Of a stretch of 64,000 nucleotides of DNA, positions 1-64,000 are shown one piece after another (positions within the stretch are counted from its first letter, which is position 1; every line of letters starts with the position of its first letter). A program made the translations under genes and the position numbers. The notes under the pieces were generated by a model. That model had not been told where the DNA came from. It ran no database searches and was given only the letters and a program-made list of their open reading frames with translations. The stretch is taken from the sequence record NC_070874.1. One strand, 5' to 3'. This DNA is from Escherichia phage vB_EcoP-ZQ2.

Positions 1-156
1 GGAATAGGGTCATCGGAACATTACATACTATTTAGTATCATGAACTTTTTCTATATCATGACTAAAGTGTAACTGTATGGTATCGTTTCTTCAAGGGGTA
101 TCTCACCCCAAGAAAAGAATCTTCTTTAATAGACATAACTTTGTAGCGAGATAAGT

Positions 157-846
157 ATGAGTGAACTAACTAAGCAGCAGATTATTAATGCCTTACCTGC
201 TAACTTCAAAAACAGTGTGACCCAGGAGTTGGTAGACACAATTAACAACATAACCCAAGACCAACTAGTTGCTGAGTCCTTTCGTGAAAACTTTATCTCC
301 TACTCTGGTGTAATGAAGGAAGGTAAGTTTAAGACACAGGACTACATGAATGCAGTTCAGTATGTAACTTATAAACATATGGGCTACTCAAATAAGGAAG
401 CCTACTTCAAAACATTCCCCAACCGACAAGCAGAACTTGTTGCACGAGGAACCAGTGAGAAAGATATTAGTGCTTATGTATCTGCTTACCACAGGGGTAA
501 GTTAGTTAACCTCATCATGGAACAAAGTTTGGTTCCAGTGTGGATTGTGAACCAAGACAATTATCAGAAGGCAATCAACGTTCAGGTTGAACTGATGACT
601 TCAGCAGCAAGTGAGAAAGTAAGATGTGATGCAGCTAACTCTATCCTTACTCACTTAGCTAAGCCAAAGGACCAGGTAACGAATATCAATCTGGACTTAA
701 GAGAGAACTCCGGATTAACTGACCTCAAGGCAACACTTGCTGCATTAGCTGAACAGCAGATTAATGCAATCAATAGTGGTGTACCTACTAAAGAGGTTGC
801 TGGTTCTAAACTAGTACGAGCAGATGAGGACATTACAGATGTCTGA
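157..846 (+). CDS. hypothetical protein immediately upstream of terminase large subunit (N4 gp69-like position; possible terminase small subunit)
   Basis: 229-aa ORF overlapping the terminase ORF by 23 nt; function assigned by gene order only. Confidence 0.45.
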   Translation: MSELTKQQIINALPANFKNSVTQELVDTINNITQDQLVAESFRENFISYSGVMKEGKFKTQDYMNAVQYVTYKHMGYSNKEAYFKTFPNRQAELVARGTSEKDISAYVSAYHRGKLVNLIMEQSLVPVWIVNQDNYQKAINVQVELMTSAASEKVRCDAANSILTHLAKPKDQVTNINLDLRENSGLTDLKATLAALAEQQINAINSGVPTKEVAGSKLVRADEDITDV

Positions 847-2428
847 GTTAATTAAACAGGAACTAGATGAATGGCTAGACCAGGTGGATTACTCCCACCT
901 AAACTCTTCCAACTATGTTCCCAGTCAGTTTGCTCTTACCTTTGCTAACTTTATTAAGTTGGTTAATGGCAAAGAGGGTGAGTCCAACAAAACACCTCCG
1001 GTTCACTTAAAGATGCTGGATAAAATGATTAGTCCGAACCAGTACGTAGTTAACCTATGCTTCCGTGGTGCAGGTAAGACTGCTGTATTCATGGAATACT
1101 TTACATTGTTTCTGGCAGTGTTCGGTCACTTACCTAGCTTGGGTAAAGTAGAAGGAATGATTTACGTATCTGACTCAATGGATAACGGTGCTAAGTCTGC
1201 ACGTAAGAACATTGAGTTCCGTTACAAGAATAGTGAGTTCCTTCAGCAATGGATACCTGAAGCTACCTTTACGGATAACCTATTAGAGTTTCGTAATGTA
1301 GAAGGGCATCGACTCGGAGTTAAGCTGTTTGGTGCTAAGACAGGTCTTCGTGGTACGAAGATATATGGTAAACGCCCAACACTTTGTGTACTGGATGACT
1401 TGATTAGTGATGGTGATGCTAACTCCAAGACGAGTATGGAAGCTATTAAAGATACTGTCTATAAAGGTGTGAACCATGCTCTTGACCCTACCCGTCGTAA
1501 AGTAATCTTCAACGGTACTCCCTTTAATAAGGAAGATATTATCATTGAAGCAGTTGAGTCTGGTGCATGGGATGTAAACGTATGGCCCGTTTGTGAGAAA
1601 TTCCCGTGTAGTAGAGAAGAATTTCAGGGTGCATGGGATGACCGTTTCTCTTACGACTACATCAAAGCCCAATATGACATGGCAGTTAAGACCGGTAAGC
1701 TGGCAGGTTTCTATCAGGAACTTATGCTCCGTATTAGCTCTGAAGATGAGAGACTGGTTCAGGATAGTGAAATAAGATGGTATAGCAGACAGCAACTATT
1801 AAAGATGAAGTCCTGCTATAACTATTACATTACAACTGACTTTGCTACATCGGAGAAACAGACCAGTGACTATAGTGTCATATCAGTTTGGGCTTATAGT
1901 TCTAATGGAGATTGGTTCTGGGTTGATGGTGTGGCTAATCGTCAGCTTATGGATAAAAACTTTGATGACCTGTTCCGTCTGGTTCAGGAATACCAACCAC
2001 AAAACGTTGGGGTTGAAATCACAGGACAACAAGGTGGATTCATCTCACTTCTTCAGAAGGAAATGATTAACCGTAATGTCTTCTTTAACTTTGCATCCTC
2101 TGTGGGTGGTAAGCCAGGCATCCGTCCTGTAACCTCTAAGCTGTCACGTTTTAACCTAGTAGTTCCATGGTTCAAAGCTGGTAAGATGTACTTCCCGGAA
2201 GAGTTGAGAGATTCAACTATTATGGGTCTGTTCATGGGCCAGATTAAACTAGCTACCATTAACGGAATAAAGGGTAAGGATGACTGTATTGATACTATCT
2301 CCATGCTGGGTTATCTCAATCCTTGGAAACCACAAGCAGGTATGACTATGGTGGATAACAAAGGTGACCCAATGTGGGATGATGAAGAAGAAGATAGTGT
2401 TAACCCACTACGTTCATACATTGTGTGA
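824..2428 (+). CDS. terminase large subunit
   Basis: 534 aa; Walker A-like GAGKT and Walker B-like VLDDLISDGD; size and position typical of podophage TerL. Confidence 0.8.
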   Translation: MRTLQMSELIKQELDEWLDQVDYSHLNSSNYVPSQFALTFANFIKLVNGKEGESNKTPPVHLKMLDKMISPNQYVVNLCFRGAGKTAVFMEYFTLFLAVFGHLPSLGKVEGMIYVSDSMDNGAKSARKNIEFRYKNSEFLQQWIPEATFTDNLLEFRNVEGHRLGVKLFGAKTGLRGTKIYGKRPTLCVLDDLISDGDANSKTSMEAIKDTVYKGVNHALDPTRRKVIFNGTPFNKEDIIIEAVESGAWDVNVWPVCEKFPCSREEFQGAWDDRFSYDYIKAQYDMAVKTGKLAGFYQELMLRISSEDERLVQDSEIRWYSRQQLLKMKSCYNYYITTDFATSEKQTSDYSVISVWAYSSNGDWFWVDGVANRQLMDKNFDDLFRLVQEYQPQNVGVEITGQQGGFISLLQKEMINRNVFFNFASSVGGKPGIRPVTSKLSRFNLVVPWFKAGKMYFPEELRDSTIMGLFMGQIKLATINGIKGKDDCIDTISMLGYLNPWKPQAGMTMVDNKGDPMWDDEEEDSVNPLRSYIV

Positions 2429-2434
2429 GGAACC

Positions 2435-3145
2435 ATGCAGAAATTATCGGAAGTATATCGTGGCTTAGCACTAAGTACCTTGAAGGGTACTGGTGCAGTC
2501 ACGGATGACAGATTAGGCATTGAGCCAGACAGTAAGCCAGAAATATTGGCTGCTATTAATGAAGGGTTGGTACGATTGCATAGTCGTTTCCCTCTCCGAA
2601 CTAATAGCTGCATTGTGGAGATGAAAGAAGGTCGTACTGACTACCCTCTTCAATCTCGGTATGCTTACTCCCGGTTTACTAAACCTACTCTTGAGATTCA
2701 ATATCCATATATCATGGATGGGTTCATGAAACCTTTCCAGGATGACGTTATTAAAATCTTAAATGTGTTTGATAACTCTGGGAATCGACGTAGACTGAAC
2801 GACGACTCAGACCCTAATGCAATCTTCACCCCAAGACCTGATACTATTCAATGTATGCGACCTCGACACTTCGAGGCACTTAACGTAACTTATCAAGCTA
2901 AGCACCCAGTACTTACGGGTGATGAAGAACAGGAAGTTGACTTAGCAGACACGCTAATGACAGCACTTCATAACTGGGTGGGTTATCGTTACCACACTGG
3001 TTTGAATACTCCGGAAGCTAATGCTAAGGCAGTAGAGTATCTGCAAACGTATGAAAGCATCTGTGGTGAGGTTGTTGATTACGACCTGGCTAATGGAAGT
3101 ATTTCAATTACCGAAACTAAATTTGAACAACGAGGATGGCGATGA
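2435..3145 (+). CDS. hypothetical virion-associated protein (N4 gp67-like position)
   Basis: 236-aa ORF tightly packed between terminase and tail fiber gene. Confidence 0.45.
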   Translation: MQKLSEVYRGLALSTLKGTGAVTDDRLGIEPDSKPEILAAINEGLVRLHSRFPLRTNSCIVEMKEGRTDYPLQSRYAYSRFTKPTLEIQYPYIMDGFMKPFQDDVIKILNVFDNSGNRRRLNDDSDPNAIFTPRPDTIQCMRPRHFEALNVTYQAKHPVLTGDEEQEVDLADTLMTALHNWVGYRYHTGLNTPEANAKAVEYLQTYESICGEVVDYDLANGSISITETKFEQRGWR

Positions 3146-6100
3146 ACGCACATACCCCCTTTGATGCAAATCAGGATTGGTCTAATCCTTACTGTCAGAA
3201 CAGTTCCAATGATCCTATGGTAGATGCACTACTTGGTAATGCTTACCATGTGGTTCGAACTGTTTACTGTAACTTGGGTAACCTGAAACTTATCTATGAC
3301 TTCCTTAACCAGTATGGAATGGTACTTGGTGTACAGTCTGAAGCAGAACTTAAAGCACTAACAACCAAAGCTAAGTATGCACGTATCTATGGATTCTCTC
3401 GTGCAGGTGACCGTCAGGTAACTGACTACCTGTATGTGGAAGGTGATCGTACGGGTATTATTCCAGACGATCCAAAGGCAACCGGTTCGTGGATTACTGT
3501 TGCTACTTCTGGTTCTAATAGTGGTGGTACTTCCTCTGGGGAAGGTGCTTATATTCCTTGGGTATACGACAATGGTTCTGCTGCTGGTGGGGAAACCACA
3601 ATCAACGTACCAGATGGTACGGTAGGTGTACCTTTTATCATTATTAATGGGGATATGCAGTATGTAGGACGTGGCTTTGAATTTAATGCAGATAGCCTGT
3701 CGGTAACTCTGGCTCAACCTCTGGAAGAAGGTGATGAGGTAGTATTCCTTCTGACTGGAGTTCCTGCTGTACCAGATAATCCTAACGTTAATGACTGGGT
3801 TCAGATTAACTGGTTATATAACAATGGTGCTGCTATAGGTGGTGAGCAGGTTATTGCTATCCCTTATACCTTCCAGTCTGTTCCTGCTGTGTATAAGAAT
3901 GGGCTTCGTTTGTATAAAGGATTAGCTACTGAGTCATATACTGCTGACCCGGATAACCAACGTATACTTCTTACAGAACCACTGGCAACCAATGACCGGC
4001 TAATTGTGCAGATTGGTGGTGAAGCACAGGTACTGGAAACAGCAGACCATACCCTTCAGGAAGTTGCTCGTGCTACTAACGTTAAGGATAGTGAGGTAAT
4101 TCTTAGTACAGATACTACCCAGTTCCTGAATAATAAGAAGGTTATTTATTCTGTTAGTGAGCAGAAAGCATATGGATTACCTGTACTACCAACTAACGTA
4201 TTCATTCAGTCTGTAAGCAATGGCAAGTTAATTTACTCACCTGGATCCATTGAAGTAGACCTAATCCCCGTACCCAATTCTGCAGAGAGTTTGGAACAGG
4301 CACTGTCAGCTGAAAATGGTGCATCGTTGATTGTAGATAAACTCCCGTATGCTGGAGCAGTACCAAGAACCCAGCACGATATAAATTCACAATTTAGTAA
4401 TATTCTTGACTTTCTAGGCGATGGGTATGATGGCACTACGGATGCTGCAGGAGCCTTTATCTCTGCCAACACACTCGTTCCGAAAAGTAGAGAGATTGTT
4501 GTTCCAAGTGGGGTGTATCTTCTCAATAGTGACGTGGATTGTTCCGGTCGCCGTTTTACATTTGAGGAGCCTGTGACATTTACTGGTATTGGTAAGTTCT
4601 ACCGGGCTATTGTCAATAGAATTATGCCGGATGGAACAACTCGGGTTTCTCAGTGGGCCAAACCAGGAACTACCGAATATATGACGGCATCTGCTGTTTT
4701 CGGTGACAATGGGGCTACAGCAACTGGCATTCAGATTGGTGGAGCTGTGCCATACAATGGCACAGATGGTGTCATGATGTTTACCGATGGTAGCTCTGGG
4801 TGGTTAGGTGTTCGTGCATCTAAGTGGCCCCACCCTACGGAAATGGCGATATATCCAAGCTCTAAAGCTGGGTCATGTCAGACAATCTCAGGCAGTAATG
4901 CTGTAAAAAGACTGTCGGGTGCTAGCATTACGGCTGAAGCGATTGGGAAACCAATTTCCATCTATGATTCCCTATATACCATATCGACCATAACAGCAGA
5001 TGGTTTTACTGTTAAGAATATTAATGGAACACCCGTTACTTGGGGGTCAACGGCAACTCACTCATTCATTTTATGCTATTACAATGGTAGTGGTTTGTGC
5101 AGCGTATCTGGTACTACTGTGACACGTATTAGTGGCGACCCATTTGTAATTCCTGACCCGACAGTACCACAAACAATGACTATAAACGGTATTGACTACC
5201 GTGTAGTGTCTTTTACAGACCCTCAACATGTTACCCTTAATTCTGCTCCAGGGGATTCAGCGTTAACGGAATATAAATTCTGGGGCACAGTCAATAGCCT
5301 TAACTCTGCTCTTAGGATTCATCGACTCAATGCTGCTGGGTTTGAGGAAAATATTAGTCTCATTGCTAATAATGCTGGCTATTTTGCATTACACGCCGCA
5401 GCTGGTAACCCAGCCAATGAGCAGTATCCAATCTATATTGGGTCAGGTTGGGAAGATAACGGACAGATGCGTAAGAGTATTATCTCTGCAGGTAATGGAG
5501 ATGTAACTCTTGGTGGGGGTTATGGAAATGGGCCGTTATACGTGCCATATAATCAAACATCTGGCCGCCCGCAAGTCATGGTGGATAACAGTACGGGTAC
5601 AGCCACCATTTCGTCTACTGGCGGACCTACTCCGGATGCATCGTTAGCTATTAAAGCTAAGGGTACAGGTAGGGTTGTGTTTCACTCCGAGGTCGGGGTT
5701 AACGCTGCGATATACCCCTACATAGATAACGTTTATTCATGCGGTCAATCCGGGAATAGGTGGTCACAGATATGGGCATCGAACGCCACCATCCAGACTT
5801 CTGATGGGACGACAAAAACTGCAGTTCAAGCATCCGACTTATCTACAGACTTTATTCTTGGTCTAAACCCTGTTTCTTATAAGAACATTGTCGGGGGAAA
5901 TGTTGTAGAAGAGGTTGAAGATGGCGTAGAAGAAATTGAACGACAAGTGGTAGAAAAAGTTACTTCTTCTGAAGAAGTCCATGAACGCGTTGTTGATGGT
6001 GATGAAGTCTACTACGTTCGCAAGTTTGTTAACAAGGAAGTAGAACGACCAGTATTTCATGATGTTGAGCTGCGTGACGAGCTTGGCAATGTCATTGGTA

Positions 6101-6363
6101 CAATCAAAACACCATTGATGGAAAAAGTGGTTGTTCCAAAAACTCGTCAAGTTATTACGCCAGTACCAGGGAAACGGACGCACTATGGATTTATTGCACA
6201 GGAGGTTAAAGACCTCGTAGACGAATTAGGAATTTCCGATTTCGGTGGGTACGTTGAAGGTGAAGATGGTAAACTTGGTCTTCGCTACGGTGAGTTCATC
6301 TCTCCGATAGTGTCTTGCTTGCAGGATATTATCAAGCGACTGGAACTGCTAGAGAAAAAGTAA
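3136..6363 (+). CDS. tail fiber/tailspike protein with C-terminal intramolecular chaperone (peptidase S74-like) domain
   Basis: 1075 aa; C-terminal ...GFIAQEVKDLVDELG...LRYGEFISPIV... resembles the auto-processing chaperone domain of tail fibers and endosialidases; Gly/Ser/Thr-rich repeats. Confidence 0.6.
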   Translation: MAMNAHTPFDANQDWSNPYCQNSSNDPMVDALLGNAYHVVRTVYCNLGNLKLIYDFLNQYGMVLGVQSEAELKALTTKAKYARIYGFSRAGDRQVTDYLYVEGDRTGIIPDDPKATGSWITVATSGSNSGGTSSGEGAYIPWVYDNGSAAGGETTINVPDGTVGVPFIIINGDMQYVGRGFEFNADSLSVTLAQPLEEGDEVVFLLTGVPAVPDNPNVNDWVQINWLYNNGAAIGGEQVIAIPYTFQSVPAVYKNGLRLYKGLATESYTADPDNQRILLTEPLATNDRLIVQIGGEAQVLETADHTLQEVARATNVKDSEVILSTDTTQFLNNKKVIYSVSEQKAYGLPVLPTNVFIQSVSNGKLIYSPGSIEVDLIPVPNSAESLEQALSAENGASLIVDKLPYAGAVPRTQHDINSQFSNILDFLGDGYDGTTDAAGAFISANTLVPKSREIVVPSGVYLLNSDVDCSGRRFTFEEPVTFTGIGKFYRAIVNRIMPDGTTRVSQWAKPGTTEYMTASAVFGDNGATATGIQIGGAVPYNGTDGVMMFTDGSSGWLGVRASKWPHPTEMAIYPSSKAGSCQTISGSNAVKRLSGASITAEAIGKPISIYDSLYTISTITADGFTVKNINGTPVTWGSTATHSFILCYYNGSGLCSVSGTTVTRISGDPFVIPDPTVPQTMTINGIDYRVVSFTDPQHVTLNSAPGDSALTEYKFWGTVNSLNSALRIHRLNAAGFEENISLIANNAGYFALHAAAGNPANEQYPIYIGSGWEDNGQMRKSIISAGNGDVTLGGGYGNGPLYVPYNQTSGRPQVMVDNSTGTATISSTGGPTPDASLAIKAKGTGRVVFHSEVGVNAAIYPYIDNVYSCGQSGNRWSQIWASNATIQTSDGTTKTAVQASDLSTDFILGLNPVSYKNIVGGNVVEEVEDGVEEIERQVVEKVTSSEEVHERVVDGDEVYYVRKFVNKEVERPVFHDVELRDELGNVIGTIKTPLMEKVVVPKTRQVITPVPGKRTHYGFIAQEVKDLVDELGISDFGGYVEGEDGKLGLRYGEFISPIVSCLQDIIKRLELLEKK

Positions 6364-6440
6364 ATAGTTCTAACGCGTCGTTGTGTATGGTTTTATGAAC
6401 CTACTAGACCCAAAGTCTTAATAGCACACAAACCCCTCTT

Positions 6441-6461
6441 CGGAGGGGTTTCCTAGAAAAA
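6441..6461 (+). terminator. hairpin AACCCCTC-TTCG-GAGGGGTT between the two tail fiber genes (weak U-tract; terminator/attenuator or stabilising hairpin)
   Basis: perfect 8-bp stem with UUCG loop, read directly. Confidence 0.4.
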
Positions 6462-6474
6462 CAAAGAGGTTGTT

Positions 6475-8826
6475 ATGAACGAAATGTTCTCACAAGGTGG
6501 TAAAGGCTCCACTGGTATACTTACCAATAAGCAAGCCATTGCCCGTAAGTTTGGTGTTAAGCAGAATGAAGTAGTCTACTTTGCTGTAGGTGTAGACTTA
6601 GGTGGTTACAAAGTAATCTATGATAAGACTACCCAGCGTGCTTACTCATTGCCCGTACTTCCTTCAGGAACCACTGCTGTAAGTCTTAGCAACCAGGCAG
6701 TCCTGGTTCATTCAGCAGGTACAGTTGATTTAGGGGAACTGGCTGCTACATGCAGGGAGTTCGTGAACTTGTCTGACACGTTTGCTACTGGTTTGGTGGT
6801 AAATACTAGAAATGAATTACTATTTCATAATGGTATAGGTTATTCATATTTAGGTTCTCTACCTGTAACTATTACCGCAGGAACTAACCCTGTTGGCAAT
6901 GCAGACTGGAAGCCACAAACTGATCCTAATTTGAGAGAAGATTTATCTTCACCTGACCTAAATAAGGGAGCTTCTCTTGTTACTTTCCACTACTTAGGCG
7001 ATACGGTGGAAAGCACATTAGGTAACATTCAATCAGTACCTTTTGAGCATTTCGGCGGCGGAACCTCAAAAACTGGGGAAGAAAACACCGCTGCTTTGAA
7101 AGCGGCTATCTCTTCACAGTTTAAGCACATTTGGTTTAATAACGGTCCCTATACTTTCTCTGGGGATACTAATTTTACTGGAATCAATGGTAAAATTTTT
7201 GAGTCTAATACAAACGCTGCTTTTGTTTTCTCAGGTTTATTTTTTAACTTCAAATCTCCAGTGGACACCGAGTTCAGGGGGATCACGTTCAGTGCTCCTC
7301 CTACCAATACGGTGTTAAACTCCGTGACTCTTAGTAACTTCACTAATATTAAATTTACTAAGTGTAAGTTTCTTGGTTTTGGGGGAGACACTACAAATAC
7401 CGCAGGTAGTGCAGCACTCATACTTTATGCTGGTGATTCCGAGACGGCCCAGTATGCTGCTGGTAGTTCTACTGGTGCTGTTCTTGATGGGTGCTATTTT
7501 GACGGCCTTCGCGACCGTTTGTGTAACTTCGCGGTTAGGGTCTACACAGAATTTACTGTGCCGACTGCATCTATTGCAACTAATTCCAATAATAAAATCA
7601 TTAACTGTGATTTTGTCGGGCATAACTGGAACGCAGTTGAAATAGCCGGGCCTAGTACCCACAGCAACATTGTTAGTAACTGTTCAGCTACTAACCCAGG
7701 ACTGTGCCCATTTGACCTGGATAAAGGGACGCACGATAACATCGTAGAAAATATTACGATACGTAATTTGAAAGGAGACCTTGGCGTAAGTGGGTTCACC
7801 CGCGCGTCGGCTGTCAACATTCAGGGTGCCACTGCTGACACCTACTTTGCATACAATAACACCGTTAGAAATGTAACATGTGTCACAACTAAGGATAATA
7901 TCGACGCGTATAACGCCACCGGTTTTGGTTCCGGGTTCGCTGCTGTTAGTCTGGCATACTGCTACAACAACTTTGTAGATAATGTCACTATGACATGTAA
8001 CGGTGGTGTTCCGACCAAACCATCAAATGGCACAATGGCATTCTGTCATCTCACGTTTGAATCTATATCCGGGTGTACCGTTAATCGGGTGTCTACGGTT
8101 AACGCGTCTCATGGCATATTAATGACTTCATTCAAAAGTCAATCTATGTCGGCACTTAACGAGCCAAATCATTTTTCCACGTTCCGTAACTCTGGGGCCA
8201 ACCTAGAAGGTGAAATATTTTACGGGTATGCTACCGCAGCGGGTAGTCCATTGAAGATTATCCTCAATGACATAGACCTAACTACATCTGGTGCTCAAAG
8301 TAACCTTACGTACAACGGACACAAATATGCAATTGTGTACCGCACAGCTGGAAGCTCTGTTAACTATTTAAGGATTGAGGAAAGCCGCATCGGATTAGCT
8401 ACTGATTCTAATCTCTGGTTTGCTATGTGCACAGGGCCGCAAATTGGTTTGCGAGAGGTGCAAATCCACGATGGCAACGGTACAGCGAATGTTAATAGTC
8501 GTTTTATGGAATCCAATGGTTTGTCATTAATAACAAATATTGCTATCGATAACGTATATGGGGATCTAGAGAGAAAACCTATCCAGATACAGACGGCGTT
8601 AGCCGGGCTGACGGGTGGTACGTTTAAACTTGTTGGTGGGATTTCGGATAGTGGGTTACCACAATCTAGACCTGTTACGTTATTCGCCAATTCAGCAACC
8701 ACATTCCCATCAGCTGCTCAGTTTGATACGAATATAATCTTACGTCGTACATCGGCTACTACGGGCCAAGCGTGGGGATGGATTAGCACAGGAACAGCGT
8801 GGGCAGCGTTAGGCTCACTGACGTAG
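6475..8826 (+). CDS. tailspike / receptor-binding protein, probable right-handed beta-helix
   Basis: 783 aa; repetitive N/T/G/V-rich beta-solenoid-like sequence (NIVSNC, NIVENITIRN); position after first fiber gene. Confidence 0.5.
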   Translation: MNEMFSQGGKGSTGILTNKQAIARKFGVKQNEVVYFAVGVDLGGYKVIYDKTTQRAYSLPVLPSGTTAVSLSNQAVLVHSAGTVDLGELAATCREFVNLSDTFATGLVVNTRNELLFHNGIGYSYLGSLPVTITAGTNPVGNADWKPQTDPNLREDLSSPDLNKGASLVTFHYLGDTVESTLGNIQSVPFEHFGGGTSKTGEENTAALKAAISSQFKHIWFNNGPYTFSGDTNFTGINGKIFESNTNAAFVFSGLFFNFKSPVDTEFRGITFSAPPTNTVLNSVTLSNFTNIKFTKCKFLGFGGDTTNTAGSAALILYAGDSETAQYAAGSSTGAVLDGCYFDGLRDRLCNFAVRVYTEFTVPTASIATNSNNKIINCDFVGHNWNAVEIAGPSTHSNIVSNCSATNPGLCPFDLDKGTHDNIVENITIRNLKGDLGVSGFTRASAVNIQGATADTYFAYNNTVRNVTCVTTKDNIDAYNATGFGSGFAAVSLAYCYNNFVDNVTMTCNGGVPTKPSNGTMAFCHLTFESISGCTVNRVSTVNASHGILMTSFKSQSMSALNEPNHFSTFRNSGANLEGEIFYGYATAAGSPLKIILNDIDLTTSGAQSNLTYNGHKYAIVYRTAGSSVNYLRIEESRIGLATDSNLWFAMCTGPQIGLREVQIHDGNGTANVNSRFMESNGLSLITNIAIDNVYGDLERKPIQIQTALAGLTGGTFKLVGGISDSGLPQSRPVTLFANSATTFPSAAQFDTNIILRRTSATTGQAWGWISTGTAWAALGSLT

Positions 8827-8834
8827 TAAAATAA

Positions 8835-8858
8835 AAGGCCCATTTGGGCCTTTTCTTA
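8835..8858 (+). terminator. rho-independent terminator
   Basis: AAAGGCCC-ATTT-GGGCCTTT hairpin followed by T-run, 9 nt after tailspike stop. Confidence 0.65.
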
Positions 8859-9071
8859 TATAGAGTTTACTGTTTGCATTACCCTAACTGATACTGCTGT
8901 TAGGGTAATTACTTGCCCAAAGATATTAAGCATACCTAGCTGAATACCATCCCCCATGTATTGATGCCAGACACTATGTCTGGATGTACCCCAACATACT
9001 AAGTATTATCTAAGAGTCATCTTATGATATGGCCCTATTGGGAATTCTAACTACACAACTACGGTAATATT

Positions 9072-9401
9072 ATGAATGAATCAGGTGAACTGCTTCTAGT
9101 CAGACTGGAGGAACGATTGAAGACTCTGTTTGATAACCAGGCAAGAGACAGACAGGACCGTGAGAAACTAGAGGAAACTCTGGTGGAACTACGGGATTCA
9201 ATCAATGACATAGGTAATAGACTAAAGAATGTGGAGGATAGCTTAGCTAAGAATGAACCTACTATTGAAGAGTTCATCACCATTAAGCATAAAGTTGTTG
9301 GTGCTGGAATTTTTGGTAAGTGGGTATGGGCTGGGGCAGGTGCAATTATTGGTGTATTGGCTGCTGCAAGACGGGAGATATTCGCATGGTTCGCAGGCTA
9401 A
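9072..9401 (+). CDS. lysis-cassette membrane protein (holin/antiholin candidate)
   Basis: 109 aa; N-terminal coiled coil plus C-terminal hydrophobic segment GAGIFGKWVWAGAGAIIGVLAAA; stop overlaps next start. Confidence 0.4.
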   Translation: MNESGELLLVRLEERLKTLFDNQARDRQDREKLEETLVELRDSINDIGNRLKNVEDSLAKNEPTIEEFITIKHKVVGAGIFGKWVWAGAGAIIGVLAAARREIFAWFAG

Positions 9402-9646
9402 AAAGAAAAGTAGAGTTAGTACCTAACTGGAAAAGATGCTGGAAATGGGCATCCATTCAGATTAGTACACTCGGGTTAATTATGTTTTCTGCCATAGATA
9501 TCATTCAACCAATGCTGACAGGATTACCTCGTCACATCCTAGAAGATATTCCCCATGGTTCCAATATTGCAATCGCACTGTTTGCCTTAAGCATCGTAGG
9601 CAGATTAATACGATTCCGTCCGAAGGAAGATTCACATGAAAGCTAA
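9386..9646 (+). CDS. putative holin (two TMD, pinholin-like)
   Basis: 86 aa from internal ATG of ORF 9320..9646; two hydrophobic helices; directly upstream of and overlapping the endolysin start. Confidence 0.45.
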   Translation: MVRRLKRKVELVPNWKRCWKWASIQISTLGLIMFSAIDIIQPMLTGLPRHILEDIPHGSNIAIALFALSIVGRLIRFRPKEDSHES

Positions 9647-10271
9647 ACAGAAACTTGCTGCGAAAGGTGGTGCAGTGGGAGGGGTTGTCGCTGCTATCCT
9701 GGGGGCAGTGTTCTATATGGAAGGGGGATATGTAAACAATCCTCGTGACCCAGGTGGTGAAACCAATCATGGCATTACCCAGGCAGTAGCTAAATCTCAC
9801 AAAGAAGTTCTGGCTACTGAATACGGCTGGGATGGTTCTATGAAAGGTTTATCTAAAGAGATGGCTGCTGAGATATACATTGATGACTACGTACTTAAGC
9901 CTAACTTCGTAGCTTTCGCTGATATATCTCCTGCTGTAACTCATAAGCTGATAGATGCTGGTGTTAACACTGGTGTAACTCGTCCAGCTAAGTGGTTGCA
10001 GTTATCTCTTAATGAAATGTCCCGTGATGGCAAAGACTACCCTAAAATACAGGTTGATGGTAAAGTCGGTACAAGCACTGTTAATGCATATAAAGCATTA
10101 CAGAAAAAACGAGGCAAAGTTGCAGCATGTCAGGTAATGATTAAATTACTAGATGCTAAACAACTAAACCACTACACCTCATTAAACATGCCAGACTTTA
10201 CATATGGTTGGGTAGCTAACCGAATAGGCAATGTGCCACTGGAGGCGTGTAATGAAGATGCTAATCTCTAA
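9636..10271 (+). CDS. endolysin, GH108-type N-acetylmuramidase with N-terminal signal-anchor (SAR-like) region
   Basis: EGGYVNNPRDPGGETNHGIT motif typical of GH108; Gly/Ala-rich weakly hydrophobic N-terminus. Confidence 0.7.
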   Translation: MKAKQKLAAKGGAVGGVVAAILGAVFYMEGGYVNNPRDPGGETNHGITQAVAKSHKEVLATEYGWDGSMKGLSKEMAAEIYIDDYVLKPNFVAFADISPAVTHKLIDAGVNTGVTRPAKWLQLSLNEMSRDGKDYPKIQVDGKVGTSTVNAYKALQKKRGKVAACQVMIKLLDAKQLNHYTSLNMPDFTYGWVANRIGNVPLEACNEDANL

Positions 10272-10758
10272 AGGTTGGCCTTATCTTCTGGTGGTGGTCC
10301 TGGGGGCCACCATTTACTTTTGGGGTAATTCCAATGGACAGTCTACTGTTCAAAAGAAGTGGGATGCCCAAAAGGTTGAAGACCAAAAGGCAACACAAAA
10401 ATTACAGGACAAATACAATGCTCTCCAAAGAAACCATAGTTATGAAGTCGGGTTACTCACTTCCCGGTTGCAGACGGCTGAGAGTAATTACGCAAGCGAG
10501 CTTGCTCGCGTTAGCAGTGATTATGACAGCCGGATGCAACAGTCTGAAAGACGAGCATCGGTATATAAACGTCAAGCCGAAGCCGGAACCTTTGAGTGCA
10601 GAAGTCTTGCAAGCCATGCAGCCAGACTCGACAACAGTCTTGAAGAAGGCAGACGTTTGGTTGAAGAACTCAGGGCAACTGTTAGACTCCGTGACAGCCA
10701 ACTAATTGAGTTGGGTAAACAGATTCAGGCTGACCGTAAACTTTTTGAACAGGAATAA
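10231..10758 (+). CDS. i-spanin (Rz-like)
   Basis: 175 aa; N-terminal TMD then charged coiled-coil region; overlaps endolysin end. Confidence 0.6.
10418..10705 (+). CDS. o-spanin (Rz1-like lipoprotein) embedded in +1 frame within Rz
   Basis: signal peptide ...[12 protein letters not shown] with lipobox-like Cys, proline-rich mature part; fully embedded in 10231..10758; start codon uncertain (10418 or 10442). Confidence 0.5.
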   Translation: MLSKETIVMKSGYSLPGCRRLRVITQASLLALAVIMTAGCNSLKDEHRYINVKPKPEPLSAEVLQAMQPDSTTVLKKADVWLKNSGQLLDSVTAN

Positions 10759-10760
10759 CT

Positions 10761-13031
10761 ATGGAACACCAAGACACTTTTAAGCCTTTACCAGACCCGG
10801 CTCAATCAGAGAAGTTAACGGACTGGAAAAAGGAACCAAGTATCCAATTACTGAAAGGTGATTTGGAATCAGCCAAACCTGCTCACGATGCAATCATGGC
10901 TCAGATTCGTGAGTGGAATGACTTAATGGAAGTCAAAGGCAAGGCTAAACCCCCAAAGGTTAAAGGACGTTCACAAGTCCAACCTAGACTGGTTCGCCGT
11001 CAGGCAGAATGGCGTTATGCACCATTATCCGAACCATTCCTCTCATCCAATAAACTCTTTAAAGTAACCCCTGTTACTTTTGAAGATGAGTTAGCTGCAC
11101 GTCAGAATGAACTAGTTCTTAACTACCAATTCCGTACTCAGCTTAATAAAGTAAAACTAGTAGACGATTACGTTCACAGTGTCGTAGATGATGGTACTGG
11201 TATTGCTCGCATTGGTTGGGAACGTAAGACTGTTAAGATTAAAACAGAAACACCAGTCTTCCAGTTGTATCCAATTGAGAACCAGGAACAAGCAGATATT
11301 CTTCAACGGGCTTTGCAGCTTCAGGCAGAGAATCCTCGTGAGTATGATGAAACAATGCCTGAAGATATTAAGGAAGCTGTTAACTACTTCAATGAAACTG
11401 GAGAAGCTACCTATGCAATCCAGACTGGAGTTACTGAAGTAGAGGTAGAGAAAGCACTGGTTAACAGACCTACTGTTGAAATGCTTAATCCCAATAACGT
11501 AGTTATTGACCCAAGCTGTAATGGAGACTTGGACAAGGCTCTGTATGCAGTTATCTCATTTGAGACTTGCAAAGCAGACCTAATGAAGAACAAGGACCGT
11601 TACCACAACCTGGATAAGATTGACTGGGAAAGTTCTAGTCCTATGACTGACCCAGACCATGAAAGTAAAACTCCTGGTGATTTCCAGTTTAAGGATGCAC
11701 TTCGTAAGAAAGTAGTTGCTTATGAATACTGGGGATTTTATGACATTAACGATGATGGTTCACTGGAACCAATTGTTGCTACCTGGATTGGTTCTACTCT
11801 TATCCGTATGGAGAAGAACCCATTCCCGGATGGTAAGTTACCTCTGGTAGTTGTTCCTTACATGCCACGTAAACGTGAACTCTTTGGTGAGGCTGATGCC
11901 GAACTGTTAGGAGATAACCAAGCAATTCTTGGTGCAACTATGCGTGGGATGATTGACCTGTTGGGTCGAAGTGCAAATGGTCAACGAGGGTATCCTAAAG
12001 GGATGTTAGATACTCTGAACCGACGTCGATATGATGATGGACAAGACTATGAATACAACCCAATGCAAGGCAATCCTAGTCAGGCCATTATGGAACATAA
12101 GTTCCCTGAGTTACCTCAGTCGGCAATAATAATGACTCAGATGCAAAACCAGGAAGCAGAAGCACTAACTGGTGTTAAAGCATTTTCTGGTGGTGTAACT
12201 GGTGCAGCTTACGGAGATGTGGCTGCTGGTATTCGTGGTGCACTTGATGCAGCATCCAAACGTGAGATGGCAATCCTTCGTCGATTAGCTAAGGGTATGG
12301 CAGACATTGGTACTAAGATTTGTGCAATGAATGCTGTGTTCTTATCAGAAAAGGAAGTAGTACGTATTACTAATGAGCAGTATGTAGAAATTAACCGTGA
12401 AGACCTTAAAGGTAATTTCGACATTGAGGTTGATATTAACACTGCTGAAATTGATAACCAGAAGTCCCAAGACTTGAGCTTCATGGTTCAAACATTAGGT
12501 AATACAGTTGACCAGACTATTACGTTATCTCTTGTAGCTAAGATTGCAGAACTTAAACGTATGCCTGACCTTGCTCATGAATTACGTACCTGGAAACCAC
12601 AGCCAGACCCTATGGAAGAACAGCTTAAGCAATTAGCAATTCAGAAAGCACAGCTTGAGAATGAAGAGTTGAAAAGTAAAATTGCACTCAATAATGCTAA
12701 GGCTAAAGAAGCTATTTCTAGTGGTGACCTTAAAGACCTGGATTATCTGGAACAGGAATCTGGTACTAAACATGCTCGTGATATGGAAAAACAAAAAGCA
12801 CAATCTCAAGGAAACCAGAACCTTCAAATAACTAAGGCGTTGACAACACCTACTAAAGAAGGTGAAACTACCCCCAACATATCTGCTGCTGTCGGATATA
12901 ACGCTTTGACTAACGGGAACTCTTTACAGGAACGTGACTTAGCTGCACAGCAAGACCCGACTTATTCACTTAGTTCCCAGTATTATGACCCTAGCCAAGA
13001 CCCAGCATCGGCTCTTGGTATGAACTTATAA
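10761..13031 (+). CDS. portal protein (N4 gp59-like)
   Basis: 756 aa, position between lysis cassette and scaffold/capsid genes. Confidence 0.65.
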
Positions 13032-13044
13032 GGCAGACCTTCAC

Positions 13045-13389
13045 ATGAGTAAAGAATCAACAATCGCAGGACTGGAACATCGACTTGAAGCTGCTAAAGG
13101 TGCAGTTGCACACGCAGAAGATGTACGTAAACTTCTGGAGAATCCACTGTTCCGTAAAGTAATCCTTCGCCAGTTCTGTGTAGAAGATTGTGCACGTTAC
13201 GTGCAGGAGTCTGGTGACCCACTGCTTGAACCGAATAACCGTGCAGATGCACTGAACATGGCACAAGCTGCTGGTCACTTACGTCGTTGGCTCGACCTCG
13301 CCATTCGTATGGGTGAGAATGAAGCTGACGTTATTCTTCAGGTAGAAGAAGAACTCGATGCAGTTCGTGCTGAGCCTGAAGACGAATAA
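13045..13389 (+). CDS. hypothetical protein
   Basis: 114-aa ORF in head-morphogenesis block. Confidence 0.45.
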   Translation: MSKESTIAGLEHRLEAAKGAVAHAEDVRKLLENPLFRKVILRQFCVEDCARYVQESGDPLLEPNNRADALNMAQAAGHLRRWLDLAIRMGENEADVILQVEEELDAVRAEPEDE

Positions 13390-13408
13390 TTAACCGGAGA
13401 TATTTCCT

Positions 13409-14629
13409 ATGACTACGGAAGCTGCAACCACAGCTTCCGACATTCTCGCAATGTCGGATGATGAGATTCTGAATATGGAAGCCCCAGCAATTATTGCTGA
13501 GGAAGATACTTCCACTCAGAACAACCCAGAAACCAACGGCGTACAGACTCCTGATGAAGAAGTTGACACCTCTGCTGTTGAAGACCTACCAACCGAAGAA
13601 ACCTTCCCTGAAACTGAGCCAGTTGAAGATGATTCAGCAAATTCTTTAACTTCTGATAAAGTTGATGATAAAGTTGTTGACACAGAAGTTGATAGTAACG
13701 GTAAGCCGATTACTGAAGCTGAACCTTCTACTGCTGAACCAGGCCAGGAACAGAAAGAAGAAGGCAAACAGTCTGAAGGTCTGCCTGCTGACTTCAACTA
13801 TAAGGAAGGTTATGAGAAGTTGATGGCTCCTTTTAAAGCTAACGGCAAAATGATTACTCCCCGTTCACCGGAGGAGGCCATTAGCCTGATGCAGATGGGT
13901 GCTAACTATACTCGTAAGATGCAAGAACTACAGCCGTACCGTAAGGTAATGCTGATGCTACAGAACAACGGTTTAATGGATGAGGAAAAACTTTCTTTCC
14001 TGATTGACCTGGATAAGAAGAATCCTGAAGCCATTAAAAAGTTGTTGAAAGACTCTGGTACAGATCCTCTGGACTTTAATCCTGATGAGGAAATTAACTA
14101 CCAGGGTGGCAAACACCGTGTTACAGACACCGAAGCAGATTTTGCAACCGAAATTGACGACTTAAAGTCTACTCAAGAAGGACAAGCTACATTAGGTGTT
14201 ATTAGCTCGACATGGGATGCTGCCAGTAAAGATGCTCTTTATCAGAATCGTGGCTTACTCCACACCATTCACGAACAACGTGAGAATGGTATTTATGACA
14301 CCATTGCTAATGAAGTGAATCGTCTTCAGGTGTTAGGTCAGATTCCGGTAGGTACTCCGTTTATTCAGGCTTATAACTACGTTGGTAACCTCCTTGCACA
14401 ACAGGGAGCATTTAACCAAGTGGCTAAGCCTGAACCAGTACAAGCAGTTAAACCAGCTGTTCAGCCGGTAGTGCGTGTAGCACGGCCTAAGCAGACTCTG
14501 GCTAACAGTGAGCAAGCTAAAGCAGCTTCCCTTAATCGGGCTGCTACACGTAAAGCTACACCTATTGTAAACCCACTCGCTATGAGTGACGAAGATTTCG
14601 CTAAACTCCCAGTACCGGGTAGTCTTTAA
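13409..14629 (+). CDS. putative scaffolding protein
   Basis: 406 aa, highly acidic low-complexity N-terminus, immediately upstream of major capsid gene. Confidence 0.45.
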   Translation: MTTEAATTASDILAMSDDEILNMEAPAIIAEEDTSTQNNPETNGVQTPDEEVDTSAVEDLPTEETFPETEPVEDDSANSLTSDKVDDKVVDTEVDSNGKPITEAEPSTAEPGQEQKEEGKQSEGLPADFNYKEGYEKLMAPFKANGKMITPRSPEEAISLMQMGANYTRKMQELQPYRKVMLMLQNNGLMDEEKLSFLIDLDKKNPEAIKKLLKDSGTDPLDFNPDEEINYQGGKHRVTDTEADFATEIDDLKSTQEGQATLGVISSTWDAASKDALYQNRGLLHTIHEQRENGIYDTIANEVNRLQVLGQIPVGTPFIQAYNYVGNLLAQQGAFNQVAKPEPVQAVKPAVQPVVRVARPKQTLANSEQAKAASLNRAATRKATPIVNPLAMSDEDFAKLPVPGSL

Positions 14630-14645
14630 ACAGGAATGAGATGAT

Positions 14646-15848
14646 ATGTTAAACTATAACGCTCCAATTGACGGTCAGAAATCTAGCATTGATGGTGCTG
14701 GTTCCGACCAGATGAATACCTATTACTGGCTGAAGAAGGCTATTATTCAGTCCCGTAAAGACCAGTATTTCATGCCTCTGGCTAACACTGTTAACATGCC
14801 GAAGAACTACGGTAAGACTGTTAAGGTGTATGAGTACGTTCCTCTGCTCGACGATAAGAACATTAATGACCAGGGTATTGATGCTAATGGTGCTACCATC
14901 GTTAACGGTAACCTGTATGGTTCTTCCAAAGACGTTGGTAACATTACTTCTAAACTGCCTCTGCTGTCAGAGAACGGTGGTCGTGTTAACCGTGTAGGCT
15001 TTACTCGTCTGGCTCGTGAAGGTTCTATTCATAAGTTCGGTTTCTTCTACGAATTTACCCAAGAGTCTCTGGACTTTGATTCTGATGACCAACTGAAAGA
15101 ACACCTGTCTCGTGAACTGATGAACGGTGCTGTACAGTTGACTGAAGCTGTTCTCCAGAAAGACCTGCTGGCTGCTGCTGGTACTGTACTGTATGCAGGT
15201 GCTGCTGTCTCTGATGCTACCATTACTGGTGAAGGTTCTACCCCGTCTGTAGTTTCTTATAAGAACCTGATGCGTCTTGACCAGATTCTTACTGAGAACC
15301 GTACCCCGACCCAGACTACTATCATCACTGGTTCTAAACTGACAGATACCAAAGTACTTGGTGGTACTCGTGTAATGTACGTTGGTTCTGAACTGGTTCC
15401 AGAACTGAAAGCGATGAAAGACCTGTTCGGTAACAAAGCATTCATCGAAGTTCAGCACTATGCTGATGCTGGTACTCTGATGAATGGTGAAATTGGTTGT
15501 ATTGATAAGTTCCGTATTATCCAGGTTCCAGAGATGCTGCATTGGGCAGGTGCTGGTGCTCAGGTTGGCACTAACCCAGGCTATCGTTCTTCTATGGTTG
15601 GTGGTCAGGAACACTACGACGTATTCCCGATGCTGGTAGTTGGTGATGATTCCTTCTCTACCATTGGTTTCCAGACTGATGGTAAGTCTGTTAAGTTCAC
15701 CATCATGACTAAGATGCCGGGTAAAGAAACTGCTGACCGTAATGACCCGTATGGTGAAACTGGTTTCAGTTCTATCAAGTGGTACTATGGTATTCTGGTT
15801 AAACGCCCAGAACGTCTGGCTCTGATTAAGACTGTTGCTCCTCTGTAA
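14646..15848 (+). CDS. major capsid protein (N4 gp56-like)
   Basis: 400 aa; strong codon bias typical of a highly expressed gene; followed by hairpin; position after portal/scaffold. Confidence 0.7.
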
Positions 15849-15865
15849 TAGTCCGAAATAAAACA

Positions 15866-15888
15866 AGGGGGACATAAGTCCCCCTCTT
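15866..15888 (+). terminator. hairpin terminator after capsid gene
   Basis: AGGGGGAC-ATAA-GTCCCCCT, weak U-tract. Confidence 0.45.
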
Positions 15889-15915
15889 AATAAAACTAAA
15901 TGAACCACAGGAAAT

Positions 15916-16554
15916 ATGAACATGAGCATTAACGATAAACCGACCACTGACGTAGAAGTGAACGTACAGGGCAACGAAGATACCGTTAACGATATTGCAA
16001 TGCCTAGCGAACTTGAAGTTCTTAAGCAACGTGCAACGTTGATGAATATCAAGTTCTCTAACAACATTTCCGTTGAGAAGCTTCGTGAGAAGATTGAAGC
16101 TGCACAAGTAAAAGATGAACCAGTAGTAGAAGCTGCTGTTAACCCACTGGGTGCTAATCAGGAAGCAGGTGTTAAGAAGATGACCCTGGGTCAGAAGATT
16201 CGTGCAGAACAGACTCGACTGATTCGTGTACGTATCCAGAACCTTGACCCTAAGAAGAAAGATCTGCCGGGTGAGATTATCACCGTAGCTAACGAATATA
16301 TGGGTACTGTACGTAAGTTTGTCCCGTTCGGTGAAGTAACCGACAATGGCTATCATATTCCGTACTGTATCTACGAGTTCCTTAAAGAGCGTAAGTTCAT
16401 CAACATTACGACTCGTAAAGGTAAGAATGGCTTACCGGACATCCGTGCAACAGAAGCACGTGAGTTCTCCATTGAAGTACTGCCTCCGTTGACTGAAGCT
16501 GAATTAGCTCAACTGGCTCAAGCACAGATTGCTGCTGGTAGCCTTAACGATTAA
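15916..16554 (+). CDS. virion structural protein (N4 gp55-like position)
   Basis: 212-aa ORF. Confidence 0.45.
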   Translation: MNMSINDKPTTDVEVNVQGNEDTVNDIAMPSELEVLKQRATLMNIKFSNNISVEKLREKIEAAQVKDEPVVEAAVNPLGANQEAGVKKMTLGQKIRAEQTRLIRVRIQNLDPKKKDLPGEIITVANEYMGTVRKFVPFGEVTDNGYHIPYCIYEFLKERKFINITTRKGKNGLPDIRATEAREFSIEVLPPLTEAELAQLAQAQIAAGSLND

Positions 16555-16624
16555 CGTATAAGCTACAGTTCAACACGGCTCACTGGGGTAACTCCGTGGG
16601 CCGTTTCTTTTTGAACCGAGAGGA

Positions 16625-17467
16625 ATGATTATGTCTTGTTCTGCTGAGGTAGAAGCTAACCGACTCCTAGAAGAGTTAACTAAGGGTGATGACTTTACCC
16701 TTCCTGATATTGATATGTCCGGCCCTGAATGGGATATCCCAGGTGGAGATGGTTCCCCAATCTTTGGTGCTATTACTAAGATAACCAATGAATCTCTTAC
16801 TACCCGTGAAGTAGGTGGTAGTGGTACGTTTGATGCATTAATGGAATCTGCACATAATCACCTTAAAGCTGAGTTTAAGGCTAACCGTATTACAGGTGGT
16901 GAATATACCAAAGCGTATATTGCTATGATGGAATCATGCATGAGTAATGCTGTTCAGTTCTTACTTGGTCGTGACCAGGCATACTGGGCTGCTGCACTGG
17001 CACAGATTCAAGCAGTTACTGCTCGTGTTCAATTGGCAACTACTAAAGCTCAGTTTGTACTGGCTAAGATTCAGGCACTGTCTGCTAAGAGTGAATACGC
17101 TCTTACTAAGATGAAGATTGCTACTGAATCTGAGACATATTGTGCTGCATTGTTTAACGTTAATCAGATGTTACCTCAACAGCTTAAGCTGATTACTGAG
17201 CAAACCGAATCACAACGTGCACAGACACTGGATACTCGTACTGATGGTGCAGTAGTTAAGGGTTCTGTTGGTAAACAGAAAGAACTGTACTCTCAACAGA
17301 TTACTTCTTATCAACGTGATGCAGAAGTTAAAGCATCTAAGCTGTTTACTGATGCATGGATTACTCAGAAAACTATTGATGAAGGCTTGAATCCACCAAA
17401 TGGTTTCACTAACGCAAGTATTGATACCATTCTGTCCAAGCTGAAGTCTAACAACGGGCTGAACTAA
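16625..17467 (+). CDS. virion structural protein (N4 gp54-like position)
   Basis: 280-aa ORF, alpha-helical/coiled-coil rich. Confidence 0.45.
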
Positions 17468-17468
17468 T

Positions 17469-20123
17469 ATGGGTTTATTCAGTGGGAAGACTAAAGTATA
17501 CGTAGCATCCTCTGTCTATAACATGGCAGGGGATATACATAAACGTCCTAACTATATGAAGACTGTAGTCATTGGCAATATTATTTCCAATACAGGATTC
17601 ACTATGGCAGACACTATCTCTGATAGTTATCTGAATGGGCCTGGTATTCGTATGCGATTGTTCTCCAGCTGGAGCAAGAACCACTATGATTCAGAAGTTG
17701 GTATGGCAGGCTCTTCATTAGGTGTACTGGCTAAGATTGACCCTACTGTTATAGAAGGTCAAATTACACCCCCTGCTGGAGAGTCTGTTTATGTTCAGGC
17801 AGCAGAGATTGGTTTTGCTGACTTTGAGCAATGGTGTGACCAGTATCTTTATGAGAATGCTCCAAGTCGAATCATGGAACGATTCGACATAGACATTAAT
17901 GAAGATACTAATGAAATTACGATGACCTCTTTAGATGGAGGTTCCACTATTACATTCACACCTACTAACTTTGAACCAGGTGCTTTATATCTCTATGCTG
18001 ATTACTCTTTCTATAAGTCTCCCTCTACCAATCCACCGGTAGTAGGACCAACTACTGTCTATGATAGTGAGGGTGACTTACCCTCAACTTTGTTATGGAC
18101 TACTGTCTCAAGTGATACGACAGCTAATACAGCCAATCTTACTAAGACTATACATACTCATTCCGTCTACTCTGATGGTAGACCAGATGAAGACAGTACT
18201 GTCACCGAACCAAGTGTAGATAACTGGAACTCTTACGTTAAGGTTTACCGTAGAGGGTTTACAGAGAAACCTAATGATGTAACTGTAGTTGTATCTGACA
18301 GAGTAATGACACATAAAAAGTTTGGTGAGATACAATCCAGTACTTCTGTAACTACCAATGTAGTTGATATAGGTGGAGGAGTTACTCGTACTGATACAAT
18401 TACTACAACCACAGAGACACTGGTTCGTAAGTACTCATCCCAGACTACTCGCACTGATACTGAGATGACTGCTGTTGGTACACCTAAGCTGCTTATCTAT
18501 AAGCAGAACTCTGGTAACGTTGCACTGGATTCACTGTTTAATACTGAGGCTACTGATAACCGATTCTATCCATTCATTCCAATCAGGAATGATAAGCAAT
18601 GGGTAGAGAACGACCCAATCTACCCACACTGTAAGAAAGCTCTTTATAAAGCTACTGGTGGTAAGCTCAATAATGTAATGACGGAGCTTAAGAAGAATAA
18701 AGACATAGGTGATATTCAGTACATTTATGGCACATTCGGTGTATCTCTTAATTCTCCTGAAGATACTGCTAAGGAATACATTTACCGTTTCTTTCAGATG
18801 GCTACTGAAGCATTTCCACCTGACCCAACCTACCCGACTTTGGAAGCAGTAATTGCAGGTTATCAGGCAGCTAATGATGCAGTTGATGCATACGTAGAAT
18901 GGTGGAACAGGACTGAAGGGCATACTATTGGAACTCCTCCACCACTGCCAGAATACCCTGTAATACCTAAACGAGAGTTTAGAGTGCATAGTAATAAGCA
19001 TTATAAATATGACATGACCATTGGTTGGAACTATGTGTCTGAAACTACACATTCAGGGCAAGCATGGGCTGGGGCTAAGCAGGGACAACTACGAGCCAGG
19101 TATGCAGGTGATATTACACTTACCCGTAAGAACATAAGGACAGCTTCTAACTCCGGTTCTGCTAAGAAACTCGAGGTAACATATACATTCTATTCAATGC
19201 AGGAGTATGAGTTACTTTGGCAGGACGGTAATAACACTTACCGTAAACTCAGAGTACTGGGCCTAAATCACTATAACAGGGTGTATAAGAATAAGTCAGT
19301 GCACATTGATGTTGCTGGGGCAATGGGTGATGCAGAAGAGAGTGGGTTCATTATCCCACTACACACTAACATTTATCGTTCCATGTCACTGGTTCGAAGT
19401 ACTCAGCTATCCACTGCCTGTTCCTACTTAGTGATGAACTCATATAAGAAGGTTAAGAAGAAATGGTATCAGACTGGGGCTTTTAAGATTGTTGTTGTAG
19501 TGGTCGCTGTGGTTATCTCTGTATTTACAGCTGGTGCAGGTGGTGCAGGTATACTTGGTGCATATGGTGCAGTTGGTGCATCTCTGGGTTTTGTTGGATT
19601 AGCTGCTGTGATAGTTGGTGCTGTAGCAAATGCTATTGCTGGAATGATTCTGGTATCCATTATCACTAAAGTATCCACTTCACTGTTCGGGGACAAGCTG
19701 GGCTTTATCATTGCTGCTATTGCTTCAATGGTAGCTATGAATGTTGGTACTGCTTTGTCTACTGGTACATCCCTATCTACCCTGGCAAGTGAAATGATGA
19801 ATGCCCAAAACATCATGCAGCTTACCAGTTCAGTAGGTAATGGTATTAGCCAGTATATTAATGCATCTACGGCTGCTACTATTCAGAAAGCAGAGAAAGT
19901 AATGCAGCAGTACAATACTGATATGATGGCAATCAATAAGCAGTATGAAGAGATGTTTGGTACTGCTGGGCAGGGTGTAATTGACCCAATGCAATTCGTG
20001 TCAATGGAGTCACTGGATTCATTCTTATCACGTACTCTTATGACTGGTTCAGATATAGCTGACCTGTCCTTAGATATGATAGGTAACTTCTCTGACATGA
20101 CTCTTAATACTGACTTAGTTTAA
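17469..20123 (+). CDS. internal virion / ejection protein with C-terminal multi-TM Gly/Ala-rich region
   Basis: 884 aa; C-terminal ...[45 protein letters not shown]... strongly hydrophobic. Confidence 0.5.
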
Positions 20124-20136
20124 CAGGAGAATCCCC

Positions 20137-20580
20137 ATGGATTTATCATTTTTAACAGGCAACCAAACTCCACAGCCAGCTGCTATGTCTTGGATGTCTA
20201 ATAACAATCAGAACTTTAATACCCCGGCTATGAACTATAACCCTGGTGCAGCTATTGGTATGGGTACGAATTTGGGTACATCTGCCCCTACTTCTTTCAT
20301 GTCTGGTTCAGCTAATCAGTTGGGTCTGAACGTACCAACCTTCCAATTAGGACTGGGTGCACTTGGTTCATTAGCTAATATCTATAGTGGTTTCCAGGCT
20401 AATAAGTTAGCCAAAGACCAGTTGAACTTTACTAAGAGTGTTACTAACACTAACCTGAATAATCAGATTAAGTCTTATAACACTGCACTAGAAGACCGTG
20501 CTCGTAGCCGTGCTGTTGCAGAAAACCGTGACCAGTCTTCAGCTGATGCTTACATTGCAGCTAACAAATTAACCCGTTAA
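20137..20580 (+). CDS. hypothetical virion protein
   Basis: 147-aa ORF. Confidence 0.45.
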   Translation: MDLSFLTGNQTPQPAAMSWMSNNNQNFNTPAMNYNPGAAIGMGTNLGTSAPTSFMSGSANQLGLNVPTFQLGLGALGSLANIYSGFQANKLAKDQLNFTKSVTNTNLNNQIKSYNTALEDRARSRAVAENRDQSSADAYIAANKLTR

Positions 20581-20592
20581 TAGGAAACCATC

Positions 20593-22539
20593 ATGGCTCA
20601 GATTACATGGCGTAATGTTGATGCACCTAACTTTTCTGGAGTTGGTGACAGCATTCGCACATTTGGAAGCATGATTGGTAACGCCACCTCCGGCTTAAGT
20701 GATGCACTGGGTAACTTCCAGAACGCTGCCAAGCAGGAGGCTGGCAATGCCGTCATGATGAATGCTCTGCGGTATCAAGACCCTACTGAGTATCGTAATG
20801 CTTTGGCATCCGGTGCATTGTTTCAGGGGGTTGACCCTACACTGGTAAACCAACATACCCTCCAGAATCTGGATGAGCGAGCAGGTACTCTTCTGACTCA
20901 ACAAGGTCAGCAAGGAACCAATGACTACAACGCTTATAACTTTGGTCGCTTAAAGGATGTTAACTCTGCATTAGATAACGCATCCCCAGCTATTCGTTTA
21001 CTGTCTGAGGCTTATCAGTCTGGTGACCAGAATCGTATTAATGCTGCATTGAGTCAGACTCGTGATGCACTGTCTGCACTTCCTGCTGACCAACAACTGG
21101 ATATGTTGGGTCGTCTACAAGGGCAAGGTGGTCAGGCTATTAACCAAGCACAGAACCGCTTTGATTTGGGCGTGGCTCAGCGTAATGATGCTGATTCACA
21201 AGCTGCATCCGGTATACTGACGGACATCTTCCGTAGTGCTTCCACTCCTATGGATGCACTTACACAGGCAGAGTCTGCTATGCAAAATGCTTCCCCTGGC
21301 GTACGTGCTGCAATTATGCGAGGTGTGAACGAGAGATTCCCAGGTACTTATGCCACGTCTGCTTCTGGCTCTGCTCCAGGAACTGCTGGTACTCGTTCTG
21401 GTTCTCCTTATGATGCAACCTATACCTTTGCTGCTACTGATAAGCCTATTACTGAAATGACACTGGGTGAGGTTACTAATCATCAACAGAGTATGATTAA
21501 TAATCCATCACAAGGTCATTCCCCTGTAGGTGCGTTCCAGATTAATAAAGCTACTCTGGAAGACTATGCACCTAAAGTACTTGGTTCAGACTGGCGTAAT
21601 CAGCAAATGACTCCGGAAGTACAGGACAAAATCGCTGAAGCAATCTTCAATGACCGTAAGGGTGGTAACCTTTCTAAGACTTGGGCTGCATTGCCTGACC
21701 TGGGTGTAGGTGGTTATAAGGATATGCCTTGGAGTGAGGCACGTCAGTTAATTGCACAAGCGGAGGTAGGAGCACCTCTTGATCAGCAACAGACCCAACA
21801 AGTAGTTTCAAAAATGGCAGGCAATACAGTTGCTGCACGTCAGTCTGAAGATAATACTGGAACCATTACTGCTAACTATGCTCGTGCATTACGCGACAAT
21901 TCTACTATTGGTGAAGTAGCAGATCGTCTTCTTAAGGATGCTTTTAAAGGTTCTGAGAAAGGATGGGTGATTGCTCGACTGAATGATGTTATGCAGGAAT
22001 CCGGGCAGTCTCCTGCCGTAGCTGCTGAGATTCTTAAGCAGTCTACTACTAACGTACCTGAAGGTATGATTAGTCGAGCACTTGATGCACTTAACCCATT
22101 CATCTCTAATGAGGGTGGTGGTGGTATTCGTATTGATGATACCGTTGCCAGAGAACTAGCACGTTCAGTTCGTCGTGGGGAAGGTATTGAAGCTACTGCT
22201 CGTGATAATGTTCTTACACAGGTACAAGGTAATATTGAAAATGCTCAGAATCAGGTAAACCAGGCAGAAGCCTTGCTTATTGATACTCGCCGTCGTGTGG
22301 CTGCTGGGCAAAGAGGACTTGCTGCTACTATTCCTGCCCGTGAGGCTGAGTTAGTAAGAGCACGGGCTGCACTGGATGCTGCTGTTAATACTGTGGTAGC
22401 TAACCAGGGAAACCTGGTTCCACAGAACTTCCGTTCTAATGCTTCAGTAGAACGTGAGCGTAGTCGTGAAGACGAAGAACGGGCTAAACGTTATCGAAAA
22501 TTAGCAGAGGGTTTACCTCCCTATATGCAACCTCGATAA
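20593..22539 (+). CDS. internal virion protein (N4 gp51-like position); possible lytic transglycosylase-like segment
   Basis: 648 aa; segment ...GHSPVGAFQINKATLEDY...AIFNDRKGG... weakly resembles a GH23 motif. Confidence 0.45.
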   Translation: MAQITWRNVDAPNFSGVGDSIRTFGSMIGNATSGLSDALGNFQNAAKQEAGNAVMMNALRYQDPTEYRNALASGALFQGVDPTLVNQHTLQNLDERAGTLLTQQGQQGTNDYNAYNFGRLKDVNSALDNASPAIRLLSEAYQSGDQNRINAALSQTRDALSALPADQQLDMLGRLQGQGGQAINQAQNRFDLGVAQRNDADSQAASGILTDIFRSASTPMDALTQAESAMQNASPGVRAAIMRGVNERFPGTYATSASGSAPGTAGTRSGSPYDATYTFAATDKPITEMTLGEVTNHQQSMINNPSQGHSPVGAFQINKATLEDYAPKVLGSDWRNQQMTPEVQDKIAEAIFNDRKGGNLSKTWAALPDLGVGGYKDMPWSEARQLIAQAEVGAPLDQQQTQQVVSKMAGNTVAARQSEDNTGTITANYARALRDNSTIGEVADRLLKDAFKGSEKGWVIARLNDVMQESGQSPAVAAEILKQSTTNVPEGMISRALDALNPFISNEGGGGIRIDDTVARELARSVRRGEGIEATARDNVLTQVQGNIENAQNQVNQAEALLIDTRRRVAAGQRGLAATIPAREAELVRARAALDAAVNTVVANQGNLVPQNFRSNASVERERSREDEERAKRYRKLAEGLPPYMQPR

Positions 22540-22556
22540 AATCTTACATACTAATA

Positions 22557-22580
22557 AAGCCCCATCCGGGGCTTTTCTCT
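22557..22580 (+). terminator. rho-independent terminator
   Basis: AAAGCCCC-ATCC-GGGGCTTT plus T-run. Confidence 0.6.
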
Positions 22581-22624
22581 TACATTCACTTACTGTACAG
22601 TGAATCTTCTTATACGATATAAGT

Positions 22625-25600
22625 TTGAACAGGAATCATGCTATGTCAACATTTGACCGTCTGGCAGGTTTCGCAGACAGCATCACTACTGCTAAGCAAG
22701 TCGATGTCTCTACTGCAACCTCTCGGAAACAAGCTGAACAAGGGCAAAACCCTTTCCAATTAACCCCACAGAACGCCTACCAGTTACAGGCAGGTCGTGC
22801 CGGTGATTTAGGTGCTGGTGCATTTGACCCAGGTTCTATTCAGGCAGATTTTACTAATGCCTCTCCTCTTGAAATCATAAACAAGTATGGCAATGAGCAA
22901 GGAATGGACATTCTTAATGCTCGTGTCAATGCAGCTAATGCTGTTCGTCGTGATTTAACTAAGAGTCGTACATATGGTGAAGCACTTGGTGATACCCTTT
23001 CTGGTGTTGGTCTTGGTGTTGCTAATACCCTTGGGGGCATTGCTGCTCTTGGCACAGGCTTGGTCAATGATAATGCCGGGGCATCCATTGCTTCCGGTCT
23101 TGACTGGTTGAACAAAGGTGTACACAACCTACAGTCTGATGCACTGAATGCTCGTCGTAATGTAGTACAGAACCAGAACGTAATATCTGCACAGGAAAAC
23201 GAAAAACAATATAAGCAGGATATTGATAAAGGAGAAAGTGAACTCGTTGCTTCCTTGTCTCGTATTGGTCGGGATGCTTACGATTCAGTTGCTAATACTT
23301 TGTCCAATGGCATGGCTGCTACAGATGGTATTGCTGAAGGTGTTGGTTCACTGTTTACTGGTGGTCCACTTATCCGTGGTGTATCTGCACTTGGTAAAGT
23401 AATGGTAGGTGGGGATAAAGCTGTTAAGGGTATTACCTTAGCTGCTGAATTAGGTTATCGTCCTGCACGTATTGCACAGACTGCTGGTCGTGTTGCTGCA
23501 CCTGCTATAGCAATTGGTGGTATGGAAGCTGGTGGTGCATACCAACAGACTGCTAATGAAATTATGGAAATGCCATTCAGTGAACTGGCTGCTAAATCTC
23601 CTGTATACCAACAACATATTAAAGATGGTTTAACTCCTGAAGAAGCACGACGTCAGACTGCATCTGAAACAGGTATCACTGCTGCTGGCTTAACCGCCCC
23701 AGTTGCTGCTCTCACTGGTCCACTGGTATCCAAGTTTGAACTTAACCCACTTAAGGTAGGTTCACTGGCTGGTGCTGGTTCTAACATGCTACGTGAGACT
23801 GTGGAGGAAGGTATTCAATCCGGTTTCGGTCAATTCGCACAGAACAAAGCAATTCAGGGTAACGTGGATGCTAATCGTGATTTGCTTAAAGGTGTAGGTG
23901 AACAAACTGGTCTAGGTGCATTGTATGGCTTTGGTTCTGCTGGGGTTGCTCAAGCTCCTGGTGTAACTGCTAAGACTGCCGTTGCTGCCGTTGGTCCTGC
24001 TGTACGTACTACCCTGGCTGGTGCTTCTCTGGCTGGTAAGGCACTAGCAAAAGTAGCTTCTCCTATTACTAACATTCTGGTTCAGCGTGGAGAAGAAGTT
24101 GCTAAGCGAAATGAGCAAGCATCTCCTGTATCAGACGTTACGGTTAATGCTGCTGCACAAGAAGCTACTGCTCAGGCAGAACAGGCTCAAGCAACTGTTC
24201 AGGAAGCAGTAGATGCAATGGACATTTCTCCAGAAGAGAAAGCTGCTGCTACTCAGTATGCTGCTGACTTAACTCAGGCAATGAAGTTTGACCCAGTAGA
24301 ACTGGAACAAGCTAGTCCAGCAATCCGTGAAGCTGTTTCTGGTTCCACTAACCGTGTTGAAGCTATTCAGAAGATGGCTGACCTGGTTAATACTGCCGAA
24401 GATCCTAACGTTCAAATGGAAGCTGCAATCCAGATGTATGACAACATCATGTCTATGGATAGCTTCATTAACCGTGACCCAGGTGCATTAGCTAATCTGG
24501 AACAGGGTTCTCCTGCTGCTAATATTGTTGACCAGTTCTCCGGTCTGATGGCTAACGTTCAGAATACACCGAAGGTACTTCGTGCATTCCGTGCCATCCA
24601 TTCCATGATTCAGGAACAGGCAGAAGCAGGTAAACTGAAGGCTACTGAAGAAGCTAACCAAGCCCAAGCAAACAACATTGCTATGGCTGCTGATATGTCT
24701 CCAGAAGTACTGGATGCTGATTCAGTGAACATGGTTCTGAAACACGCAAGTGAAGGTAAGATTACGCTGGGGAATCGTCAGCGTGCTGCCCTGCAATCTG
24801 CTGCTGCTCTATTGCAAGGAGCACGAGAATTTGATGCTAAAGCAGAAGAGCTAGGCTTACGTCCTCAAGACATTGTTAGTAAACAAATTAAAACCGACGA
24901 ATCTCGTTCTAATGAAGGCCAGTACTCTGCGTTGCAACATGCTAAACGCATTCGTTCTGCGTATAACTCTGGTAACTTCGATTTGGCTTCCGCTTATCTC
25001 GATGACTTTATGAAGTTCGCCCAGCACATGCAGAATAAGGTCGGAGCGTTGAATGAGCATTTGATTTCTGGGAATGCGGATAAGAATAAGTCTGTCCATT
25101 ATCAGGCTCTTACTCCCTCCCGTGAATGGGTACGTAGTCGTACTGGCCTCGGTGTTAATCCGTATGATACCAAGTCTGTTAAGTTTGCCCAGCAAGTAGG
25201 ACTGGAAGCCAAGACCGTAGCTGATATTGCTAACGCACTTGCTACGGCTTACCCGGAGCTTAATGTTTCTCATGTGAAAGTTACCTCATTGGATTCACGT
25301 CTGGACAAGCCTGCTGCCCAGGTAGTTAAAGAGTTCCGTCAGGGCAATCTTGACGCTGCTCAATCCCAACAGACTAATGAACCAGTGAATCAGGTTGATG
25401 AAACTCCTGTTACAAAACAGGAACCAGTTACCCCTACTGTACAGACTAAACCCTCTGTTAGTGAAGCTGTTAAAACAGAACCCACTATTAAAGAGTCTAA
25501 ACCACAGTCTGTAAAAGAACCTGAGAACCAGTCTGAAAAACAGGATACCGTTGATCAGTCTACTGAATCTGAAAGGGATGCTTATGTAAAAGAGAATACT

Positions 25601-28600
25601 ATTTCTCAAGATACTCTTAATAAGTATGGCGACCGTAAAGAGAGTCCATGGCTCTTTGCTGATGGTACTGTTGTTGGTTCTAATGGTGACCACATTAGCT
25701 TGTCCGATGTATTTGGACATGATGGTTATCGTGATATGTCACTAGATACAGGTGCTATTCGCTCTACCTTCTACAAAGGAAGCGAGCAACCATTTGTATC
25801 ATTGCAACTGTTTGATAATCAGAAACTGACTACTGAACAGTTCAATACTGTTCAATCATTCGTAGAAGCAAACAATGCACTGATTCAGATTGGTGTAGAT
25901 ACATCTGGGCTTAATACCAATAACGTTGAGAAAGAAGAAGTATCACTGGCTCAATTGAAAGCAGACTATACCGTTGGTGGTAAACCTCTATCTCAAATGG
26001 AAACAGTGTTCCCTGTCTATAACAATGAAAAGACACCGAACCAGTTCCTTAAAGCATTCTCTCTACCGGAAGAACCTAAGTCCCGTACCATTGGTTCTGA
26101 ATCTCCTTTGACTGATGTTAAGAAAGCACTGTCTTCTGTTGCTCGCTTTGAATCATTCACTCAAAAAGAAAATAACGCTCTCACAAGTGATGTGATTAAG
26201 CGTTACCAGGACTTATTTGATTTTGGTGAAACTCTGAAGACTACTCTGTCTGACCGTCTGGCTAAGTTCCTTGCTAACAAGAATGTTGGTAAACGTTTTG
26301 CAGAAGGTACTGAGGCTAACCGTTGGGTAGGTGGTAAATTACTTAACATCGTAGAGAAAGACGGAGATACCTTTAAGTTCAATGACCAGTTGTTAGAGAC
26401 TGCTGTACTTGCTGGTCTGCAATGGCGACTGACTGCTACACAGAATGCTGCCATTAAAGACATGCAGGATGTGGCTGCAATTACTGGTGTAAATGCTTCC
26501 TTGTTACCAGAAGGTATCCTTGCAGAGTTTGAGAATGCTCAAACCTTAGTAGAAGCTACTAACTCACTGGCTCAAAAGATTGAATCTTATTGGGGTCTTA
26601 ACCGCAATGCTGATGCACCTCTGGGCTATACCAAAGGTATCCCGATGGCAATGGCTACAGAGATTCTGTCTTCCCTTATTGAGATGGGTGAAGTTAAAGA
26701 GTCCATGTTGGATGTGTCTGAAATTGACTCAGAATCTAATAAGACCATTGGCCTGTATACCATTGAGAAGCTGGATGATACCGACGCCATTAACAAATTC
26801 CCTACTGCTATTGAGGAAGCTGTCCTCATAGAACCAGAAGAGAAACTGTACCTGGGTGATGACATTCCTTCCGTGGCTCCTACTCAGTTACGTAACCCAG
26901 CTGTTCGTAATACCCCAGAACAGAAAGCTGCTCTTAAAGCAGAACAGGCTACAGAGTTCTTTGTACATACCCCAATGGTTCAGTTCTATGAGGCGTTAGG
27001 TAAAGACCGTATCCTCGAACTGATGGGTGCTGGTACTCTGAATAAAGAATTACTTAACGAGAACCACGCTAAATCGCTGGAAGGTAAGAACCGTTCAGTA
27101 GAAGACTCTTATAACCAATTGTTCTCTGTTATTGAACAGGTAAGAGCACAGAGTGAAGACATCTCTTCTGTGCCTATTCATTATGCATACAATATGACCC
27201 GTGTCGGTCGTATGCAGATGTTAGGTAAATATACCCCCCAATCAGCTAAGCTGGTTCGTGAGGCTATCTTACCTACCAAAGCTACCCTGGATTTATCGAA
27301 CCAGAACAACGAGGACTTCTCGGGCTTCCAGCTTGGACTGGCTCAGGCATTGGGTATCAAAGTTCATAAAATGACTCGTGAAACTATGTCAGAAGAACTT
27401 ACCAAAGCTCTGGAAGGTAAGCTGAAACCTGCTGTAGATATGATGGTTGAGTTTGATAAGTCTGGATACTTACCTACTGATGCAGTGGATATCTTGAGAA
27501 CATCTCTGGGTAATGATAAGTCCTTTGTAGCTCTCATGGCTCTTATGGAGTATGCCCGTTACCTTAACAGTGATGACCGTGCCAACTTTAATACTCCTCT
27601 GTACGTTGAAGCTGATGGTGTAACCAACGGACCAATCAACGCAATGGTATTAATGACAGGTGGTAAGTTCACTCCAAACTGGATTAAGAATACTGCCAAA
27701 GGTGGTTTGTTCTTCGGTAAAGCCGGTAAGACTATGAATGAGCATCATACTCAGGATGATAGTGTTGACCTGTATGAAGCATCTACCAATAGTCTGCAAT
27801 TCCATCTGAATGAATTACGTAATACTTATAGTAAGAATATTCCTGTTATAAACCAGATGGACCATCTCCAGAAGTTAATGGACCTGTTCATCAAAGACTT
27901 CAATCTTAATGAAGATGGTACTCTGGACCTGAAACGTGGTATCGCTAAAAACCCACTAACCATTACTATCTATGGTTCTGGTGCTCGTGGTATTGCAGGC
28001 AAAATGGTAAGTGCAATTACTGATACCATCTACGAGCGTCTAAGCGACGTTCTGAAAGCCCGTGCTGCTGACCCTAACATTTCCCCAGCTATGGCGATGT
28101 TTGGTAAGGAGGCTGCGTCTGAAGCCGATGCTCAGGCTAAGCTGGATACTTTCCTTACTTCTATGAAAGAACTGACTGGCAAGATTCCAGCCAAACGTAA
28201 AGGTAGGTTATTTATTAAGGAAGTAGAAGGTGCTCTGACTGGCAAGTTAAATCCTCAGAAGTTTACCGTATCAGGGGATGCTCTGAAGAACTTACAAGAG
28301 AATATGCTGCACTTCTTTGTTGAGCCAATGAGACAAGGTATTCGGTTTACTGTTGGTGAAGGATTAATGCACTCTACTGAGAACTTGCAGAAGGCTACCC
28401 AGATTCAATCTCTGGTATTGCAGGATATGTTCCAGCAAGCAGTACAGGCTAAGCTGGCAGAAAAAGAAAAAGACCCAACATGGAAGAAAGGTGATTTCTT
28501 AACACAGAAAGAACTGAATGAAATTCAGAATAGCTTAGCTCCTCTGGCTCCAATGATTAAAACTGGTTCGCAGACTTTCTACATTGCTGGTAGTGAGAAT

Positions 28601-31600
28601 ACTGATGTTGCTAACCAAGTATTGGCTACTAACTTAGATGACCGTATGCGTGTACCAATGAGCATCTATGCTCCTTCGCAAGCAGGTGTTGCAGGTATTC
28701 CATTTATGACCATCGGTACTGGTGATGGCATGATGATGCAGACTCTTTCTACTATGAAAGGTGCTCCGAAGAATACCCTGAAAATCTTTGATGGTATGAA
28801 CATTGGTATTAATGACATTACTGATGCAAGCCGTAAAGCTAATGAGGCTGTATATACTTCCTGGCAGGGTAACCCTATCAAGAATGTATATGAGTCTTTC
28901 TCTAAGTTTGTTAAGAATGTTGATTTAAATAAGCTGTCCGATTCAGCAATAGATGCTATTGCAAAGTCTGCTTTAGACTTTGAGCAGCGTGCTCATATTG
29001 CCAGGGTAGATGGTGATAGAGATTATAAAATTTCTATGATTAGAGATTCTGGTATTGCATTAATTGAGCGTAACCTACGTAACATTGCTTTGGGTGTAGA
29101 TATTCGTCACAAGGTAATGGACCAGGTACAAGTCACTGTTGACCAGATGGCTGCTGTAGGTGCTCCTTATGTGAACAACGGTAAAATCTCTCTGGAAGGT
29201 CTGACTATAGACCAGCAAGTAGCCAAGCTGAACGAACTGTTTGATGCTGAATTAAACAAGCGTCGTGATGCAGTACGTGCTGCTAAAGCGGAACCAACGA
29301 AGGCAGAACCAGTGAAGGAAGTGCCGGTGAAAGTTGTACCAGCTATGGAGAAGGTAGGTCGTGTACTGAAGTCTGGTGTACGTCTGCTGTCTAATACTGC
29401 TATCACTAAGCTGGCTAAAGAAATGACCCCTGATCAGCAAGCAGTATTGAAAGAAATACAGAAATCCCTTGCTGCTAAAGACTATAAGGTTGTTTACGGT
29501 ACACCTTCTCAACTGGATGCTTATGCCATTGAGAAGAATATTACTCGCCCAGCACCGGAAGATATTGAAGCTGCTGAAGCTGGTAATGCATACGGCTGGA
29601 CTAACTTTGAAGATAAGACCATCTACTTAGTTACCCCTTCCTTAGAGACTCTGGTTCATGAATTAGTACATGCCTCTACTTTTGAATCTGTGCTGGCTCA
29701 CTACGAGGGTACTCCTAATGAAGCAGTCCAGAATATTGAAGACTTGATGAACCAGTTCCTTACTCTGGATGTTAAGGATGAATCTCCGGCAGTACGTGAA
29801 GCGTATGCCGATGCACTGAATACCATTAATGGTCACCTGTCTAATGGCTTCATTGAACCAGCAATGGCTAAAGCTGCTGCTCTGAATGAGTACATGGCTT
29901 GGGGTTTAACCAACCGTGAACTTATTAGTAAGCAGAAGAAAACCACTGCACTTAAAACTATGGTTCAGGCTGTATATGAAGCAATCAAACGTCTGGTATT
30001 TGGGCGTAAGAAAGCTCCAGCTAATGCAGATGATATGTTCTCAGGCTTACTGTTTAACTCTGCTGTAGTAATGCGTGGGCAGGCTCCTACTGCTGCTGTA
30101 GCTAAAGACACTACTCTGTTCCATAACAAAGCATACGGTAACAATACTCGTCTGGAAGAGTTAGGTAAGACCTTCGATAAACTAATTACTGACTACATTG
30201 GTTCAGAACCAGTACAGCAAGTAATTCGTAAAGGTAAGTTCTCTGATGCAGTAGTGAATGCAACTAAAGTAACTCGTGATGTTCAGGCTCATGGCTTCAC
30301 CATGAATATGCAGGAACAGCGTCTATTTACTAACATTGTTGCTGCACTTGCTACTGAGGCTGCTATTAACCCAGCAGCCATGGCTCGTGCACAGGAATAC
30401 TACACGCATGTTACTAAGAACTTGACCGTTGAAGCGTTCATGGCTGACCCAGATAGTACTAACCCTGCTGACCGTTACTATGCACAACAGAAGTTCGACA
30501 CCATCATGGGTGCTAACAACATTGAGTTTGATGCACAAGGTCGTTCTTCCTTACTGCCTACCTTTGTTGGTCTGGCAATGGTAAGTGAAGAGGTACGTAA
30601 GGTACTGGCTGATATTCCTGTTATGAAAGCAGATAAGAAATCAGGTAATACTGTTGACGCAATGCTGACTAACATCGGTACTGCTGCAATGGTTAGTCTG
30701 AATGCTCGTGTAGCAGGTGATACTAAAGCCACTAACGTGCGGGAAGGTATGGATGCACTGGCTCAGACAATTATGGAGACTAGCCTTAATGCACAATCTT
30801 TCTATGATTCCGTTGCTACCCCTACTGGTAATGCTATCGACCGTGCTAACCAATATCTGGTGGATTCTATTGATGTACTGTCTACTCGTACTTTGGAAGG
30901 TGCTCGTGAAGTTGCAGCTAATACCAAGAACCCACTAGTTAAAGGTGCTGCTCATGCTGCACAATTGGTAGCTGCTATTGCTACAGAGAAAAATGGTGCA
31001 ATTGTAGCTGAGGGTGTTATGGCTGCAATGAACCAGGGTAAAGTATGGCAACCGTTCCATGACCTGGTTAATGACATAATCGGTCGTACTAAGAGCAATG
31101 CTTCTGTATACGATTTGATTAAAGCAGTACGTGCACAGGTGCAAGCTGACCGTCAACAGTTCCGTGAGCATTTGCCTACCACTATCGCATCTAAGTTCAG
31201 CCGTAAGCTGACTAATGATGAGTGGAAAGCAATGCATACCGGTATGGGTAAAACTGACTTAGCTGTTCTTCGTGACACTATGTCTCTGGCTGAAATCCGT
31301 GACCTGTTGACTGACCAGAAGATTGTTGACCGTGAGGTTAATAAACTGGAAGCAGATTTGCAGAAGCAAGCCGGACGTAACTGGCCTCTGATTAGTCGTA
31401 AGTCTAAGCAACTGGCTCAGTACATGATTAATGGTACAGTCGGTAATAACCTGCTGCGTAATGCTACTGCAATTTCTCGTTTACTGGGTGAACGTAAGAC
31501 TACACGTTCTGTTGTAGATGTAGCACAACTGGATAAATTGATTACCCTGTATGCACTGGAAGCAATGAATAAGACTGACCGTGAGATGTTATCTTCACTG

Positions 31601-33460
31601 GCTCAGACAGAAATTGAAGGCATGGACTTTGCTATTTCTTACCTGGTTGGTCAGCGTAAAGATGAAATGGCTAAAGCTAAATCTGATAGCCGTGCAACCT
31701 TGAACCAGTACAAAGGGTATATTCCCGGTGAGACTAAACAGGGTGTTAATCTGATTGTTGCTGAAGATAATCAGTTTGCTGATTTGATTGAGAAATCCTA
31801 TGTACGTCTGGGTACTTATCAGGGTAGCTCTGCTAACCGTGGTCCAGCACGTAGCTACTACTTTGCACCAGTACAGGCACAGGCTCCATTCTCACAGGGT
31901 ATTCTACAGAACGTTCGTAATACTGCTGGTGGTGTAGACCTTGGTACAGGCTTTACGATGGGGACCATGGTAGCTGGTCGTATCACTGACAAACCTTCCG
32001 TAGACCGTATCACTAAAGCACTGGCTCGTGGTGAACGTGGTAATGAACCACTGCTGCCTGTATATGATACCAATGGTAATGTGGTTGCTTATGAGCAATC
32101 CATTGACCCAAGCATGCTGAAGCACATCGAGGGTGAGAACCATCTTGCTCGTGCAATCGGTGTATGGCGAGGTCGTCAGGTAGAAGAGGCTAAGGCTCAG
32201 CGTTTCAACGATATGCTGATTGAGAACCTGCATAGCATGTATGAGAACGACATTAAAATGTCTGCTTCTAATAAGTCCCAGTACGTTAACCTTCTTGGTT
32301 CTAAACTGGACCCAGTAACTGCTGATGCACTTAAGCTGATGAACAGTGAAACTCGTCAGAAAGCAGAAAGTCTGTTTGGCCCGGGTGAGCTATGGGTACG
32401 TCGTGACATGCTGAATGATGCACTAGGTTATCGTGCAGCTTCTGTTGGTGATGCCTGGTCTGGTAATTCTCGTTGGTCCCCAGAAACACTGGATACCTTC
32501 AAGAAAGCTATGCTGGGTGTCTTCGGTAACCGAGCCTATAAATATGTAATGGGTGGTGAGAACCTGGTTCAAAACTTAGTTAAAGAAGCTAAGACTCTAA
32601 TTGTAGTTAAGTCAGTAGTTGTACCTGCTGTTAACTTCCTGGCTAACCTTTACCAGATGGTTGCTCGTGGTGTACCTGTTAAGAACATTGCTAAGAGCAT
32701 TCCACAGAAGACTGCTGAGATTAATCAGTACCTGAAATCTCGCCTGCGTCAGGTAGATGCAGAAGCAGAATTACGTGCAGCTACTAACCCGAACCAGATT
32801 CGTAAACTTAAGGCTGAGATTCAATCAATCACTGATAGCCATAAACGTTTGAGTATCTGGCCTCTGTTAGAAGCTGGTGAGTTCTCTTCAATTGCAGATG
32901 CTGGTATTGGACGTGATGACATCCTGATTACTGAAGGTAAGATTCACGAATACATGGATAAGCTGGCTGATAAGCTGCCTAAGTCTGTACGTAACGCAGG
33001 TCGTTATGCACTTATCACTAAGGATACTGCTCTGTTCCAGGGTATCCAGAAGACGGTTGAGTACTCTGACTTTATCGCTAAAGCAATCATCTATGATGAA
33101 CTGACTCAGCGTAAAGGTAAGACTCGCGAAGAAGCACTGGGACGTGTAACAGAAGAGTTCATTAACTATGACCGTCTGCCAGGTCGCTTCCGTGGGTATA
33201 TGGAAAGTGTTGGTCTTATGTGGTTCTATAACTTTAAGATTCGTTCTGCAAAAGTTGCAGTATCCATGATTCGTAACAACCCAGTACATGCTGCTATGGC
33301 TATGTTGGCCCCAACCCCTACCATGTTTGGTAATGTTGGTCTGCCTATTAAGGACAACATCTTTAGTATTGCTGCACAGGGCAACCTCGGTTACTCCTTC
33401 GGATTCGGTATGGGCTTACGTGCCCATACCCTGAACCCGTGGCTCAACCTTACTAACTAA
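22625..33460 (+). CDS. virion-encapsidated giant RNA polymerase (N4 vRNAP-like)
   Basis: single 3611-aa ORF; central region with T7-like RNAP-type motifs (IYGSGARGI, FDGMNIG); position next to internal virion protein genes. Confidence 0.8.
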   Translation: MNRNHAMSTFDRLAGFADSITTAKQVDVSTATSRKQAEQGQNPFQLTPQNAYQLQAGRAGDLGAGAFDPGSIQADFTNASPLEIINKYGNEQGMDILNARVNAANAVRRDLTKSRTYGEALGDTLSGVGLGVANTLGGIAALGTGLVNDNAGASIASGLDWLNKGVHNLQSDALNARRNVVQNQNVISAQENEKQYKQDIDKGESELVASLSRIGRDAYDSVANTLSNGMAATDGIAEGVGSLFTGGPLIRGVSALGKVMVGGDKAVKGITLAAELGYRPARIAQTAGRVAAPAIAIGGMEAGGAYQQTANEIMEMPFSELAAKSPVYQQHIKDGLTPEEARRQTASETGITAAGLTAPVAALTGPLVSKFELNPLKVGSLAGAGSNMLRETVEEGIQSGFGQFAQNKAIQGNVDANRDLLKGVGEQTGLGALYGFGSAGVAQAPGVTAKTAVAAVGPAVRTTLAGASLAGKALAKVASPITNILVQRGEEVAKRNEQASPVSDVTVNAAAQEATAQAEQAQATVQEAVDAMDISPEEKAAATQYAADLTQAMKFDPVELEQASPAIREAVSGSTNRVEAIQKMADLVNTAEDPNVQMEAAIQMYDNIMSMDSFINRDPGALANLEQGSPAANIVDQFSGLMANVQNTPKVLRAFRAIHSMIQEQAEAGKLKATEEANQAQANNIAMAADMSPEVLDADSVNMVLKHASEGKITLGNRQRAALQSAAALLQGAREFDAKAEELGLRPQDIVSKQIKTDESRSNEGQYSALQHAKRIRSAYNSGNFDLASAYLDDFMKFAQHMQNKVGALNEHLISGNADKNKSVHYQALTPSREWVRSRTGLGVNPYDTKSVKFAQQVGLEAKTVADIANALATAYPELNVSHVKVTSLDSRLDKPAAQVVKEFRQGNLDAAQSQQTNEPVNQVDETPVTKQEPVTPTVQTKPSVSEAVKTEPTIKESKPQSVKEPENQSEKQDTVDQSTESERDAYVKENTISQDTLNKYGDRKESPWLFADGTVVGSNGDHISLSDVFGHDGYRDMSLDTGAIRSTFYKGSEQPFVSLQLFDNQKLTTEQFNTVQSFVEANNALIQIGVDTSGLNTNNVEKEEVSLAQLKADYTVGGKPLSQMETVFPVYNNEKTPNQFLKAFSLPEEPKSRTIGSESPLTDVKKALSSVARFESFTQKENNALTSDVIKRYQDLFDFGETLKTTLSDRLAKFLANKNVGKRFAEGTEANRWVGGKLLNIVEKDGDTFKFNDQLLETAVLAGLQWRLTATQNAAIKDMQDVAAITGVNASLLPEGILAEFENAQTLVEATNSLAQKIESYWGLNRNADAPLGYTKGIPMAMATEILSSLIEMGEVKESMLDVSEIDSESNKTIGLYTIEKLDDTDAINKFPTAIEEAVLIEPEEKLYLGDDIPSVAPTQLRNPAVRNTPEQKAALKAEQATEFFVHTPMVQFYEALGKDRILELMGAGTLNKELLNENHAKSLEGKNRSVEDSYNQLFSVIEQVRAQSEDISSVPIHYAYNMTRVGRMQMLGKYTPQSAKLVREAILPTKATLDLSNQNNEDFSGFQLGLAQALGIKVHKMTRETMSEELTKALEGKLKPAVDMMVEFDKSGYLPTDAVDILRTSLGNDKSFVALMALMEYARYLNSDDRANFNTPLYVEADGVTNGPINAMVLMTGGKFTPNWIKNTAKGGLFFGKAGKTMNEHHTQDDSVDLYEASTNSLQFHLNELRNTYSKNIPVINQMDHLQKLMDLFIKDFNLNEDGTLDLKRGIAKNPLTITIYGSGARGIAGKMVSAITDTIYERLSDVLKARAADPNISPAMAMFGKEAASEADAQAKLDTFLTSMKELTGKIPAKRKGRLFIKEVEGALTGKLNPQKFTVSGDALKNLQENMLHFFVEPMRQGIRFTVGEGLMHSTENLQKATQIQSLVLQDMFQQAVQAKLAEKEKDPTWKKGDFLTQKELNEIQNSLAPLAPMIKTGSQTFYIAGSENTDVANQVLATNLDDRMRVPMSIYAPSQAGVAGIPFMTIGTGDGMMMQTLSTMKGAPKNTLKIFDGMNIGINDITDASRKANEAVYTSWQGNPIKNVYESFSKFVKNVDLNKLSDSAIDAIAKSALDFEQRAHIARVDGDRDYKISMIRDSGIALIERNLRNIALGVDIRHKVMDQVQVTVDQMAAVGAPYVNNGKISLEGLTIDQQVAKLNELFDAELNKRRDAVRAAKAEPTKAEPVKEVPVKVVPAMEKVGRVLKSGVRLLSNTAITKLAKEMTPDQQAVLKEIQKSLAAKDYKVVYGTPSQLDAYAIEKNITRPAPEDIEAAEAGNAYGWTNFEDKTIYLVTPSLETLVHELVHASTFESVLAHYEGTPNEAVQNIEDLMNQFLTLDVKDESPAVREAYADALNTINGHLSNGFIEPAMAKAAALNEYMAWGLTNRELISKQKKTTALKTMVQAVYEAIKRLVFGRKKAPANADDMFSGLLFNSAVVMRGQAPTAAVAKDTTLFHNKAYGNNTRLEELGKTFDKLITDYIGSEPVQQVIRKGKFSDAVVNATKVTRDVQAHGFTMNMQEQRLFTNIVAALATEAAINPAAMARAQEYYTHVTKNLTVEAFMADPDSTNPADRYYAQQKFDTIMGANNIEFDAQGRSSLLPTFVGLAMVSEEVRKVLADIPVMKADKKSGNTVDAMLTNIGTAAMVSLNARVAGDTKATNVREGMDALAQTIMETSLNAQSFYDSVATPTGNAIDRANQYLVDSIDVLSTRTLEGAREVAANTKNPLVKGAAHAAQLVAAIATEKNGAIVAEGVMAAMNQGKVWQPFHDLVNDIIGRTKSNASVYDLIKAVRAQVQADRQQFREHLPTTIASKFSRKLTNDEWKAMHTGMGKTDLAVLRDTMSLAEIRDLLTDQKIVDREVNKLEADLQKQAGRNWPLISRKSKQLAQYMINGTVGNNLLRNATAISRLLGERKTTRSVVDVAQLDKLITLYALEAMNKTDREMLSSLAQTEIEGMDFAISYLVGQRKDEMAKAKSDSRATLNQYKGYIPGETKQGVNLIVAEDNQFADLIEKSYVRLGTYQGSSANRGPARSYYFAPVQAQAPFSQGILQNVRNTAGGVDLGTGFTMGTMVAGRITDKPSVDRITKALARGERGNEPLLPVYDTNGNVVAYEQSIDPSMLKHIEGENHLARAIGVWRGRQVEEAKAQRFNDMLIENLHSMYENDIKMSASNKSQYVNLLGSKLDPVTADALKLMNSETRQKAESLFGPGELWVRRDMLNDALGYRAASVGDAWSGNSRWSPETLDTFKKAMLGVFGNRAYKYVMGGENLVQNLVKEAKTLIVVKSVVVPAVNFLANLYQMVARGVPVKNIAKSIPQKTAEINQYLKSRLRQVDAEAELRAATNPNQIRKLKAEIQSITDSHKRLSIWPLLEAGEFSSIADAGIGRDDILITEGKIHEYMDKLADKLPKSVRNAGRYALITKDTALFQGIQKTVEYSDFIAKAIIYDELTQRKGKTREEALGRVTEEFINYDRLPGRFRGYMESVGLMWFYNFKIRSAKVAVSMIRNNPVHAAMAMLAPTPTMFGNVGLPIKDNIFSIAAQGNLGYSFGFGMGLRAHTLNPWLNLTN

Positions 33461-33461
33461 A

Positions 33462-33495
33462 TAAAAAAGCCCCTCTAATGAGGGGCTTCTATTTT
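33462..33495. terminator. bidirectional rho-independent terminator at the convergence of late (+) and early/middle (-) transcription
   Basis: AAGCCCCTC-TAAT-GAGGGGCTT 9-bp stem flanked by A-run upstream and T-run downstream. Confidence 0.7.
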
Positions 33496-33856
33496 ACTTC
33501 TTAACTACAAGAGCTTTTCGGTCAGTTTTGATTACATAATCAATCTTGTTGGCATTAAAGTGAATATCTACAAAATTGGCGTCTACCTTTTGGTAAGTAC
33601 CGTTGTTTCTGCGAATACCTAACTTCTTACAGTGAACCATTGCGATTCCTGTATCCGGTATAGCAATCCAGTTGTTATCATCAATTTGTACATCACAACC
33701 AAAGGTTAAACGATGTCTTGCTTTACGATGGACATGTAAACCACCAATACGCTTTGGTATAATCTGACCCTTCCTAAAGAGTTCCAATGTTTGAACTTGA
33801 TGCGCTGCAAATGATTTAGTCATGCGTTCTCCACATCTTGGGCTTACGCCCTTCAC
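33494..33856 (-). CDS. hypothetical protein, possible degenerate HNH-like nuclease
   Basis: 120 aa; His/Asn spacing GGLHVHRKARHRL...DDNNW...VHCKK loosely HNH-like; overlaps upstream ORF by 41 nt. Confidence 0.3.
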   Translation of the reverse strand: MKGVSPRCGERMTKSFAAHQVQTLELFRKGQIIPKRIGGLHVHRKARHRLTFGCDVQIDDNNWIAIPDTGIAMVHCKKLGIRRNNGTYQKVDANFVDIHFNANKIDYVIKTDRKALVVKK

Positions 33857-34049
33857 TTGGAAATTTACCAGTCTCTTTAATCTTCCGTAATGTTTCCTCT
33901 GATGGGAACCACAGGAATGTGAAGTAAAGTTTCTTGGCTACGTAACGAGTTACTCCAAGTTTCTCTACGATTTCATCGAAAGAATATGTACGAACAGTAT
34001 TGTTGAGAATGGCCTCACGAACAACAGAGGTAATAGATACTTGTGTCAT
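33816..34049 (-). CDS. hypothetical protein (may be N-terminal part of a frameshifted gene with 33494..33856)
   Basis: 77-aa ORF. Confidence 0.3.
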   Translation of the reverse strand: MTQVSITSVVREAILNNTVRTYSFDEIVEKLGVTRYVAKKLYFTFLWFPSEETLRKIKETGKFPSEGRKPKMWRTHD

Positions 34050-34070
34050 GCTATTTTCCTATAAATGAGA

Positions 34071-34101
34071 AAGCCCTCACTAGGAGGGCTTGTTTTGTTT
34101 T
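34071..34101. terminator. hairpin terminator (plus-strand orientation: AAGCCCTC-ACTAG-GAGGGCTT plus GTTTTGTTTT)
   Basis: 8-bp stem and T-rich tract on + strand; second terminator about 600 nt downstream of vRNAP. Confidence 0.5.
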
Positions 34102-34175
34102 ACTGGCTTCTAGAGCCTTACTACTTTGTCGGGTAGTTCAGTACCTTTCGGTAAAAACTACCTTACACTTTTGAA

Positions 34176-34556
34176 TCAGATTGTACAACCACCACCATCA
34201 CATGTATTGTTTTCTGCAAATGAAGCCAGAGCCTTAGCAGTCTCTTCTTTCTCATGCAGTGCCTGACGTAGCAGGTAACCCTCTAATTCCCAAATCTTAT
34301 TGAATGCATTTTCATATGCATACTGACGACCCTTCTGCTCATCATAGATAGCCGGGTCTACGCAGGCAGATACACCCTCAACTTTAAAGTTGTTTTCCAG
34401 AATGATTACACAATAGGTTACCAGACCCAGGTTAGCCAAATCATCTGCTGGAAGTGCAGAGGGGTCAACGAATGCAGACTTCACTGCGTCAGCACCATTA
34501 AAATAGTAGACGCTCTTAATCTTAGCTTCAATTGCTTCTTTACTTACTGTTGCCAT
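34176..34556 (-). CDS. hypothetical protein
   Basis: ORF 34176..34568; start moved to second ATG (MATVSK) which has a GAGG Shine-Dalgarno 7 nt upstream. Confidence 0.5.
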   Translation of the reverse strand: MATVSKEAIEAKIKSVYYFNGADAVKSAFVDPSALPADDLANLGLVTYCVIILENNFKVEGVSACVDPAIYDEQKGRQYAYENAFNKIWELEGYLLRQALHEKEETAKALASFAENNTCDGGGCTI

Positions 34557-34611
34557 TATTAACCTCATAGAGTGGTTTGAATTTGTACTTAAACATGATT
34601 GTGCTTATTAG

Positions 34612-34645
34612 TACTCAAATAAAAAAGTCCCTCCGAAGAGGGACT
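34612..34645 (-). terminator. rho-independent terminator (minus strand) closing the tRNA/non-coding region
   Basis: minus strand AGTCCCTC-TTCG-GAGGGACT followed by TTTTTTATTT. Confidence 0.7.
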
Positions 34646-34872
34646 TAGTAGCTTTAACGCAGCTAACGAGGCTAGGCCAGTTAACTATTACCACCGGTGC
34701 TTGTACCAGCAAACAGGATTGATAGTCCGATAATAGATAACTGTATTTGAGCATTATAGTCTACTCATACTCACACCGATAGGTATGTTTTCAATAGCTA
34801 GAGTGCCGGACTGTCTCACCGGCATTGTCTTTAGAGTGCAATGCAATCAGGACTATGTTCTCTATTAATGAG

Positions 34873-34946
34873 TACCCACTACTGGATTTGAACCAGTGAC
34901 TTTCCAATTATTAGTTGGTTGCTTTCCCCGTCTAAGCTAAGTGGGC
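34873..34946 (-). tRNA. tRNA, 74 nt, anticodon read as AAU (Ile-type, atypical A34)
   Basis: hand-folded cloverleaf: acceptor GCCCACT/AGTGGGT (one G-U), D-stem GCTT/AAGC, anticodon stem CCAA/TTGG with loop CTAATAA, T-stem ACTGG/CCAGT with loop TTCAAAT, discriminator A. Confidence 0.6.
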
Positions 34947-36031
34947 ATAATGGGTGAGTCATGCCAGACTTTAACTGGCTCCTTCTTCGCAATCCTTACA
35001 TACCCCTACATAATTATTGCGTTAAGCTTTTTTGTTTAAGTTTAAGTGAAGGCGTTCTTGCTGACTCATAATAGGGTGGGCGTTTGACGAATGACTAGTT
35101 CGTTACTACCCATTTGCCATAAGTACCTGGCGACTTCGGATAACGGGGGATGGAATCGAACCACCAGTATTAAGTCTTATTCGTGCACCAAGCACGCTAG
35201 TAGATTACTCTACCGGAGGGAATCGAACCCCATCTACTTCACCAGACCCGTCATAATTCTTACAATTCAAAGTAGCACTGCTCCATGTTTGGCCTTTGAA
35301 CTCCGGGATGGATTAGTACAATGCTACTTTGAATTAATTGCCAGGGATTCCACCTGGCTCCATCTGTTTTTATAGTCACTCAGATATCGTCTGGACTTTG
35401 ATAGCACAACCTATCAAAGAGTACACTAAGCACAGGTAGCTATCCTGCCGTCTTCTCCACCTACACCGGCTACAGTGTAGACCTCCGCACGTTAGCTTAA
35501 TGTACTCATTGATAGGATGTCATAATAGGGGAGGGAGGACGAGTCCCTCTTTACCCTATGATTTAGTTTACATGTAAGACCTAACATTTCAATGCTGGAT
35601 GAATAGCGTAATGAACTATCCGACATTAATGATTAATGTTGTGCTCAGCATGAGCGTTAGTTTGATAAGGGATCTGAAGCCTTACCCCAAAGATACTAAC
35701 CTTTGGGGTATAGCCTAAGATTCAGAAATGGCCCCCCATATAGAGAGAGGCCATTGATTAACCCGAATGTTGCTTTACATTTTCTGTGATAACCCATTCT
35801 TAAAATAGTCTGACTGACGGATGGGGGGCCACCCCTAGCGTCAGTGCCATACGGCAAAGATTAAGTTAAGAAAGGTTATGATAGGAGTTCCTATCTCAAA
35901 GGATTCTAACAGAACCCTTCACGATATTAACTACTCACTGTGAAATTCTTTGTTTCCTTCAACAGGTTCTACACCCAAGAAAAAGCTAACTTTTCACTTA
36001 GTTTAGATTGAACCAACGGACTGGGGAGAGT

Positions 36032-36529
36032 TTATCTCCCATGGCGTAAGGTGTAGTTGTGATTCTTTACCAGGTCTGCTTCTATAGTAGCCCGGTATGC
36101 TATAGCAGCATCTTTGGCTTCGCTATCCCCAAGAACACCAATGTTGAAGCTTTTAGTTCGTAGCTTACCTGTATGCGGATCATTCCAAGCAGCAGTCCAA
36201 TATTCGTTGGTCTTCTTCCATTGTCTATACACACCGGTAGTGCCTGATGTATTGTCACTTCTTTTGCGACGATTGCGACAGTTAATCATATGGGACACTA
36301 GTCTCATATTAATAAGTCGACAATCGGTTGGGATTCCATTGATGTGGTCAACTTCATACCCATCCGGGATTGGTCCATTATAGTATTCCCAAATCCAGTT
36401 GTGCAGAAATACCCTCACCCCATGACGTTTAATACGGATGTACCCATCCTTTGCATTGGCATCATCGGGAGAATGTACTACAGCGAGTTCATGGGCAGGT
36501 TTATTCCAGTATCCTAATGGCTTGCTCAT
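36032..36529 (-). CDS. HNH homing endonuclease (HNH plus AP2-like DNA-binding region)
   Basis: ...YEVDHINGIPTDCRLINMRLVSHMIN...TSGTTGVYRQ... typical free-standing phage HNH. Confidence 0.75.
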   Translation of the reverse strand: MSKPLGYWNKPAHELAVVHSPDDANAKDGYIRIKRHGVRVFLHNWIWEYYNGPIPDGYEVDHINGIPTDCRLINMRLVSHMINCRNRRKRSDNTSGTTGVYRQWKKTNEYWTAAWNDPHTGKLRTKSFNIGVLGDSEAKDAAIAYRATIEADLVKNHNYTLRHGR

Positions 36530-36760
36530 AAATACCTCAGATGAACCAGAGAGCTTCGGAGAGTATTAAAACTCTCTGGTTCGGTTGTTGTTACTCTGGC
36601 GGCTTGTCACCACCGTTTTTATCACTGAGTTTCCAAAGTATAAGCACAGTGATGATAAATGCTATGTATGGAGCCGACACGTCCAGAATCCTGATAAGCA
36701 ATAGCATCAGAATTACGAACACTACCACAAATAGCAGCAGCTTCTGAGCCACCTACCAGA

Positions 36761-37207
36761 TTAACTACGTTTAAGGCCAGCGAACAGTGAAGGCTTAGTA
36801 GCAGGTTTCTCTGCCGGTTCTTCAGCCTTAACCTCTTCCTGCACAGCTTCTTCTTGTGCTTCTGGTTCAGTTACTGCTTCTTCTTCAGGTTCCGGCGTAG
36901 AACTCTCGTTCGGACCACCAGTAGAGGTCTGGGTTTCTTCTACCTTTACATCTTCAACAGCTTCTTCCGGCTCTGGTTCTACCGGGCGGTGTTTAGCTTC
37001 TTGTGGGTTCTTACGAGAACGGCGAGTTTTCTTCTCTACTCCCACGGGTGGAGTATCATCGTTATGACTTACCTCTTCATTGATACCAATAGAGGCTGTG
37101 CCATCTGCATTTACAACAATGCTGGCCTCCCCTGGATAATTAACTTGTTCATCTACATACGCCTGGATAGCTGCTTCTACTTCAGCTTGGTTCAAAGTGA
37201 TTTGCAT
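36761..37207 (-). CDS. acidic low-complexity protein (E/P/A-rich C-terminal half)
   Basis: 148 aa; ...PEPEEEAVTEPEAQEEAVQEEVKAEEPAEKPATK... Confidence 0.5.
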   Translation of the reverse strand: MQITLNQAEVEAAIQAYVDEQVNYPGEASIVVNADGTASIGINEEVSHNDDTPPVGVEKKTRRSRKNPQEAKHRPVEPEPEEAVEDVKVEETQTSTGGPNESSTPEPEEEAVTEPEAQEEAVQEEVKAEEPAEKPATKPSLFAGLKRS

Positions 37208-37208
37208 A

Positions 37209-37763
37209 TTACGCCTTTAATAACTTAATAAGGTTCTGGAAAGCTGGGAGATTTACACCAGCATGGATTGCACCGATTGCATCAGCTAAGTGCTCATTCT
37301 TATTCAAAAGTTTACCCTTCTTATCTGTGAGCCAGTTGGCTTCAGGATAGATGGCATGAGCAGCACGAATCATCGTGTCCTTAGATGCAGTTTTATCACC
37401 GACCAGTGCAAGTTTGTTTTCAATTGGGGATACTTCAAAGATTGGACAACCCAATGCTCGAAATGCACCGATTAATCCTACGCATACACCATAGGATTTC
37501 ATACCGTTAGCAGACTGAGAGCCTACTGGTACTTCTACGAATACTGCTTTAGCAGACCGTAACCATTCCTCACAACCAAGAAACAAATCGTGAGCGGCTT
37601 GTATATCTTTGGAGTTGGTTCGAACTTGTTTGTTGTGGTCAACTTCAGTTTGAACCAGTTTAAGTTCGACCTGCTCGAAGACGCCGGACTCAATGTCCAG
37701 CATCCCACGAGCTAAACCCCAATTGCGGAGACTAATGTCTGCACCAACAATTGGGATTTTCAT
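37209..37763 (-). CDS. RuvC-like (RNase H fold) nuclease / putative Holliday junction resolvase
   Basis: IVGADIS N-terminal motif, VFVEVP, C-terminal EHLADAIGAIHAG resembling the RuvC catalytic Asp motif. Confidence 0.5.
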   Translation of the reverse strand: MKIPIVGADISLRNWGLARGMLDIESGVFEQVELKLVQTEVDHNKQVRTNSKDIQAAHDLFLGCEEWLRSAKAVFVEVPVGSQSANGMKSYGVCVGLIGAFRALGCPIFEVSPIENKLALVGDKTASKDTMIRAAHAIYPEANWLTDKKGKLLNKNEHLADAIGAIHAGVNLPAFQNLIKLLKA

Positions 37764-38557
37764 TAACGTTTGCCGAACAGTGATTTACCACCAGCAGGAG
37801 TAGTACCAGTACCTGCACCAGGTTTAGGAGGCAAGCCGCCTTTACCATTACCACCAGCAGAACTCTTAGTCTTGTCACGAGTTTTGCCTTTGTTCTTCTC
37901 CAGCCATGCTGCATAGAATACAGCCAGTTCTGGGGTCAGTTCTTTCTCAGCCTTCTCTGCTTCCTGAGCCTCGACGACTGTGACCAGCAGTTCCGGGTGA
38001 AACACTTTCTGAATCTCGTTTACTTCACGAGTTTCACCGGAGTCAACATAACCGTTGTCGCCTTTAACCTGCTTGGATTCCAGAACTTTTTCCAGAGCGA
38101 AGGTAACAGTCTGACCAACCAGTTCAACTGGAACCATGACGGATTTATTAACTTCTGCTTTAGCGTCGTAGTCGTAGACTTTAACAATCTTCTCTTCGAA
38201 GTCTGCTTCAGGCAGTTCAGTACCAGTAGCCATCAGCATCATGTCATTAATGACGGTATAACCAGGCAGGAAGTATTCTTTACCATTCTTCTCGTAAGTC
38301 GGCTTGTTGCCTTTAGCATTACCAGAAGTGAAGTACACCTGAGCACGAAACTCACCAGCAGGTACGCCATCAGAGTTCTTCAGGTCTTCAATAATTAACT
38401 GCATCCAGTCTGCACCAGAGTCAGCTTTGCCTACGTAAGCTACTTTTACAGTACCGGTGTAGATATCGGATTCTTTCACACCGAAGCCACCACCCAGGGA
38501 GTCTTTAGCAGCTTCAACGTTTTTGGTTTTTTCTTTCAGATTACTGAACAATGACAT
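37763..38557 (-). CDS. single-stranded DNA-binding protein-like (N4 gp45-like position), Gly-rich C-terminal tail
   Basis: 264 aa; position in replication module; C-terminal GGNGKGGLPPKPGAGTGTTPAGG tail; codon usage of an abundant protein. Confidence 0.45.
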   Translation of the reverse strand: MSLFSNLKEKTKNVEAAKDSLGGGFGVKESDIYTGTVKVAYVGKADSGADWMQLIIEDLKNSDGVPAGEFRAQVYFTSGNAKGNKPTYEKNGKEYFLPGYTVINDMMLMATGTELPEADFEEKIVKVYDYDAKAEVNKSVMVPVELVGQTVTFALEKVLESKQVKGDNGYVDSGETREVNEIQKVFHPELLVTVVEAQEAEKAEKELTPELAVFYAAWLEKNKGKTRDKTKSSAGGNGKGGLPPKPGAGTGTTPAGGKSLFGKR

Positions 38558-38596
38558 ATGATTTTCCTAATAAGTGATTAACAACCAGGCAAACGC

Positions 38597-39349
38597 TTAA
38601 GCGTAGTATTCAGCCAGATGGTCTAAGAGTTTCTGGGCATCGTTATCAATGTAAGTCTCGGACTTATCAAACATACCCATTGGGGAACGAAGTCGTTTAC
38701 CAACCGACTTCTTAGTTGGACGGGTTTGGAATACGTGCTTATATCCTAAGTCACGTTCTTCTTCCGTAATTTCAAGCATCTTGTTTCCATACTTCTCCAG
38801 TTCTTTAATGTCTACACGCTCTGCATAAACCACTGTAGAGAAGTAGGCTTCAAGCCCGTTATTTTTAAGAGAACCTTTTACTGGGATGAATGTTTTCATC
38901 ACACCGGCAGCTTCATCAAGTTCGTCTTTAGCATGAGCAGTAATGATTACTGGCTTACCAAACTTAACGACTTTCTGTTGCAGCAGTATCTTAAAGAACT
39001 GTGCAAAATCCCCCCATGCTTTCTGCGTGTTTGCAGAAGGCAATACGTACTGGGATTCCAGCATATCCATCATGAAGGTTGCTGAGTCAATGATGATACC
39101 ATCAACATCATCTGCCATTTCTCCACCAGGAGATGCAACATCAAATGCTTCCCAGATTTGATACGGGTCTTCAATGTTGTAGGTATTGAACTTGTTACGG
39201 AAAGGCAGACGCTTACCTGCTTCAGTATTCAGATAGAGCCAGCGTTCCTGGTTCCTGATGTTACGCAGTGATGCTGATTTACCACTCGCTGAGAATCCTG
39301 CAATCAGGATTAGCTGAGTGTTAATATCATTGGGAATTACTTCGGACAT
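38597..39349 (-). CDS. P-loop ATPase (RecA/Sak4-like family candidate)
   Basis: Walker A GFSASGKSAS near N-terminus; 250 aa. Confidence 0.5.
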   Translation of the reverse strand: MSEVIPNDINTQLILIAGFSASGKSASLRNIRNQERWLYLNTEAGKRLPFRNKFNTYNIEDPYQIWEAFDVASPGGEMADDVDGIIIDSATFMMDMLESQYVLPSANTQKAWGDFAQFFKILLQQKVVKFGKPVIITAHAKDELDEAAGVMKTFIPVKGSLKNNGLEAYFSTVVYAERVDIKELEKYGNKMLEITEEERDLGYKHVFQTRPTKKSVGKRLRSPMGMFDKSETYIDNDAQKLLDHLAEYYA

Positions 39350-39405
39350 TATTTTTCCTCATTTAATTTAGGAGTCCTTCAAACCAAAGAAAGACTCCTG
39401 TTTGC

Positions 39406-41559
39406 TTACTTGCCAGCGAAGCGTTTAGCCACGGTGACCATTACGGTTGCATTCAATTCATCATCTGGTAATGGATTAGCCAGTTTCTTATTGAATGAGT
39501 GGACGGCTTGCTGTACTTGGGCAAAGTCCCAACCACTGTCAACCAATGCCAGTGCGTACTTAATCATTTGATTATTACGATTACCGGTAGCAATACGACT
39601 AGCGAACCAACGCTCCAGATTATCCAACGACTGTACTTCCTTCATCTGGTTCCGGAACTGCTCGTTCTTACTAGTACGAGGAATAAAGTCACGCACGTCC
39701 AACAGATTTGCTTCAAGATTGTAATGATAGGAACCAGTCTCACAGGACATCCATTTCTTGGCTCGTTGGTTAGCAGATTCATCCGTTTCGAACGGTAGCC
39801 AAGACATAACGTTATTCATGAACTCTTTGTATTCCTCGGTGTCGAGGTGTAACTCATAGTTCATTGGAATAATCAGTCGGAATCGGTTCTCTTCATCAGA
39901 ATGACGCTTAGTGGTATAGGTCATGAACTTATATTCCTTCATCAGTTCATGGCACGTATGCAGTGGTACTCCACCATCACAGTCAATAACAATCATGTTA
40001 AATCCTGGAATAACGTTCTCTTCGGAACGATGGCCATTTTTCATGTGATGGTTTACCCAGTGCATACCGGGAGCTTGGGTTAATACATGCAACTGGTCGA
40101 ACGGTACACGTTCACCAATGTAGTCATAAGCAAAGCTATCACTATATGCCACTATCATCTCATTGATGTCAGTCTCTTTCAGAGTTTCCCCACGGAAGAA
40201 CTCAATACCTTCATTGAAGGTTTTCTTAATGATGATGTGCTGTTTGTAACCCCATGCTGTAGCAAGGGTCATCATCTCATTACGGGCTGCATTACCACTC
40301 TTATAGAACGGCAATGACTCCAACAAATCAGCATGAGTCACTTCTTTACCTACAGAGGCAATGTACTTAGCCAGCTTCACATAGGCTTTCTCACGATTGA
40401 GAATACCCTGGAATGCTGCCCCGGATTCCTCTACAAGCAGGATTGCTTGTTTAAGGTGAGACATCTCAATGAATGAACTCTGGTCAACAAATGCCAGTGC
40501 CCCAGCCAGTTTAAGTGCTTTGAAGTAACGGTGTTTTATTTCATTTTTACGGATTTCTTCATGGTCTGACATAGCTGCTGCTTGTTTATCACAGTCAACT
40601 TTATAGGCCATTGCTGCAATGCCTACATCGTCTTCTACAACCATCCTATAACCGAATAAGTTTGGGTCAGCTAAATCATGAAATTTATTTGCCCATTTAC
40701 TAACAGTAATATTGTTATCCGTTTTAATGAGATTTCTGTAAATTTCTTCTGGAGTCATACTCACAAAAGCTTGTTGGTCTACTTGACCAATTGCAAATAA
40801 GCAACGGCGAGCATAACCAGTATCCAGAAAATCATAGAATTGGTCTTCGATTTGACCACCATCTAACAGCTTACTTGGTGTACCAAAAAGTAGCAGATTA
40901 GTAGGAGTCTTACCGTCCAGTTCTTCCCCTCGCTGGCTCTCGGCAGTGTTCTTGGTCAGCTTCTGTTTAACCTTACCCTGGTCATATAATTCCAGGAACA
41001 GAGTTAATACGTCTGTGTTGGCCAACAGGTTTGAACCAATTTCATCAATCTGAAGGTTGATTGAACCACACCCAGCCATTAACAACTTGTGACGTAATTG
41101 TTTAACTGCTGGTGGAGTACCAGAGTCAAACGTAAACGGATATGCCCCAGCACGTTTATATTCTGCTTCAACTTTATCAAACTCATCATTCTGGTCTGTA
41201 CCCTGACGAGCAGCACGTTCGTTGGCAATCTTCCATAGGCGGTCATTTGCAATGACGGGCATGGTGTCTTCCATAAAACGTTTACGGAATCCAGACATAA
41301 ACCCGTCTTCAATGATATTTACTGAGTGACCTTTACCGAAACCAGATGTAGCCAACGCAATAGCGTAGATGTTTACCGGCAGGTCACCACGGTCTTTAGT
41401 TACAATGGTTGCACCCATGCAGGATGCCATTTTAGCCAAGAAGTAGGCTACTTCGACACGGAAAAATCCCCGGTCATTATTCTGGGTTTTATTGCAGAGC
41501 ACATCTACGATTTCTTCAATCGCCGGATGGTGACTGATGCCAGTAAGGTCGATACTCAT
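39406..41559 (-). CDS. putative DNA primase (N4 gp43-like position)
   Basis: 717 aa in replication module between SSB/ATPase and DNA polymerase; functional call by synteny and size. Confidence 0.45.
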   Translation of the reverse strand: MSIDLTGISHHPAIEEIVDVLCNKTQNNDRGFFRVEVAYFLAKMASCMGATIVTKDRGDLPVNIYAIALATSGFGKGHSVNIIEDGFMSGFRKRFMEDTMPVIANDRLWKIANERAARQGTDQNDEFDKVEAEYKRAGAYPFTFDSGTPPAVKQLRHKLLMAGCGSINLQIDEIGSNLLANTDVLTLFLELYDQGKVKQKLTKNTAESQRGEELDGKTPTNLLLFGTPSKLLDGGQIEDQFYDFLDTGYARRCLFAIGQVDQQAFVSMTPEEIYRNLIKTDNNITVSKWANKFHDLADPNLFGYRMVVEDDVGIAAMAYKVDCDKQAAAMSDHEEIRKNEIKHRYFKALKLAGALAFVDQSSFIEMSHLKQAILLVEESGAAFQGILNREKAYVKLAKYIASVGKEVTHADLLESLPFYKSGNAARNEMMTLATAWGYKQHIIIKKTFNEGIEFFRGETLKETDINEMIVAYSDSFAYDYIGERVPFDQLHVLTQAPGMHWVNHHMKNGHRSEENVIPGFNMIVIDCDGGVPLHTCHELMKEYKFMTYTTKRHSDEENRFRLIIPMNYELHLDTEEYKEFMNNVMSWLPFETDESANQRAKKWMSCETGSYHYNLEANLLDVRDFIPRTSKNEQFRNQMKEVQSLDNLERWFASRIATGNRNNQMIKYALALVDSGWDFAQVQQAVHSFNKKLANPLPDDELNATVMVTVAKRFAGK

Positions 41560-42071
41560 TTGATTAATCCTACGCTCTTATTAGTGACGGCATATTCTCC
41601 GAAGTATTTTACGGCAGCTAAGTCATACGCTTTGGCTGCTTCAATTGCTTCCAGGAATACACCTAAATGAATTGATTTACGGTTTACTTTGATTTTGGCT
41701 AAGTAGTTACCCCTGAACTTAGTAACACCCATAAAACCACTGGTATTGTTTTTATTCAGTCCACGGTTAGCACCATTGGTGCTTTTATCCGCTTCTCTTA
41801 GATTGTCTATCCAGTTGTGGTGACGTATGGTGTCTTTATGGTCTATTAAACCAGTAGGCCACATACCGTACACGTACAACCAAGCTAACCTATGAGCAGC
41901 TTCCCGTTTGGAATCAACTGTTATGTAGAGATAACCGTCACTGTTATTGAGCGACCCAGCAACACTACCGACAGGTGTTCGGTTACTGAGGGAGATGCGG
42001 CGAGTAAATATCCCAGTAAGTGGGTCATAATGCAGCAACTCTTTTAGCCGTTGCTGAGTCAGCTTAATCAT
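41556..42071 (-). CDS. HNH homing endonuclease (free-standing)
   Basis: ...HRLAWLYVYGMWPTGLIDHKDTIRHHNWIDNLRE...TSGFMGVTKF...; start set to the ATG forming an ATGA overlap with the upstream stop; stop also forms ATGA overlap with primase start. Confidence 0.7.
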   Translation of the reverse strand: MIKLTQQRLKELLHYDPLTGIFTRRISLSNRTPVGSVAGSLNNSDGYLYITVDSKREAAHRLAWLYVYGMWPTGLIDHKDTIRHHNWIDNLREADKSTNGANRGLNKNNTSGFMGVTKFRGNYLAKIKVNRKSIHLGVFLEAIEAAKAYDLAAVKYFGEYAVTNKSVGLIK

Positions 42072-43048
42072 GATGGAAAATATCTCTCTCTTTGTTTGCA
42101 AATGGACGCGACAGGGCAGTATAGACAACGCTTAACCTGCCCCTCCACGACCTTGATAGCACCCTTGCCACCTTTTTCAGCCATGAAGATACGAGCAGAT
42201 GCCATATCGTCAAAGTTTTTAGTACTTCTGGCTCCAGGTACATCTACCTTAGAAGCATCAGAGAAGTATTTGAACTGTGGTTCTGTTCGCCACAACTCCT
42301 CGTCAGTACATTCAGGAATTTCCTCTTCAGGTGCATTCCAATACTTCTCAATGAGGTGAATCTTCTCTTCTACCCAACGTTCAGTCTTATCGACAGACAG
42401 CAACGGAATATCCTTATGCATAATACGATTAGCAGGATAGTTCGGATTGCTATTAGCCATATGCTTCATGAAGTCAGTGAAGATGTAGTTAATACGGATT
42501 ACATCCTCGGTAATGATGTCGTTGTGAATCCAACGGTACAAGCTGCCTTGCATCTTGTGTTCATCATCACGGGAACCAGCAACCCAGGAATAGGTTGAGG
42601 TGGACTTAAAGTCTTGCAACAGACCCTCTGTTACGATGTCGAACTTACCACCGATAGTCCAACCCTTAACTACCCTGGTTCCACGCTGTTCAATGTAGAT
42701 TGGGATAAGGTCAGGGTTAGCATCAAAGTCTGCTTTGGTTGGGTTAATGACTACTGCATCAATTACTCGCTGGGAATAACCTAGCTTCTTCAATGCAGTC
42801 TTATGACCCAGCTTCCAGGCTTTCTCGATAGAATCATGTAAACCAGTACCCATTGATGTGGAGACAAAATCCATAACATCAATTGACTGGTCACTGAGGT
42901 CTACACGATGTTTCATGACGATTTGCTTAATAGGCTTAAGCAATGTGGTAACAGACAGGTACTTAGGATTGTCTACGTAATCATACTCATCATGTAGTAG
43001 CCATACAGCCAGAGCCAGTGAGACATCATGATTGTTGGTTATCTTCAT
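42068..43048 (-). CDS. PD-(D/E)xK-family nuclease with C-terminal Cys cluster (Cas4/RecB-like exonuclease)
   Basis: 326 aa; C-terminal ...RCLYCPVASICKQR... cysteine cluster; position next to DNA polymerase. Confidence 0.5.
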   Translation of the reverse strand: MKITNNHDVSLALAVWLLHDEYDYVDNPKYLSVTTLLKPIKQIVMKHRVDLSDQSIDVMDFVSTSMGTGLHDSIEKAWKLGHKTALKKLGYSQRVIDAVVINPTKADFDANPDLIPIYIEQRGTRVVKGWTIGGKFDIVTEGLLQDFKSTSTYSWVAGSRDDEHKMQGSLYRWIHNDIITEDVIRINYIFTDFMKHMANSNPNYPANRIMHKDIPLLSVDKTERWVEEKIHLIEKYWNAPEEEIPECTDEELWRTEPQFKYFSDASKVDVPGARSTKNFDDMASARIFMAEKGGKGAIKVVEGQVKRCLYCPVASICKQRERYFPS

Positions 43049-43310
43049 TGTAAGCCTTTTTCAATATGCGATTGGCATAGTGCACAATCTTCTCTGAGTC
43101 GTACACCGAAGAGTTTCCAGGTTTACCATTACCCATACGGGCAGCAGCATTTCGCCATAGAGCTTTAAAGGCACAACCTTCATCGAAGGTCATGCCCAGT
43201 GCTTGGATAATATCCTCACACTCTGCTTGATATGGCTCTTGCTCTTTCCGCTGGGGATTCTTAATTAGAACTACATAGTAGTTGTTAAGACCACCGGAGA
43301 GCTTAGTCAT
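43026..43310 (-). CDS. hypothetical protein
   Basis: 94-aa ORF, stop/start coupled with neighbours. Confidence 0.4.
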   Translation of the reverse strand: MTKLSGGLNNYYVVLIKNPQRKEQEPYQAECEDIIQALGMTFDEGCAFKALWRNAAARMGNGKPGNSSVYDSEKIVHYANRILKKAYNEDNQQS

Positions 43311-43615
43311 TACTTATCCTTTGGAATCATGTTTGCCTGGAACTCTGGTTCAGACATCAGACCCAGATTGCTAAGAGACAGATAAACAATGTCTTTCAGG
43401 TCAACTGAGGTGTCGAAACGTTGATCCAGACTAATCTTCAGTGAGTGATTGGCACGAGCCAAATCTTTATAAGTCACATAAGGTTCATCAGTGAGCAACA
43501 TTGTGTTCATGGTAAGCAGGGAACCATCATCAACTTTAGGAAGTTGGAAGACTACCTGTGCTGCTACCATCCAATGATATTTTCTGACTACAGTTTCTTT
43601 AGTACTTTTGGTCAT
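43310..43615 (-). CDS. hypothetical protein
   Basis: 101-aa ORF. Confidence 0.4.
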   Translation of the reverse strand: MTKSTKETVVRKYHWMVAAQVVFQLPKVDDGSLLTMNTMLLTDEPYVTYKDLARANHSLKISLDQRFDTSVDLKDIVYLSLSNLGLMSEPEFQANMIPKDK

Positions 43616-46191
43616 GCGAATGCCTTTTGAATTATTTGATGAACTTCTTCTGGGGTAGCGTGATTTGGAATTTCAATCTCGTTAGCCCACGTTGGGTAAA
43701 ACAAGGATAGTTCCCCACCCAAACCAACTTCTGGATGAGCAATATCAGGATGGTCTTGCCAGTTAACGGCCTCAACCAAGTGCTTGTTCGTGAATTGCAA
43801 AGTATCCATGTTGTCACGAATCATGAAGTACTGAGCATCGTGAATGTGAATACTAGGACGAATATCTAACCTGAACTCACTGGCTCTGACTTTACGCATA
43901 AATTCTGAACCAGCACGGTTATTCAGTAGACACCAGCTTTGCCCTAAAGCATTACCAGCAGTTCTGCCTTCTGCTTCTGCTTCATACGGAGTCTTACATG
44001 TCCCACGTAATACTTGAGCCAGTAAAGGAGTACGCACTCTCAAACCGAATGCGGCAGTAACATAACCAGTTTTGGCAGCTTCGTCTAGCTTAGCCTGAAC
44101 CCATCTGTCACTAACTACATAGAGATCGTGATAACGTTTCTCTGTAGTTTTAGCCTTCTCTTCAGAGAAGCCACAGTTTTTCATTAAGCCCATATAAGTA
44201 CCACCATAGGTAAGCAGGAAGGTTGGAGCCTTCGAGTCACTACGCAATGATTTGTACTTATGCTGGATGGAGTTAATGGATTCTACCGTATCTTCAATGT
44301 CTGGCATCTGCTCACCAAAGTAAGCATACGCACGAAGACTGTGACCATCATAACCATCGGTATACACCTTAAGCTTCTGTGGGTCTTTGGTAGTTAAAGC
44401 TGAGATACGGTCTTCAAGGCTCGCAAAGTCCAGTCCACAAAATATCCAACCCGGTGGTGCTTCGAAGCATTTCTTAATCTTCTTGGCGTATTTGGAGCCA
44501 GATGGAATGGTTTGCAGGTTTGGTTCAGAGGCAGATAATCTACCAGAAACCGTTCCCCCCAAATTGAGGTTGCCGAATAGGTAGTGCCATCCATCCGGCC
44601 CAGGTTGGGCATTTCTAAAGGCCGGTATGAAGCTAGTGATAATCTTATCCACGAGCTTATAGTCGATAAGTGCATTGAGCAGTTCCTTAACATCGTCACT
44701 CTGCGTATGCGTACGCAGTGCTTTAATAGTGTCACCGTCAGTAGCAGGTTGCTTGCTCTTAGTGAGTCCAAGAACCGGTAAGCCAATATAATCAAATAAT
44801 AATTTCTGTAACTGTGGACCGGAGTTAGGATTAAACTCGATGTCACAGTCAGCAAGTGTTACTTGTTTCTTCTTGAGCTTAGCATTCTTATCATCTACCC
44901 ATTCCTGACGAAGCATCAGGGTGAAGTTCTTCATGAGCTTGGACTCACGAATAGTTTTCAGAGCCTGGTTCCTGTCAGTTTCCATCTCCTTAGCTACTTG
45001 GTTAACGGTATCCATATTCATGGGCATACCGGTTAACTGCATCTGAATGATGTCTTCACAGGCTGGCTTAAAGATGTTGTTGTAAACATCCAGTTGGTCA
45101 TCAGCAATGAGGGTATCCCAGTGCTTCTCGTAGGTATACCACGTACATAAACCGTCAATAAGGTTGTAGCGTAACAATTGCTCATTAGGAATAAGACGAA
45201 TGTCTTTAATATCATCCTGAGCATAGTTACCAGCATACTCCTGAGCCTGGTCTTTCAGACTAAGGTGATTACCGGCACAGCTGTTAGTAGCTAAGTAGGT
45301 GATTAGCTTAGTGCAATCCCAGTTACGTAGCATGATATCCATGCCATGCAATAAGCCTTCTGTATCAATCAGGTTATCCATGAATAACTGATAGATAAGC
45401 ACGTACACGTCATAGCTAATGTTGTGATACATCTGTCGTTGTGTGTACTTAATGAAGAACTCACGGAGAAGATTTCGAACAATATCATTTCTGTTTATAC
45501 GCCCGTATGGTGCTTCAGTAGCCCCAGGAATTGGCTCGTAGTCCACATTAAAGGCTATGCCTTGTGTCTTACTCCAACAGAATGTAATTGTCCCTATACC
45601 GGCGTTATAATGCTTTAAACCGAATGCTTCGATGTCTATAGCCAAAGGCTTATTCATCTCAAGCAACTGGTCTAGCCAGGCTTTAATCTTCTCTGGAGTA
45701 TCCGGGTAGGCTTCAAACTCAATGATTCCTTGACCTGGTTCAGCATACTGACCACGTATGTGGTTAAGTAATGCATCCATACCCTGAGCAATCTTGGCTT
45801 TTACTACAGGTGGGTCATAGAAGACCTGCCTGTAGCTGGGTGTATAGATAACCTTCTGTTTACCCCATACTGAGTCACAAACATAGCCGAGGTTAGCCTC
45901 TGCTTTAGCTTCTTTAGTCAGTATTTTGAAGTAATCAGAATCGGTACAGATAATGTACTGAGTTTCTGCATCATCCAGTACTTGTTGCAGTTCCTGCTGT
46001 ATGAACTCTTTAATTTCCCTTGCAGGAGTCTTCTTCTTGCCTGGGGCAGAATGAAGTTCAATGAAGATGAAATCTTCCATGCTTAGGTCATTAGGCAGCA
46101 GGTAGGTTTTAATCATCTCCTCCCTTCGGATTTGATGACCGAGGATAGCAATAGGATACTTACCCGTATCCTGAGAGGTGATGTAACGCAT
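43612..46191 (-). CDS. DNA polymerase, family A, with 3'-5' exonuclease domain
   Basis: 859 aa; exo motif LAIDIEAFGL; Pol A motif A GLDFASLEDRI, motif B K...TFLLTYGG, motif C IHIHDAQ. Confidence 0.85.
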   Translation of the reverse strand: MRYITSQDTGKYPIAILGHQIRREEMIKTYLLPNDLSMEDFIFIELHSAPGKKKTPAREIKEFIQQELQQVLDDAETQYIICTDSDYFKILTKEAKAEANLGYVCDSVWGKQKVIYTPSYRQVFYDPPVVKAKIAQGMDALLNHIRGQYAEPGQGIIEFEAYPDTPEKIKAWLDQLLEMNKPLAIDIEAFGLKHYNAGIGTITFCWSKTQGIAFNVDYEPIPGATEAPYGRINRNDIVRNLLREFFIKYTQRQMYHNISYDVYVLIYQLFMDNLIDTEGLLHGMDIMLRNWDCTKLITYLATNSCAGNHLSLKDQAQEYAGNYAQDDIKDIRLIPNEQLLRYNLIDGLCTWYTYEKHWDTLIADDQLDVYNNIFKPACEDIIQMQLTGMPMNMDTVNQVAKEMETDRNQALKTIRESKLMKNFTLMLRQEWVDDKNAKLKKKQVTLADCDIEFNPNSGPQLQKLLFDYIGLPVLGLTKSKQPATDGDTIKALRTHTQSDDVKELLNALIDYKLVDKIITSFIPAFRNAQPGPDGWHYLFGNLNLGGTVSGRLSASEPNLQTIPSGSKYAKKIKKCFEAPPGWIFCGLDFASLEDRISALTTKDPQKLKVYTDGYDGHSLRAYAYFGEQMPDIEDTVESINSIQHKYKSLRSDSKAPTFLLTYGGTYMGLMKNCGFSEEKAKTTEKRYHDLYVVSDRWVQAKLDEAAKTGYVTAAFGLRVRTPLLAQVLRGTCKTPYEAEAEGRTAGNALGQSWCLLNNRAGSEFMRKVRASEFRLDIRPSIHIHDAQYFMIRDNMDTLQFTNKHLVEAVNWQDHPDIAHPEVGLGGELSLFYPTWANEIEIPNHATPEEVHQIIQKAFA

Positions 46192-46200
46192 AGCCTTACC

Positions 46201-46731
46201 TTAGAAAATCAGATGGGAAGCTGCATAGTACTCAATAGAGGGAAGAATCTTCTCATACTGTTTTATTGCCATAGGATCACCAGCAAGTGTCCAGGCTGCT
46301 TCACGAGTACGTGGCAGTTCCTTGTACTTACCAGTCTGGTCTTGGGCCACCAGACACTCAGGCAGAGCATCACGTACATCCTGATAGGACATACAACCGC
46401 GAACCAGGCGATATACAGTCTGGTTCACAAGGTGTACTTCCATAATCAGACGACTGGAGGCTTTCAGATACTTGTCCATTGCAGGCCAAAGTTCTGGATT
46501 AAGTGTTAATCGTTCACCGTAGGTTGGAGGTCTGGAAGCATTAGAACGCTGATAGAACTCACCTTGATAAAGGAATCCAGCCGATACATCAATACCATTG
46601 ATACGGTCGTTCTTATCAATGATGCCGTTTAACACACTATCAAGACGAACCAGTTCTGCTAAGAACAGGTGTTTGACTATCTCACTGCTATTGGCAACTT
46701 GACCAATAGTTGCTGAACCAATCTGAGGCAT
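46201..46731 (-). CDS. hypothetical protein
   Basis: 176-aa ORF between helicase and DNA polymerase. Confidence 0.45.
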   Translation of the reverse strand: MPQIGSATIGQVANSSEIVKHLFLAELVRLDSVLNGIIDKNDRINGIDVSAGFLYQGEFYQRSNASRPPTYGERLTLNPELWPAMDKYLKASSRLIMEVHLVNQTVYRLVRGCMSYQDVRDALPECLVAQDQTGKYKELPRTREAAWTLAGDPMAIKQYEKILPSIEYYAASHLIF

Positions 46732-46741
46732 ATATCCTCCC

Positions 46742-48052
46742 TTAGAAAGTTAGACCACCATACTTACTGGCAAGATTGCCATAGAACACTACTCGCTTAC
46801 GGGCACGAGACACAGCGACGTAAAGCAAACGGGCAACCATATCAGGTTGGCGACAGCTTGAGAGGTCATTTGCATCAATGAAGATTGTGTCGTAAGTAGA
46901 GCCTTGTGATTTATGGACAGTACATGCGTGAGTAGCACGTAGGTCTGGAATGGTTTCTTTAAGACGGAAGTAAGGTTCCCAGTTCTTCTCCTTACCCAAC
47001 CACTTAACCAAACGGTTGAAGTATTCTGGGTCGGTAGGAACTGGAACTTCACTTACAATACCACCATAACCAAGGTCCAGAGTACTATCACGAACTTCCA
47101 GTTCCAGGTCGCCTGTAACTGGAATCATGCGAGTACTGCTATCCTGGTCAATGAGTTTTACGTCTTGCTCGATAGACAGACGGTCTTCCACCCCTAAGCG
47201 AACAGCAGAGTTAGAAACTAACTGTTCACCGATGGAGTACTCACCTACATAGCCATTAGCTTCACGAATGTAGTTATTGTAATTAATAACCTGGTCATTC
47301 GTATAAGCAACAATACGGCTATTGGTAGGTTGAGTGAAGTGACTGAGAACCAGTTTCTCCATCTCTTCTCCCTGTACCCAATCAATGATGCCTGGAATAC
47401 ACTTAATAGGCAGGAAGCCTGTCTTACCTTCCACGGTATCACGCAATTGCTGGTGCAATGCTTTGAGTTCCGGTGCATCGGTACGCATCTGTTCAGTCAG
47501 ATAGTGTGTTGGGATATTACCTGCATACACTGGAGACTTATTCTCTTTAACAGGCAGAAGCTGAGAAGCATCTCCTACGAATACCAGTTTGCACTGGTGA
47601 GTACCTTCACGAGCATACTTAAGCAACTGACGGTCAATCATGGATGCTTCATCTACGAAGATGATTTTGTTCTTCTTAATATTGAATGATTTAGACGGCA
47701 CTACGTTAGCTTCACCAGTCTTAAAGTCATTCTTAACAATCAGTCCCTGAAAGGAATGATAGGTAGATGTAGGACGTCCAGTAGCCTGAGCCAGAACTTC
47801 AGCAGCTTTGTTCGTGGTCGCAGTCATAACGACTTCGTTATACAAGGGCTTGGTTCCCATAAGGGAGCAAGTTTCCATATATGCAGGCATAGTGTCATCA
47901 ATGAGGTGCGACATTAGGAATGTCTTGCCAGTTCCCCCTGGGCCACTAATATTGAATTCGGTAGCATTAGGGTCGAGCAGGAAGTCGAAGAACTCCTTCG
48001 CAACCGCTTCTTGCCCCTTGTTCAGTGGGGCTTTGGTAGGTTTGGAAAACAT
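46742..48052 (-). CDS. SF1B DNA helicase (Dda/RecD-like)
   Basis: Walker A GPGGTGKTF, Walker B FVDEASM, TVHKSQGSTYDTIFID and AVSRARKRV motifs. Confidence 0.8.
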   Translation of the reverse strand: MFSKPTKAPLNKGQEAVAKEFFDFLLDPNATEFNISGPGGTGKTFLMSHLIDDTMPAYMETCSLMGTKPLYNEVVMTATTNKAAEVLAQATGRPTSTYHSFQGLIVKNDFKTGEANVVPSKSFNIKKNKIIFVDEASMIDRQLLKYAREGTHQCKLVFVGDASQLLPVKENKSPVYAGNIPTHYLTEQMRTDAPELKALHQQLRDTVEGKTGFLPIKCIPGIIDWVQGEEMEKLVLSHFTQPTNSRIVAYTNDQVINYNNYIREANGYVGEYSIGEQLVSNSAVRLGVEDRLSIEQDVKLIDQDSSTRMIPVTGDLELEVRDSTLDLGYGGIVSEVPVPTDPEYFNRLVKWLGKEKNWEPYFRLKETIPDLRATHACTVHKSQGSTYDTIFIDANDLSSCRQPDMVARLLYVAVSRARKRVVFYGNLASKYGGLTF

Positions 48053-48063
48053 TAAAATCTCCA

Positions 48064-48087
48064 GTAAAAAACCCTCCGTAGAGGGTT
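48064..48087 (-). terminator. rho-independent terminator (minus strand)
   Basis: minus strand AACCCTC-TACG-GAGGGTT followed by TTTTTTAC. Confidence 0.6.
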
Positions 48088-48544
48088 AGATGTAAGGGGT
48101 TAAATCCGGGGGAGTATAGTCTTTCCCTTTCATAACTTTCATATTCTCATTGAAGACAGGTTCTCCATCTTCAAACTTAGAATAGTTAGAGCGATTGACT
48201 TCAGCCAATGCTCCAGGGACATTCATCCCAAGGAAAGTACCGACGCCAGTTGCTGTAACAATCTGGTCTGCCAGCGAATCCAGTAGTTCTACTGAATCTT
48301 TTATAACAATACTGTTATCTTTTTTGAGCAGATTGCCCACATGGTCAATTGCTGCCCGTAATGCATCAATTTGTGAGGCACGTTCCGGGCTTTTACTGGT
48401 AATAGCGTTTAGCATTTCTGCTACTTCTTCCAGATGGCAACCAATCTGGGTACTAATGTTCTTACTCGTCGGATTCGGTACGGCTTTTAGAAACCATTGC
48501 CGTGTGTTTTCCAGCGTACAAACGGATGAACTTGTCATGCTCAC
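48086..48544 (-). CDS. hypothetical protein, possible MazG-like all-alpha NTP pyrophosphohydrolase
   Basis: 152 aa; helical EE/D-rich pattern loosely MazG-like; overlaps upstream ORF so start uncertain. Confidence 0.35.
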   Translation of the reverse strand: MSMTSSSVCTLENTRQWFLKAVPNPTSKNISTQIGCHLEEVAEMLNAITSKSPERASQIDALRAAIDHVGNLLKKDNSIVIKDSVELLDSLADQIVTATGVGTFLGMNVPGALAEVNRSNYSKFEDGEPVFNENMKVMKGKDYTPPDLTPYI

Positions 48545-48857
48545 TCTCTTGGTTAAGGTGGCGATTGTTATATGCCTCCAGAATTAAGTCTCTTACATAT
48601 GAGCGAATCTCATAAGCAGGACCAACTTGTTCTGATAGCCAATCAGCCACATGGGTTGGTAAAGGACGTAATACGTTTTCCATGAACGTCCGACGTGTGT
48701 CGGCTGGTTCAATGTTTAGAGAACGCAATCGCAAAGTAACAGTAGTTGGGTGAACCCCCAACGTCTTAGCGATAGTTGCGAGGGACAGACCAACAGCATT
48801 CATACGAATGATGTCTTCATCAGTTGCTTTGCGATTACTTCTGAATACTTTAGACAT
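48462..48857 (-). CDS. putative helix-turn-helix DNA-binding protein
   Basis: 131 aa; ...GLSLATIAKTLGVHPTTV... HTH-like. Confidence 0.4.
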   Translation of the reverse strand: MSKVFRSNRKATDEDIIRMNAVGLSLATIAKTLGVHPTTVTLRLRSLNIEPADTRRTFMENVLRPLPTHVADWLSEQVGPAYEIRSYVRDLILEAYNNRHLNQESEHDKFIRLYAGKHTAMVSKSRTESDE

Positions 48858-49083
48858 AGCTTATTTCCTCTTCAAAGATAGCCTCACTTTATTATAAGTG
48901 AGGCTATTTGAACAGGCTAGGACTGGTTCTTATACCATTCCCCGAACTCTTTCATCGCATCTTCTAGAGACAAGCCTTCAAAGAATTGACTAAAGTGTCC
49001 GTTGTACGTCACACAAATCCTTGTAACGGTTTGCTTTAAGGGTGTGATTACTTCCCGTATATCCACCTTATCAATACTAACCA

Positions 49084-51120
49084 TTACTTAGCAGCCTTAA
49101 CTAGTTTGGTAGCTAACTTAGCTTCTTCTTCGGTCAGGCTCATTGCAGTGAATGACTTCTTAGCATGGCGCTTATAGTCTTGCAGAGCATGGCCTTTCTG
49201 ATAGTCGGAATACGACGTATCATTCAGGATGCTACGCAGATTATCAGCGTGTGTTCCATTAATTGGTTTAGGGGCAGTTTTAACAGGTTTGCTTACCTTC
49301 ACCGGTTTAGCTTTTGGTGCAGGAATGCGAGTACTACGGATAGTAGCAATAGCATCTACTACATCACTACCTACGTCGAATGCACCCCAAGGCTTACGAG
49401 CTTTACCACGCAGTTCTACTAGAAGGTCAGCAGCAGCTAACTTATCTTCTGGTGTTGTTGCAGTGAGGAACTCTTTTACCAGTTCCTGAATTTGTTCTTT
49501 CACAGTAGGAGCCTTCTTAATAATAGGTTTAAGGTCAGTAGCTTTCACTGGTTCAGCAGCTACAGCTTCATTCAGCGACTCTTCCATATTCAGTGCTTCT
49601 TTACTAGCAACTGTACGGAATTGTTCTACAGAACCAGATGTGAGATTAGTGTATTTGAGATTAGTACCACGATGTCCACCAACCATAATAAGTGTGGTAG
49701 GTGAACTATGGTTCCCAACGATGGCATCATTAAGCAACTTCTTACCTACTTCTGTCTTAGACAGGTAGATACCATTGTTAACGTTATTACGTTCCTCTTC
49801 CGGTAGTTCAGCAATAATATGATATGCAGATACACGCATCTTATTGGTGCTGTACTGAGGAACAGCAAACACATCTTCTGGTGCTACTTTACCAAGGATA
49901 GTTACGTCACCACCGAAGCTACGGATATAGCTCATGGATGCTACGTGTAGTCCATTAGAGCAGTCCTGGCGACGGTCAGGGTCTACCAGGTCTTCACGTA
50001 CCTGCACTTTACAACCTACCCATTGACGAATGTTACCCGAGTGACAGTCAACGAATATACGTTTACCATTCTCTGCGTCTTTATACTTCAGACGTTTCAG
50101 GAACAGGATTGAACCATCATCAGCAATAGGTAGTTCAGCAGTTTCCATGAACTTCATCAGGTCTTCCACTGAGTGCAGACGATCTTTAATAACCGGAGCC
50201 AGACGCTCAAGGAACTTAGTAAAGCCCTTGTAGTCTTTTAGCTTGGCTGACTGACGTAAGTGACGCTGCAAGTTTTCAACTCCTGGGATAACCCCATTAT
50301 TGGTAACAGCAACAACTACCTCATCTTCCTTCACATCAGTGTGGAAGTTAGCATCATCAGTACTAATAGCTCCCAATGCAGCCAACTTTTCAGAAGCAGC
50401 AGCTAGCTTATCCTGGTTCGTAGTTTTAGTTACTTCAATGTAAGGTGGTGGGGTATGTTTACGGCTGGTGAATACAATGTGTACTCCTTTGATGTGCTTG
50501 GCTTGTTTAGCAAACTCACTCATTTCATCATCGGATACTGCACGAATTGCAATAGGCCATTCCTGTTTAAGAGTACGGTCGGTATGGGCATAACCCCAAC
50601 ACAATACATCGTTAATAAAGCGAACCAGTGCAGGATGGTTATGGTCCTTATCCCAGCCAGTAACCCACATCAAGTTGTCACGTCTGTCGTAGAAACCGTC
50701 TGCTACCGTTACTTCTGGTTCATTAGCCTGTACAGCCAGGAAAGTATCCATAGCTTTAGACACTAATGTTTTGGTTGGATTACCTAGCTTAATATCTGAG
50801 ACGATACGGTCAGGTTGAGTACCCGTACCATCTTGAAAGAACTCTTTCAGTTTAGCTTTAGCTACCTTGAAGAAACGGACGAATCCGTTAGTATTCTTCT
50901 CTGCTTCCAGATATTCAGTACGCAGGTTTACCTCTGGTGCAATGTTTACTTCTATCTGGTCTTTAGTAGTTCCCAGACCTTTGGTTTGTGCTTCAGATAC
51001 AATGCGAGCAACCCGTGGGTCGCTCTGAGGATATACAACCGTGGAGCCGTCAGGCTTCCACAATGTTAGGTTTCGACTGTCAACTGCCAGTGCGATGATA
51101 GAAATCAGTTCGATTTTCAT
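49084..51120 (-). CDS. rIIB-like protein
   Basis: 678 aa ORF immediately downstream of the rIIA-like gene; call by synteny. Confidence 0.45.
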   Translation of the reverse strand: MKIELISIIALAVDSRNLTLWKPDGSTVVYPQSDPRVARIVSEAQTKGLGTTKDQIEVNIAPEVNLRTEYLEAEKNTNGFVRFFKVAKAKLKEFFQDGTGTQPDRIVSDIKLGNPTKTLVSKAMDTFLAVQANEPEVTVADGFYDRRDNLMWVTGWDKDHNHPALVRFINDVLCWGYAHTDRTLKQEWPIAIRAVSDDEMSEFAKQAKHIKGVHIVFTSRKHTPPPYIEVTKTTNQDKLAAASEKLAALGAISTDDANFHTDVKEDEVVVAVTNNGVIPGVENLQRHLRQSAKLKDYKGFTKFLERLAPVIKDRLHSVEDLMKFMETAELPIADDGSILFLKRLKYKDAENGKRIFVDCHSGNIRQWVGCKVQVREDLVDPDRRQDCSNGLHVASMSYIRSFGGDVTILGKVAPEDVFAVPQYSTNKMRVSAYHIIAELPEEERNNVNNGIYLSKTEVGKKLLNDAIVGNHSSPTTLIMVGGHRGTNLKYTNLTSGSVEQFRTVASKEALNMEESLNEAVAAEPVKATDLKPIIKKAPTVKEQIQELVKEFLTATTPEDKLAAADLLVELRGKARKPWGAFDVGSDVVDAIATIRSTRIPAPKAKPVKVSKPVKTAPKPINGTHADNLRSILNDTSYSDYQKGHALQDYKRHAKKSFTAMSLTEEEAKLATKLVKAAK

Positions 51121-51124
51121 CAGA

Positions 51125-53692
51125 TTAGTTACCTTTCAGTTTATTTAGACGATTACGGTAGAGGGACTTAAACCCAGGAATATCCTCTGGATTCTTCTTG
51201 AGGTGTTTAACCAAACTACCTAAGTCCAGCGACTGTAGGATGTCATTTTTATTCCAGCTATAGCTGAATAATCCTTTGTAATCATTAAGTATTTGGAAAT
51301 ACTTATGATTGCGCGGATTAACCATCATTGTATATGGCTCTAAGTCATTAACTGACTTAATACAACCCATTTCAACAAGTTTTTCTTTGTTGTCATGTGG
51401 TCGATTTCGTAGAAAGTCATATGCCCATTCATACTCTGGTTTAAAAATCAGATTCTGTAATGGTTTGAAGGTTAGACCCAGTATGTCTAGAATTTCCCAA
51501 TACTCTCTGTCATCCAGTCCTACGTATTCCAGAATACCAATACGGTGTTCAGTGACATACTTCTTGAAGCCTTTACTGGTAATAACTGGCATCAGCTCCA
51601 TAAAGCGAACATCATCAATGTGGATAGCACCTCGTCGTTTGGCCTTGTTAGCCTCGATTTGATTGCGACAGACAACAGTTTCTGCTTTCATCTCATCAGA
51701 TAACTCATACCATTTCCACATGGTTCCAATCCGAGCAGTTACAGGGCTACCAGCACCAACCTGATTAGCCAGTACATAGTACTTAGGCTGTTCTACCTCA
51801 ACGAAACCATATTTCTCATGGAAGCTCGGGTCAGCAAAACCTTTGTCAATGTATGGCTTAGATACCAAATCACCATTTTTATCCCGTGCAGGAGTAGTAC
51901 CAAGAACTGCATTCAATGAAATCAGAGCATTGGTTTTACCCCCTGCTTTAGTTTTATTGGCAGCTATTGTCTTAGCTCGTTTCTCAGCAGCTAACTTAGC
52001 CTGTTCTCTACGGAAGTTAGTTGGTTTGTCCCACTCATTATATTGAGTAAGGTCAATTACCCGATAACCCATAGCAGTGAACTTAGCTACAGCCTCTTCT
52101 GCTGCACCCTTCTTAGGACCAACGACATGAACAAAAGCTGTACGCTCCAGGTCACCTCGGTTGTATTCAGGGAAATACGAGAAAGAGTCTGCACAATCAG
52201 ACAAACGCCGGGTAACTACAACATTCTTGGTAGTGAATATGCCAATACCCTGATGGGAGTTAGGGAATGCTCTAAAGTAGTCAATAAGCTTACCTTTTAC
52301 CAAGTCAACACTGTTACCTTGGTTCACTATGTAACCAGACCATTTAATACCCGTAGCTTTTAAAGCAGCAAGATGGGGTAAGTGCAGATGACGATATACT
52401 AATTTCTTGAATGGAGAGCATGTACTCTCTTCACGAGTATCCTTAAGAGCACGCATAGCTTTACCATACAGTTTCTTAAGACCTGCATATTCAGGACGAG
52501 CCAATAATGCCTTATCGGATAAGTTACGCCAGTGTTTAATGTGATGCTTACGTTGCTTAGCCCATAAACTAGAGGACATATAACGTTGAACAATAGGGTC
52601 TGTAACAGCAAGTAGGAAAGACGGATATTCCCAAAAGCGGGTAGAGGATTTAGAAGCATATTCTTCAACCTGCTTAATAGCTTCAGGAATCTTAGCCTTA
52701 ATCTCTTTCTCCATACGATCTACTAAATCTACACACAGAGTAGTAATACCATCATCAGTTAACTTCTGGTTAGATAGAGTTTCTCGGCTAGGAGCAATAG
52801 CTAGGGTATCTGGTGCAGCCTGAACTACTAGATTAGAAGCACCAATGATATTCATAAAGTTTAGGATAAGACCTACAGCCTCTTCACTAGCAGGGCTGGA
52901 TACAATTGGGTACATTACATTGCCGTAACGAACGAATATGTTACTGTTACCCATATAACCCTTATACCAGCTATCAGACATATCATATGAACCAGGTTCA
53001 AATGACATGCCCAGTGTATCCAACAGAGTGTAGTCGCCTTGCTGAATACTAATGCCTTCTTCTGTTTTAACGAGTTTAGTAGTACTAAGCTCGGCTTTAA
53101 TTTCACCGTTAAACACAATTGATTTGATGTAGTGAATAAAGGTATTTAAATCATGTTTGCCTAACTGGAATTTAACTTCCAGACCAGATTCCTCAGTAGG
53201 AATACCAGTAACAATGGGAACAATACCAGGCTTACCATCATTCTCAATCGCAGCCTTAGCCACGTTATATACCGACATTTTTCCCTGGTTCCATGAAGTA
53301 ACCTGGAAGCTATCTGTATAAGCGAATGGAGATTTACATCCCAGACCAAAGCCACCAGTAACACTACTGTTGGCCTTCTTAGTAGATGCACCATAGACAC
53401 CATAAATGGAACCAATGAGTTCATCCGGGATTCCGTTACCGTAGTCTCGGAAGGTAATAAAGTTGTCTTTATCAATAGTGATGCGAATAGGAGTATCAGT
53501 CTTACCTGCTTCAATATGAGCATCCCAACTGTTACAGATAGTCTCACGAACTACTGCCAGAGTAGGATTGTTATATAGGGAAGTACTTAATACATGGAAG
53601 AATGCCGGGTCATCAGAGATGCCAAAGGCAATTGTTTCTTTGCCACCCAATGTCGCTGAGGTAGCTACTTCATTGGTATCTGCAACTAACAT
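51125..53692 (-). CDS. rIIA-like protein with N-terminal GHKL-type ATPase domain
   Basis: N-box ETICNSWDAH, G1 DYGNGIP, G2 GGFGLG at N-terminus; 855 aa. Confidence 0.6.
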   Translation of the reverse strand: MLVADTNEVATSATLGGKETIAFGISDDPAFFHVLSTSLYNNPTLAVVRETICNSWDAHIEAGKTDTPIRITIDKDNFITFRDYGNGIPDELIGSIYGVYGASTKKANSSVTGGFGLGCKSPFAYTDSFQVTSWNQGKMSVYNVAKAAIENDGKPGIVPIVTGIPTEESGLEVKFQLGKHDLNTFIHYIKSIVFNGEIKAELSTTKLVKTEEGISIQQGDYTLLDTLGMSFEPGSYDMSDSWYKGYMGNSNIFVRYGNVMYPIVSSPASEEAVGLILNFMNIIGASNLVVQAAPDTLAIAPSRETLSNQKLTDDGITTLCVDLVDRMEKEIKAKIPEAIKQVEEYASKSSTRFWEYPSFLLAVTDPIVQRYMSSSLWAKQRKHHIKHWRNLSDKALLARPEYAGLKKLYGKAMRALKDTREESTCSPFKKLVYRHLHLPHLAALKATGIKWSGYIVNQGNSVDLVKGKLIDYFRAFPNSHQGIGIFTTKNVVVTRRLSDCADSFSYFPEYNRGDLERTAFVHVVGPKKGAAEEAVAKFTAMGYRVIDLTQYNEWDKPTNFRREQAKLAAEKRAKTIAANKTKAGGKTNALISLNAVLGTTPARDKNGDLVSKPYIDKGFADPSFHEKYGFVEVEQPKYYVLANQVGAGSPVTARIGTMWKWYELSDEMKAETVVCRNQIEANKAKRRGAIHIDDVRFMELMPVITSKGFKKYVTEHRIGILEYVGLDDREYWEILDILGLTFKPLQNLIFKPEYEWAYDFLRNRPHDNKEKLVEMGCIKSVNDLEPYTMMVNPRNHKYFQILNDYKGLFSYSWNKNDILQSLDLGSLVKHLKKNPEDIPGFKSLYRNRLNKLKGN

Positions 53693-53735
53693 TTATTTAC
53701 TCTCCAGATTAAATGTTGCTTCTCGGATGTGACTA

Positions 53736-54002
53736 TTAAGAATCTAATGCTGATTTACAGGCTTCGAAGATTACTTTACGCATTTCCCGTTCTTTTTCCG
53801 GTTCCTCATGGGGACTGTAACCAAAAGGACTGTTTTGCATAAAACTAGCCAGAATTAGTAAATCTTCTTTAGATAGTTCATCAATAGTGATGGAGTATTG
53901 GTTTTTGCTTTTCACTGTAGCGTTAGCCATTGCGTTTACCTGCCATTGCTTGAAGGACAAATACAGCCAGATCTGCTGCTTGGTCATCACTAACTGGATC
54001 AT
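53736..54002 (-). CDS. hypothetical protein
   Basis: 88-aa ORF. Confidence 0.35.
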   Translation of the reverse strand: MIQLVMTKQQIWLYLSFKQWQVNAMANATVKSKNQYSITIDELSKEDLLILASFMQNSPFGYSPHEEPEKEREMRKVIFEACKSALDS

Positions 54003-54300
54003 TACCGTGCCCTAATTGAATGTGACCTTCATCATCCCATTCATCAAGCATACGCTGTACTTCGGACAAACCGGCCTGAATCATTTCCTTGGTTGGTTCC
54101 AACCATAACTTACGTTCTTCTGCTAGTGCAGCAATGCACATGCATAGAGAGGCAATGTTTGCTGGGCAAGCAGCAATATCACCAGTTACTGCAATCTCAC
54201 TAAGTGGGACAGCCTTACCGGTTTTACTATGAATTACTTCAGGATTGATCATGAATTTGCTCCAGGTTATGGGCAGGAATAGGGAAGCATGGATAGTCAC
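53923..54300 (-). CDS. hypothetical protein
   Basis: 125-aa ORF. Confidence 0.4.
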   Translation of the reverse strand: MTIHASLFLPITWSKFMINPEVIHSKTGKAVPLSEIAVTGDIAACPANIASLCMCIAALAEERKLWLEPTKEMIQAGLSEVQRMLDEWDDEGHIQLGHGNDPVSDDQAADLAVFVLQAMAGKRNG

Positions 54301-54457
54301 CGGTGGGGTCCAGTGTTACTGACACATGCAGTATATTGGTCATTTGAGTTAGCATTTGAGCAGCATTGAAATCATCCTGAACACAAGCGTATACAATGTC
54401 ACCCTTCTCACCTTCACACATTACAGGTGTGTCTTTGATACGGTATTTAGCAGGCAT
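54239..54457 (-). CDS. hypothetical protein
   Basis: 72-aa ORF. Confidence 0.35.
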   Translation of the reverse strand: MPAKYRIKDTPVMCEGEKGDIVYACVQDDFNAAQMLTQMTNILHVSVTLDPTGDYPCFPIPAHNLEQIHDQS

Positions 54458-54466
54458 ATTGTTTCC

Positions 54467-54721
54467 TTATTTTTTACTAATAATGGGGTTTTTGTAATTC
54501 CAGGCTTTACTAAGTTTTTCCAATTTAAACCCTGAATACCCATATTCTTTAGACAGAATCTCTTCAGCAGTATCCATTGCATTAATCTTGCTTAAACGCC
54601 CATCTATACAGATGTTTTTAAAACTGCCTGTGGATTCTCTGTATATTCCATTGGAATCTTTCTCCAACATGGTTGCATACCAACTTGCCATAAGTCCTCC
54701 TGGGACAGTTATTGAAACCAA
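54467..54721 (-). CDS. hypothetical protein
   Basis: 84-aa ORF starting right after a minus-strand terminator. Confidence 0.4.
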   Translation of the reverse strand: MVSITVPGGLMASWYATMLEKDSNGIYRESTGSFKNICIDGRLSKINAMDTAEEILSKEYGYSGFKLEKLSKAWNYKNPIISKK

Positions 54722-54745
54722 AAAAAGACCTCCCGGAGGAGGTCT
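54718..54745 (-). terminator. rho-independent terminator (minus strand)
   Basis: minus strand AGACCTCC-TCCG-GGAGGTCT followed by TTTTTTT. Confidence 0.65.
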
Positions 54746-54750
54746 TAGGT

Positions 54751-54987
54751 TTACTTACTATTCTCTTCAATGAAGCGTCTCATACGTTCCTTTGCTTCAT
54801 CATGTTCCTTAATGGCTACATAGTCCCGTGCATAATAATATACACACCATAGGCCAATAGCACATGCAGAGAAGCGAGCCACTACGAAGAACATCTCTTC
54901 CAGGCTCTGAGCATTGTGTAATGAAAATACAAATTCCAGGACCAGGATTATATTTATAATCATTGCCTGGATAGCTAGTTTTTTCAT
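54751..54987 (-). CDS. small membrane protein
   Basis: 78 aa with two hydrophobic helices. Confidence 0.4.
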   Translation of the reverse strand: MKKLAIQAMIINIILVLEFVFSLHNAQSLEEMFFVVARFSACAIGLWCVYYYARDYVAIKEHDEAKERMRRFIEENSK

Positions 54988-55928
54988 TCAGTAATAGTCT
55001 CACCAGGGATTAACTTACGGAATTGGATAAAGTGAAGCAGGTTACCTGAGTACAGATTCCCTTCTTTATCCATGGATGTAACACCTTGTTCCCATGTAAC
55101 TGGGTTCATGTTATTCACGTACTTCTCACTAAGGTTCATAGGCGTAGCCTGATGTTCCGTTGGGGAAGCATGAATAGGTTGGTTTTCTACTAACTTAGCA
55201 AATAAGCCAAGGTCTTCTTCGATAGTAGATGGGAGTCCTTCAAAATTGTTATAAGAAGCACGAGCACAGCGTGCAGCACTTACTTTAAGAAGTAGGCCAT
55301 GTACTTCTGCATCACTTGGTTCATCGCGTGCAACTCGATTACGTTTGCAGAAATTGTAAGCCCCAACACGGTCAATATGAGCAATGTACGGCAGATGCCA
55401 TTGTCCATATGGTAATGCTCTTGGTGTACTTTCTTCATGTGCCTTACGCATTGCTTGAGCCAGTTCACGAATCTCTGGTTGTGCATCTTTGTGGTCACGC
55501 AGTCCATAGAAGTTAGCCCAGCTAGTTGAAGTTACCACTACACGGATATGTGTGAAGGGTTCCAGAATACGGTTAACAATCTGCTTATGTACTTGCCCAC
55601 GACGCAACATTTCTGCATATGTAGCAACACTGGATGCAGCCTGTTCCCAGATAAAAATTGCATCACTGCGTTGGTCTTCAGATAATTCTTCAAATGCCTG
55701 CATACCTTTCTGGTTCTTGCCCCAGTGACTTGGCATCACTGGTTCATTACGAACCTGTTCAATCAACTTAGATGTAGGAATAGCACGGCTACTTGAAGCA
55801 TTACGGTTGAATACACGGTGAGTCATAAACTCACTGTGAATGAATCGGGGATAAACCAATTCAAAGGTTGTGATACGGGTTCCTGTTTCTGGATGAACGG
55901 AATCCGCAATTACTGATGCCTTAATCAT
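54984..55928 (-). CDS. flavin-dependent thymidylate synthase-like protein (ThyX-like)
   Basis: ...SEFMTHRVFNRNASSSRAIP... resembles the ThyX RHR-x7-S signature with T replacing the first R. Confidence 0.5.
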   Translation of the reverse strand: MIKASVIADSVHPETGTRITTFELVYPRFIHSEFMTHRVFNRNASSSRAIPTSKLIEQVRNEPVMPSHWGKNQKGMQAFEELSEDQRSDAIFIWEQAASSVATYAEMLRRGQVHKQIVNRILEPFTHIRVVVTSTSWANFYGLRDHKDAQPEIRELAQAMRKAHEESTPRALPYGQWHLPYIAHIDRVGAYNFCKRNRVARDEPSDAEVHGLLLKVSAARCARASYNNFEGLPSTIEEDLGLFAKLVENQPIHASPTEHQATPMNLSEKYVNNMNPVTWEQGVTSMDKEGNLYSGNLLHFIQFRKLIPGETITE

Positions 55929-56371
55929 TAGAATGACCTTAGATAGTTGGTGATACCACTTCTTGTCTCTGTGATCCTCTTAACCTGAACATATACCAGC
56001 TTAAATTCACTACGAGGTAGTTCTTGTAATACTGCTACACCTTCAGTAAGAGCCACAGAACACGCTACAGCGGTTTCTTCTTTAAAGGAGTACAAGTCTT
56101 CATACATGAGGGCTTCATACTCCTTACGGAGCATACAGAGAGCATGTCTTGCCTTATCACTTACTTCTCGTGAACCAGCAGACATAGCTAAGCTGTATAT
56201 GACAAAGACTTGTTCAAAAACAAAGTCTAGTAATCTATCAGGATTGTTAGTCCCCATAAATAATTTTGATGTGTATGAACGAGCTTTACGGTTGAGTTCA
56301 TACTCATCTTCTATGCCTTTATTATAAAGAATGGGATTTCGTTCCCTTTTTCTTAGGAATGGGATACGCAT
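55928..56371 (-). CDS. hypothetical protein
   Basis: 147-aa ORF, start/stop coupled. Confidence 0.4.
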   Translation of the reverse strand: MRIPFLRKRERNPILYNKGIEDEYELNRKARSYTSKLFMGTNNPDRLLDFVFEQVFVIYSLAMSAGSREVSDKARHALCMLRKEYEALMYEDLYSFKEETAVACSVALTEGVAVLQELPRSEFKLVYVQVKRITETRSGITNYLRSF

Positions 56372-56769
56372 TAGTATTTACTACCTCTTCTATACCAGGG
56401 GTAGTGGTGAGTAGTACTCTTACCTTTGAACACATCCTTAGTATGAGGATTCTTTTGTATTTGAGTCAGATAAAGTTGCATATCATCCCCGTATGGGTTA
56501 AGCCAGAACTTATCTATGATTCGGTCTACCTTAGATTTCAAATGTGGTTCTGGAGGAATGTAGGTTTCAACGAATACCTGTCTACCTGTCCAACCATTAG
56601 CTAATGTTTGTTTCATCTTGGAGAGCATATTCTCCAGATTCTTTAATTCAACTTTAGAAACAGTAACATCTATTGAGTCATGAATGCCTGCGTGTGCAAT
56701 TAGCCTTTCTTCCAGCTTACTAAAGTCCATATCATGTAGGACTGATTTACCTCGTCTATTTTGAAACAT
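56371..56769 (-). CDS. hypothetical protein
   Basis: 132-aa ORF. Confidence 0.4.
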   Translation of the reverse strand: MFQNRRGKSVLHDMDFSKLEERLIAHAGIHDSIDVTVSKVELKNLENMLSKMKQTLANGWTGRQVFVETYIPPEPHLKSKVDRIIDKFWLNPYGDDMQLYLTQIQKNPHTKDVFKGKSTTHHYPWYRRGSKY

Positions 56770-56782
56770 AACAGTACCTGTA

Positions 56783-56811
56783 ATTAAAAAAGCCCACGGG
56801 TTAGGTGGGCT
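56783..56811 (-). terminator. rho-independent terminator (minus strand)
   Basis: minus strand GCCCAC-CTAACCC-GTGGGCT followed by TTTTTTAATT. Confidence 0.55.
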
Positions 56812-56886
56812 TGGGTTAGGAGATGGATAAGCAATGAGCTGGAAGTAACTTCCACAAGCATCACTATGTAATGATGCTTAGGTTAG

Positions 56887-57183
56887 TTACTCTGCTTTAC
56901 TGCTCGTGTGAGACACGTTGTATTGGTTACCACTGCCAACGTTAACGATTGTAGTCTGTGATTGCCCTTTATTAGACAGTGACCAAATCAGTGCTACTGC
57001 CCAAAATACTAGTGACCAGCCCAATACGATATTAAGCACACCAATACCCCATTTAGAGGCATGTCCTCGTGCAAAAGCAATGATAGTAGGGATAAGGTAT
57101 ACAGCTAATATGAATAACAGTACAAGGATTGCTGCTAAAGATTCCATGATGGTTCCTATGTGGGGTTGAGTTAGTTTCTTCAC
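56887..57183 (-). CDS. superinfection immunity protein (Imm-like membrane protein)
   Basis: 98 aa; ...YLIPTIIAFARGHASKWGIGVLNIVLGWSLVFWAVALIWSL... matches the Imm-family pattern. Confidence 0.65.
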   Translation of the reverse strand: MKKLTQPHIGTIMESLAAILVLLFILAVYLIPTIIAFARGHASKWGIGVLNIVLGWSLVFWAVALIWSLSNKGQSQTTIVNVGSGNQYNVSHTSSKAE

Positions 57184-57220
57184 AAATAGCCCAACAATGC
57201 TGGGCTATTTAGGCAGCTAC

Positions 57221-57430
57221 TTACTCAGAGTCTTTGCTTGCAGGAGCAAGAGCTTTCTTCAGGTAATTACGTACCGAACGATAGGTTTCTTTGGTTTCTA
57301 TATAGTTATTATCTACAAATATGACGCGTGCATGGTCAGACTGTGGAATCTGTTCTACTGCAATTACATTTGTAGCATTAATGGTTAAGCGTACATCTGA
57401 GGTTGCATGAGTTACTTGAAATACTGACAT
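57221..57430 (-). CDS. hypothetical protein
   Basis: 69-aa ORF. Confidence 0.35.
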   Translation of the reverse strand: MSVFQVTHATSDVRLTINATNVIAVEQIPQSDHARVIFVDNNYIETKETYRSVRNYLKKALAPASKDSE

Positions 57431-57439
57431 GAGTTTTCC

Positions 57440-57946
57440 TTATTTACTGCTTCTTGCAGCTACTGGTTTGTTTTCCTGGTTCTGATACTTGCCATTGTAA
57501 TTAGCAGGTTCTTGAACCAGATGAAATAATACTTGAGCTATCCCAGCACCAGCCGGGATATGTAATTTCTTACGACCATGATAGACCAGTTCAAGAGTCA
57601 AATACCCTTTCCATCCTGGTTCTATTACGGTATTGAATACTGATAATGCACGCCTTGCCCATGTAGACTTGTCGTGAACGATAGCTACACAGGAAGGGGA
57701 CATGTTAAACTTCTCAATTGCTGAAGCCAATGTGAACTTACCGAGATGTCGTGATACTTGATTTCCATCAACGACCTTCACCATTGGAATCAACCCAAAT
57801 AAGCGATAGAAGGTAATATCTTGTTTGATGCGAATATCATAACCAGCTTCACCCAATCCATAGCTTACACCATGCTCGGATATCTTACGGTCTGGGACAT
57901 CCAACAACTGAGATGAACGATATAGAGAATTACCATTAACAACCAT
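57440..57946 (-). CDS. dCTP deaminase (dUTPase-fold)
   Basis: GYDIR, EPGWKGYLTLEL and AGIAQVLF motifs characteristic of the dCTP deaminase/dUTPase family. Confidence 0.7.
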   Translation of the reverse strand: MVVNGNSLYRSSQLLDVPDRKISEHGVSYGLGEAGYDIRIKQDITFYRLFGLIPMVKVVDGNQVSRHLGKFTLASAIEKFNMSPSCVAIVHDKSTWARRALSVFNTVIEPGWKGYLTLELVYHGRKKLHIPAGAGIAQVLFHLVQEPANYNGKYQNQENKPVAARSSK

Positions 57947-59154
57947 TATTTCATTCCTTTAGGGATATGAACTACCTCCCCAAAAGGTACGGTAGCATTG
58001 GGATTATTCAGAACACACCAGATGATAGGGATATCAAATGGCAATTCTTCCATTGGACGAACATACATATCGGAGAATATGATTGCAGCGGTTGGCTTAT
58101 TCTTAATAATCCAATCGCGTACTGGTTCAAGGTTTGTACCACCACGACCGGTAATCTTAATCTCTTCGAATGTATCTTCTTCAGTGATGTCTATCTCTTC
58201 CTGGATAATATCGTCGAAGGTAATTAGGGACATCTTCTTAGGATTGAACTGGCTCTTAACATAGGCAACCTCTGAGTTAAAACGTAGAGAGTCAGCACTA
58301 CTAATAGAACCAGATACATCCTCAAAGTAGGCTAAGTGACGTAGACGTCCTTCATCATCTTCCAGTGAAGGTAGATAGATGTCAGTGTAACGACGGTTAG
58401 GTCTGGCCCACGTATAGTGAGTGTCATCAATGTCGGTAAAGAAGTTCATCAGAACTTCCTGCCATGGAACCACTGGTTTAAGGAATTGGGTAATAACCTC
58501 TTCCATACGACCAGCACCCTTACCAGGCATCTGTCCACCAGCCATCTTCTGGCTCTGCATTGCACGTACTACGTTGTTGACGACAGCACCCTGGGACTGC
58601 CCCGAAGTGGGGGATTTCATGTCGCCAGCAAGACCTGCTCCAGCACCCCCCGATGGCTTCTGCCTTTTCTGAGGGTTCTTCATCAGGTCATCGTAGATGT
58701 CTTCTTCGACCCATCCTTTATATTGAGGGTCTTTACAAATACCTTCATTGATACCAGTGAACTTGTAACCATCTTCCTCTAGCTGAAGGTTAATAAAGTG
58801 GTCACATGCCTGGTTCCAGACTTCCGGGTCACGGCTACCACGACGGATGTCGTGTAGATATGCCACATGCCATAGTTCGTGCATTAATACTGTTTCTCTT
58901 GCATCTGGACACATCCAGATAAAGAAGTCTGGGTTGAAGTGAAGTTCTACCCCATCAGTACATGCAGTGGGACAATCCTCACGTTTCCATGAGAATTTAA
59001 GACTACACAGTAATGAACCAAAGAACGCAGCAGACTTGCCTAGGAAAGCCTGAGCCTGAATACGGTCATACTCACGCATGAGTTGTTCATCACTAAGTGT
59101 GTGCTGAGGAAATTGGTTCATATTGTGATTATCCATGAATGTAACGAGAGACAT
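57946..59154 (-). CDS. vWA-domain protein with N-terminal HExxH metallopeptidase-like motif
   Basis: HELWH motif; MIDAS-like DVSGSIS; 402 aa; coupled to AAA ATPase gene. Confidence 0.65.
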   Translation of the reverse strand: MSLVTFMDNHNMNQFPQHTLSDEQLMREYDRIQAQAFLGKSAAFFGSLLCSLKFSWKREDCPTACTDGVELHFNPDFFIWMCPDARETVLMHELWHVAYLHDIRRGSRDPEVWNQACDHFINLQLEEDGYKFTGINEGICKDPQYKGWVEEDIYDDLMKNPQKRQKPSGGAGAGLAGDMKSPTSGQSQGAVVNNVVRAMQSQKMAGGQMPGKGAGRMEEVITQFLKPVVPWQEVLMNFFTDIDDTHYTWARPNRRYTDIYLPSLEDDEGRLRHLAYFEDVSGSISSADSLRFNSEVAYVKSQFNPKKMSLITFDDIIQEEIDITEEDTFEEIKITGRGGTNLEPVRDWIIKNKPTAAIIFSDMYVRPMEELPFDIPIIWCVLNNPNATVPFGEVVHIPKGMK

Positions 59155-60181
59155 TAGCAGCAGCCTTACGCCACTCAGGAGTAGCCTGAATTTCTGGTAA
59201 TGCTCTGCCTACTGTGCGGAAGTACAGAATCTTATGGGTGAACGTTTTAAAGCGTTCAATGTACTGAAGAACATCAACAAAGTTCTCTTCAGTAGTTTTG
59301 TTAGCCAGGTGGTTAACGGTAGCCCAGCACAGGTTGTTATCTTCCGGTAGTGCACAGCCCAGTGGGTCTTTGACTACCTTCTCAATCGTAATGATACGAT
59401 TATATACCTGGGTAAACTGAATAAATTCTGTAGCTTTACCAGCAGTAACGTGACCTGCATAGTAGATAGAATCTTCATCAGGCAGAGCACCTTCCGGCTG
59501 GTTCTTGAGGTCTTTATTAACAAAGTCCCAGGTACGAGGGCAACAGAACGTTTTGTTCTTATGAGCTGGGTCGAAGTCATGCAGATAGCCTGGATTAGCA
59601 TGTAAGAATGCAACCAGACGTTCATCCCAATGTTGAGGAATCATTACGTCTTCAACAAAGATGTCGAAGTTAAGTTCCATTTCAAAGTGAACCACACGAG
59701 ACTGCATTGCAGTACCTAATGGGTTAACAATGGCACGGTCAGTAGCTTTGTTACCAGCACAAACAATCATCACATTAGGATGAAGTTTTTTCTGTCCAGT
59801 CATACGATCCAGAATCAGTTTGTATGCAGCAGCTACTACTTCTTTCTTAGCGGAGTTGAATTCGTCAAGGAATAAAATCCACCCGTTATATCCTTCTGGT
59901 ACTTCATCTCCCTCAATAGGGAATAAGTCAGCGAATGGAATAAACTCTGCACGGTCACCATTACGAAATGGTAAGCCAGAAAGGTCTTCCGGGGCAGAAG
60001 TAGACAGACGATGGTCTATCAGCTTCATACCAAATTCTTCTGCAATAGAACGAATGATTGCAGACTTACCCATGCCAGGTGATGAAGTCAGGAACGGTAC
60101 GTTACCTGCTTTCAGGGCACGGACAATAAAGTTACGAGCTTGACGTGAATTACATACGGTCAAGGAGTCGATGCTTGCCAT
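59129..60181 (-). CDS. MoxR-type AAA+ ATPase
   Basis: Walker A SPGMGKSAI, Walker B ILFLDEFN, 350 aa. Confidence 0.7.
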   Translation of the reverse strand: MASIDSLTVCNSRQARNFIVRALKAGNVPFLTSSPGMGKSAIIRSIAEEFGMKLIDHRLSTSAPEDLSGLPFRNGDRAEFIPFADLFPIEGDEVPEGYNGWILFLDEFNSAKKEVVAAAYKLILDRMTGQKKLHPNVMIVCAGNKATDRAIVNPLGTAMQSRVVHFEMELNFDIFVEDVMIPQHWDERLVAFLHANPGYLHDFDPAHKNKTFCCPRTWDFVNKDLKNQPEGALPDEDSIYYAGHVTAGKATEFIQFTQVYNRIITIEKVVKDPLGCALPEDNNLCWATVNHLANKTTEENFVDVLQYIERFKTFTHKILYFRTVGRALPEIQATPEWRKAAANVSRYIHG

Positions 60182-60215
60182 TTACTTACTCTCCTAAAGC
60201 TAATGGAATTGCTAA

Positions 60216-60545
60216 TTAAGATTTAGTGCAGGGGTACGCCTTGTGTACTGAGTACACAACAATTTGGGATGTATTCTTCAATTTGAGGATTGCAGAATCA
60301 TAAATAACTACTTTGGCAATCTTAGGCAGAATGACTGAATATTTAATACCTTCAGGAACACAGTTATCTGTGCTCTCGATGTAAGAGATCATACTGCCCA
60401 TGAAGAATCCTTGTCCGAATGCATCACGAGTGTCATCCAGGTAAGCCTGAGCACCTTCCAGAATTGGTTCTGGTTCAATTGCTTGTGCATTTGGAACCAA
60501 AGCTATCAGTGCAGCTACTGCAATACCTTTAAGTAAAGTTTTCAT
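60216..60545 (-). CDS. secreted/periplasmic protein with signal peptide
   Basis: N-terminal MKTLLKGIAVAALIALVPNAQA. Confidence 0.45.
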   Translation of the reverse strand: MKTLLKGIAVAALIALVPNAQAIEPEPILEGAQAYLDDTRDAFGQGFFMGSMISYIESTDNCVPEGIKYSVILPKIAKVVIYDSAILKLKNTSQIVVYSVHKAYPCTKS

Positions 60546-60731
60546 TTAGTTACCTTTCATTTCATTGAGTTGAAGTACACCGATAGTGGTTAATGACCAC
60601 CCAAGACCAGCATTGAACTGTACTAAGCCCAGCTTCTTAAGAGACTGTGCGGTTTTGTTATTACGGTTGCTGGTGGCAGAGCCACCTTGAACCATACGAA
60701 GGAAGATTGCTTGGGACTGAGTTAATTTCAA
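60546..60731 (-). CDS. hypothetical protein
   Basis: 61-aa ORF. Confidence 0.3.
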   Translation of the reverse strand: MKLTQSQAIFLRMVQGGSATSNRNNKTAQSLKKLGLVQFNAGLGWSLTTIGVLQLNEMKGN

Positions 60732-60937
60732 AGGTAATATCCTTCCAGGTTTATTGGTGTTACAAATGTATTTGCTGATAGATAGAATGATTTTCCAGTC
60801 TCTACAGCAACAGCAGCAGGTTTTCCTTCAGGTAAGTGAATCTTTAAACACACTGTCTGGTTATAAATAAAACCATTAGCAGGCTCCACGTCACCGAAAG
60901 TTACCTCATTGTTTTCAGAACGATTTGTTACTTTCAT
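60728..60937 (-). CDS. hypothetical protein
   Basis: 69-aa ORF. Confidence 0.3.
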   Translation of the reverse strand: MKVTNRSENNEVTFGDVEPANGFIYNQTVCLKIHLPEGKPAAVAVETGKSFYLSANTFVTPINLEGYYL

Positions 60938-61122
60938 TTCTTCTCCGGTACGAACTGCATTACACAGTTTTGATCACGAGGGATATTCAATTCACATTCA
61001 TACTTGAGGGTTTGTGTTACAGAATTTGGAGTAGAACCAAAGTAGGTATTAGAAATAGCTACAAATCCTGCACCTATCAAACCACCTAGTAAGAATGAGA
61101 AGAATGCAATCTCTTTATACAT
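60934..61122 (-). CDS. small membrane protein
   Basis: 62 aa, hydrophobic N-terminal helix. Confidence 0.35.
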   Translation of the reverse strand: MYKEIAFFSFLLGGLIGAGFVAISNTYFGSTPNSVTQTLKYECELNIPRDQNCVMQFVPEKK

Positions 61123-61146
61123 TTCCTGGCTCCAGGATGTTTAAGT

Positions 61147-61177
61147 CAAAAAAAGACCTCCCTTCTATAGGGAGGTC
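61147..61177 (-). terminator. rho-independent terminator (minus strand) after Ig-like protein gene
   Basis: minus strand GACCTCCC-TATAGAA-GGGAGGTC followed by TTTTTTT. Confidence 0.65.
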
Positions 61178-61227
61178 AAACTTGGGAGTTTTATTTCAGG
61201 GTTTATAACCCCAAACAAAGGATACCC

Positions 61228-62060
61228 TTATTCTGCAACAGTAATGGCGATGGTTACATCGACCGTACCGTTGGTAACTACTACAGAAGTAGCATCACCA
61301 GCAGCCACTGGTTTAACCGTCAGTACGTTACCAGCAATGGTAGCTGTAGCACGGGCAGAATCTGGAGCAGTCTTGATAGACAAAGCACCAGAAGAAGAAC
61401 CAACAGGCATAGCAACAATTGTTACGTTCTTACCAGCAACAGCATCGGCAGCAACAGACAGGGCCAGTGAAGCAGGAGTAGCTACAAGTGAGCTTGCTTC
61501 ATAATAGCCTACAGCCAGCAACGACTCATCTTCTACAGTGGTTCCATTAGCATCAGTAACAATCACTTTATAAGTACCAGCAGAAGCAGCTGTTACGTCG
61601 TTAAGTGTCAGTGTTGCAGTAGCAGCGGATTCGTTCTCACCTGAATCAATATCAGCGAATACTGCACCAGCGGTATTAGCTTTGAATTGCCATTTATAAG
61701 TAAATGGTGCTTTACCACCTGCTACATCAACATGCCAGTTAATATCTTCACCTTCGATAGCAGAGACTACACGAGGCAGTTTGGTAGCAATAGTCAGTCG
61801 TGGAGTAGCTTTCATATCAATAGAGATAGACTGCATATCCACAATGTTATTAGGCCAGAAGCCTTCTTCAGAAGGGTTTTTAGCAGAACGTTTATACAGC
61901 AGATCTCGAACACCATGGAAGATAACTAAGCTATCTGGATAAGTGGCATCGGGGTGTACAAAAGTACCCACTTCTACGGAACCACCTGGGATAGAACCAC
62001 CGGCATCCAGTACAGTTGCAACATTAGTGGTTTTGTTAAAACCTACTTTCAAAGTTGGCA
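61228..62060 (-). CDS. Ig-like domain protein, candidate capsid decoration protein (N4 gp17-like position)
   Basis: Ig/Big_2-like pattern ...FTYKWQF...AGTYKVIVTDANG...; start set to MPTLKV with upstream GGGGA; flanked by strong terminators. Confidence 0.45.
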
Positions 62061-62135
62061 TATCAATTTCCCCATAAGTAAATAGCAGGATTAGTATACA
62101 TGATGAATAAAAATAAAAACCCCCCAAAAGGAGGG

Positions 62136-62318
62136 TTAGTTGTTTACACAGTAGATAGCGAAAGCTATCCATCCTGCCATTACAAAGCAGCCTAATGAAT
62201 ATGCTCCATAGTAGTAATAAGCAAACTTAGACTTGTGGGCATGAACTATTGTAGACAGAACCAGTACAGATAAAACTATCAGTATTAGCTGAAAGATTAC
62301 TTCAAAAGGGATTAGCAT
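62136..62318 (-). CDS. small membrane protein
   Basis: hydrophobic 60-aa product from the ATG that has a GGAGGT Shine-Dalgarno (ORF track start 62351 lies inside the terminator hairpin). Confidence 0.4.
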   Translation of the reverse strand: MLIPFEVIFQLILIVLSVLVLSTIVHAHKSKFAYYYYGAYSLGCFVMAGWIAFAIYCVNN

Positions 62319-62334
62319 AGTTGTTACCTCCAAG

Positions 62335-62370
62335 CAAAAAATAAGCCTCACTCCCGAAGGAATGAGGCTA
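62335..62370 (-). terminator. rho-independent terminator (minus strand) after the RNA polymerase 3' exon
   Basis: minus strand AGCCTCATTCC-TTCG-GGAGTGAGGCT followed by TATTTTTT. Confidence 0.6.
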
Positions 62371-62375
62371 GTTTA

Positions 62376-62438
62376 TTAACTCAACGCATAGTCTGTTTCA
62401 AGAATGTCCTGCCAGAGGCTGTCATCCAGCTTACCAGC
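62376..62438 (-). CDS. putative 3' exon of split T7-like RNA polymerase (N4 RNAP II large subunit-like) gene; boundary approximate
   Basis: encodes ...AGKLDDSLWQDILETDYALS-stop, matching the T7 RNAP C-terminus ...LPAKGNLNLRDILESDFAFA as recalled from memory. Confidence 0.45.
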   Translation of the reverse strand, partial: AGKLDDSLWQDILETDYALS

Positions 62439-63532
62439 AGAGAACTCTTGCCCCAGTACCTGAGACAGGATGAAGCCCAGCAAGTCACTCTTAGCAATGT
62501 CAGATAGAATCTGATTGTACTGACGACGCAGGTCATTACCGTAGTTAGGATGACATCTAAAACCATTAGTTAAACGAGTCGTTAGCTCGCCCTTACCTTC
62601 CATGATTAACATGGAAGCCATACGTAGCATCTGCTTCTTTACGAGCAAGCATTGCCTCCTCAAGTGTGTCATACGTACCCAGACCAATCTGTTTACGATT
62701 GACTGTGATGTGTGCCTGGAATCTACCAGAAGGCAATATTCTTACACCATTCACTTTGCTTGATGTATTACGTGATAAACCCATATTCATCTGGTTCTGT
62801 CTACTGGTTACATTTCTCAGATTAGACCAACGGTTGTCGTTTCTAATGTGATTGATGTGATCCACCTGGTTAGGTGTTTCCCCTGTTTCCATTATCCAGA
62901 TTATTCGATGCAGTAAGTACTCTTTACGACCCAGACTAACAGATAAATAGCCTTCTTTGTGAGGATACCCCACAATTGTTCCGGCTAATCCACTAGCAGA
63001 GTCGAAACGATGAGTTACTAGCCCACTTTCTCTGTCATACCTTAAAACCTTCTTCAAAGATTCTCGGGTAATGGTATCCAAGTCTTTTATCAGGTTCTTA
63101 CAGGTAGGGCATAGGTGGCCTATTGGACTCTTTTTAGCATCATAGAAGTTGCAAACAAACTCATTAGAGCATTGCTTACAACTACAGATAGCTGTGTACT
63201 TACCAGTTTTACGTAATATTTGGGAGTTATCTAACATATGGATTCCTTAGTAATTTTGCATACAATTTCAGATTGTATCCTAACCAAGGAAGTAAGTCTC
63301 CGGTTTTCACCGGAGTATCGGACTATATCATCACCCACTAATCAGTGGGGCAAGGCGCTTGGGTGGTCACTTGACTCACCTACTCTACTCACATACGAAA
63401 TGTTTTCGATAGTCTCTGAACCTTCCCTCATGGAGGGCTTGGCTGCTGATTGGCATATCCATAGGACTTAGCTTTCCAGCAATTCACCTTGTTTTCGACA
63501 CGGATTACTCCGTGAAGGATCATTTATGTTTA
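62439..63532 (-). mobile_element. group I intron with HNH homing endonuclease ORF, inserted in the RNA polymerase gene (boundaries approximate)
   Basis: on minus strand in order: P2-like GNRA hairpin (63499..63514), P element GAATTGCTGGAAAGC (63471..63486), Q CCAATCAGCAGCC (63441..63453), R GGTTCAGAGACTA (63407..63422), P8 hairpin (63334..63349), S GATATAGTCC (63320..63329), P9 hairpin (63298..63315), then HNH ORF. Confidence 0.7.
62593..63237 (-). CDS. intron-encoded HNH homing endonuclease with N-terminal CxxC zinc-finger-like motifs
   Basis: ...YLSVSLGRKEYLLHRIIWIMETGETPNQVDHINHIRNDNRWSNLRNVTSRQNQMN...; CSCKQC and CPTC at N-terminus. Confidence 0.75.
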   Translation of the reverse strand: MLDNSQILRKTGKYTAICSCKQCSNEFVCNFYDAKKSPIGHLCPTCKNLIKDLDTITRESLKKVLRYDRESGLVTHRFDSASGLAGTIVGYPHKEGYLSVSLGRKEYLLHRIIWIMETGETPNQVDHINHIRNDNRWSNLRNVTSRQNQMNMGLSRNTSSKVNGVRILPSGRFQAHITVNRKQIGLGTYDTLEEAMLARKEADATYGFHVNHGR

Positions 63533-64000
63533 ATCATGTACAGTCATTACAGGGAATGGTTTCTTAGGCAGAGTGTCAATCATATCTGCTACTACCTTAC
63601 GGTCTACCAATGCAATGGTATTCGGGTCAAGGTAGTCCAGAATAGACAGTGACAGGAACCCAGACTTCTCATAATGACTCCAAATTTCCATAGTCATTTC
63701 CTGGTTCCCTGCGATAGCAGGATAATTGCTTGGCCCGATATCACATAGTTCACGTACATAGGCAACCAGTTTAGGGTCGAAGTTACAACGACGCAGCATC
63801 TCACGTACCACCATCCCATCAATAGAGTGAGTGATGTTAGCAGAGAGCATACGGGTCTTTTCTTCAGTACCCTGAACCATACGAGTGATGTCAAATGGTT
63901 TACCTAAGAAGTTAACAGTCTGTACTTCAGGAACCATGACCTTAATGACAGCGTGGAAGTTGTCAGGAAGTACCCATACGTAACGGTTGGCATCCGGATT
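63530..64000 (-). CDS. T7-like single-subunit RNA polymerase (N4 RNAP II large subunit-like), 5' exon, truncated by window edge
   Basis: frame open to window end; ...YVWVLPDNFHAV... and ...ITHSIDGMVVRE... resemble T7 RNAP ...HWVTPDGFPVW... and HSQDGSHLR/HDSFG regions; in-frame stop at 63530 is at the proposed 5' splice region. Confidence 0.55.
   Translation of the reverse strand, partial: NPDANRYVWVLPDNFHAVIKVMVPEVQTVNFLGKPFDITRMVQGTEEKTRMLSANITHSIDGMVVREMLRRCNFDPKLVAYVRELCDIGPSNYPAIAGNQEMTMEIWSHYEKSGFLSLSILDYLDPNTIALVDRKVVADMIDTLPKKPFPVMTVHD

Follow-up and report, generated by a model that had tools for sequence, protein, structure and literature searches.

The virion RNA polymerase (vRNAP) gene of this phage, which by its sequence is a Gamaleyavirus (G7C-like, N4-like), ends at position 33460 of the window (the whole stretch of 64,000 nt analysed), and its stop codon forms the left edge of a slot at the convergence of this rightward, late gene with a leftward transcription unit. 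The strand switch at this point is genuine: in the list of open reading frames, all credible genes to the right of the plus-strand vRNAP gene lie on the minus strand. As the initial annotation described, two hairpins and two overlapping minus-strand ORFs are found here, and folding and conservation support its view of a short module bracketed by terminator-like hairpins exactly at the convergence point. The features of the locus are the following.

22625..33460, plus strand: vRNAP gene, an ORF of 3611 aa whose homologue is annotated as virion RNA polymerase / gp50 in relatives
33461..33496, no strand assigned: hairpin 1, putative bidirectional intrinsic terminator, from folding and conservation (stem-loop 33465-33490)
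33494..33786, minus strand: ORF1 body, a homologue of phrog_29107, a family of 97-aa proteins (E 7.8e-45)
33787..33823, minus strand: chimeric 5' end of ORF1, start and first ~12 codons (MTKSFAAHQVQT), remnant of a 68-aa gene (PF21825, crAss001_48-related)
33816..34049, minus strand: ORF2, 77 aa, family phrog_9565 (PHROG match), its stop overlapping the ORF1 start (ATGACTAA)
34050..34070, minus strand: 21-nt leader between hairpin 2 and the ORF2 ATG, holding an AGGA ribosome-binding site
34071..34101, no strand assigned: hairpin 2, right border of the cargo, from folding and conservation (stem-loop 34071-34091)
34092..34175, no strand assigned: conserved non-coding spacer from hairpin 2 to the stop codon of the gp49-like gene, with a small hairpin (GGCTTCTAGAGCC) and a 32-nt nested hairpin (34131-34162)
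34176..34568, minus strand: gp49-like gene, Pfam Phage_gp49_66 (PF13876, E 2.5e-25), conserved right-hand neighbour of the slot
34625..34646, minus strand: hairpin 3, terminator-like, upstream of the gp49-like gene, with tail TTTTATTTGA, conserved in relatives

Hairpins and intergenic sequences

Hairpin 1 has a stem of 9-11 bp with six G-C pairs and a 4-nt loop. An A-run lies to its left and a T-rich run to its right, and it is detected on both strands, with the tails CTATTTTACT (+) and TTTTTTATTT (-). Its folding energy is -17.8 kcal/mol on the plus strand and -20.4 on the minus strand (z about -5), and none of 200 shuffled sequences folded as well. The stem starts 5 nt past the vRNAP stop codon and ends 4 nt short of the ORF1 stop codon. 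A GC hairpin occupies this position in nearly all N4-like loci examined, including N4, which carries an identical GCCCCTCTAATGAGGGGC; other genera have different stems at the same position, and within the genus the stem is fixed while the loop is free to vary. Terminators are annotated on both strands at the homologous site in SP5M. An Rfam scan of 33300-36100 at a permissive E-value, which also found a tRNA-Ile, gave weak sub-threshold matches at hairpin 1, all of them to terminator parts of sRNA and leader models. With its stable GC stem, a U-tract on each strand and its place between convergent 3' ends, hairpin 1 has the structure and position expected from sequence of a bidirectional intrinsic terminator, and it would end both the late transcript of the vRNAP gene made by the host RNAP (+) and the leftward ORF2-ORF1 message (-).

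The stem of hairpin 2 has 8 bp, five of them G-C pairs, and a 5-nt loop. Its energy (-16.4 on the plus and -12.7 on the minus strand; z about -2.6) is modestly unusual when energy alone is considered. Nevertheless, every cargo-bearing Gamaleyavirus locus examined keeps it almost base for base and with the loop unchanged, and it is missing from N4 and from the empty-site phages HK2 and U1G; homology to all relatives picks up again at 34062-34063. Such strong conservation argues for a function, though not for which one. The tail of hairpin 2 on the plus strand, GTTTTGTTTT, is a good U-tract, whereas that on the minus strand, TCTCATTTAT, is poor. The better plus-strand tract makes tandem termination of vRNAP read-through plausible, in line with the initial annotation, but the genes shielded in this way would be middle genes rather than the early genes it named, as judged by synteny with N4 (PMC4496689). 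In the three-polymerase programme of N4, late genes are read by the host RNAP (PMC4496689); by analogy the vRNAP gene would be a late gene, and the phage RNAPII is the probable polymerase of the leftward genes. We propose that hairpin 2, keeping an ancestral T-tract on the plus strand, would act as a second barrier behind hairpin 1, keeping antisense read-through out of the middle genes, and that on the minus strand, with its weak U-tract, it would be a leaky attenuator.

At only 21 nt, the ORF2 leader leaves no room for a promoter, and a sigma-70 scan of the minus strand from 34050 to 34175 detected no promoter-like site. Because the minus-strand U-tract of hairpin 2 is weak and the ORF2 start follows within 21 nt, we propose that transcription reading through from the gp49-like unit yields ORF2 and ORF1 on a single bicistronic message. 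This message would be translationally coupled, given the ATGACTAA overlap and the GGAG within the 3' end of ORF2. Efficient termination at hairpin 2 on the minus strand would leave the two genes without an evident promoter. That both are expressed is argued by the purifying selection described below.

The 32-nt nested hairpin in the spacer upstream of hairpin 2 is invariant, being identical in 14 distinct sequences (dG -22.2, z -3.2 on the minus strand). Further copies of it were sought in the window as a possible promoter motif, and it proved unique; the Rfam scan gave no match for the spacer. Since hairpin 3 lies upstream of the gp49-like gene, this gene is likewise bracketed by hairpins. 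In the literature, the locus is not described in the paper on the G7C set, and no transcript map of N4- or G7C-like phages covering this site was found.

ORF1 and ORF2

The maximal ORF1, with a GTG start, covers 33494..33856 of the minus strand; from the ATG, which has a GGAG Shine-Dalgarno sequence 5 nt on its 5' side, it covers 33494..33823 and overlaps ORF2 by 8 nt, the ORF2 stop lying over the ORF1 start. The body is 84-89% identical to 97-aa proteins of St11Ph5, E20, PE007, Bas96 and F22, with homology at the DNA level spanning 33497-33786. The native ATG of this family reads TTG here (33787-33785), so the range of the body starts at the last two bases of codon 13. The 5' end matches the 68-aa gene that sits after ORF2 in nithesis, Moonfish, IME11 and E20, both by nucleotide alignment and by the N-termini of the encoded proteins (MTKSFAAHQ / MTKSFAEHQ), and tblastn with the 68-aa proteins gave a match at 33823-33782. 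The nithesis protein belongs to PF21825 (E 9.8e-17); DNA homology to nithesis begins at 33793, and the fusion junction lies within 33787-33794. The ORF1 of the window thus joins, in frame, the first ~12 codons of the 68-aa gene to a body of the ORF1 family, an arrangement best explained by deletion or replacement on a nithesis-like backbone. An exact look-up of the chimeric protein in the assembly collection returned no record.

The ORF1 protein is basic (pI 10.1) and predicted to be all-beta (model pLDDT ~83 in the core); the predicted fold has no neighbour in the PDB and may represent a new fold class. The GC content of the body is 0.37, against 0.43 +/- 0.03 for the window. An exhaustive profile search widened the family to ~124 representatives, all of them small stand-alone orphans; none of the 62 members tested fell into any Pfam family, and the longer matches (P0131 and P0162) gave no informative fusion. 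In Skatevirus, homologues of ORF1 are found in a small cassette between terL and portal, with annotated terminators on its flanks. The ORF2 protein, also basic (pI 9.8), is predicted to form four helices and weakly resembles HTH DNA-binding domains, which make up most of its top fold matches, below significance; searches by sequence and fold gave no significant match to any Aca structure or HTH family. ORF2 would probably bind DNA via an HTH-like helical domain. In T7-like Przondovirus an ORF2-like gene lies between gp2 and gp2.5.

The initial annotation suggested that the two ORFs could be one frameshifted gene. Each of them, however, matches its own PHROG family over the full length of the family, and an ORF1-like gene stands alone in St11Ph5, as does an ORF2-like gene in G7C and pSb-1. 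A continuous protein spanning both was found in no relative examined. Both ORFs are thus conserved as separate genes in relatives, which is the observation the annotation itself had named as decisive against a frameshift. The suggestion of a decaying mobile-element remnant fares no better: dN/dS is low in both ORFs (0.14-0.30 for ORF1 and 0.04-0.10 for ORF2), so selection maintains both genes, and there is no mobility gene. There is a grain of truth in the idea of decay, in that the first ~12 codons of ORF1 are the leftover of a deleted 68-aa gene. As for the loosely HNH-like pattern of His and Asn residues, scattered residues do exist (H37, D44 and N74 are ~87-89% conserved across the wider family and K34 is also conserved, the other His and Asn residues not), but ORF1 has neither a match to an HNH HMM nor an HNH fold. 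An HMM search with the merged translation found nothing above noise in Pfam, NCBIfam or PADLOC, the same holds for each single ORF, and profile searches against PDB sequences gave noise only. Comparison with relatives shows ORF1 and ORF2 to be separate genes under purifying selection that belong to two unrelated orphan families.

The slot in relatives and its interpretation

An IMG/VR scan for the core of hairpin 2 gave mostly unrelated contigs, and the wider locus survey was for this reason made by a search with the vRNAP C-terminus. Among ~20 Gamaleyavirus loci there are ten patterns of occupancy, the empty slot included, and that of the window is an eleventh. The slot is either empty or occupied by some or all of four genes, whose order is always the same (hairpin 1 - ORF1-like - 68-aa gene - ORF2-like - Tad2-like - hairpin 2):

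empty: HK2, U1G
Tad2-like only: ECBP1
ORF2-like only: G7C, pSb-1
ORF2-like and Tad2-like: SP5M, Mimir124
68-aa gene and ORF2-like: nithesis
68-aa gene, ORF2-like and Tad2-like: 24-32N, Moonfish, IME11
ORF1-like only: St11Ph5
ORF1-like and Tad2-like: Bas96, PE007
all four genes: E20

ORF2 and ORF1 are directly adjacent in the window only; E20 has both, with the 68-aa gene in between. The Tad2-like gene of ECBP1 matches PF11195, the domain of Tad2-like anti-Thoeris sponges, with 84 bits against a Pfam cut-off of 25, and Tad2-like genes are also present in the slots of N4, E20 and others; none was found in the whole 64-kb window. The empty-site phages have a single hairpin followed directly by the right flank of hairpin 2, and the window shows mosaic junctions at 33496/33497, 33786/33795 and 34061/34063. 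Simple differential deletion would account equally well for the fixed gene order, the hairpins then having no role in recombination.

The gp49-like gene adjoins the slot in most relatives. With vRNAP and gp49-like genes as constant core neighbours and variable gene content between them, the locus is, in its sequence organization, an accessory region; phage accessory regions with terminators as borders are already known and ordinary for phages. The best explanation, and quite probably the right one, takes 33461-34101 as the two-gene cargo of a variable accessory-gene slot in N4-like coliphages of the G7C group. The cargo would consist of small basic proteins dispensable for the phage. Its most likely role would be host takeover or counter-defence, proposed because the slot is shared with a Tad2-like immune-signal sponge in relatives; this is the weakest step of the proposal, and comparison of ORF1 and ORF2 with PADLOC and other libraries gave no match. 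A bolder version is tentative and, in our estimate, rather unlikely: the vRNAP/gp49 slot would be an anti-defence island of Enquatrovirinae, whose orphan cargo would be unrecognised counter-defence or host-takeover factors swapped at the terminator palindromes. Such cargo would comprise the ORF1 family, the HTH-like ORF2 family and the 68-aa crAss001_48-related gene.

The hairpins could instead be mainly recombination substrates, shared GC-rich palindromes serving as points of crossover or deletion with termination secondary, which we regard as possible but doubtful. Of the three mosaic junctions, two are immediately next to hairpins, and the empty sites resemble a deletion between hairpins 1 and 2 that left one hairpin and the right flank of hairpin 2. 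The loops of hairpin 1 occur among relatives in reverse-complement pairs (TAAT/ATTA, ACTA/TAGT, TATT/AATA), indicating palindrome-mediated events, the exact 18-nt core of hairpin 2 is present in 60 IMG/VR contigs of widely differing size, and a stem-loop at the tail-spike genes of G7C-like phages was earlier proposed to limit recombination (10.1101/542787). However, junctions at the hairpins are expected under ordinary homologous recombination as well, because the hairpins are the nearest conserved sequence to the variable region. Moreover, the gene order in the slot is fixed, internal junctions fall at gene boundaries that have no hairpins, and hairpins 1 and 2 share only ~75% identity over ~21 nt.

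We think it improbable that the module is a classical moron, that is, an autonomous promoter-genes-terminator unit between vRNAP and gp49 with independent expression. Its presence or absence at a fixed site (empty, for example, in HK2 and U1G), the terminator-like hairpin 1 directly downstream, the GC content of the ORF1 body below that of the backbone and the terminator-flanked Skatevirus cassette would all suit a moron. A terminator of its own and absence from some close relatives are thus found, but a promoter of its own is not: hairpin 2 is 21 nt from the ORF2 ATG and the sigma-70 scan of this region is blank. The spacer upstream of hairpin 2 is conserved in phages with an empty slot too and is therefore not specific to the cassette, and the cargo genes are all co-oriented with the upstream operon.

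Equally hard to favour is a scheme in which an anti-defence operon is autoregulated by ORF2 as an Aca-like HTH protein, with ORF1 as a further effector under the control of ORF2. ORF2 is small, basic and helical, with mostly HTH domains among its best fold matches, and a Tad2-like gene is followed by an ORF2-like gene, with a gap of ~10 nt, in SP5M, Mimir124, 24-32N, Moonfish and E20. Yet no Aca or HTH-family match is significant by sequence or fold, no promoter or operator was identified, and the linkage to Tad2 is not obligate: ORF2-like genes also occur in the absence of Tad2-like ones, namely in the window, nithesis, G7C, pSb-1, Moovirus and Przondovirus. The gene directly upstream of the ORF2-like gene in relatives is Tad2-like/AcrIIA7-like. 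That ORF1 and ORF2 are not linked in relatives lowers our estimate both of this scheme and of the next.

A pair of the type II toxin-antitoxin kind, in which the upstream ORF2 is the HTH antitoxin and the downstream ORF1 a toxin of ~100 aa, coupled by overlapping stop and start codons, would fit the architecture, the sizes and the basic character of both proteins, but is very improbable: the adjacency is new, arising from deletion of the intervening 68-aa gene, and absent from the other phage records searched, the exact fusion protein has no record in the assembly collection, elsewhere each of the two genes is stably kept on its own, and neither matches a TA family. Just as little credence goes to the two ORFs being halves of a frameshifted, decaying HNH homing endonuclease or mobile-element gene, since both are kept as separate genes in relatives, even though they are small and overlapping, ORF1 has several His and Asn residues (with the conserved H37, D44 and N74) and a fused remnant of a deleted gene, and homing endonucleases do occur in this genome, as the genuine HNH_3+AP2 gene 2 kb away (36032-36529) demonstrates.

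Significance and comparison with known systems

Under the accessory-slot interpretation, the suspected frameshift or pseudogene is cleared up, and two genes should be annotated, with ORF1 as a natural fusion. For therapeutic coliphages of the G7C type, the slot would offer a small natural "landing pad" and, because it can be empty, a plausible site to test for engineering. Since its alternative occupants are a Tad2-like sponge and three orphan families, the orphans are reasonable and cheaply testable anti-defence candidates. The tandem hairpins offer a simple test case for the insulation of convergent late and middle transcription in N4-like phages, and also for the question whether terminator palindromes guide the exchange of cassettes.

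Bidirectional intrinsic (Rho-independent) terminators separating convergent genes have been mapped and validated in LUZ7, an N4-like phage of Pseudomonas (PMC9163698). Hairpin 1 resembles them in being a GC-rich stem-loop, with an A-run on one side and a T-run on the other, between convergent stop codons of an N4-like genome, and throughout the family its place behind the vRNAP gene is conserved. Unlike in LUZ7, there are two tandem hairpins with cargo between them, terminator activity is here read from the sequence, and for the leftward strand the polymerase is probably the phage RNAPII and not that of the host. Phage accessory regions are hotspots of variable accessory and anti-defence genes between core genes (10.1101/2023.04.06.535777), and the slot shares with them a fixed locus, small orphan genes that are present or absent, and a Tad2-like sponge among the alternatives. 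It differs in its small repertoire, four families in fixed order rather than an open-ended set, and for no cargo protein of the window is an anti-defence function demonstrated or suggested by homology.

Morons of lambdoid phages, as described by Hendrix and colleagues, are promoter-gene-terminator units inserted between core genes. The cargo is like them in that extra genes at a gene boundary are followed by a terminator, deviate in base composition and are absent in some relatives, but it has no detectable promoter of its own, its genes are co-oriented with and abut the upstream operon, and the phage is virulent. Finally, in G7C-like phages a terminator-like stem-loop was proposed to bound recombination at the tail-spike genes g63.1/g66 (10.1101/542787). 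This system belongs to the same phage group and also has a conserved stem-loop at the edge of a swapped module; it lies at another locus, where C-terminal domains are swapped instead of whole small genes as here, and the role in recombination is putative in both.

A hairpin-bounded slot at the convergent junction

The 3611-aa ORF ending at 33460 on the plus strand is the virion RNA polymerase (vRNAP) of an N4-like phage, and the DNA around this point is matched at 80-95% identity by 68 phage records, nearly all Escherichia/Shigella Gamaleyavirus (G7C-like Schitoviridae). Since every credible gene to the right of 33460 lies on the minus strand, the convergence point is true. The strand switch of the initial annotation is thus confirmed, as are its two hairpins bracketing two overlapping small ORFs. 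The features are:

33465-33490, both strands: stem of hairpin 1, putative terminator
33494-33823, minus: ORF1, 109 aa from its ATG (the mechanical ORF reaches a GTG at 33856)
33816-34049, minus: ORF2, 77 aa
34071-34091: stem of hairpin 2, putative terminator
34176-34568, minus: Phage_gp49_66 family gene ("gp49-like"; PF13876, E 2.5e-25)
34625-34646, minus: hairpin 3, conserved and terminator-like (AAGTCCCTCTTCGGAGGGACTT plus tail TTTTATTTGA)
34872-34946: tRNA-Ile, anticodon AAT
36032-36529, minus: homing-endonuclease-type gene (HNH_3, E 3.5e-17, plus AP2 domain)

The feature is an accessory-gene slot between putative terminator hairpins at a convergent junction, real and well delimited. In the window it carries a pair of orphan genes, of which ORF1 is a natural fusion.

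Hairpin 1 folds at -17.8 kcal/mol (plus) and -20.4 (minus), equalled by none of 200 shuffles. Nearly all N4-like loci carry a GC hairpin with A-run and T-run flanks after the vRNAP stop; the stem GCCCCTC/GAGGGGC is common to Gamaleyavirus and N4, and other genera have wholly different stems at this position. That the sequence changes while the structure is kept is good evidence of function. Among the relatives' loci L001-L010 and L074-L100, the loop (33476-33479) varies freely on an unchanged stem, often as reverse-complement pairs (TAAT/ATTA, ACTA/TAGT, TATT/AATA), so the centre of the palindrome has been flipped repeatedly, which points to events mediated by hairpins or cruciforms.

Hairpin 2 (-16.4 kcal/mol on plus, -12.7 on minus; z about -2.6) has the tail GTTTTGTTTT on the plus strand and a far poorer one, TCTCATTTAT, on the minus strand. 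Every cargo-bearing relative has this hairpin, its loop unvarying and its tail GTTTTGTTTT; N4 and the empty-site genomes lack it. In HK2 and U1G the only hairpin runs straight into the sequence that elsewhere comes after hairpin 2, showing that cargo and one hairpin were gained or lost together. Hairpin 3 lies upstream of the gp49-like gene, which is therefore bracketed by hairpins too. Sixty IMG/VR viral contigs (L011-L070) of 4 to 175 kb, most not Gamaleyavirus, also contain an exact copy of the 18-nt hairpin 2 core (AAGCCCTCACTAGGAGGG); this terminator palindrome is thus either common to many unrelated phages or a product of convergence among them.

Several further observations were made to the right of the slot. 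The spacer separating hairpin 2 from the gp49-like stop codon contains a 32-nt element (GGGTAGTTCAGTACCTTTCGGTAAAAACTACC, 34131-34162) that does not differ among 14 distinct sequences from relatives, empty-slot phages included, while its flanks vary. Its fold is a nested hairpin (minus-strand z -3.2), and it has no second copy within the window and no Rfam match; possible roles are in processing, in signalling to a phage polymerase or in protein binding. An 18-codon ORF (MFKYKFKPLYEVNNGNSK) follows hairpin 3, overlapping the gp49-like gene start. In G7C (L076 4997-5146) the gp49-like gene has shrunk to 49 aa, keeping only its N-terminal MRLIM and C-terminal GGCTI ends, so even the "conserved" right neighbour of the slot is dispensable. 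The interval 34569-36031 (~1.4 kb) holds one detected tRNA, tRNA-Ile, and no convincing ORF; the relatives' annotation shows other or extra tRNAs there (Ala, Thr-pseudo, Val, 'OTHER'), and it looks like a variable tRNA cluster in decay. Beside this mostly non-coding DNA, ~2 kb from the slot, lies the HNH_3 and AP2 gene.

Variable contents and two separate genes

We mapped homologues of ORF1, ORF2, a 68-aa gene (PF21825, crAss001_48-related), a Tad2-like gene (PF11195, 84 bits, above the Pfam threshold) and gp49 onto ~40 related loci. The interval from the vRNAP stop to the gp49-like gene is a variable slot with constant gene order.

Slot contents in related loci
Empty: HK2, U1G
Tad2-like: ECBP1
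ORF2: G7C, pSb-1
ORF2 + Tad2-like: SP5M, Mimir124
68-aa + ORF2: nithesis
68-aa + ORF2 + Tad2-like: 24-32N, Moonfish, IME11
ORF1: St11Ph5
ORF1 + Tad2-like: Bas96, PE007
ORF1 + 68-aa + ORF2 + Tad2-like: E20

In N4 the Tad2-like gene adjoins vRNAP; none was found anywhere in the 64-kb window.

ORF1 matches phrog_29107 over essentially the full profile (E 7.8e-45) and ORF2 matches phrog_9565 (E 9.3e-32). St11Ph5, E20, PE007, F22, Bas96 and KKP 3715 encode 97-aa homologues of ORF1, and unrelated siphoviruses including Skate, DS8 and swi2 have them at ~76% identity. Homologues of ORF2, 76-77 aa long, are encoded by many Gamaleyavirus, and others by Moovirus (50%, same locus) and T7-like Przondovirus (~40%, between gp2 and gp2.5). 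St11Ph5 has an ORF1-like gene without ORF2, G7C and pSb-1 the reverse. Values of dN/dS against relatives (ORF1 0.14-0.30, ORF2 0.04-0.10) indicate that both are maintained coding genes. In the ATG reading they overlap by 8 nt (ATGACTAA), and a GGAG precedes the ORF1 start by 5 nt; translationally coupled genes are usually arranged in this way, and it is not a frameshift signature. The pair had been read as possibly one frameshifted gene, loosely HNH-like in its downstream part, and as a possible decaying mobile-element remnant, with conservation of both ORFs as separate genes in relatives named as a finding against it; this is what relatives show, and the reading fails. A profile search of the merged translation gave no match at all. 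Neither does ORF1 match Pfam, NCBIfam or PADLOC, nor do any of 62 tested members of its wider family (124 representative clusters) match HNH models. Its AlphaFold model has eleven short beta-strands and no helix (core pLDDT about 83), and only G19, P23, K34, H37, F41, G42, D44, N74 and G75 are conserved across the family, the HVH histidines not being among them.

A 92-aa ORF2 variant recurs (E20, L001 2448-2726; proteins P0077, P0080, P0084), its TAA stop lost to AAA so that the protein extends into the overlapping 68-aa gene, which the E20 annotation consequently splits. Separately, in the Salmonella phage Skate (L073 2293-3192) an ORF1 homologue sits in a four-gene small-orphan cassette between terminase large subunit and portal, with annotated terminators on its flanks, a second, independent terminator-bounded accessory slot with this family.

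Origin of the ORF1 fusion

ORF1 opens with 12 codons (MTKSFAAHQVQT) that represent the beginning of the 68-aa gene (MTKSFAAHQ in nithesis, MTKSFAEHQ in Moonfish). A TTG stands where the 97-aa family has its native ATG, and that family's own AGGAG ribosome-binding site is missing. ORF1 is therefore an in-frame fusion using the start signals of a deleted 68-aa gene. The extra N-terminal residues are predicted to be disordered. The fusion junction was in none of the phage records searched, and an exact-sequence look-up in the assembly collection did not find the chimeric protein. The ORF1 body (GC 0.37, window 0.43 +/- 0.03) is nearest to St11Ph5, PE007 and E20, and from 33793 rightward the window and nithesis are collinear (~94%).

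Pairwise blastn places mosaic junctions at 33496/33497 (the right edge of hairpin 1), 33786/33795 and 34061/34063 (just before hairpin 2). The hairpins may have a role in recombination, since junctions abut them, empty sites resemble a hairpin 1-hairpin 2 deletion and loops flip, and something similar has been suggested for the tail-spike genes of G7C (10.1101/542787), but all of this is equally accounted for by ordinary homologous recombination within the conserved flanks.

Proposed expression of the cargo and known systems

In N4, host sigma-70 RNAP reads late genes such as vRNAP, and phage polymerases read opposite-strand genes (PMC4496689). Hairpin 1 would stop transcription arriving from either side, that of the late vRNAP gene and that of the leftward unit. 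Hairpin 2 may be a back-up against antisense read-through, since it keeps a good plus-strand U-tract while the plus tail of hairpin 1 is interrupted in the window (CTATTTTACT, versus TTTTATTTTG in the empty-site phage U1G); on the minus strand it is probably leaky. The ORF2 ATG lies just 21 nt from hairpin 2, a gap lacking any promoter-like site, so ORF2-ORF1 would be made as a coupled bicistron by read-through from the gp49-like unit. The missing promoter, and a spacer independent of the cassette, disfavour a promoter-bearing moron; a toxin-antitoxin pair, or ORF2 as an Aca-type regulator, is disfavoured by genes that are unlinked in relatives. Read as slot cargo, both products are presumably dispensable accessory proteins, ORF2 probably DNA-binding, and the only hint of a counter-defence or takeover role is the slot shared with Tad2-like genes.

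The slot is useful to annotators and offers candidate anti-defence genes. It is of a known kind, and a phage genomicist would find it unsurprising. The conserved position and structure of hairpin 1 fit the bidirectional terminators that have been mapped where genes converge in LUZ7, an N4-like phage (PMC9163698), and the slot agrees with the published idea of phage accessory regions (10.1101/2023.04.06.535777).

What the first reader, a model, noticed from the sequence alone, without database searches (positions are those of the whole stretch)
34570..36030. 1.46-kb non-coding hub dense in hairpins, palindromes and tRNA-like elements
Besides one tRNA, the region contains: two copies of a tRNA T-arm-like motif (GGAATCGAACC at 35152..35162 and 35217..35227) that I could not fold into cloverleaves; a perfect palindrome ACATTAAT-G-ATTAATGT (35624..35640); a nested long hairpin ATAGGG-GAGGGA...TCCCTC-CCCTAT (35524..35560); hairpin CCCCAAAG-ATACTAAC-CTTTGGGG (35686..35709); inverted repeat AATGGCC...GGCCATT (35729..35756); and hairpin CTGACG-GATGGGGGGCCACCCCTAG-CGTCAG (35811..35848). 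It lies at the boundary between early/middle and late modules. Candidates are intron-containing or degenerate tRNA genes, a structured ncRNA, an origin of replication, or a regulatory site.
Basis: seen in the sequence. Interest (0 to 1): 0.6.

Follow-up and report, generated by a model that had tools for sequence, protein, structure and literature searches.

The report
Phage array of tRNA-like RNA genes
The "non-coding hub" is the small-RNA gene cluster of an N4-like coliphage: one tRNA plus several conserved, folded RNAs absent from the RNA-family library, some shared with unrelated phages, and their function is unknown.

Summary
The window is a G7C-group N4-like phage. The region is the gp47-gp48 gap, where N4 and KP8 keep their tRNA genes.

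Read on the minus strand it is an array of RNA modules ending in an intrinsic terminator (34646..34625). Software finds only tRNA-Ile(AAU).

The two "T-arm" motifs are two T-loop hairpins inside one 113-nt tRNA-like RNA, element B (35253..35141). B has a 7-bp acceptor stem and five helices; 13 of 26 pairs show compensatory changes. It also sits in the tRNA clusters of T4-like phages.

Next to it lies element D (35398..35335), a 62-nt two-hairpin RNA. D occurs in 102 GenBank phage records and at least 120 IMG/VR contigs, including N4, 9NA and the early-left leaders of lambdoid prophages. It has no Rfam family.

Elements M7 and E2 also show covariation. Element F rests on a two-sequence alignment only.

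A replication origin and intron-containing tRNAs are not supported.

Best reading: a tRNA-punctuated precursor that yields stable structured RNAs. Transcription, processing and function are all inferred, not shown.

The parts
34625..34646 (-). Intrinsic terminator that closes the RNA array (9-bp GC-rich stem, UUCG loop, U tract), just upstream of gp48
   Evidence: Relatives annotate a terminator in this locus: Jura places one just upstream of its gp48 homologue, and PhAPEC5 and G7C list one under the match. N4 has an equivalent hairpin followed by a T run at L146:3279-3308.
34799..34864 (-). Element E2: closing stem plus a 6-bp hairpin with a conserved 9-nt loop UGAGACAGU. Conserved from G7C-like phages to N4 and KP8.
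   Evidence: 8 of 10 pairs carry compensatory changes, 98.8% of cells are paired, and 0/500 shuffles reach the covariation score (17/500 for further pair types).
34872..34946 (-). Canonical tRNA, anticodon AAU (Ile)
   Evidence: ARAGORN; Rfam tRNA 62 bits. In pSb-1 and HK2 the same acceptor and T arm carry a longer, non-canonical middle, and ARAGORN no longer calls a tRNA.
35140..35253 (-). Element B: a 113-nt tRNA-like RNA. It has a 7-bp acceptor stem, hairpin H1 with a T-loop (UUCGAUU), hairpins H2 and H3 (H3 loop UUGGU), and a canonical T arm.
   Evidence: 13 of 26 pairs are compensatory, 97.9% of cells are paired, 0/500 shuffles. The covariance model finds it at 110-137 bits only in this window, KP8 and the T4-like phages VR5, PEi26 and CkP1. 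G7C-like relatives carry it at 92-97% identity.
35256..35336 (-). Element C: a long imperfect hairpin with 17-nt arms
   Evidence: minus strand -28.9 kcal/mol, z = -5.7; I3. Present in relatives. Comparative support is modest.
35335..35421 (-). Element D. The core is 35398..35335: stem AGYC/GRCU around the hairpin CAGA-CGAUA-UCUG, an invariant A-rich linker UUUAAAAACAGAUGG, and a hairpin with the T-loop-like loop UGGAAKC. In N4-like phages a small hairpin, 35421..35399, precedes the core.
   Evidence: 92% of cells paired, 38 double-change cells, 0/500 shuffles; nearly all non-Watson-Crick pairs are G-U in this orientation. Found in 102 GenBank phage records, at least 120 IMG/VR contigs and 15 of 5426 E. 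coli genomes. No Rfam family.
35410..35516 (-). Element M7: a 21-bp closing stem that encloses two hairpins and conserved junction strands
   Evidence: z = -5.5; I1. Four compensatory pairs against phage Pollock. There are five or more U-G pairs on the minus strand.
35528..35640 (-). It is homologous to an intergenic element of Kuravirus-like phages.
   Evidence: 75% identity to Bas88, and the nested hairpin is kept through sequence change. The fold as a whole is not significant (z = -1.3).
35641..35759 (-).
   Evidence: -50.9 kcal/mol, z = -6.0; 10 kcal/mol better on the minus strand than on the plus strand. Comparative support is weak.
35782..35886 (+). It folds better as the plus strand.
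   Evidence: plus strand -50.6 (z = -6.4) against minus strand -35.4 (z = -2.6). The plus strand is also better in all 10 relatives, by about 7-13 kcal/mol. The strand assignment is unresolved.
35903..35930 (-). Weak sigma-70-like promoter match (TTAATA-16-TGnTAGAAT) upstream of most of the array
   Evidence: 9 of 12 matches. The region has no more such matches than shuffled sequence, so this is only a lead.
36032..36529 (-). Free-standing HNH_3 + AP2 homing-endonuclease gene bordering the array (context, not part of the RNA array)
   Evidence: HNH_3 E = 3.5e-17. It is an insertion relative to Bp4 and ECBP1. G7C has one at the same place.

Best explanation
The region is the small-RNA gene array of a G7C-group N4-like phage. 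It occupies the gp47-gp48 gap, where N4, KP8 and their relatives carry their tRNA genes.

It is read on the minus strand, like the flanking genes, and ends at the intrinsic terminator 34646..34625. Besides one canonical tRNA-Ile(AAU) it encodes a series of separately folded RNAs:
- M7, a closed three-way structure;
- D, a 62-nt two-hairpin element with a T-loop-like loop;
- C, a long hairpin;
- B, a 113-nt tRNA-like RNA with an acceptor stem, two T-loop hairpins and two conserved GG loops, so probably two tRNA-type 'elbows' (inferred);
- E2.

Proposed mechanism (inferred). The array is made as one untranslated precursor. Host tRNA-processing enzymes, chiefly RNase P, cut at the tRNA and tRNA-like units. 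Double-strand or single-strand RNases cut at the long hairpins. Stable small RNAs are released.

The tRNA-shaped units appear to be kept for their shape rather than for decoding. They could serve as processing punctuation or as mimics that bind host tRNA-recognising factors. Element D is most likely a host-factor-binding leader or small-RNA module.

Shown here: the structures, their strand, their conservation and their spread across phages. Inferred: transcription, processing and function.
For: Locus identity. The 3611-aa vRNAP and the gp45-49 order are present. The best matches are Gamaleyavirus phages. N4 has tRNA-Asn, Ser, Thr and Pro in the same gap, and KP8 has six tRNA genes there.

Strand. 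The tRNA, the terminator and the flanking genes are all on the minus strand. Minus-strand folds are 3-10 kcal/mol better for H, M7, C, B and E2. Non-Watson-Crick pairs in B, D and M7 are almost all G-U in the minus-strand sense.

Structure.
- B: 13 of 26 pairs compensatory.
- D: 5 pairs, 38 cells.
- M7: 4 pairs.
- E2: 8 of 10 pairs.
- In every case 0/500 shuffles reach the covariation score, and slid-partner controls fall to 15-62% paired.

Association with tRNA clusters in other phage families.
- B lies directly after tRNA-Met in VR5 and PEi26, and in the tRNA region of CkP1.
- M7 lies downstream of a four-tRNA cluster in Pollock.
- D and F lie downstream of tRNA-Arg in Kuravirus-like phages.
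- In N4 and KP8, D is followed directly by a 66-nt tRNA-like gene; the N4 copy has an encoded ACCA end.

Shape over decoding.
- pSb-1 and HK2 have no detectable tRNA in the locus, yet keep G, H, F, M7, D, C, B and E2 at 76-100% identity.
- Their 'tRNA-Ile' keeps the acceptor and T arm but has a non-canonical middle.
- Canonical tRNAs come and go as precise cassettes. tRNA-Ala sits exactly at the position matching window 35522 in Bp4. tRNA-Ile is precisely absent in St11Ph5.
Against: - No expression data were available. No convincing promoter was found; promoter-like matches are no more frequent than in shuffled sequence, and none was found in the N4 gap.
- Element G folds much better on the plus strand. 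This does not fit a purely minus-strand array.
- MFE folds of G, H, F, S1 (35890-36031) and S9 (34995-35140) have many pairs broken in relatives.
- Several alignments are small and dominated by close relatives: 6 sequences for M7, 8 for E2, 13 for B.
- The D hits were partly collected with a fixed sequence pattern. This removes variation in its first stem.
- G-T pairs also form in single-stranded DNA, so a DNA-level role on the same strand is not strictly excluded.
Confidence: 0.7

Rival explanations
1. Cis-acting regulatory leader. The array, and element D in particular, acts on the transcribing polymerase or on Rho, like a processive antiterminator. This would let long untranslated RNA be made and the terminator before gp48-gp49 be read through. 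It overlaps with the best explanation for element D.
For: In lambdoid prophages D sits once per locus in the roughly 640-nt untranslated leader between the cI-like repressor/pL and the first early-left gene (rdgC). No N-like gene is present there. HK022 putL and the HK639 putL-like RNA occupy the same kind of position. D is about 62 nt with two hairpins and invariant unpaired bases, and it is confined to Enterobacterales phages. In the window a strong terminator follows the array, before gp48.
Against: No sequence or model similarity to HK022 put or to the HK639 putL-like RNA. No strong intrinsic terminators were found downstream in the prophage operon examined. N4 middle genes are transcribed by a phage RNA polymerase (established knowledge), on which a put-like mechanism would not act. 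In N4-like phages D is flanked by tRNA-like genes, which would cut it out of the transcript.
Confidence: 0.2
2. Graveyard of decaying tRNA genes and recombination scars. On this view the T-arm motifs and hairpins are remnants with no present function.
For: Relatives carry extra tRNAs that this phage lacks, and the locus is a mosaic of indels. ARAGORN gives tRNA-like calls only at lowered thresholds. An adjacent homing endonuclease could drive turnover. Several hairpins lack comparative support.
Against: B, D, M7 and E2 keep their pairing through compensatory changes across genera and families. D is 95-100% identical across the G7C-like relatives fetched here. It is 92.5% identical in N4 itself and 85-97% in unrelated phages. 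In pSb-1 and HK2 no canonical tRNA is detectable, yet the non-canonical modules persist.
Confidence: 0.08
3. A DNA-level element: a replication origin, or hairpins used in single-stranded or supercoiled DNA.
For: Inverted repeats are dense. The location is near the junction of the two transcription blocks. N4 biology does use DNA hairpins as vRNAP promoters (established knowledge). Element G prefers the other strand.
Against: The cumulative GC skew has no turning point in the region; the turn is at about 33.2 kb, the strand switch at the vRNAP 3' end. There are no iterons; the only direct repeats are the T-loop motif and short two-copy matches. DnaA boxes were not searched for. The modules recur in T4-like, Kuravirus-like, 9NA-like and lambdoid phages, which replicate differently. 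They are always co-oriented with the neighbouring genes. The acceptor/T-arm architecture is RNA-specific.
Confidence: 0.04
4. One large 'ornate' non-coding RNA, functionally like GOLLD or ROOL, which are phage-borne and associated with tRNAs, rather than separate small RNAs.
For: About 1.4 kb is untranslated, very structured and next to or interleaved with tRNAs in a phage. There are long-range complementarities, for example an 11-nt perfect match between 35729-39 and 35821-31.
Against: No Rfam match to GOLLD, ROOL or any large RNA. Modules occur independently in different phages and are gained or lost singly.
Confidence: 0.05

Closest known systems
Phage T4 tRNA gene cluster with its small stable RNAs, species 1 and species 2 (rnaC, rnaD)
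   Same: Both are untranslated, co-oriented arrays of tRNAs plus extra stable RNAs of unknown function, next to a homing-endonuclease gene (segB in T4, HNH here) and ending in a terminator. Element B itself lies inside the tRNA clusters of T4-like phages VR5, PEi26 and CkP1. rnaC and B share a 'CUUAAUA - T arm - 1 nt - 3' acceptor strand' end (read by eye).
   Different: The covariance model of B does not detect rnaC or rnaD. No homology is shown, and the architecture and length differ (113 nt against 139 and 119 nt).
tRNA gene cluster of N4-like phages (N4, KP8)
   Same: Same locus (the gp47-gp48 gap), same strand, same closing terminator. Elements D and E2 are shared.
   Different: This phage keeps only one canonical tRNA. 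The published descriptions read here mention only tRNAs; the KP8 paper lists two of its six as unidentified. GenBank annotations label the non-tRNA modules at most as 'tRNA-OTHER', 'Undet' or spurious small ORFs.
HK022 put and HK639 putL-like antiterminator RNAs
   Same: For element D in prophages: a roughly 60-70-nt, two-stem-loop RNA in the early-left leader of lambdoid phages that lack an N-type gene at that position.
   Different: No sequence or profile similarity. D is single-copy. It also lies in tRNA arrays of lytic phages. Activity is untested.
tRNA-like structures used as processing signals or mimics (bacterial Y-RNA-like YrlA, MALAT1 mascRNA, gammaherpesvirus tRNA-miRNA units)
   Same: An acceptor/T-arm module without a decoding anticodon arm, expected to be handled by RNase P (established knowledge for those systems).
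   Different: Rfam YrlA does not match above noise. B has two T-loop hairpins, which I do not know from those RNAs (from memory, not tested).
GOLLD and ROOL large RNAs
   Same: Phage or prophage-borne, highly structured, found next to tRNA genes (established knowledge).
   Different: No Rfam match. Different hosts. Here the modules are separable.

Membership tests
Canonical tRNA (for the T-arm repeats, element B) | Cloverleaf with a D arm and a 7-nt anticodon loop, detected by tRNA software | tested here: not met
   ARAGORN in default and intron modes finds only tRNA-Ile. The best Rfam clan hit is tRNA-Sec at 16.6 bits against a gathering score of 47. H3 has a 5-nt loop closed by a covarying pair.
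Canonical tRNA (for the T-arm repeats, element B) | 7-bp acceptor stem stacked on a 5-bp T stem with a UUCRANY loop | tested here: met
   Acceptor: 5 of 7 pairs compensatory. The T arm is 100% paired, with loop UUCGAUU.
Intron-containing tRNA | A tRNA interrupted by an intron (group I in bacteria and phages) | tested here: not met
   No intron family hit in 34400-36200 at E <= 10. ARAGORN -i finds nothing at its default threshold and makes only a forced call at 85%.
T4 species 1 / species 2 RNA (rnaC / rnaD) | Sequence and structure homology to T4 rnaC or rnaD | tested here: not met
   Model R1 hits only tRNAs in the T4 locus, not 2409-2672. MAFFT alignment shows only a shared 3' motif.
T4 species 1 / species 2 RNA (rnaC / rnaD) | Non-tRNA stable RNA gene embedded in and co-oriented with a phage tRNA cluster | tested here: met
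   Location was tested (for B; this window). RNA stability was not testable.
put-type processive antiterminator RNA (for element D) | Similarity to HK022 putL/putR or to the HK639 putL-like RNA | tested here: not met
   nhmmer and the covariance model find no D-like sequence in the HK022 and HK639 immunity regions. The annotated HK639 putL-like sequence is unrelated.
put-type processive antiterminator RNA (for element D) | Lies in the early operon leader downstream of pL, in cis | tested here: met
   E. coli prophage L145: terminator, then operator/promoter-like sequence, then the leader with D at 6001-6062, then rdgC. The same order is seen in Kp4882-3. In N4-like phages this context does not apply.
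put-type processive antiterminator RNA (for element D) | Makes E. coli RNA polymerase resistant to terminators | not testable with these tools
   Needs a reporter or in vitro transcription assay.
Replication origin | GC-skew turning point, iterons or initiator boxes, an AT-rich unwinding stretch | tested here: not met
   No skew turn in the region, and GC is flat at 0.40-0.44. No repeated iteron family. DnaA boxes were not searched for.
Any described RNA family (Rfam 15) | A match at or near the gathering score | tested here: not met
   Only tRNA reaches its gathering score in the region, and all other hits fall far below theirs. The same holds for 14 loci that carry D and for the N4 gap.
Intrinsic terminator (end of array) | GC-rich hairpin followed by a U tract on the transcribed strand | tested here: met
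   34646..34625: 9 pairs, loop UUCG, tail UUUUUAUUU.

The most novel reading that the evidence does not exclude
The phage tRNA locus is really a toolbox of tRNA-shape mimics and host-factor-binding RNAs.

Element B would be a 'double-elbow' tRNA mimic: two T-loops, each docked to a conserved GG loop. It would titrate or decoy a host factor that recognises the tRNA elbow, for example a tRNA-targeting defence nuclease or a tRNA-processing or modifying enzyme.

Element D would be a new class of host-directed RNA, for example an anti-Rho or antitermination module, or a stable small RNA. It would be shared by hundreds of lytic and temperate Enterobacterales phages.
Probability: 0.2. Interest if true: 0.85.

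Novelty: new variant of a known kind. Interest (0 to 1): 0.6.

Why it matters
Phage tRNA clusters are usually explained by codon supply or by escape from tRNA-cleaving defences.

In this locus the conserved core appears not to be the decoding tRNAs. Those come and go; two close relatives have none that ARAGORN detects. What persists is a set of folded RNAs with no Rfam family.

One of these, B, is shared between N4-like and T4-like phages. Another, D, is shared by over a hundred sequenced phages and prophages, including the classic phages N4 and 9NA, and had no annotation in any of the records inspected.

If these RNAs are expressed and stable, they give defined, easily deletable candidates for new phage-host RNA interactions in well-studied model systems. 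They would also be new families for RNA databases and genome annotation. At present they are called 'hypothetical protein', 'tRNA-OTHER' or nothing.

Tried and rejected
- **ARAGORN with introns, mitochondrial mode, tmRNA mode and lowered thresholds.** Only forced, non-credible calls over B and M7.
- **Rfam at E <= 10 on the region and sub-regions, on 14 D-bearing loci and on the N4 gap.** Nothing beyond tRNAs.
- **Homology of B to T4 rnaC/rnaD.** Suggested by position and a shared 3' motif. Rejected by the covariance-model search.
- **D as HK022 put or HK639 putL-like RNA.** Rejected at sequence and profile level.
- **D as a nutL/nutR-type pair.** Only one copy per locus.
- **D as a small coding gene.** An AUG-led ORF exists, but its frame, length and sequence are not conserved, and the first stem, which covaries, lies upstream of the AUG (read by eye).
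- **Similarity of D to the rrn leader boxA/boxC.** Noticed from memory only, weak, and not pursued.
- **Literature search for the D core sequence.** No paper. General searches gave only the KP8 genome paper, which notes six tRNAs at this locus.
- **Genome-contig scan with a loose D pattern.** Mostly chance matches. Only 8 true D copies were recognised afterwards; four of these loci have titles shown and are from Kosakonia, Pantoea (two) and Atlantibacter. The scan was wasted as a census.
- **'Klebsiella T7-like phages' carrying D.** These turned out to be temperate lambdoid genomes.
- **Origin of replication.** See the rival explanations.
Full report
**1. What the window is**

A 3611-aa ORF (22625..33460, +) is the giant virion RNA polymerase of N4-like phages. 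The neighbouring minus-strand ORFs are in the order gp49, gp48, (gap), HNH, gp47, gp46. The gp48 ORF (34176..34568) matches Pfam Phage_gp49_66, and the 36032..36529 ORF matches HNH_3 + AP2.

Megablast of 34400-36200 finds 87 phage records. Those whose taxonomy was inspected are Gamaleyavirus (G7C group). The best are HK2 and PW8, with 91% of the query covered at 91-93% identity.

The finding is therefore the gap between gp48 and an inserted homing-endonuclease gene, on the strand of the gp45-gp49 block.

**2. The observation**

ARAGORN and Rfam call only tRNA-Ile(AAU) at 34872..34946 (-). No ORF of 100 aa or more lies inside the region.

Against dinucleotide shuffles, four sub-regions fold far better than chance:
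- 35641-35759, z = -6.0;
- 35404-35527, z = -5.5;
- 35256-35336, z = -5.7;
- 35760-35889, z = -6.4, on the plus strand.

Three do not: 35528-35640, 35890-36031 and 34995-35140.

**3. The locus in relatives**

N4 has a 1.5-kb unannotated gap between gp47 and gp48. ARAGORN finds tRNA-Asn, Ser, Thr and Pro in it. KP8 has six annotated tRNA genes there, two of them 'tRNA-OTHER'.

G7C-group relatives are a mosaic.
- Bp4 and ECBP1 carry a tRNA-Ala(CGC) inserted exactly at the point matching window 35522.
- They also carry a tRNA-Cys(ACA)-like gene between the points matching 35397 and 35408.
- Most relatives have a 66-nt 'tRNA-Undet' directly after element D.
- St11Ph5 lacks tRNA-Ile precisely.

pSb-1 and HK2 have no tRNA that ARAGORN can call anywhere in the locus. 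Their 'tRNA-Ile' keeps the acceptor stem and T arm but has a longer, non-canonical middle. Yet they retain the other modules at 76-100% identity.

A strong intrinsic terminator closes the array at 34646..34625 (-). N4 has an equivalent terminator-like hairpin and Jura annotates one at the same place.

**4. The T-arm repeats: element B**

The two GGTTCGATTCC motifs (minus-strand sense) are the loops of two hairpins inside one RNA, 35253..35141.

Homologues exist in:
- G7C-group phages;
- KP8;
- T4-like phages of three genera. In VR5 and PEi26 the element lies directly downstream of tRNA-Met, in the orientation of the tRNA genes. In CkP1 it lies in the tRNA region.

A 13-sequence alignment supports five helices:
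- a 7-bp acceptor stem;
- H1, 4 bp, loop UUCGAUU;
- H2, 5 bp, variable loop;
- H3, 5 bp, loop UUGGU;
- a canonical T arm.

Of the 26 pairs, 13 show compensatory changes and 97.9% of cells are paired. No shuffle of 500 reaches the observed values. Sliding the partners drops pairing to 41-62%.

Two GG dinucleotides are invariant, one in the 5' linker (UGGU) and one in the H3 loop. The bases that define both T-loops are invariant too. This suggests two tRNA-type elbow contacts. That is an inference; it was not tested.

B is not a cloverleaf tRNA. A covariance model built from it scores 110-137 bits on the family members searched (this window, KP8 and three T4-like phages). It scores 21 bits or less elsewhere, and the weak hits whose coordinates were checked are ordinary tRNAs. 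It does not detect T4 rnaC or rnaD. B resembles those T4 RNAs in kind, but no homology is shown.

**5. Element D**

D is at 35398..35335. It is 95-100% identical across the G7C-like relatives fetched here.

Distribution:
- 92.5% identical in N4 itself;
- 102 GenBank phage records, including KP8, Kuravirus-like phages, Salmonella 9NA and Klebsiella SopranoGao;
- 15 of 5426 complete E. coli genomes;
- prophage-like regions of Kosakonia, Pantoea and Atlantibacter.

A 57-sequence alignment supports:
- stem AGYC/GRCU around the hairpin CAGA-CGAUA-UCUG;
- an invariant A-rich linker;
- a 5-6-bp hairpin with loop UGGAAKC, a T-loop-like U...A pentad.

Compensatory changes occur at five pairs. Nearly all non-Watson-Crick pairs are G-U in the minus-strand sense.

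Context. D was intergenic and co-oriented with the neighbouring genes in the loci inspected.
- In lambdoid prophages it lies once per locus, in the roughly 640-nt untranslated leader between the cI-like repressor/pL and the first early-left gene, often rdgC. No N-type gene is there.
- In N4, KP8 and most G7C-like phages a small tRNA-like gene follows it directly; the N4 copy has an encoded ACCA end.

D has no Rfam family. It has no similarity to HK022 put or to the HK639 putL-like RNA. No paper in the library contains its core sequence.

**6. Other modules**

- **M7 (35516..35410).** A 21-bp closing stem around two hairpins. Its only distant homologue found is in phage Pollock, a different N4-like subfamily, downstream of that phage's four-tRNA cluster. 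There are four compensatory pairs and several one-sided changes that keep pairing. It has many U-G pairs that would be A-C mismatches on the plus strand.
- **E2 (34864..34799).** Shared with N4, Jura, KP8 and two N4-like metagenomic contigs. Eight of its 10 pairs are compensatory.
- **F (35640..35528).** About 75% identical to an intergenic element of the Kuravirus-like phages Bas88 and XT18.
- **C and H.** Strong minus-strand hairpins with only modest comparative support.
- **G (35782..35886).** The exception. It folds about 7-15 kcal/mol better as plus strand in the window and in ten relatives. I cannot explain this.

**7. Interpretation**

The consistent picture is an untranslated minus-strand array of separately folded RNAs, interleaved with tRNA or tRNA-like units and closed by a terminator.

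The same families recur beside tRNA clusters in T4-like, Pollock-like and Kuravirus-like phages. Canonical tRNAs are the dispensable part. The tRNA-shaped but non-decoding units persist.

I therefore favour a 'punctuated precursor' model. RNase P and other host RNases would cut at the tRNA-like units and long hairpins and release stable RNAs. The roles of those RNAs would depend on shape or on host-factor binding rather than on decoding.

For D, a host-directed cis role (anti-termination or anti-Rho) is a serious alternative because of its place in prophage early leaders. It failed the only membership tests I could run.

**8. What is not supported**

- A replication origin: no skew turn and no iterons.
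- Intron-containing tRNAs.
- A tRNA graveyard: contradicted by covariation and by cross-family conservation.

**9. Limits**

- No expression data were available, and no convincing promoter was found.
- Several alignments are small.
- The D set was partly gathered with a fixed pattern.
- Single-stranded DNA hairpins on the same strand cannot be formally excluded.
- Function is unknown for every non-tRNA module.

**10. Verdict**

The locus type is known: phage tRNA clusters with extra stable RNAs, as in T4. The RNA families themselves have no Rfam family and no annotation in the records inspected, and one of them is widespread. Interest 0.6.

Noticed in passing
window 63298-63541 (-): Rfam group I catalytic intron match, 91.8 bits (E = 3e-22), elsewhere in the window.
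   Followed up: no
window 34872-34946 (-); L002, L003, L001: The phage tRNAs at this locus have unusual A34 anticodons: Ile AAU here and in all G7C-like relatives, and Cys ACA in Bp4 and ECBP1. In pSb-1 and HK2 the 'Ile' gene keeps the acceptor and T arms but has a longer, non-canonical anticodon region.
   Followed up: partly
window 35782-35886: Element G folds about 7-15 kcal/mol better as plus strand than as minus strand, in the window and in ten relatives. This is opposite to every other module. A weak TTGATT-16-TACATT promoter-like sequence lies just upstream on the plus strand (read by eye). It could be an antisense RNA.
   Followed up: partly
window 35066-35076 and 35520-35530: Exact 11-nt direct repeat TCATAATAGGG. 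The second copy sits at the point where relatives carry a tRNA-Ala cassette. It may be a recombination or processing junction.
   Followed up: no
window 35729-35739 and 35821-35831: 11-nt perfect complementarity (TGGCCCCCCAT / ATGGGGGGCCA) between the tips of two different hairpin modules. This could be a long-range or alternative pairing.
   Followed up: no
window 36032-36529 (-): Free-standing HNH_3 + AP2 homing-endonuclease gene inserted beside the RNA array. It is absent from Bp4 and ECBP1 and present in G7C. It parallels segB inside the T4 tRNA cluster.
   Followed up: partly
L145:5515-6160 (E. coli prophage) and many IMG/VR loci: The early-left leaders that carry element D are about 640 nt of untranslated, hairpin-rich RNA. 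They have repeated long hairpins based on ACACAAC...GTTGTGT and a GGAAGNAGACGGC motif just upstream of D, which resembles a junction strand of M7.
   Followed up: partly
L146:2570-2745 (phage N4): N4 has unannotated RNA genes in its gp47-gp48 gap: a 66-nt tRNA-like gene, without an evident D arm, with an encoded ACCA end right after D, and a second RNA with an 11-bp closing stem and a T arm.
   Followed up: partly
L019:2375-2393 and L018:2263-2282: At the end of the T4 and VR5 tRNA operons, just before the terminator, lies a hairpin GCAGGUGGAACCCCGAC. It weakly resembles the T-loop-like hairpin of D (nhmmer E about 1) and is probably chance.
   Followed up: partly
L022:1925-2128 (Salmonella phage 9NA): In 9NA, element D lies in a 200-nt gap between two structural-module genes. 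A good promoter-like sequence (TTGACT-17-TATTGT) precedes it, and a hairpin that sequesters a perfect Shine-Dalgarno sequence and a terminator-like hairpin follow. It may be a separate small transcription unit.
   Followed up: no

Follow-up and report, generated by a model that had tools for sequence, protein, structure and literature searches.

A conserved tRNA-Ile gene with an encoded A34 anticodon (AAU) in Gamaleyavirus coliphages: a candidate AUU-specialised decoder

The 64,000-nt stretch of phage DNA analysed here (hereafter, the window) carries on its minus strand a tRNA-Ile gene with anticodon AAU, in which the wobble base A34 is encoded in the genome. The gene is real, and because it recurs in many related phages with substitutions that preserve pairing, it is more than a chance fold. 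We propose, at a probability of roughly 60%, that it is a functional accessory phage tRNA-Ile whose A34 stays unmodified and which would decode AUU specifically by Watson-Crick pairing.

With the exception of tRNA-Arg(ACG), bacteria and their phages almost never encode tRNAs with A34, a kind that reviews have termed 'prohibited' (PMC8007984), and very few natural tRNAs with an unmodified A34 are available for decoding studies (PMC11066159). Because encoded A34 is so rare, a conserved tRNA-Ile(AAU) of an E. coli phage represents a convenient natural test case, with which one could ask whether A34 is tolerated, charged and used, whether AUU is read faster through a Watson-Crick pair than through the host G.U wobble, and whether TadA gains access to the loop. 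The gene is of interest as a natural ANN tRNA, both rare and conserved, in a model host. As such it is no discovery, since several GenBank records and one paper contain it already: it is annotated as 'tRNA-lle(aat)' in Bp4 (RefSeq label tRNA-Xle), as 'tRNA-Ile' in ECBP1, PhAPEC5, Moonfish, PBM-3, UE-M6 and ST4 and as 'tRNA-Ile-AAT' in SP5M, and it was listed, without analysis, in 2025 (PMC11927229). We found no functional work on a tRNA-Ile(AAU) of any phage in the literature, including work on expression, processing, charging or modification.

The window derives from a Gamaleyavirus, a G7C/Bp4-like member of the N4-like coliphages. The 3.2 kb around the tRNA are 84-94% identical to Escherichia and Shigella Gamaleyavirus genomes, and a 3611-codon ORF at 22625-33460 (+) corresponds to the Gamaleyavirus virion RNA polymerase.

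Structure and conservation of the tRNA gene

The gene and its parts, all on the minus strand, are the following.
34873..34946 (-): tRNA-Ile(AAU) gene (74 nt; G1 at 34946, discriminator A73 at 34873); ARAGORN, Rfam, minimum-free-energy fold, orthologues in 29 loci
34908..34914 (-): anticodon loop C32-U33-A34-A35-U36-A37-A38; read from the sequence, invariant in 17/17 distinct variants
34912-34910 (-): anticodon AAT, i.e. A34-A35-U36; read from the sequence
34947..34954 (-): 5' leader CCCATTAT, directly before G1; similar leaders in relatives
34863..34872 (-): 3' trailer CTCATTAATA; read from the sequence

The initial annotation had placed a phage tRNA at 34873-34946, with no strand given, and had described it as the only clean cloverleaf of the region. 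Consistently with this, ARAGORN called tRNA-Ile(aat) at 34872-34946 (-) and no further tRNA in the entire 64-kb window, and the Rfam tRNA family RF00005 matched 34873-34946 (-) at E = 4.9e-11, its score of 62.0 bits lying above the gathering score of 29, so that both confirmed the tRNA and assigned it to the minus strand. The cloverleaf was also the minimum-free-energy fold of the isolated 74 nt. Direct reading and ARAGORN agreed on the anticodon AAU, the loop CUAAUAA and the encoded A34 that had been claimed, and neither program proposed another anticodon register in the window or in 13 relatives.

The minus-strand RNA reads GCCCACU-UA-GCUU-AGACGGGGA-AAGC-A-ACCAA-CUAAUAA-UUGGA-AAGUC-ACUGG-UUCAAAU-CCAGU-AGUGGGU-A and contains every element of the RF00005 family, namely a 7-bp acceptor stem, a D arm, an anticodon arm with a 7-nt loop and a T arm. 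The acceptor stem GCCCACU/AGUGGGU includes G1.U72 and is followed by the discriminator A73; the D stem is GCUU/AAGC and the T arm ACUGG-UUCAAAU-CCAGU. The anticodon stem ACCAA/UUGGA contains an A27.A43 mismatch, which had been noticed before and which we found to be invariant in all 17 variants. Read directly from the minus strand, the nucleotides of the usual tertiary interactions are present as well (U8, A14, G18-G19, A21, U33, the T-loop UUCAAAU and G15-C48). The gene lacks CCA, with CUC following A73; in relatives A73 is followed by CTT, CCC, CAT or TCC, and in SP5M by CCA. As CCA is unencoded in the window copy, the transcript would have to be trimmed at its 3' end and completed by the CCA-adding enzyme of the host. 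A match on 34872-34946 (+) covers exactly the antisense strand of the gene and was therefore taken as a side effect of the tRNA rather than a separate element.

Conservation was assessed in 29 loci from GenBank phages, IMG/VR and metagenome contigs, which comprised 17 distinct sequences. Among the 17, no variation occurred in CUAAUAA, the anticodon loop, in the T arm or the D stem, or at positions 8, 9 and 26. Stem cells were paired in 95% of cases, the only disruptions being the constant A27.A43 and one A1.C72, and three pairs had undergone compensatory double changes: 2-71 (C-G/U-G/U-A), 29-41 (C-G/U-A) and 30-40 (G-C/A-U, with A-U found only in the window copy). The observed covariation score was reached by none of 500 shuffles, and sliding the partners by 1 to 3 columns abolished pairing. 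Mean pairwise identity of the tRNA was 95%, with 14 variable columns of 74 and no indels, as compared with 51% and 67% in the 120-nt flanks, where nearly all columns were variable. Judged by these alignments, the tRNA-Ile(AAU) gene is not a pseudogene and is under purifying selection for structure. The 95% identity marks the family as young, and recency could explain part of the conservation, though divergence in the flanks is much greater.

The constancy of the loops, the compensation within stems and the excess of conservation over the flanks speak against the earlier suggestion of a pseudo-tRNA or a tRNA-like regulatory element. They also bear on the idea that the gene is a passenger, neutral or in decay, derived from an AUA-reading tRNA-Ile(CAU) that a C34-to-A change inactivated and that survives in a decaying tRNA array. 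Such a passenger would fit the general avoidance of ANN anticodons in bacteria and phages (PMC8007984), the loss or remodelling of tRNA-Ile(AAU) in several lineages and the degenerate 'Cys(aca)' and 'Ala(cgc)' modules, with poor stems, that surround the gene in relatives. We nonetheless consider it improbable, given the constancy of loops, T arm and D stem, the preservation of pairing by stem substitutions, three of them compensatory, the strong conservation relative to the flanks, and the high Rfam score of 62-66 bits, as opposed to 41-43 bits for a neighbouring odd tRNA of relatives.

Isoleucine codons, the wobble base and charging

The host decodes AUU solely through the G34.U3 wobble of tRNA-Ile1(GAU). 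Isoleucine codon usage differed between the phage and a sample of host genes as follows.
Phage (48 ORFs, 19,202 codons): ATT 62%, ATC 27%, ATA 11%
E. coli (51-gene sample, 14,798 codons): ATT 48%, ATC 49%, ATA 3%

ATT is the fourth commonest codon of the phage, and its ATT/(ATT+ATC) ratio of 0.70 is the highest U-bias among the NNY pairs. Virion genes are rich in ATT and avoid ATA, with ATT/ATC/ATA counts of 16/7/0 in the capsid gene and 18/0/0 in the adjacent 406-aa gene. Supplementation of isoleucine decoding, as proposed earlier, is the best-supported role of the candidate tRNA.

Which codons the tRNA would read depends on the state of A34, which the initial annotation had supposed might be deaminated to inosine and thus read AUU, AUC and AUA. 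This would take off-target activity of host TadA during infection, or else an unrecognised phage factor, and the resulting tRNA-Ile(IAU) would resemble the eukaryotic one, reading AUU and AUC as well as AUA, which is rare in the host, with no need of lysidine synthesis. The phage loop CUAAUAA shares C32, U33, A34, A37 and A38 with CUACGAA of the TadA substrate tRNA-Arg2 and differs from it at positions 35 and 36, so that U33-A34-A35-U36 stands where the TadA substrate has U33-A34-C35-G36; in E. coli, every TadA-dependent edit falls within UACG (PMC13170351). Previous work on ANN-anticodon tRNAs in E. coli found a non-cognate tRNA with an AUG anticodon to be half-modified by TadA (PMC5137457), which counts in favour of inosine, as do the loop positions shared with tRNA-Arg2, the higher share of AUA among isoleucine codons in the phage than in the host sample (11% against 3%) and the fact that the nearest tRNA relatives are AUA decoders. 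The avoidance of ATA in abundant virion genes points the other way.

More directly, Schmitt, Tittle and Fisk (2024) expressed in E. coli an archaeal tRNA with every ANN anticodon, set in a loop whose flanking bases (C32 U33 / A37 A38) are those of the phage tRNA (PMC11066159). The AAU version of this M. jannaschii tRNA has the loop CUAAUAA, and cDNA sequencing revealed no inosine in it; decoding amounted to 4.5% on AUU, 0.43% on AUC and 0.27% on AUG and was below detection on AUA, so that AUU was read about 10-fold better than AUC (PMC11066159). This engineered tRNA is identical to the phage case in its 7-nt loop and its host and provides the sole direct measurement of such a loop in E. coli, but it differs in having an archaeal body, in carrying tyrosine from an orthogonal synthetase and in not being a natural gene.

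We also searched for a deaminase of the phage itself. The zinc-deaminase motif [HC][AV]E...PCxxC was absent from the six frames of the window and from the complete Moonfish genome, whose annotation contains no deaminase either. Of the 51 ORFs with 90 codons or more, a Pfam scan covered all except the one for virion RNA polymerase; its only 'deaminase' was a dCTP deaminase of the dUTPase fold at 57443-57946, and the 50 ORFs held no RNA-modifying domain. No CDA-type or other RNA adenosine deaminase occurred among the Pfam families of the window ORFs, several of which have no family, about 8 kb of the phage lying outside the window. The encoded anticodon is the same as that of eukaryotic cytosolic tRNA-Ile(AAU), which becomes IAU through ADAT2/ADAT3; this eukaryotic tRNA is deaminated quantitatively by a heterodimeric enzyme absent from bacteria (PMC8007984), whereas no deaminase is evident in the phage, and no sequence relationship was found between the two tRNAs. 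With TadA confined to UACG, the same loop free of inosine in E. coli and no CDA-type deaminase found in the window or in Moonfish, inosine formation at A34 is unlikely, and we give the inosine reading as a whole a very low probability.

The identity elements of E. coli IleRS reportedly comprise A73, C4-G69, U12-A23, C29-G41, A35, U36, (t6)A37 and A38, as described by Nureki et al. in 1994. By direct reading, those outside position 34 are all present in the window sequence; in one relative (L024), C29-G41 is replaced by U-A. Position 34, as G34 or lysidine, is itself an IleRS identity element, so that the A34 found in all 17 variants, in place of either, may lower charging. The U36-A37 sequence predicts t6A37.

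The reading that we favour, a tRNA-Ile with unmodified A34, can be formulated as follows. The tRNA would be transcribed within a minus-strand early/middle transcript ending at the terminator at 34646-34625 (listed below), cleaved at its 5' end by RNase P, trimmed and provided with CCA at its 3' end, modified to t6A37 and charged by host IleRS. A34 would stay unmodified in E. coli, reading AUU by a Watson-Crick A-U pair, AUC weakly and AUA not at all, and the tRNA would boost decoding of AUU, the dominant isoleucine codon of the phage. Our own analysis contributes to this model the folded gene, how it is conserved and which of its stem changes are compensatory, the bias in isoleucine codons, the similarity to CAU/UAU-type tRNAs described below and the finding of no recognisable RNA deaminase; the unmodified A34 and the preference of about 10:1 for AUU over AUC are taken from the published work, in which this loop sits on another tRNA body. 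The retention of A34 is puzzling for this model, as a tRNA with G34 could read AUU and AUC alike.

Relatives and probable source of the tRNA

The tRNA-Ile(AAT) genes of Gamaleyavirus genomes (Bp4, ECBP1, PhAPEC5, SP5M, UE-S5a/UE-M6, Moonfish) are orthologous and occupy the same site, between gp47- and gp48/49-like genes. They are 93-97% identical to the window copy, with identical anticodon loop, T arm and D stem. The window copy differs from the other 16 variants in its A30-U40 pair, which is G-C in all of them, and lacks the neighbouring tRNA-like modules that several relatives carry. In G7C and St11Ph5 the gene is missing through a clean deletion of about 78 bp. In HK2, pSb-1 and two metagenomic phages, its site is occupied by an 85-nt chimera (L008 2526-2610, L009 2526-2610, L036 and L038) with the same acceptor stem and T arm, a different D arm and a 24-nt insert that replaces the top of the anticodon arm; this chimera has no normal anticodon loop, yet scores 53.9 bits as a tRNA. 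On this distribution among the genomes, the tRNA-Ile(AAU) gene is accessory and dispensable.

Outside the genus, the nearest phage tRNAs have the anticodon CAU, in a T4-like phage of Aeromonas, or UAU, in a crAss-like phage. A search of 5,426 E. coli genomes gave as best matches genes that all bear the annotation tRNA-Ile and that occur in only about half of the genomes, typically once; the three that we examined were prophage- or plasmid-borne, with anticodon CAT and the PGAP label 'tRNA-Ile', i.e. of the lysidine type. These prophage and plasmid tRNA-Ile(CAU) genes are 70-76% identical to the phage tRNA, the closest similarity of the tRNA body that we found, and they share with the Bp4-type consensus the anticodon-arm core CGACU-N-AUAAUCG, in which the window copy has its compensating A30-U40. 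Identity to E. coli tRNA-Ile1(GAU) was only 60-62%, although both have A73, C4-G69, U12-A23, C29-G41 and A35-U36-A37-A38 and overlap in the codon AUU; with the host G34, AUU is a wobble codon and AUC forms a Watson-Crick pair, a preference that the phage A34 would reverse. An anticodon-arm plus T-arm pattern had no match when one genome per bacterial and archaeal species was scanned, and there is thus no evidence for a cellular source carrying AAU.

The simplest history on sequence grounds is that the gene probably descends from an AUA-reading minor tRNA-Ile, of the CAU or UAU type common in phages and prophages, with position 34 changed. These minor tRNAs have C or U at position 34 where the phage tRNA has A. 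Its anticodon being AAT and not CAT, the phage tRNA lacks the C34 that defines tRNA-Ile2 as a substrate of TilS; it therefore cannot be lysidinylated and should read AUU rather than AUA.

The same comparison weakens an anti-defence role, in which the tRNA would be a nuclease-resistant substitute or decoy for host tRNA-Ile and would owe its resistance to the altered wobble base and a shortened anticodon stem. Phage tRNAs do rescue cells from anticodon nucleases through changes in the anticodon arm (PMC10264068), and resistance to P2-OLD arises from a shortened anticodon stem (PMC12445682); here, A27.A43 leaves an invariant 4-bp stem, the gene lies in an accessory, fast-changing region, and its neighbours in relatives include a Tad2-like DUF2829 protein and 'anti-CRISPR' annotations. 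However, CAT-type tRNA-Ile of ordinary prophages and plasmids likewise has a non-Watson-Crick 27-43 pair (A.C, G.A), and the mismatch is therefore a trait of the lineage and no new adaptation. Moreover, a tRNA-Ile-specific defence nuclease was not found in the literature consulted, and an AAU tRNA would replace only part of the decoding capacity of GAU. Altogether we regard this role as improbable.

A broader proposal is that the conserved A34 is deliberate, either because an unrecognised activity would turn it, in the course of infection, into inosine or some other base, letting a single phage tRNA serve all three isoleucine codons without TilS, or because A34 and the 4-bp stem together would confer immunity to a hitherto undescribed tRNA-Ile-targeting defence. 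We think this unlikely; if true, in either version, it would be the first natural use of a 'forbidden' ANN anticodon by a bacterial virus for a specific purpose.

The mosaic non-coding region around the gene

The AUU-decoding candidate lies in a non-coding region with the following features.
34569..36031 (-): non-coding mosaic of cassette type, with no ORF over about 1.46 kb; ORF list, Pfam, BLAST mosaic against 17 relatives
34179-34568: gp49/gene-66-family ORF, one border of the mosaic region; ORF list, Pfam
36035-36529 (-): HNH endonuclease ORF, the other border; ORF list, Pfam
34625..34646 (-): hairpin AAGTCCCTCTTCGGAGGGACTT resembling an intrinsic terminator, with TTTTATTT after it, some 225 nt downstream from the tRNA; terminator scan
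34946-34954, 35067-35075 and 35521-35529 (all -): three copies of CCYATTATG, all within the non-coding region

In 34569-36031, tRNA-Ile(AAU) is the sole well-conserved element. Terminators are annotated in PhAPEC5 and G7C at the place equivalent to the 34625-34646 hairpin. The tRNA leader together with G1 forms the motif CCYATTATG, for which a pattern search gave three matches against 1.14 expected for the whole window, and the copies mark three module starts within 34569-36031. As a promoter the motif is doubtful: it abuts G1 of the tRNA and is too close for a sigma-70 -10 element; no consensus for N4 middle promoters was found in the literature consulted.

Extra tRNA-like modules are present in relatives, 'Ala(cgc)' exactly at 35522 and 'Cys(aca)' between 35408 and 35397, and their stems are poorly paired. 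In the window, ARAGORN detected no extra tRNA in the non-coding region, even with relaxed thresholds and in intron mode, and Rfam (E up to 10) nothing credible. The region looks like a decaying, recombining tRNA array. We considered the 'tRNA-Cys(aca)' of relatives as a second A34 tRNA and left it out as support, since the pairing of its acceptor and anticodon stems is poor and it is marked pseudo in the ECBP1 annotation.

The architecture of the region could also suggest that the gene is a non-translational tRNA-shaped element, for example a punctuation mark for RNA processing or a target of recombination or homing in a cassette region: modules come and go exactly at tRNA boundaries and have similar short motifs on either side (CCYATTAT upstream, CYCATTAAT downstream), and a gene for an HNH endonuclease adjoins the region. 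Such a structural or processing role would have no need of an invariant 7-nt anticodon loop or of the IleRS identity set, complete outside position 34, and we find it hardly credible.

Several relatives carry a second tRNA 9 nt upstream of tRNA-Ile(AAT), which is absent from the window.
Second tRNA: L010 2424-2499, L011 2417-2492, L012 2424-2496, L013 2417-2492, L014 2420-2492, L017 2322-2397

Its CCA is encoded, its acceptor stem and T arm are well formed and its Rfam scores are 41-43 bits, while its anticodon arm gives a 6-nt loop (AAACCA) or an 8-nt loop (UAAACCAA), for which ARAGORN gives a 2-base anticodon. This second tRNA could be of the frameshift type or non-decoding.

Within the window, the segment 35130-35350 (-) is conserved and structured (MFE -69.5 kcal/mol, z = -3.3), with no ARAGORN tRNA and no Rfam family. 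It holds a 19-bp hairpin at 35336-35264 and two T-arm-like GGTTCGATTCC motifs at about 35229-35219 and 35162-35152 (-), and may be a new small RNA or tRNA remnants.

The window contains three HNH_3 homing-endonuclease ORFs, at 36035-36529 (-), 41559-42071 (-) and 62596-63237 (-), of which two also have a DNA-binding domain of the AP2 type. The first lies at the edge of the mosaic tRNA region and may help to rearrange it. Directly upstream of the HNH_3 and AP2 ORF at 62596-63237 (-), we observed a group I intron at 63298-63541 (-) (full-length Rfam match, 91.8 bits), which probably interrupts the phage RNA polymerase II gene, since the equivalent place in Moonfish separates two 'RNA polymerase' ORFs.

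Follow-up and report, generated by a model that had tools for sequence, protein, structure and literature searches.

A conserved invariant-loop hairpin and a small membrane-protein gene at the end of the replication operon of a G7C-like phage, beside a putative homing endonuclease gene

By comparison with known genomes, the 64,000-nucleotide stretch analysed here (the window) is that of a G7C-like phage (Gamaleyavirus, N4-like). A search with 2.8 kb around the locus matched 89 phage records, almost all of them Gamaleyavirus (G7C-like, N4-related Schitoviridae); the best of these was HK2, with 81% coverage and 92% identity, and no record gave full coverage. The minus strand carries homologues of N4 gp43, gp44, gp45 (SSB), gp46 (RuvC-like) and gp47, ending at 36761, and past them a small open reading frame (ORF), a stem-loop and an HNH endonuclease gene (Table 1). 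The gp47 homologue has no match in Pfam or in NCBIfam. Beyond the HNH gene, from 34.6 to 36.0 kb, the DNA is mostly non-coding, with a single tRNA-Ile(AAT). By homology we identify the locus as the 3' end of the middle (replication/recombination) operon, with a selfish HNH insertion added later.

Table 1. Features at and around the locus, in window coordinates.
Feature	Position	Strand	Basis or remark
Virion RNA polymerase (vRNAP)	22625-33460	+	3611-aa ORF
tRNA-Ile, anticodon AAT	about 34872-34946	-	sole tRNA detected in the "tRNA region"
Partial second hairpin copy: ACUCUCC (3' part of loop) and 3' arm CCAGUCCGUUGGUUC	36010..36031	-	comparison with HK2
Free-standing HNH (HNH_3 + AP2-like) endonuclease gene, 165 aa	36032..36529	-	Pfam, PHROG
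Shine-Dalgarno sequence of the HNH gene, GAGG, 5 nt upstream of ATG 36529-36527	36535..36538	-	sequence reading
Conserved stem-loop: 5' arm 36568-36582, loop AAUACUCUCC 36558-36567, 3' arm 36543-36557	36543..36582	-	fold, covariation
Small membrane-protein gene, 53 aa, GTG start, MAQKLLLFVVVFVILMLLLIRILDVSAPYIAFIITVLILWKLSDKNGGDKPPE	36591..36752	-	conservation, phrog_19025
Possible 7-bp stem (GGUGGCU/AGCUGCU) enclosing the GUG start	36736..36753	-	invariant bar one one-sided change; unproven by covariation
N4 gp47 homologue, 148 aa; last large gene of the gp43-gp47 replication/recombination operon	36761..37207	-	phrog_7641, E 8e-63

The first-pass annotation of this DNA had proposed a possible 38-codon minus-strand ORF upstream of the HNH gene. 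The frame exists and belongs to a real gene, but its start had been placed too far downstream: the 38 codons from ATG 36708 are the 3' part of a 53-codon ORF that begins at GTG 36752, directly behind an in-frame TAG. The internal ATG reads ATT in the N4 group, and N4 has an ATG at the upstream start, so that the longer reading is the conserved one. The start lies 8 nt past the gp47 stop codon here and 8-13 nt past it in every genome examined, with a weak Shine-Dalgarno sequence. Comparative genomics had been proposed as a check on this ORF, and it rules out non-conservation: the ORF is intact in 32 of 32 related loci (17 distinct DNA sequences, 8 distinct protein sequences), all indels are multiples of three (+6 nt in Jgk1, minor in-frame differences in the N4 group), and comparison with G7C, KP8, the related locus L017 and N4 gives a dN/dS of 0.26-0.36. 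RNAalifold over the whole ORF predicted helices that are almost all invariant, giving no support for a structured non-coding RNA over coding. We conclude from this pattern of conservation that the ORF is a real, under-annotated gene, for a predicted membrane protein.

Hydropathy places two hydrophobic segments in the small protein, at about residues 5-22 and 28-40, separated by an invariant R..DVSAPY turn and followed by a charged C-terminal tail ending in KPPE. The protein may form a helical hairpin or a single kinked helix; AlphaFold2, run on the single sequence, returned one long helix (residues 2-46, pLDDT 86.7, pTM 0.47), which counts, though not decisively, against the helical hairpin. 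Neither Pfam nor NCBIfam holds a match, and residues 1-42 match PHROG 19025 (E 9.1e-10), a family without assigned function, making the protein a member of an already clustered, uncharacterised family. Directly after gp47, Achromobacter phage JWAlpha has a homologue (JJJB_0067, 42% identity), as does Erwinia phage Ea9-2 (Ea92_64A, 26% identity, with APY and PP motifs in common), and small hydrophobic ORFs likewise follow gp47 in the phages P184 (Klebsiella) and CB4 (Pectobacterium), where the label is "membrane protein". PHROG 19025, KP8 gp060, AlfredRasser bas69_0030, JJJB_0067 and Ea92_64A resemble the window's protein in size, in position after gp47 and in having two hydrophobic segments, and share with it an S/I-A-P-Y motif and a C-terminal PP. 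The small protein would probably be translationally coupled to gp47 and insert into the inner membrane.

The ORF had also been described as unannotated, which is correct for the N4 and G7C reference records, from which it is missing, but not for KP8 (gp060) and AlfredRasser (bas69_0030), where it is annotated at full length, for "nithesis", where it is annotated as 38 aa, or for PHROG 19025. A search of 5.8 billion proteins found three matches and an exhaustive search of 1.84 billion representatives found one, mostly of the 38-aa truncated form; because large protein collections are nearly empty of the family, we took its breadth from DNA. The gene is an example of how gene callers lose small GTG-initiated genes. 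Small transmembrane proteins of phages include holins and antiholins, which are encoded in a lysis cassette beside the endolysin or spanin; by position we rejected this identity, as all subfamilies checked have the gene immediately behind gp47, within the replication operon. Within the ORF, a 17-nt block (GACGTGTCGGCTCCATA, 36661-36677 on the minus strand) encodes DVSAPY and shows no synonymous change anywhere from this phage to N4, although the ORFs differ by about 28% overall; the block may be under nucleotide-level constraint on top of the coding constraint.

The call of an HNH endonuclease at 36032..36529 stands. The ORF matches Pfam HNH_3 (PF13392) over residues 41-83 with 62.2 bits (cut-off 24.8) and phrog_99, "HNH endonuclease", with E 3e-35; the C-terminal part is AP2-like, with a sub-threshold score for AP2 (PF00847; 28.3 bits, cut-off 33.3, E 2e-6). 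The catalytic His/Asn motif is intact by eye (...EVDHINGIPTDCRLINMRLVSHMINCRN..., with D-H, N and H..N present), and searches of PDB sequences and of NCBIfam gave no match. The protein has 98.2% identity to G7C gp47.1 (YP_004782178.1, a putative HNH homing endonuclease) and 84% to an ORF at the same site on the metagenomic IMG/VR contig L016; the next-best matches are at most 49% identical and lie at other places in other genomes. At this site the gene occurs in the window, in G7C and in the L016/L056 loci, with a ribosome-binding site of its own, and no other relative examined has it there. The HNH-bearing L016 has an HNH-less twin, L066, with an identical hairpin. From these comparisons we class the gene as one for an ordinary, putative free-standing homing-type endonuclease of sporadic occurrence, already known as G7C gp47.1. 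The description of it as a third HNH gene also held up: two weaker HNH-AP2-type paralogues are encoded on the minus strand at 41556-42128 (190 aa) and 62593-63237 (214 aa), about 32-34% identical to it, and G7C likewise has three matching places.

Between the small ORF and the HNH gene, an 8-bp inverted repeat had been recorded at 36548..36581. The repeat is present, as CCAGAGAG at 36546-36553 and CTCTCTGG at 36572-36579, but its coordinates were about 2 nt off and the real helix is longer, with 15 bp: 11 Watson-Crick pairs, then U.G, U-A, U-A and U.G, closing a loop of 10 nt. The bare 8-bp repeat is within chance for the 231-nt spacer, whereas the 15-bp helix with its covariation is above chance. 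An 81-nt segment with the hairpin folds with a dG of -27 kcal/mol (z = -3.9), and 2 of 200 shuffles fold equally well. Across 17 distinct sequences, 95.7% of cells are paired and 8 of the 15 pairs show double changes; this covariation score was reached by none of 500 shuffles, and slid controls pair at 51% or less. The loop reads UACUCUCC / TACTCTCC in all 53 relatives, borne on 21 stem variants of 11-19 bp. These relatives were gathered by a 17-nt anchor inside the small ORF, independent of the loop, and are true relatives with enough sequence. N4 itself keeps the loop on a stem that has no sequence in common with the window's stem.

The hairpin had been presented as a minor feature of the HNH spacer. 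This does not hold: covarying, loop-invariant and present in HNH-less relatives, it is the most unusual element of the locus. All N4/G7C/KP8/Moo19-type phages examined carry it, those without the HNH gene included, and we judge it older than the HNH gene, since every HNH-less relative including N4 has it. The same comparisons bear on the view that the hairpin and the small ORF are by-products of the HNH gene (a target-site duplication, a cassette terminator), or that the ORF is a chance ORF of the spacer. The three features are indeed adjacent here and part of the hairpin is duplicated across the HNH gene; however, hairpin and ORF occur in all HNH-less relatives including N4, the ORF is under purifying selection with in-frame indels only, and the changes in the hairpin are compensatory. 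We regard this view as refuted by the comparative data and give it next to no probability.

A covariance model of the hairpin scores 75 bits at the locus, and its next match in the 64-kb window is the hairpin's own antisense at 20 bits, so that the element is single-copy there. Each hairpin contains 2-4 G.U pairs. Given the frequent G.U pairs and the difference of 75 against 20 bits between the strands, we assign the structure to the sense strand. The covariance models of Rfam 15 gave no match at 36543-36582 even at E <= 1, with only the tRNA scoring, and our own model did not find the hairpin in six distant Schitoviridae (Ea9-2, Paxi, JWAlpha, LUZ7, P184 and CB4); on this sampling the predicted structure is confined to Enquatrovirinae. 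A literature search returned no description of a loop-invariant hairpin, of its relation to the HNH gene, or of N4 RNAPII terminators, and the hairpin appears to be an RNA motif not described before.

Conservation of the backbone stops at the hairpin, and 13-20 nt further on at least eight different contexts set in: the 56-aa gp47.2 ORF (17 loci), the HNH gene, two deletion forms, four unrelated ORFs, and in N4 non-coding DNA up to the tRNAs. These changing contexts mark the hairpin as the border between a conserved replication operon and a hypervariable tRNA/ORF zone. Among other Schitoviridae, JWAlpha, P184, CB4 and Paxi have a canonical terminator with a GC stem and a T-run after gp47 or its small ORF, abutting the convergent vRNAP gene. 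The window's hairpin resembles these rho-independent terminators in its operon-end position and as a stable sense-strand stem-loop, but differs in its invariant 10-nt loop, its longer stem (11-19 bp) and its lack of a U-tract, and past it genes and tRNAs go on, whereas past the terminators comes the convergent vRNAP gene. The 3' flank reads UCAUCUGA here and CAACCGAG, AUACAUAA and similar in relatives, and a terminator scan did not list the hairpin. We rejected a canonical intrinsic (rho-independent) terminator for want of the U-tract.

In the syntenic orf64-orf69 operon of LUZ7, termination is stepwise and leaky (PMC9163698), and an intergenic region (L037 4384-4783) downstream of the gp47-like ORF68 and of ORF69 is reported to yield, late in infection, three small RNAs (PMC9163698). 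The small ORF and the hairpin are both absent from LUZ7, and its small RNAs are a loose lead by synteny only; the zone that yields them corresponds to the hairpin/tRNA zone of Enquatrovirinae.

The position of the hairpin makes an RNA 3'-end element the most economical reading. In the sense-strand RNA the hairpin would probably act as such an element, either a leaky terminator or attenuator or a processing or stabilising structure, and would part the replication mRNA from the downstream tRNA/accessory region. For the locus as a whole we favour, with modest confidence, an arrangement in which an operon-end RNA hairpin serves as 3'-end element behind a small membrane-protein gene, and an HNH gene homes to the hairpin site. 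Two observations sit poorly with the 3'-end role: a terminator or stabiliser needs no invariant loop and is not expected to be single-copy. That role alone leaves both unexplained, and they point to a specific factor that would recognise the invariant loop. The two observations fit a specific recognition site, perhaps one acting at the DNA level, at least as well, and a role for the same strand as single-stranded DNA (ssDNA) is a serious rival.

On the ssDNA explanation the hairpin is a single-copy recognition structure, for example a priming site for a gp43-type primase, an origin or a recombination signal. An invariant loop on a varying stem, present once in the 64-kb window, is what a site read by a specific protein would look like; the hairpin lies directly downstream of the genes for the primase, gp44, SSB, the RuvC-like protein and gp47; and covariation is the same for RNA and for ssDNA of the same strand. 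There is also a precedent in the same phage group, as the promoters of N4 vRNAP are SSB-stabilised DNA hairpins (PMC4496689), recognised single-stranded. Those early promoters have a short stem and a 3-nt loop and lie on the template strand at the left genome end (PMC4496689, PMC9163698), in contrast to the 15-bp stem (11-19 bp among relatives) and 10-nt loop found here, mid-genome and on the sense strand; on these differences in stem and loop we also rejected the hairpin as a vRNAP promoter. The 2-4 G.U pairs per hairpin, usual in RNA, would be costly in DNA; the stable strand is the transcribed sense strand, with the hairpin 9-25 nt past the stop codon, where other Schitoviridae have their terminator; and the literature found maps no origin to this locus. 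We consider a ssDNA role doubtful, though well worth keeping in mind beside the 3'-end element.

A second alternative starts from the composition of the loop. As a regulatory RNA, the hairpin would pair through its pyrimidine-rich loop UACUCUCC with purine-rich Shine-Dalgarno regions (GGAGAGUA), either of the adjacent downstream gene or of other phage mRNAs in trans. Kissing or seed loops typically combine an invariant loop with a variable stem, the Shine-Dalgarno sequence of every alternative downstream gene lies within about 10 nt of the stem, and the exact loop complement GGAGAGTA is the ribosome-binding site of two minus-strand genes, encoding an 855-aa protein (start 53692) and a 350-aa ATPase-like protein (start 60181). 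This 8-mer, however, occurs three times in the window against 2.1 expected, 34 of 100 shuffles do as well, purine runs resembling Shine-Dalgarno sequences are common anyway, and by our own geometric estimate a 15-bp stem with a 5-10 nt linker is poorly suited to an H-type pseudoknot. We hold such pairing to be quite improbable. The two ribosome-binding-site copies of GGAGAGTA lie at 53698-53705 and 60187-60194 (plus-strand coordinates), in the context GGAGAGTAA[A/G]TAAATG.

Past the HNH stop codon lies a partial second copy of the hairpin, which the first-pass annotation had missed. From the first base beyond the stop, the window reads ACTCTCCCCAGTCCGTTGGTTCAATCTAAACT (36031-36000 on the minus strand); this remnant matches the 3' half of the HK2 hairpin with one mismatch and is then colinear with HK2 and IME11, in which the start of gp47.2 is lost. 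G7C has the same remnant after its HNH gene, followed by an intact gp47.2. Here and in G7C the HNH gene thus stands between a full hairpin upstream and the 3' part of the loop with the 3' arm downstream, so that hairpin sequence flanks it as an imperfect direct repeat of 22 nt. The window and G7C are alike in insertion site, upstream hairpin, downstream remnant and HNH_3 domain and differ in backbone and in gp47.2, which is startless in the window. Their identity is about 98% over the HNH gene and hairpin (36007-36606), 83-85% over the small ORF and 70-88% over gp47, and such an island of identity is expected of a laterally moving cassette.

This arrangement suggests that the HNH enzyme may cleave in the loop. 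Two descriptions of the insertion are equally valid: within the loop (AAU|ACUCUCC), or immediately 3' of GGUUCA, the cassette then bringing along a hairpin half from a former host. In the L016 lineage the HNH gene lies 3' of the hairpin, between GGTTCAA and the ATG of the next gene, without a remnant, so that a cut in the loop rests on one lineage; moreover, HNH-bearing genomes retain an intact copy of the loop, which, in terms of self-immunity, counts against the loop as cleavage site. We propose that the enzyme is a homing-type endonuclease with the invariant hairpin site as its landing place, that it probably makes its break in or beside the loop, and that the gene would spread by recombination, with co-conversion of the hairpin.

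A bolder version of the recognition idea is that the hairpin is a dedicated Enquatrovirinae element read by a phage factor and that the HNH enzyme evolved to cut its loop. The reader could be N4 RNAPII with its cofactors, in termination or attenuation, or the replication primase on ssDNA. We advance this tentatively and think it unlikely; if true, it would be the first defined cis-signal of such a kind for N4 middle transcription or replication, and the HNH homing site would be an element in which mutation is too costly for the phage. Among model phages N4 is a classic, and to our knowledge the cis-signals of its middle transcription and replication are still poorly defined. Lying where the replication operon ends, a single-copy, invariant-loop hairpin of RNA (or ssDNA) is a concrete candidate for one. 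The HNH arrangement offers a simple system in which to ask whether a homing endonuclease exploits a structured, immutable site. No major paradigm is altered; operon-end stem-loops and homing endonuclease sites are both known kinds.

The zone beyond the HNH gene holds several further features. An AAT anticodon in a tRNA-Ile is unusual for bacteria; in relatives this tRNA is labelled Ile or "Xle" and is accompanied by 0-6 more. The remainder of the non-coding stretch of about 1.4 kb yielded no tRNA and no Rfam match. Further hairpins lie in it at 35813-35845, 35672-35721 and 35522-35562, and may be additional structured RNAs or decayed tRNAs; the first of these (ACTGACGGATGGGG/CCCCTAGCGTCAGT) keeps its outer stem in HK2 and IME11 and has a different inner stem and loop there. 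The gp47.2 remnant, at 35935-36009 on the minus strand, lacks its start region, a loss also seen in HK2 and IME11, and the gene is intact as 56 aa (MNKFTIHW...) in G7C, SP5M and pSb-1; a 37-aa ORF annotated in the HK2 record across the remnant and the hairpin is probably spurious. The matched stretch of phage 24-32N includes an "anti-CRISPR" label, which sits on the gene annotated Gp52 at its far end, and we set it aside as not concerning this locus. The interval between gp47 and gp48 carries no annotation in the N4 reference NC_008720 (L005 1940-2170), and AlfredRasser, which is near-identical to N4, has four tRNAs and the small ORF annotated there.
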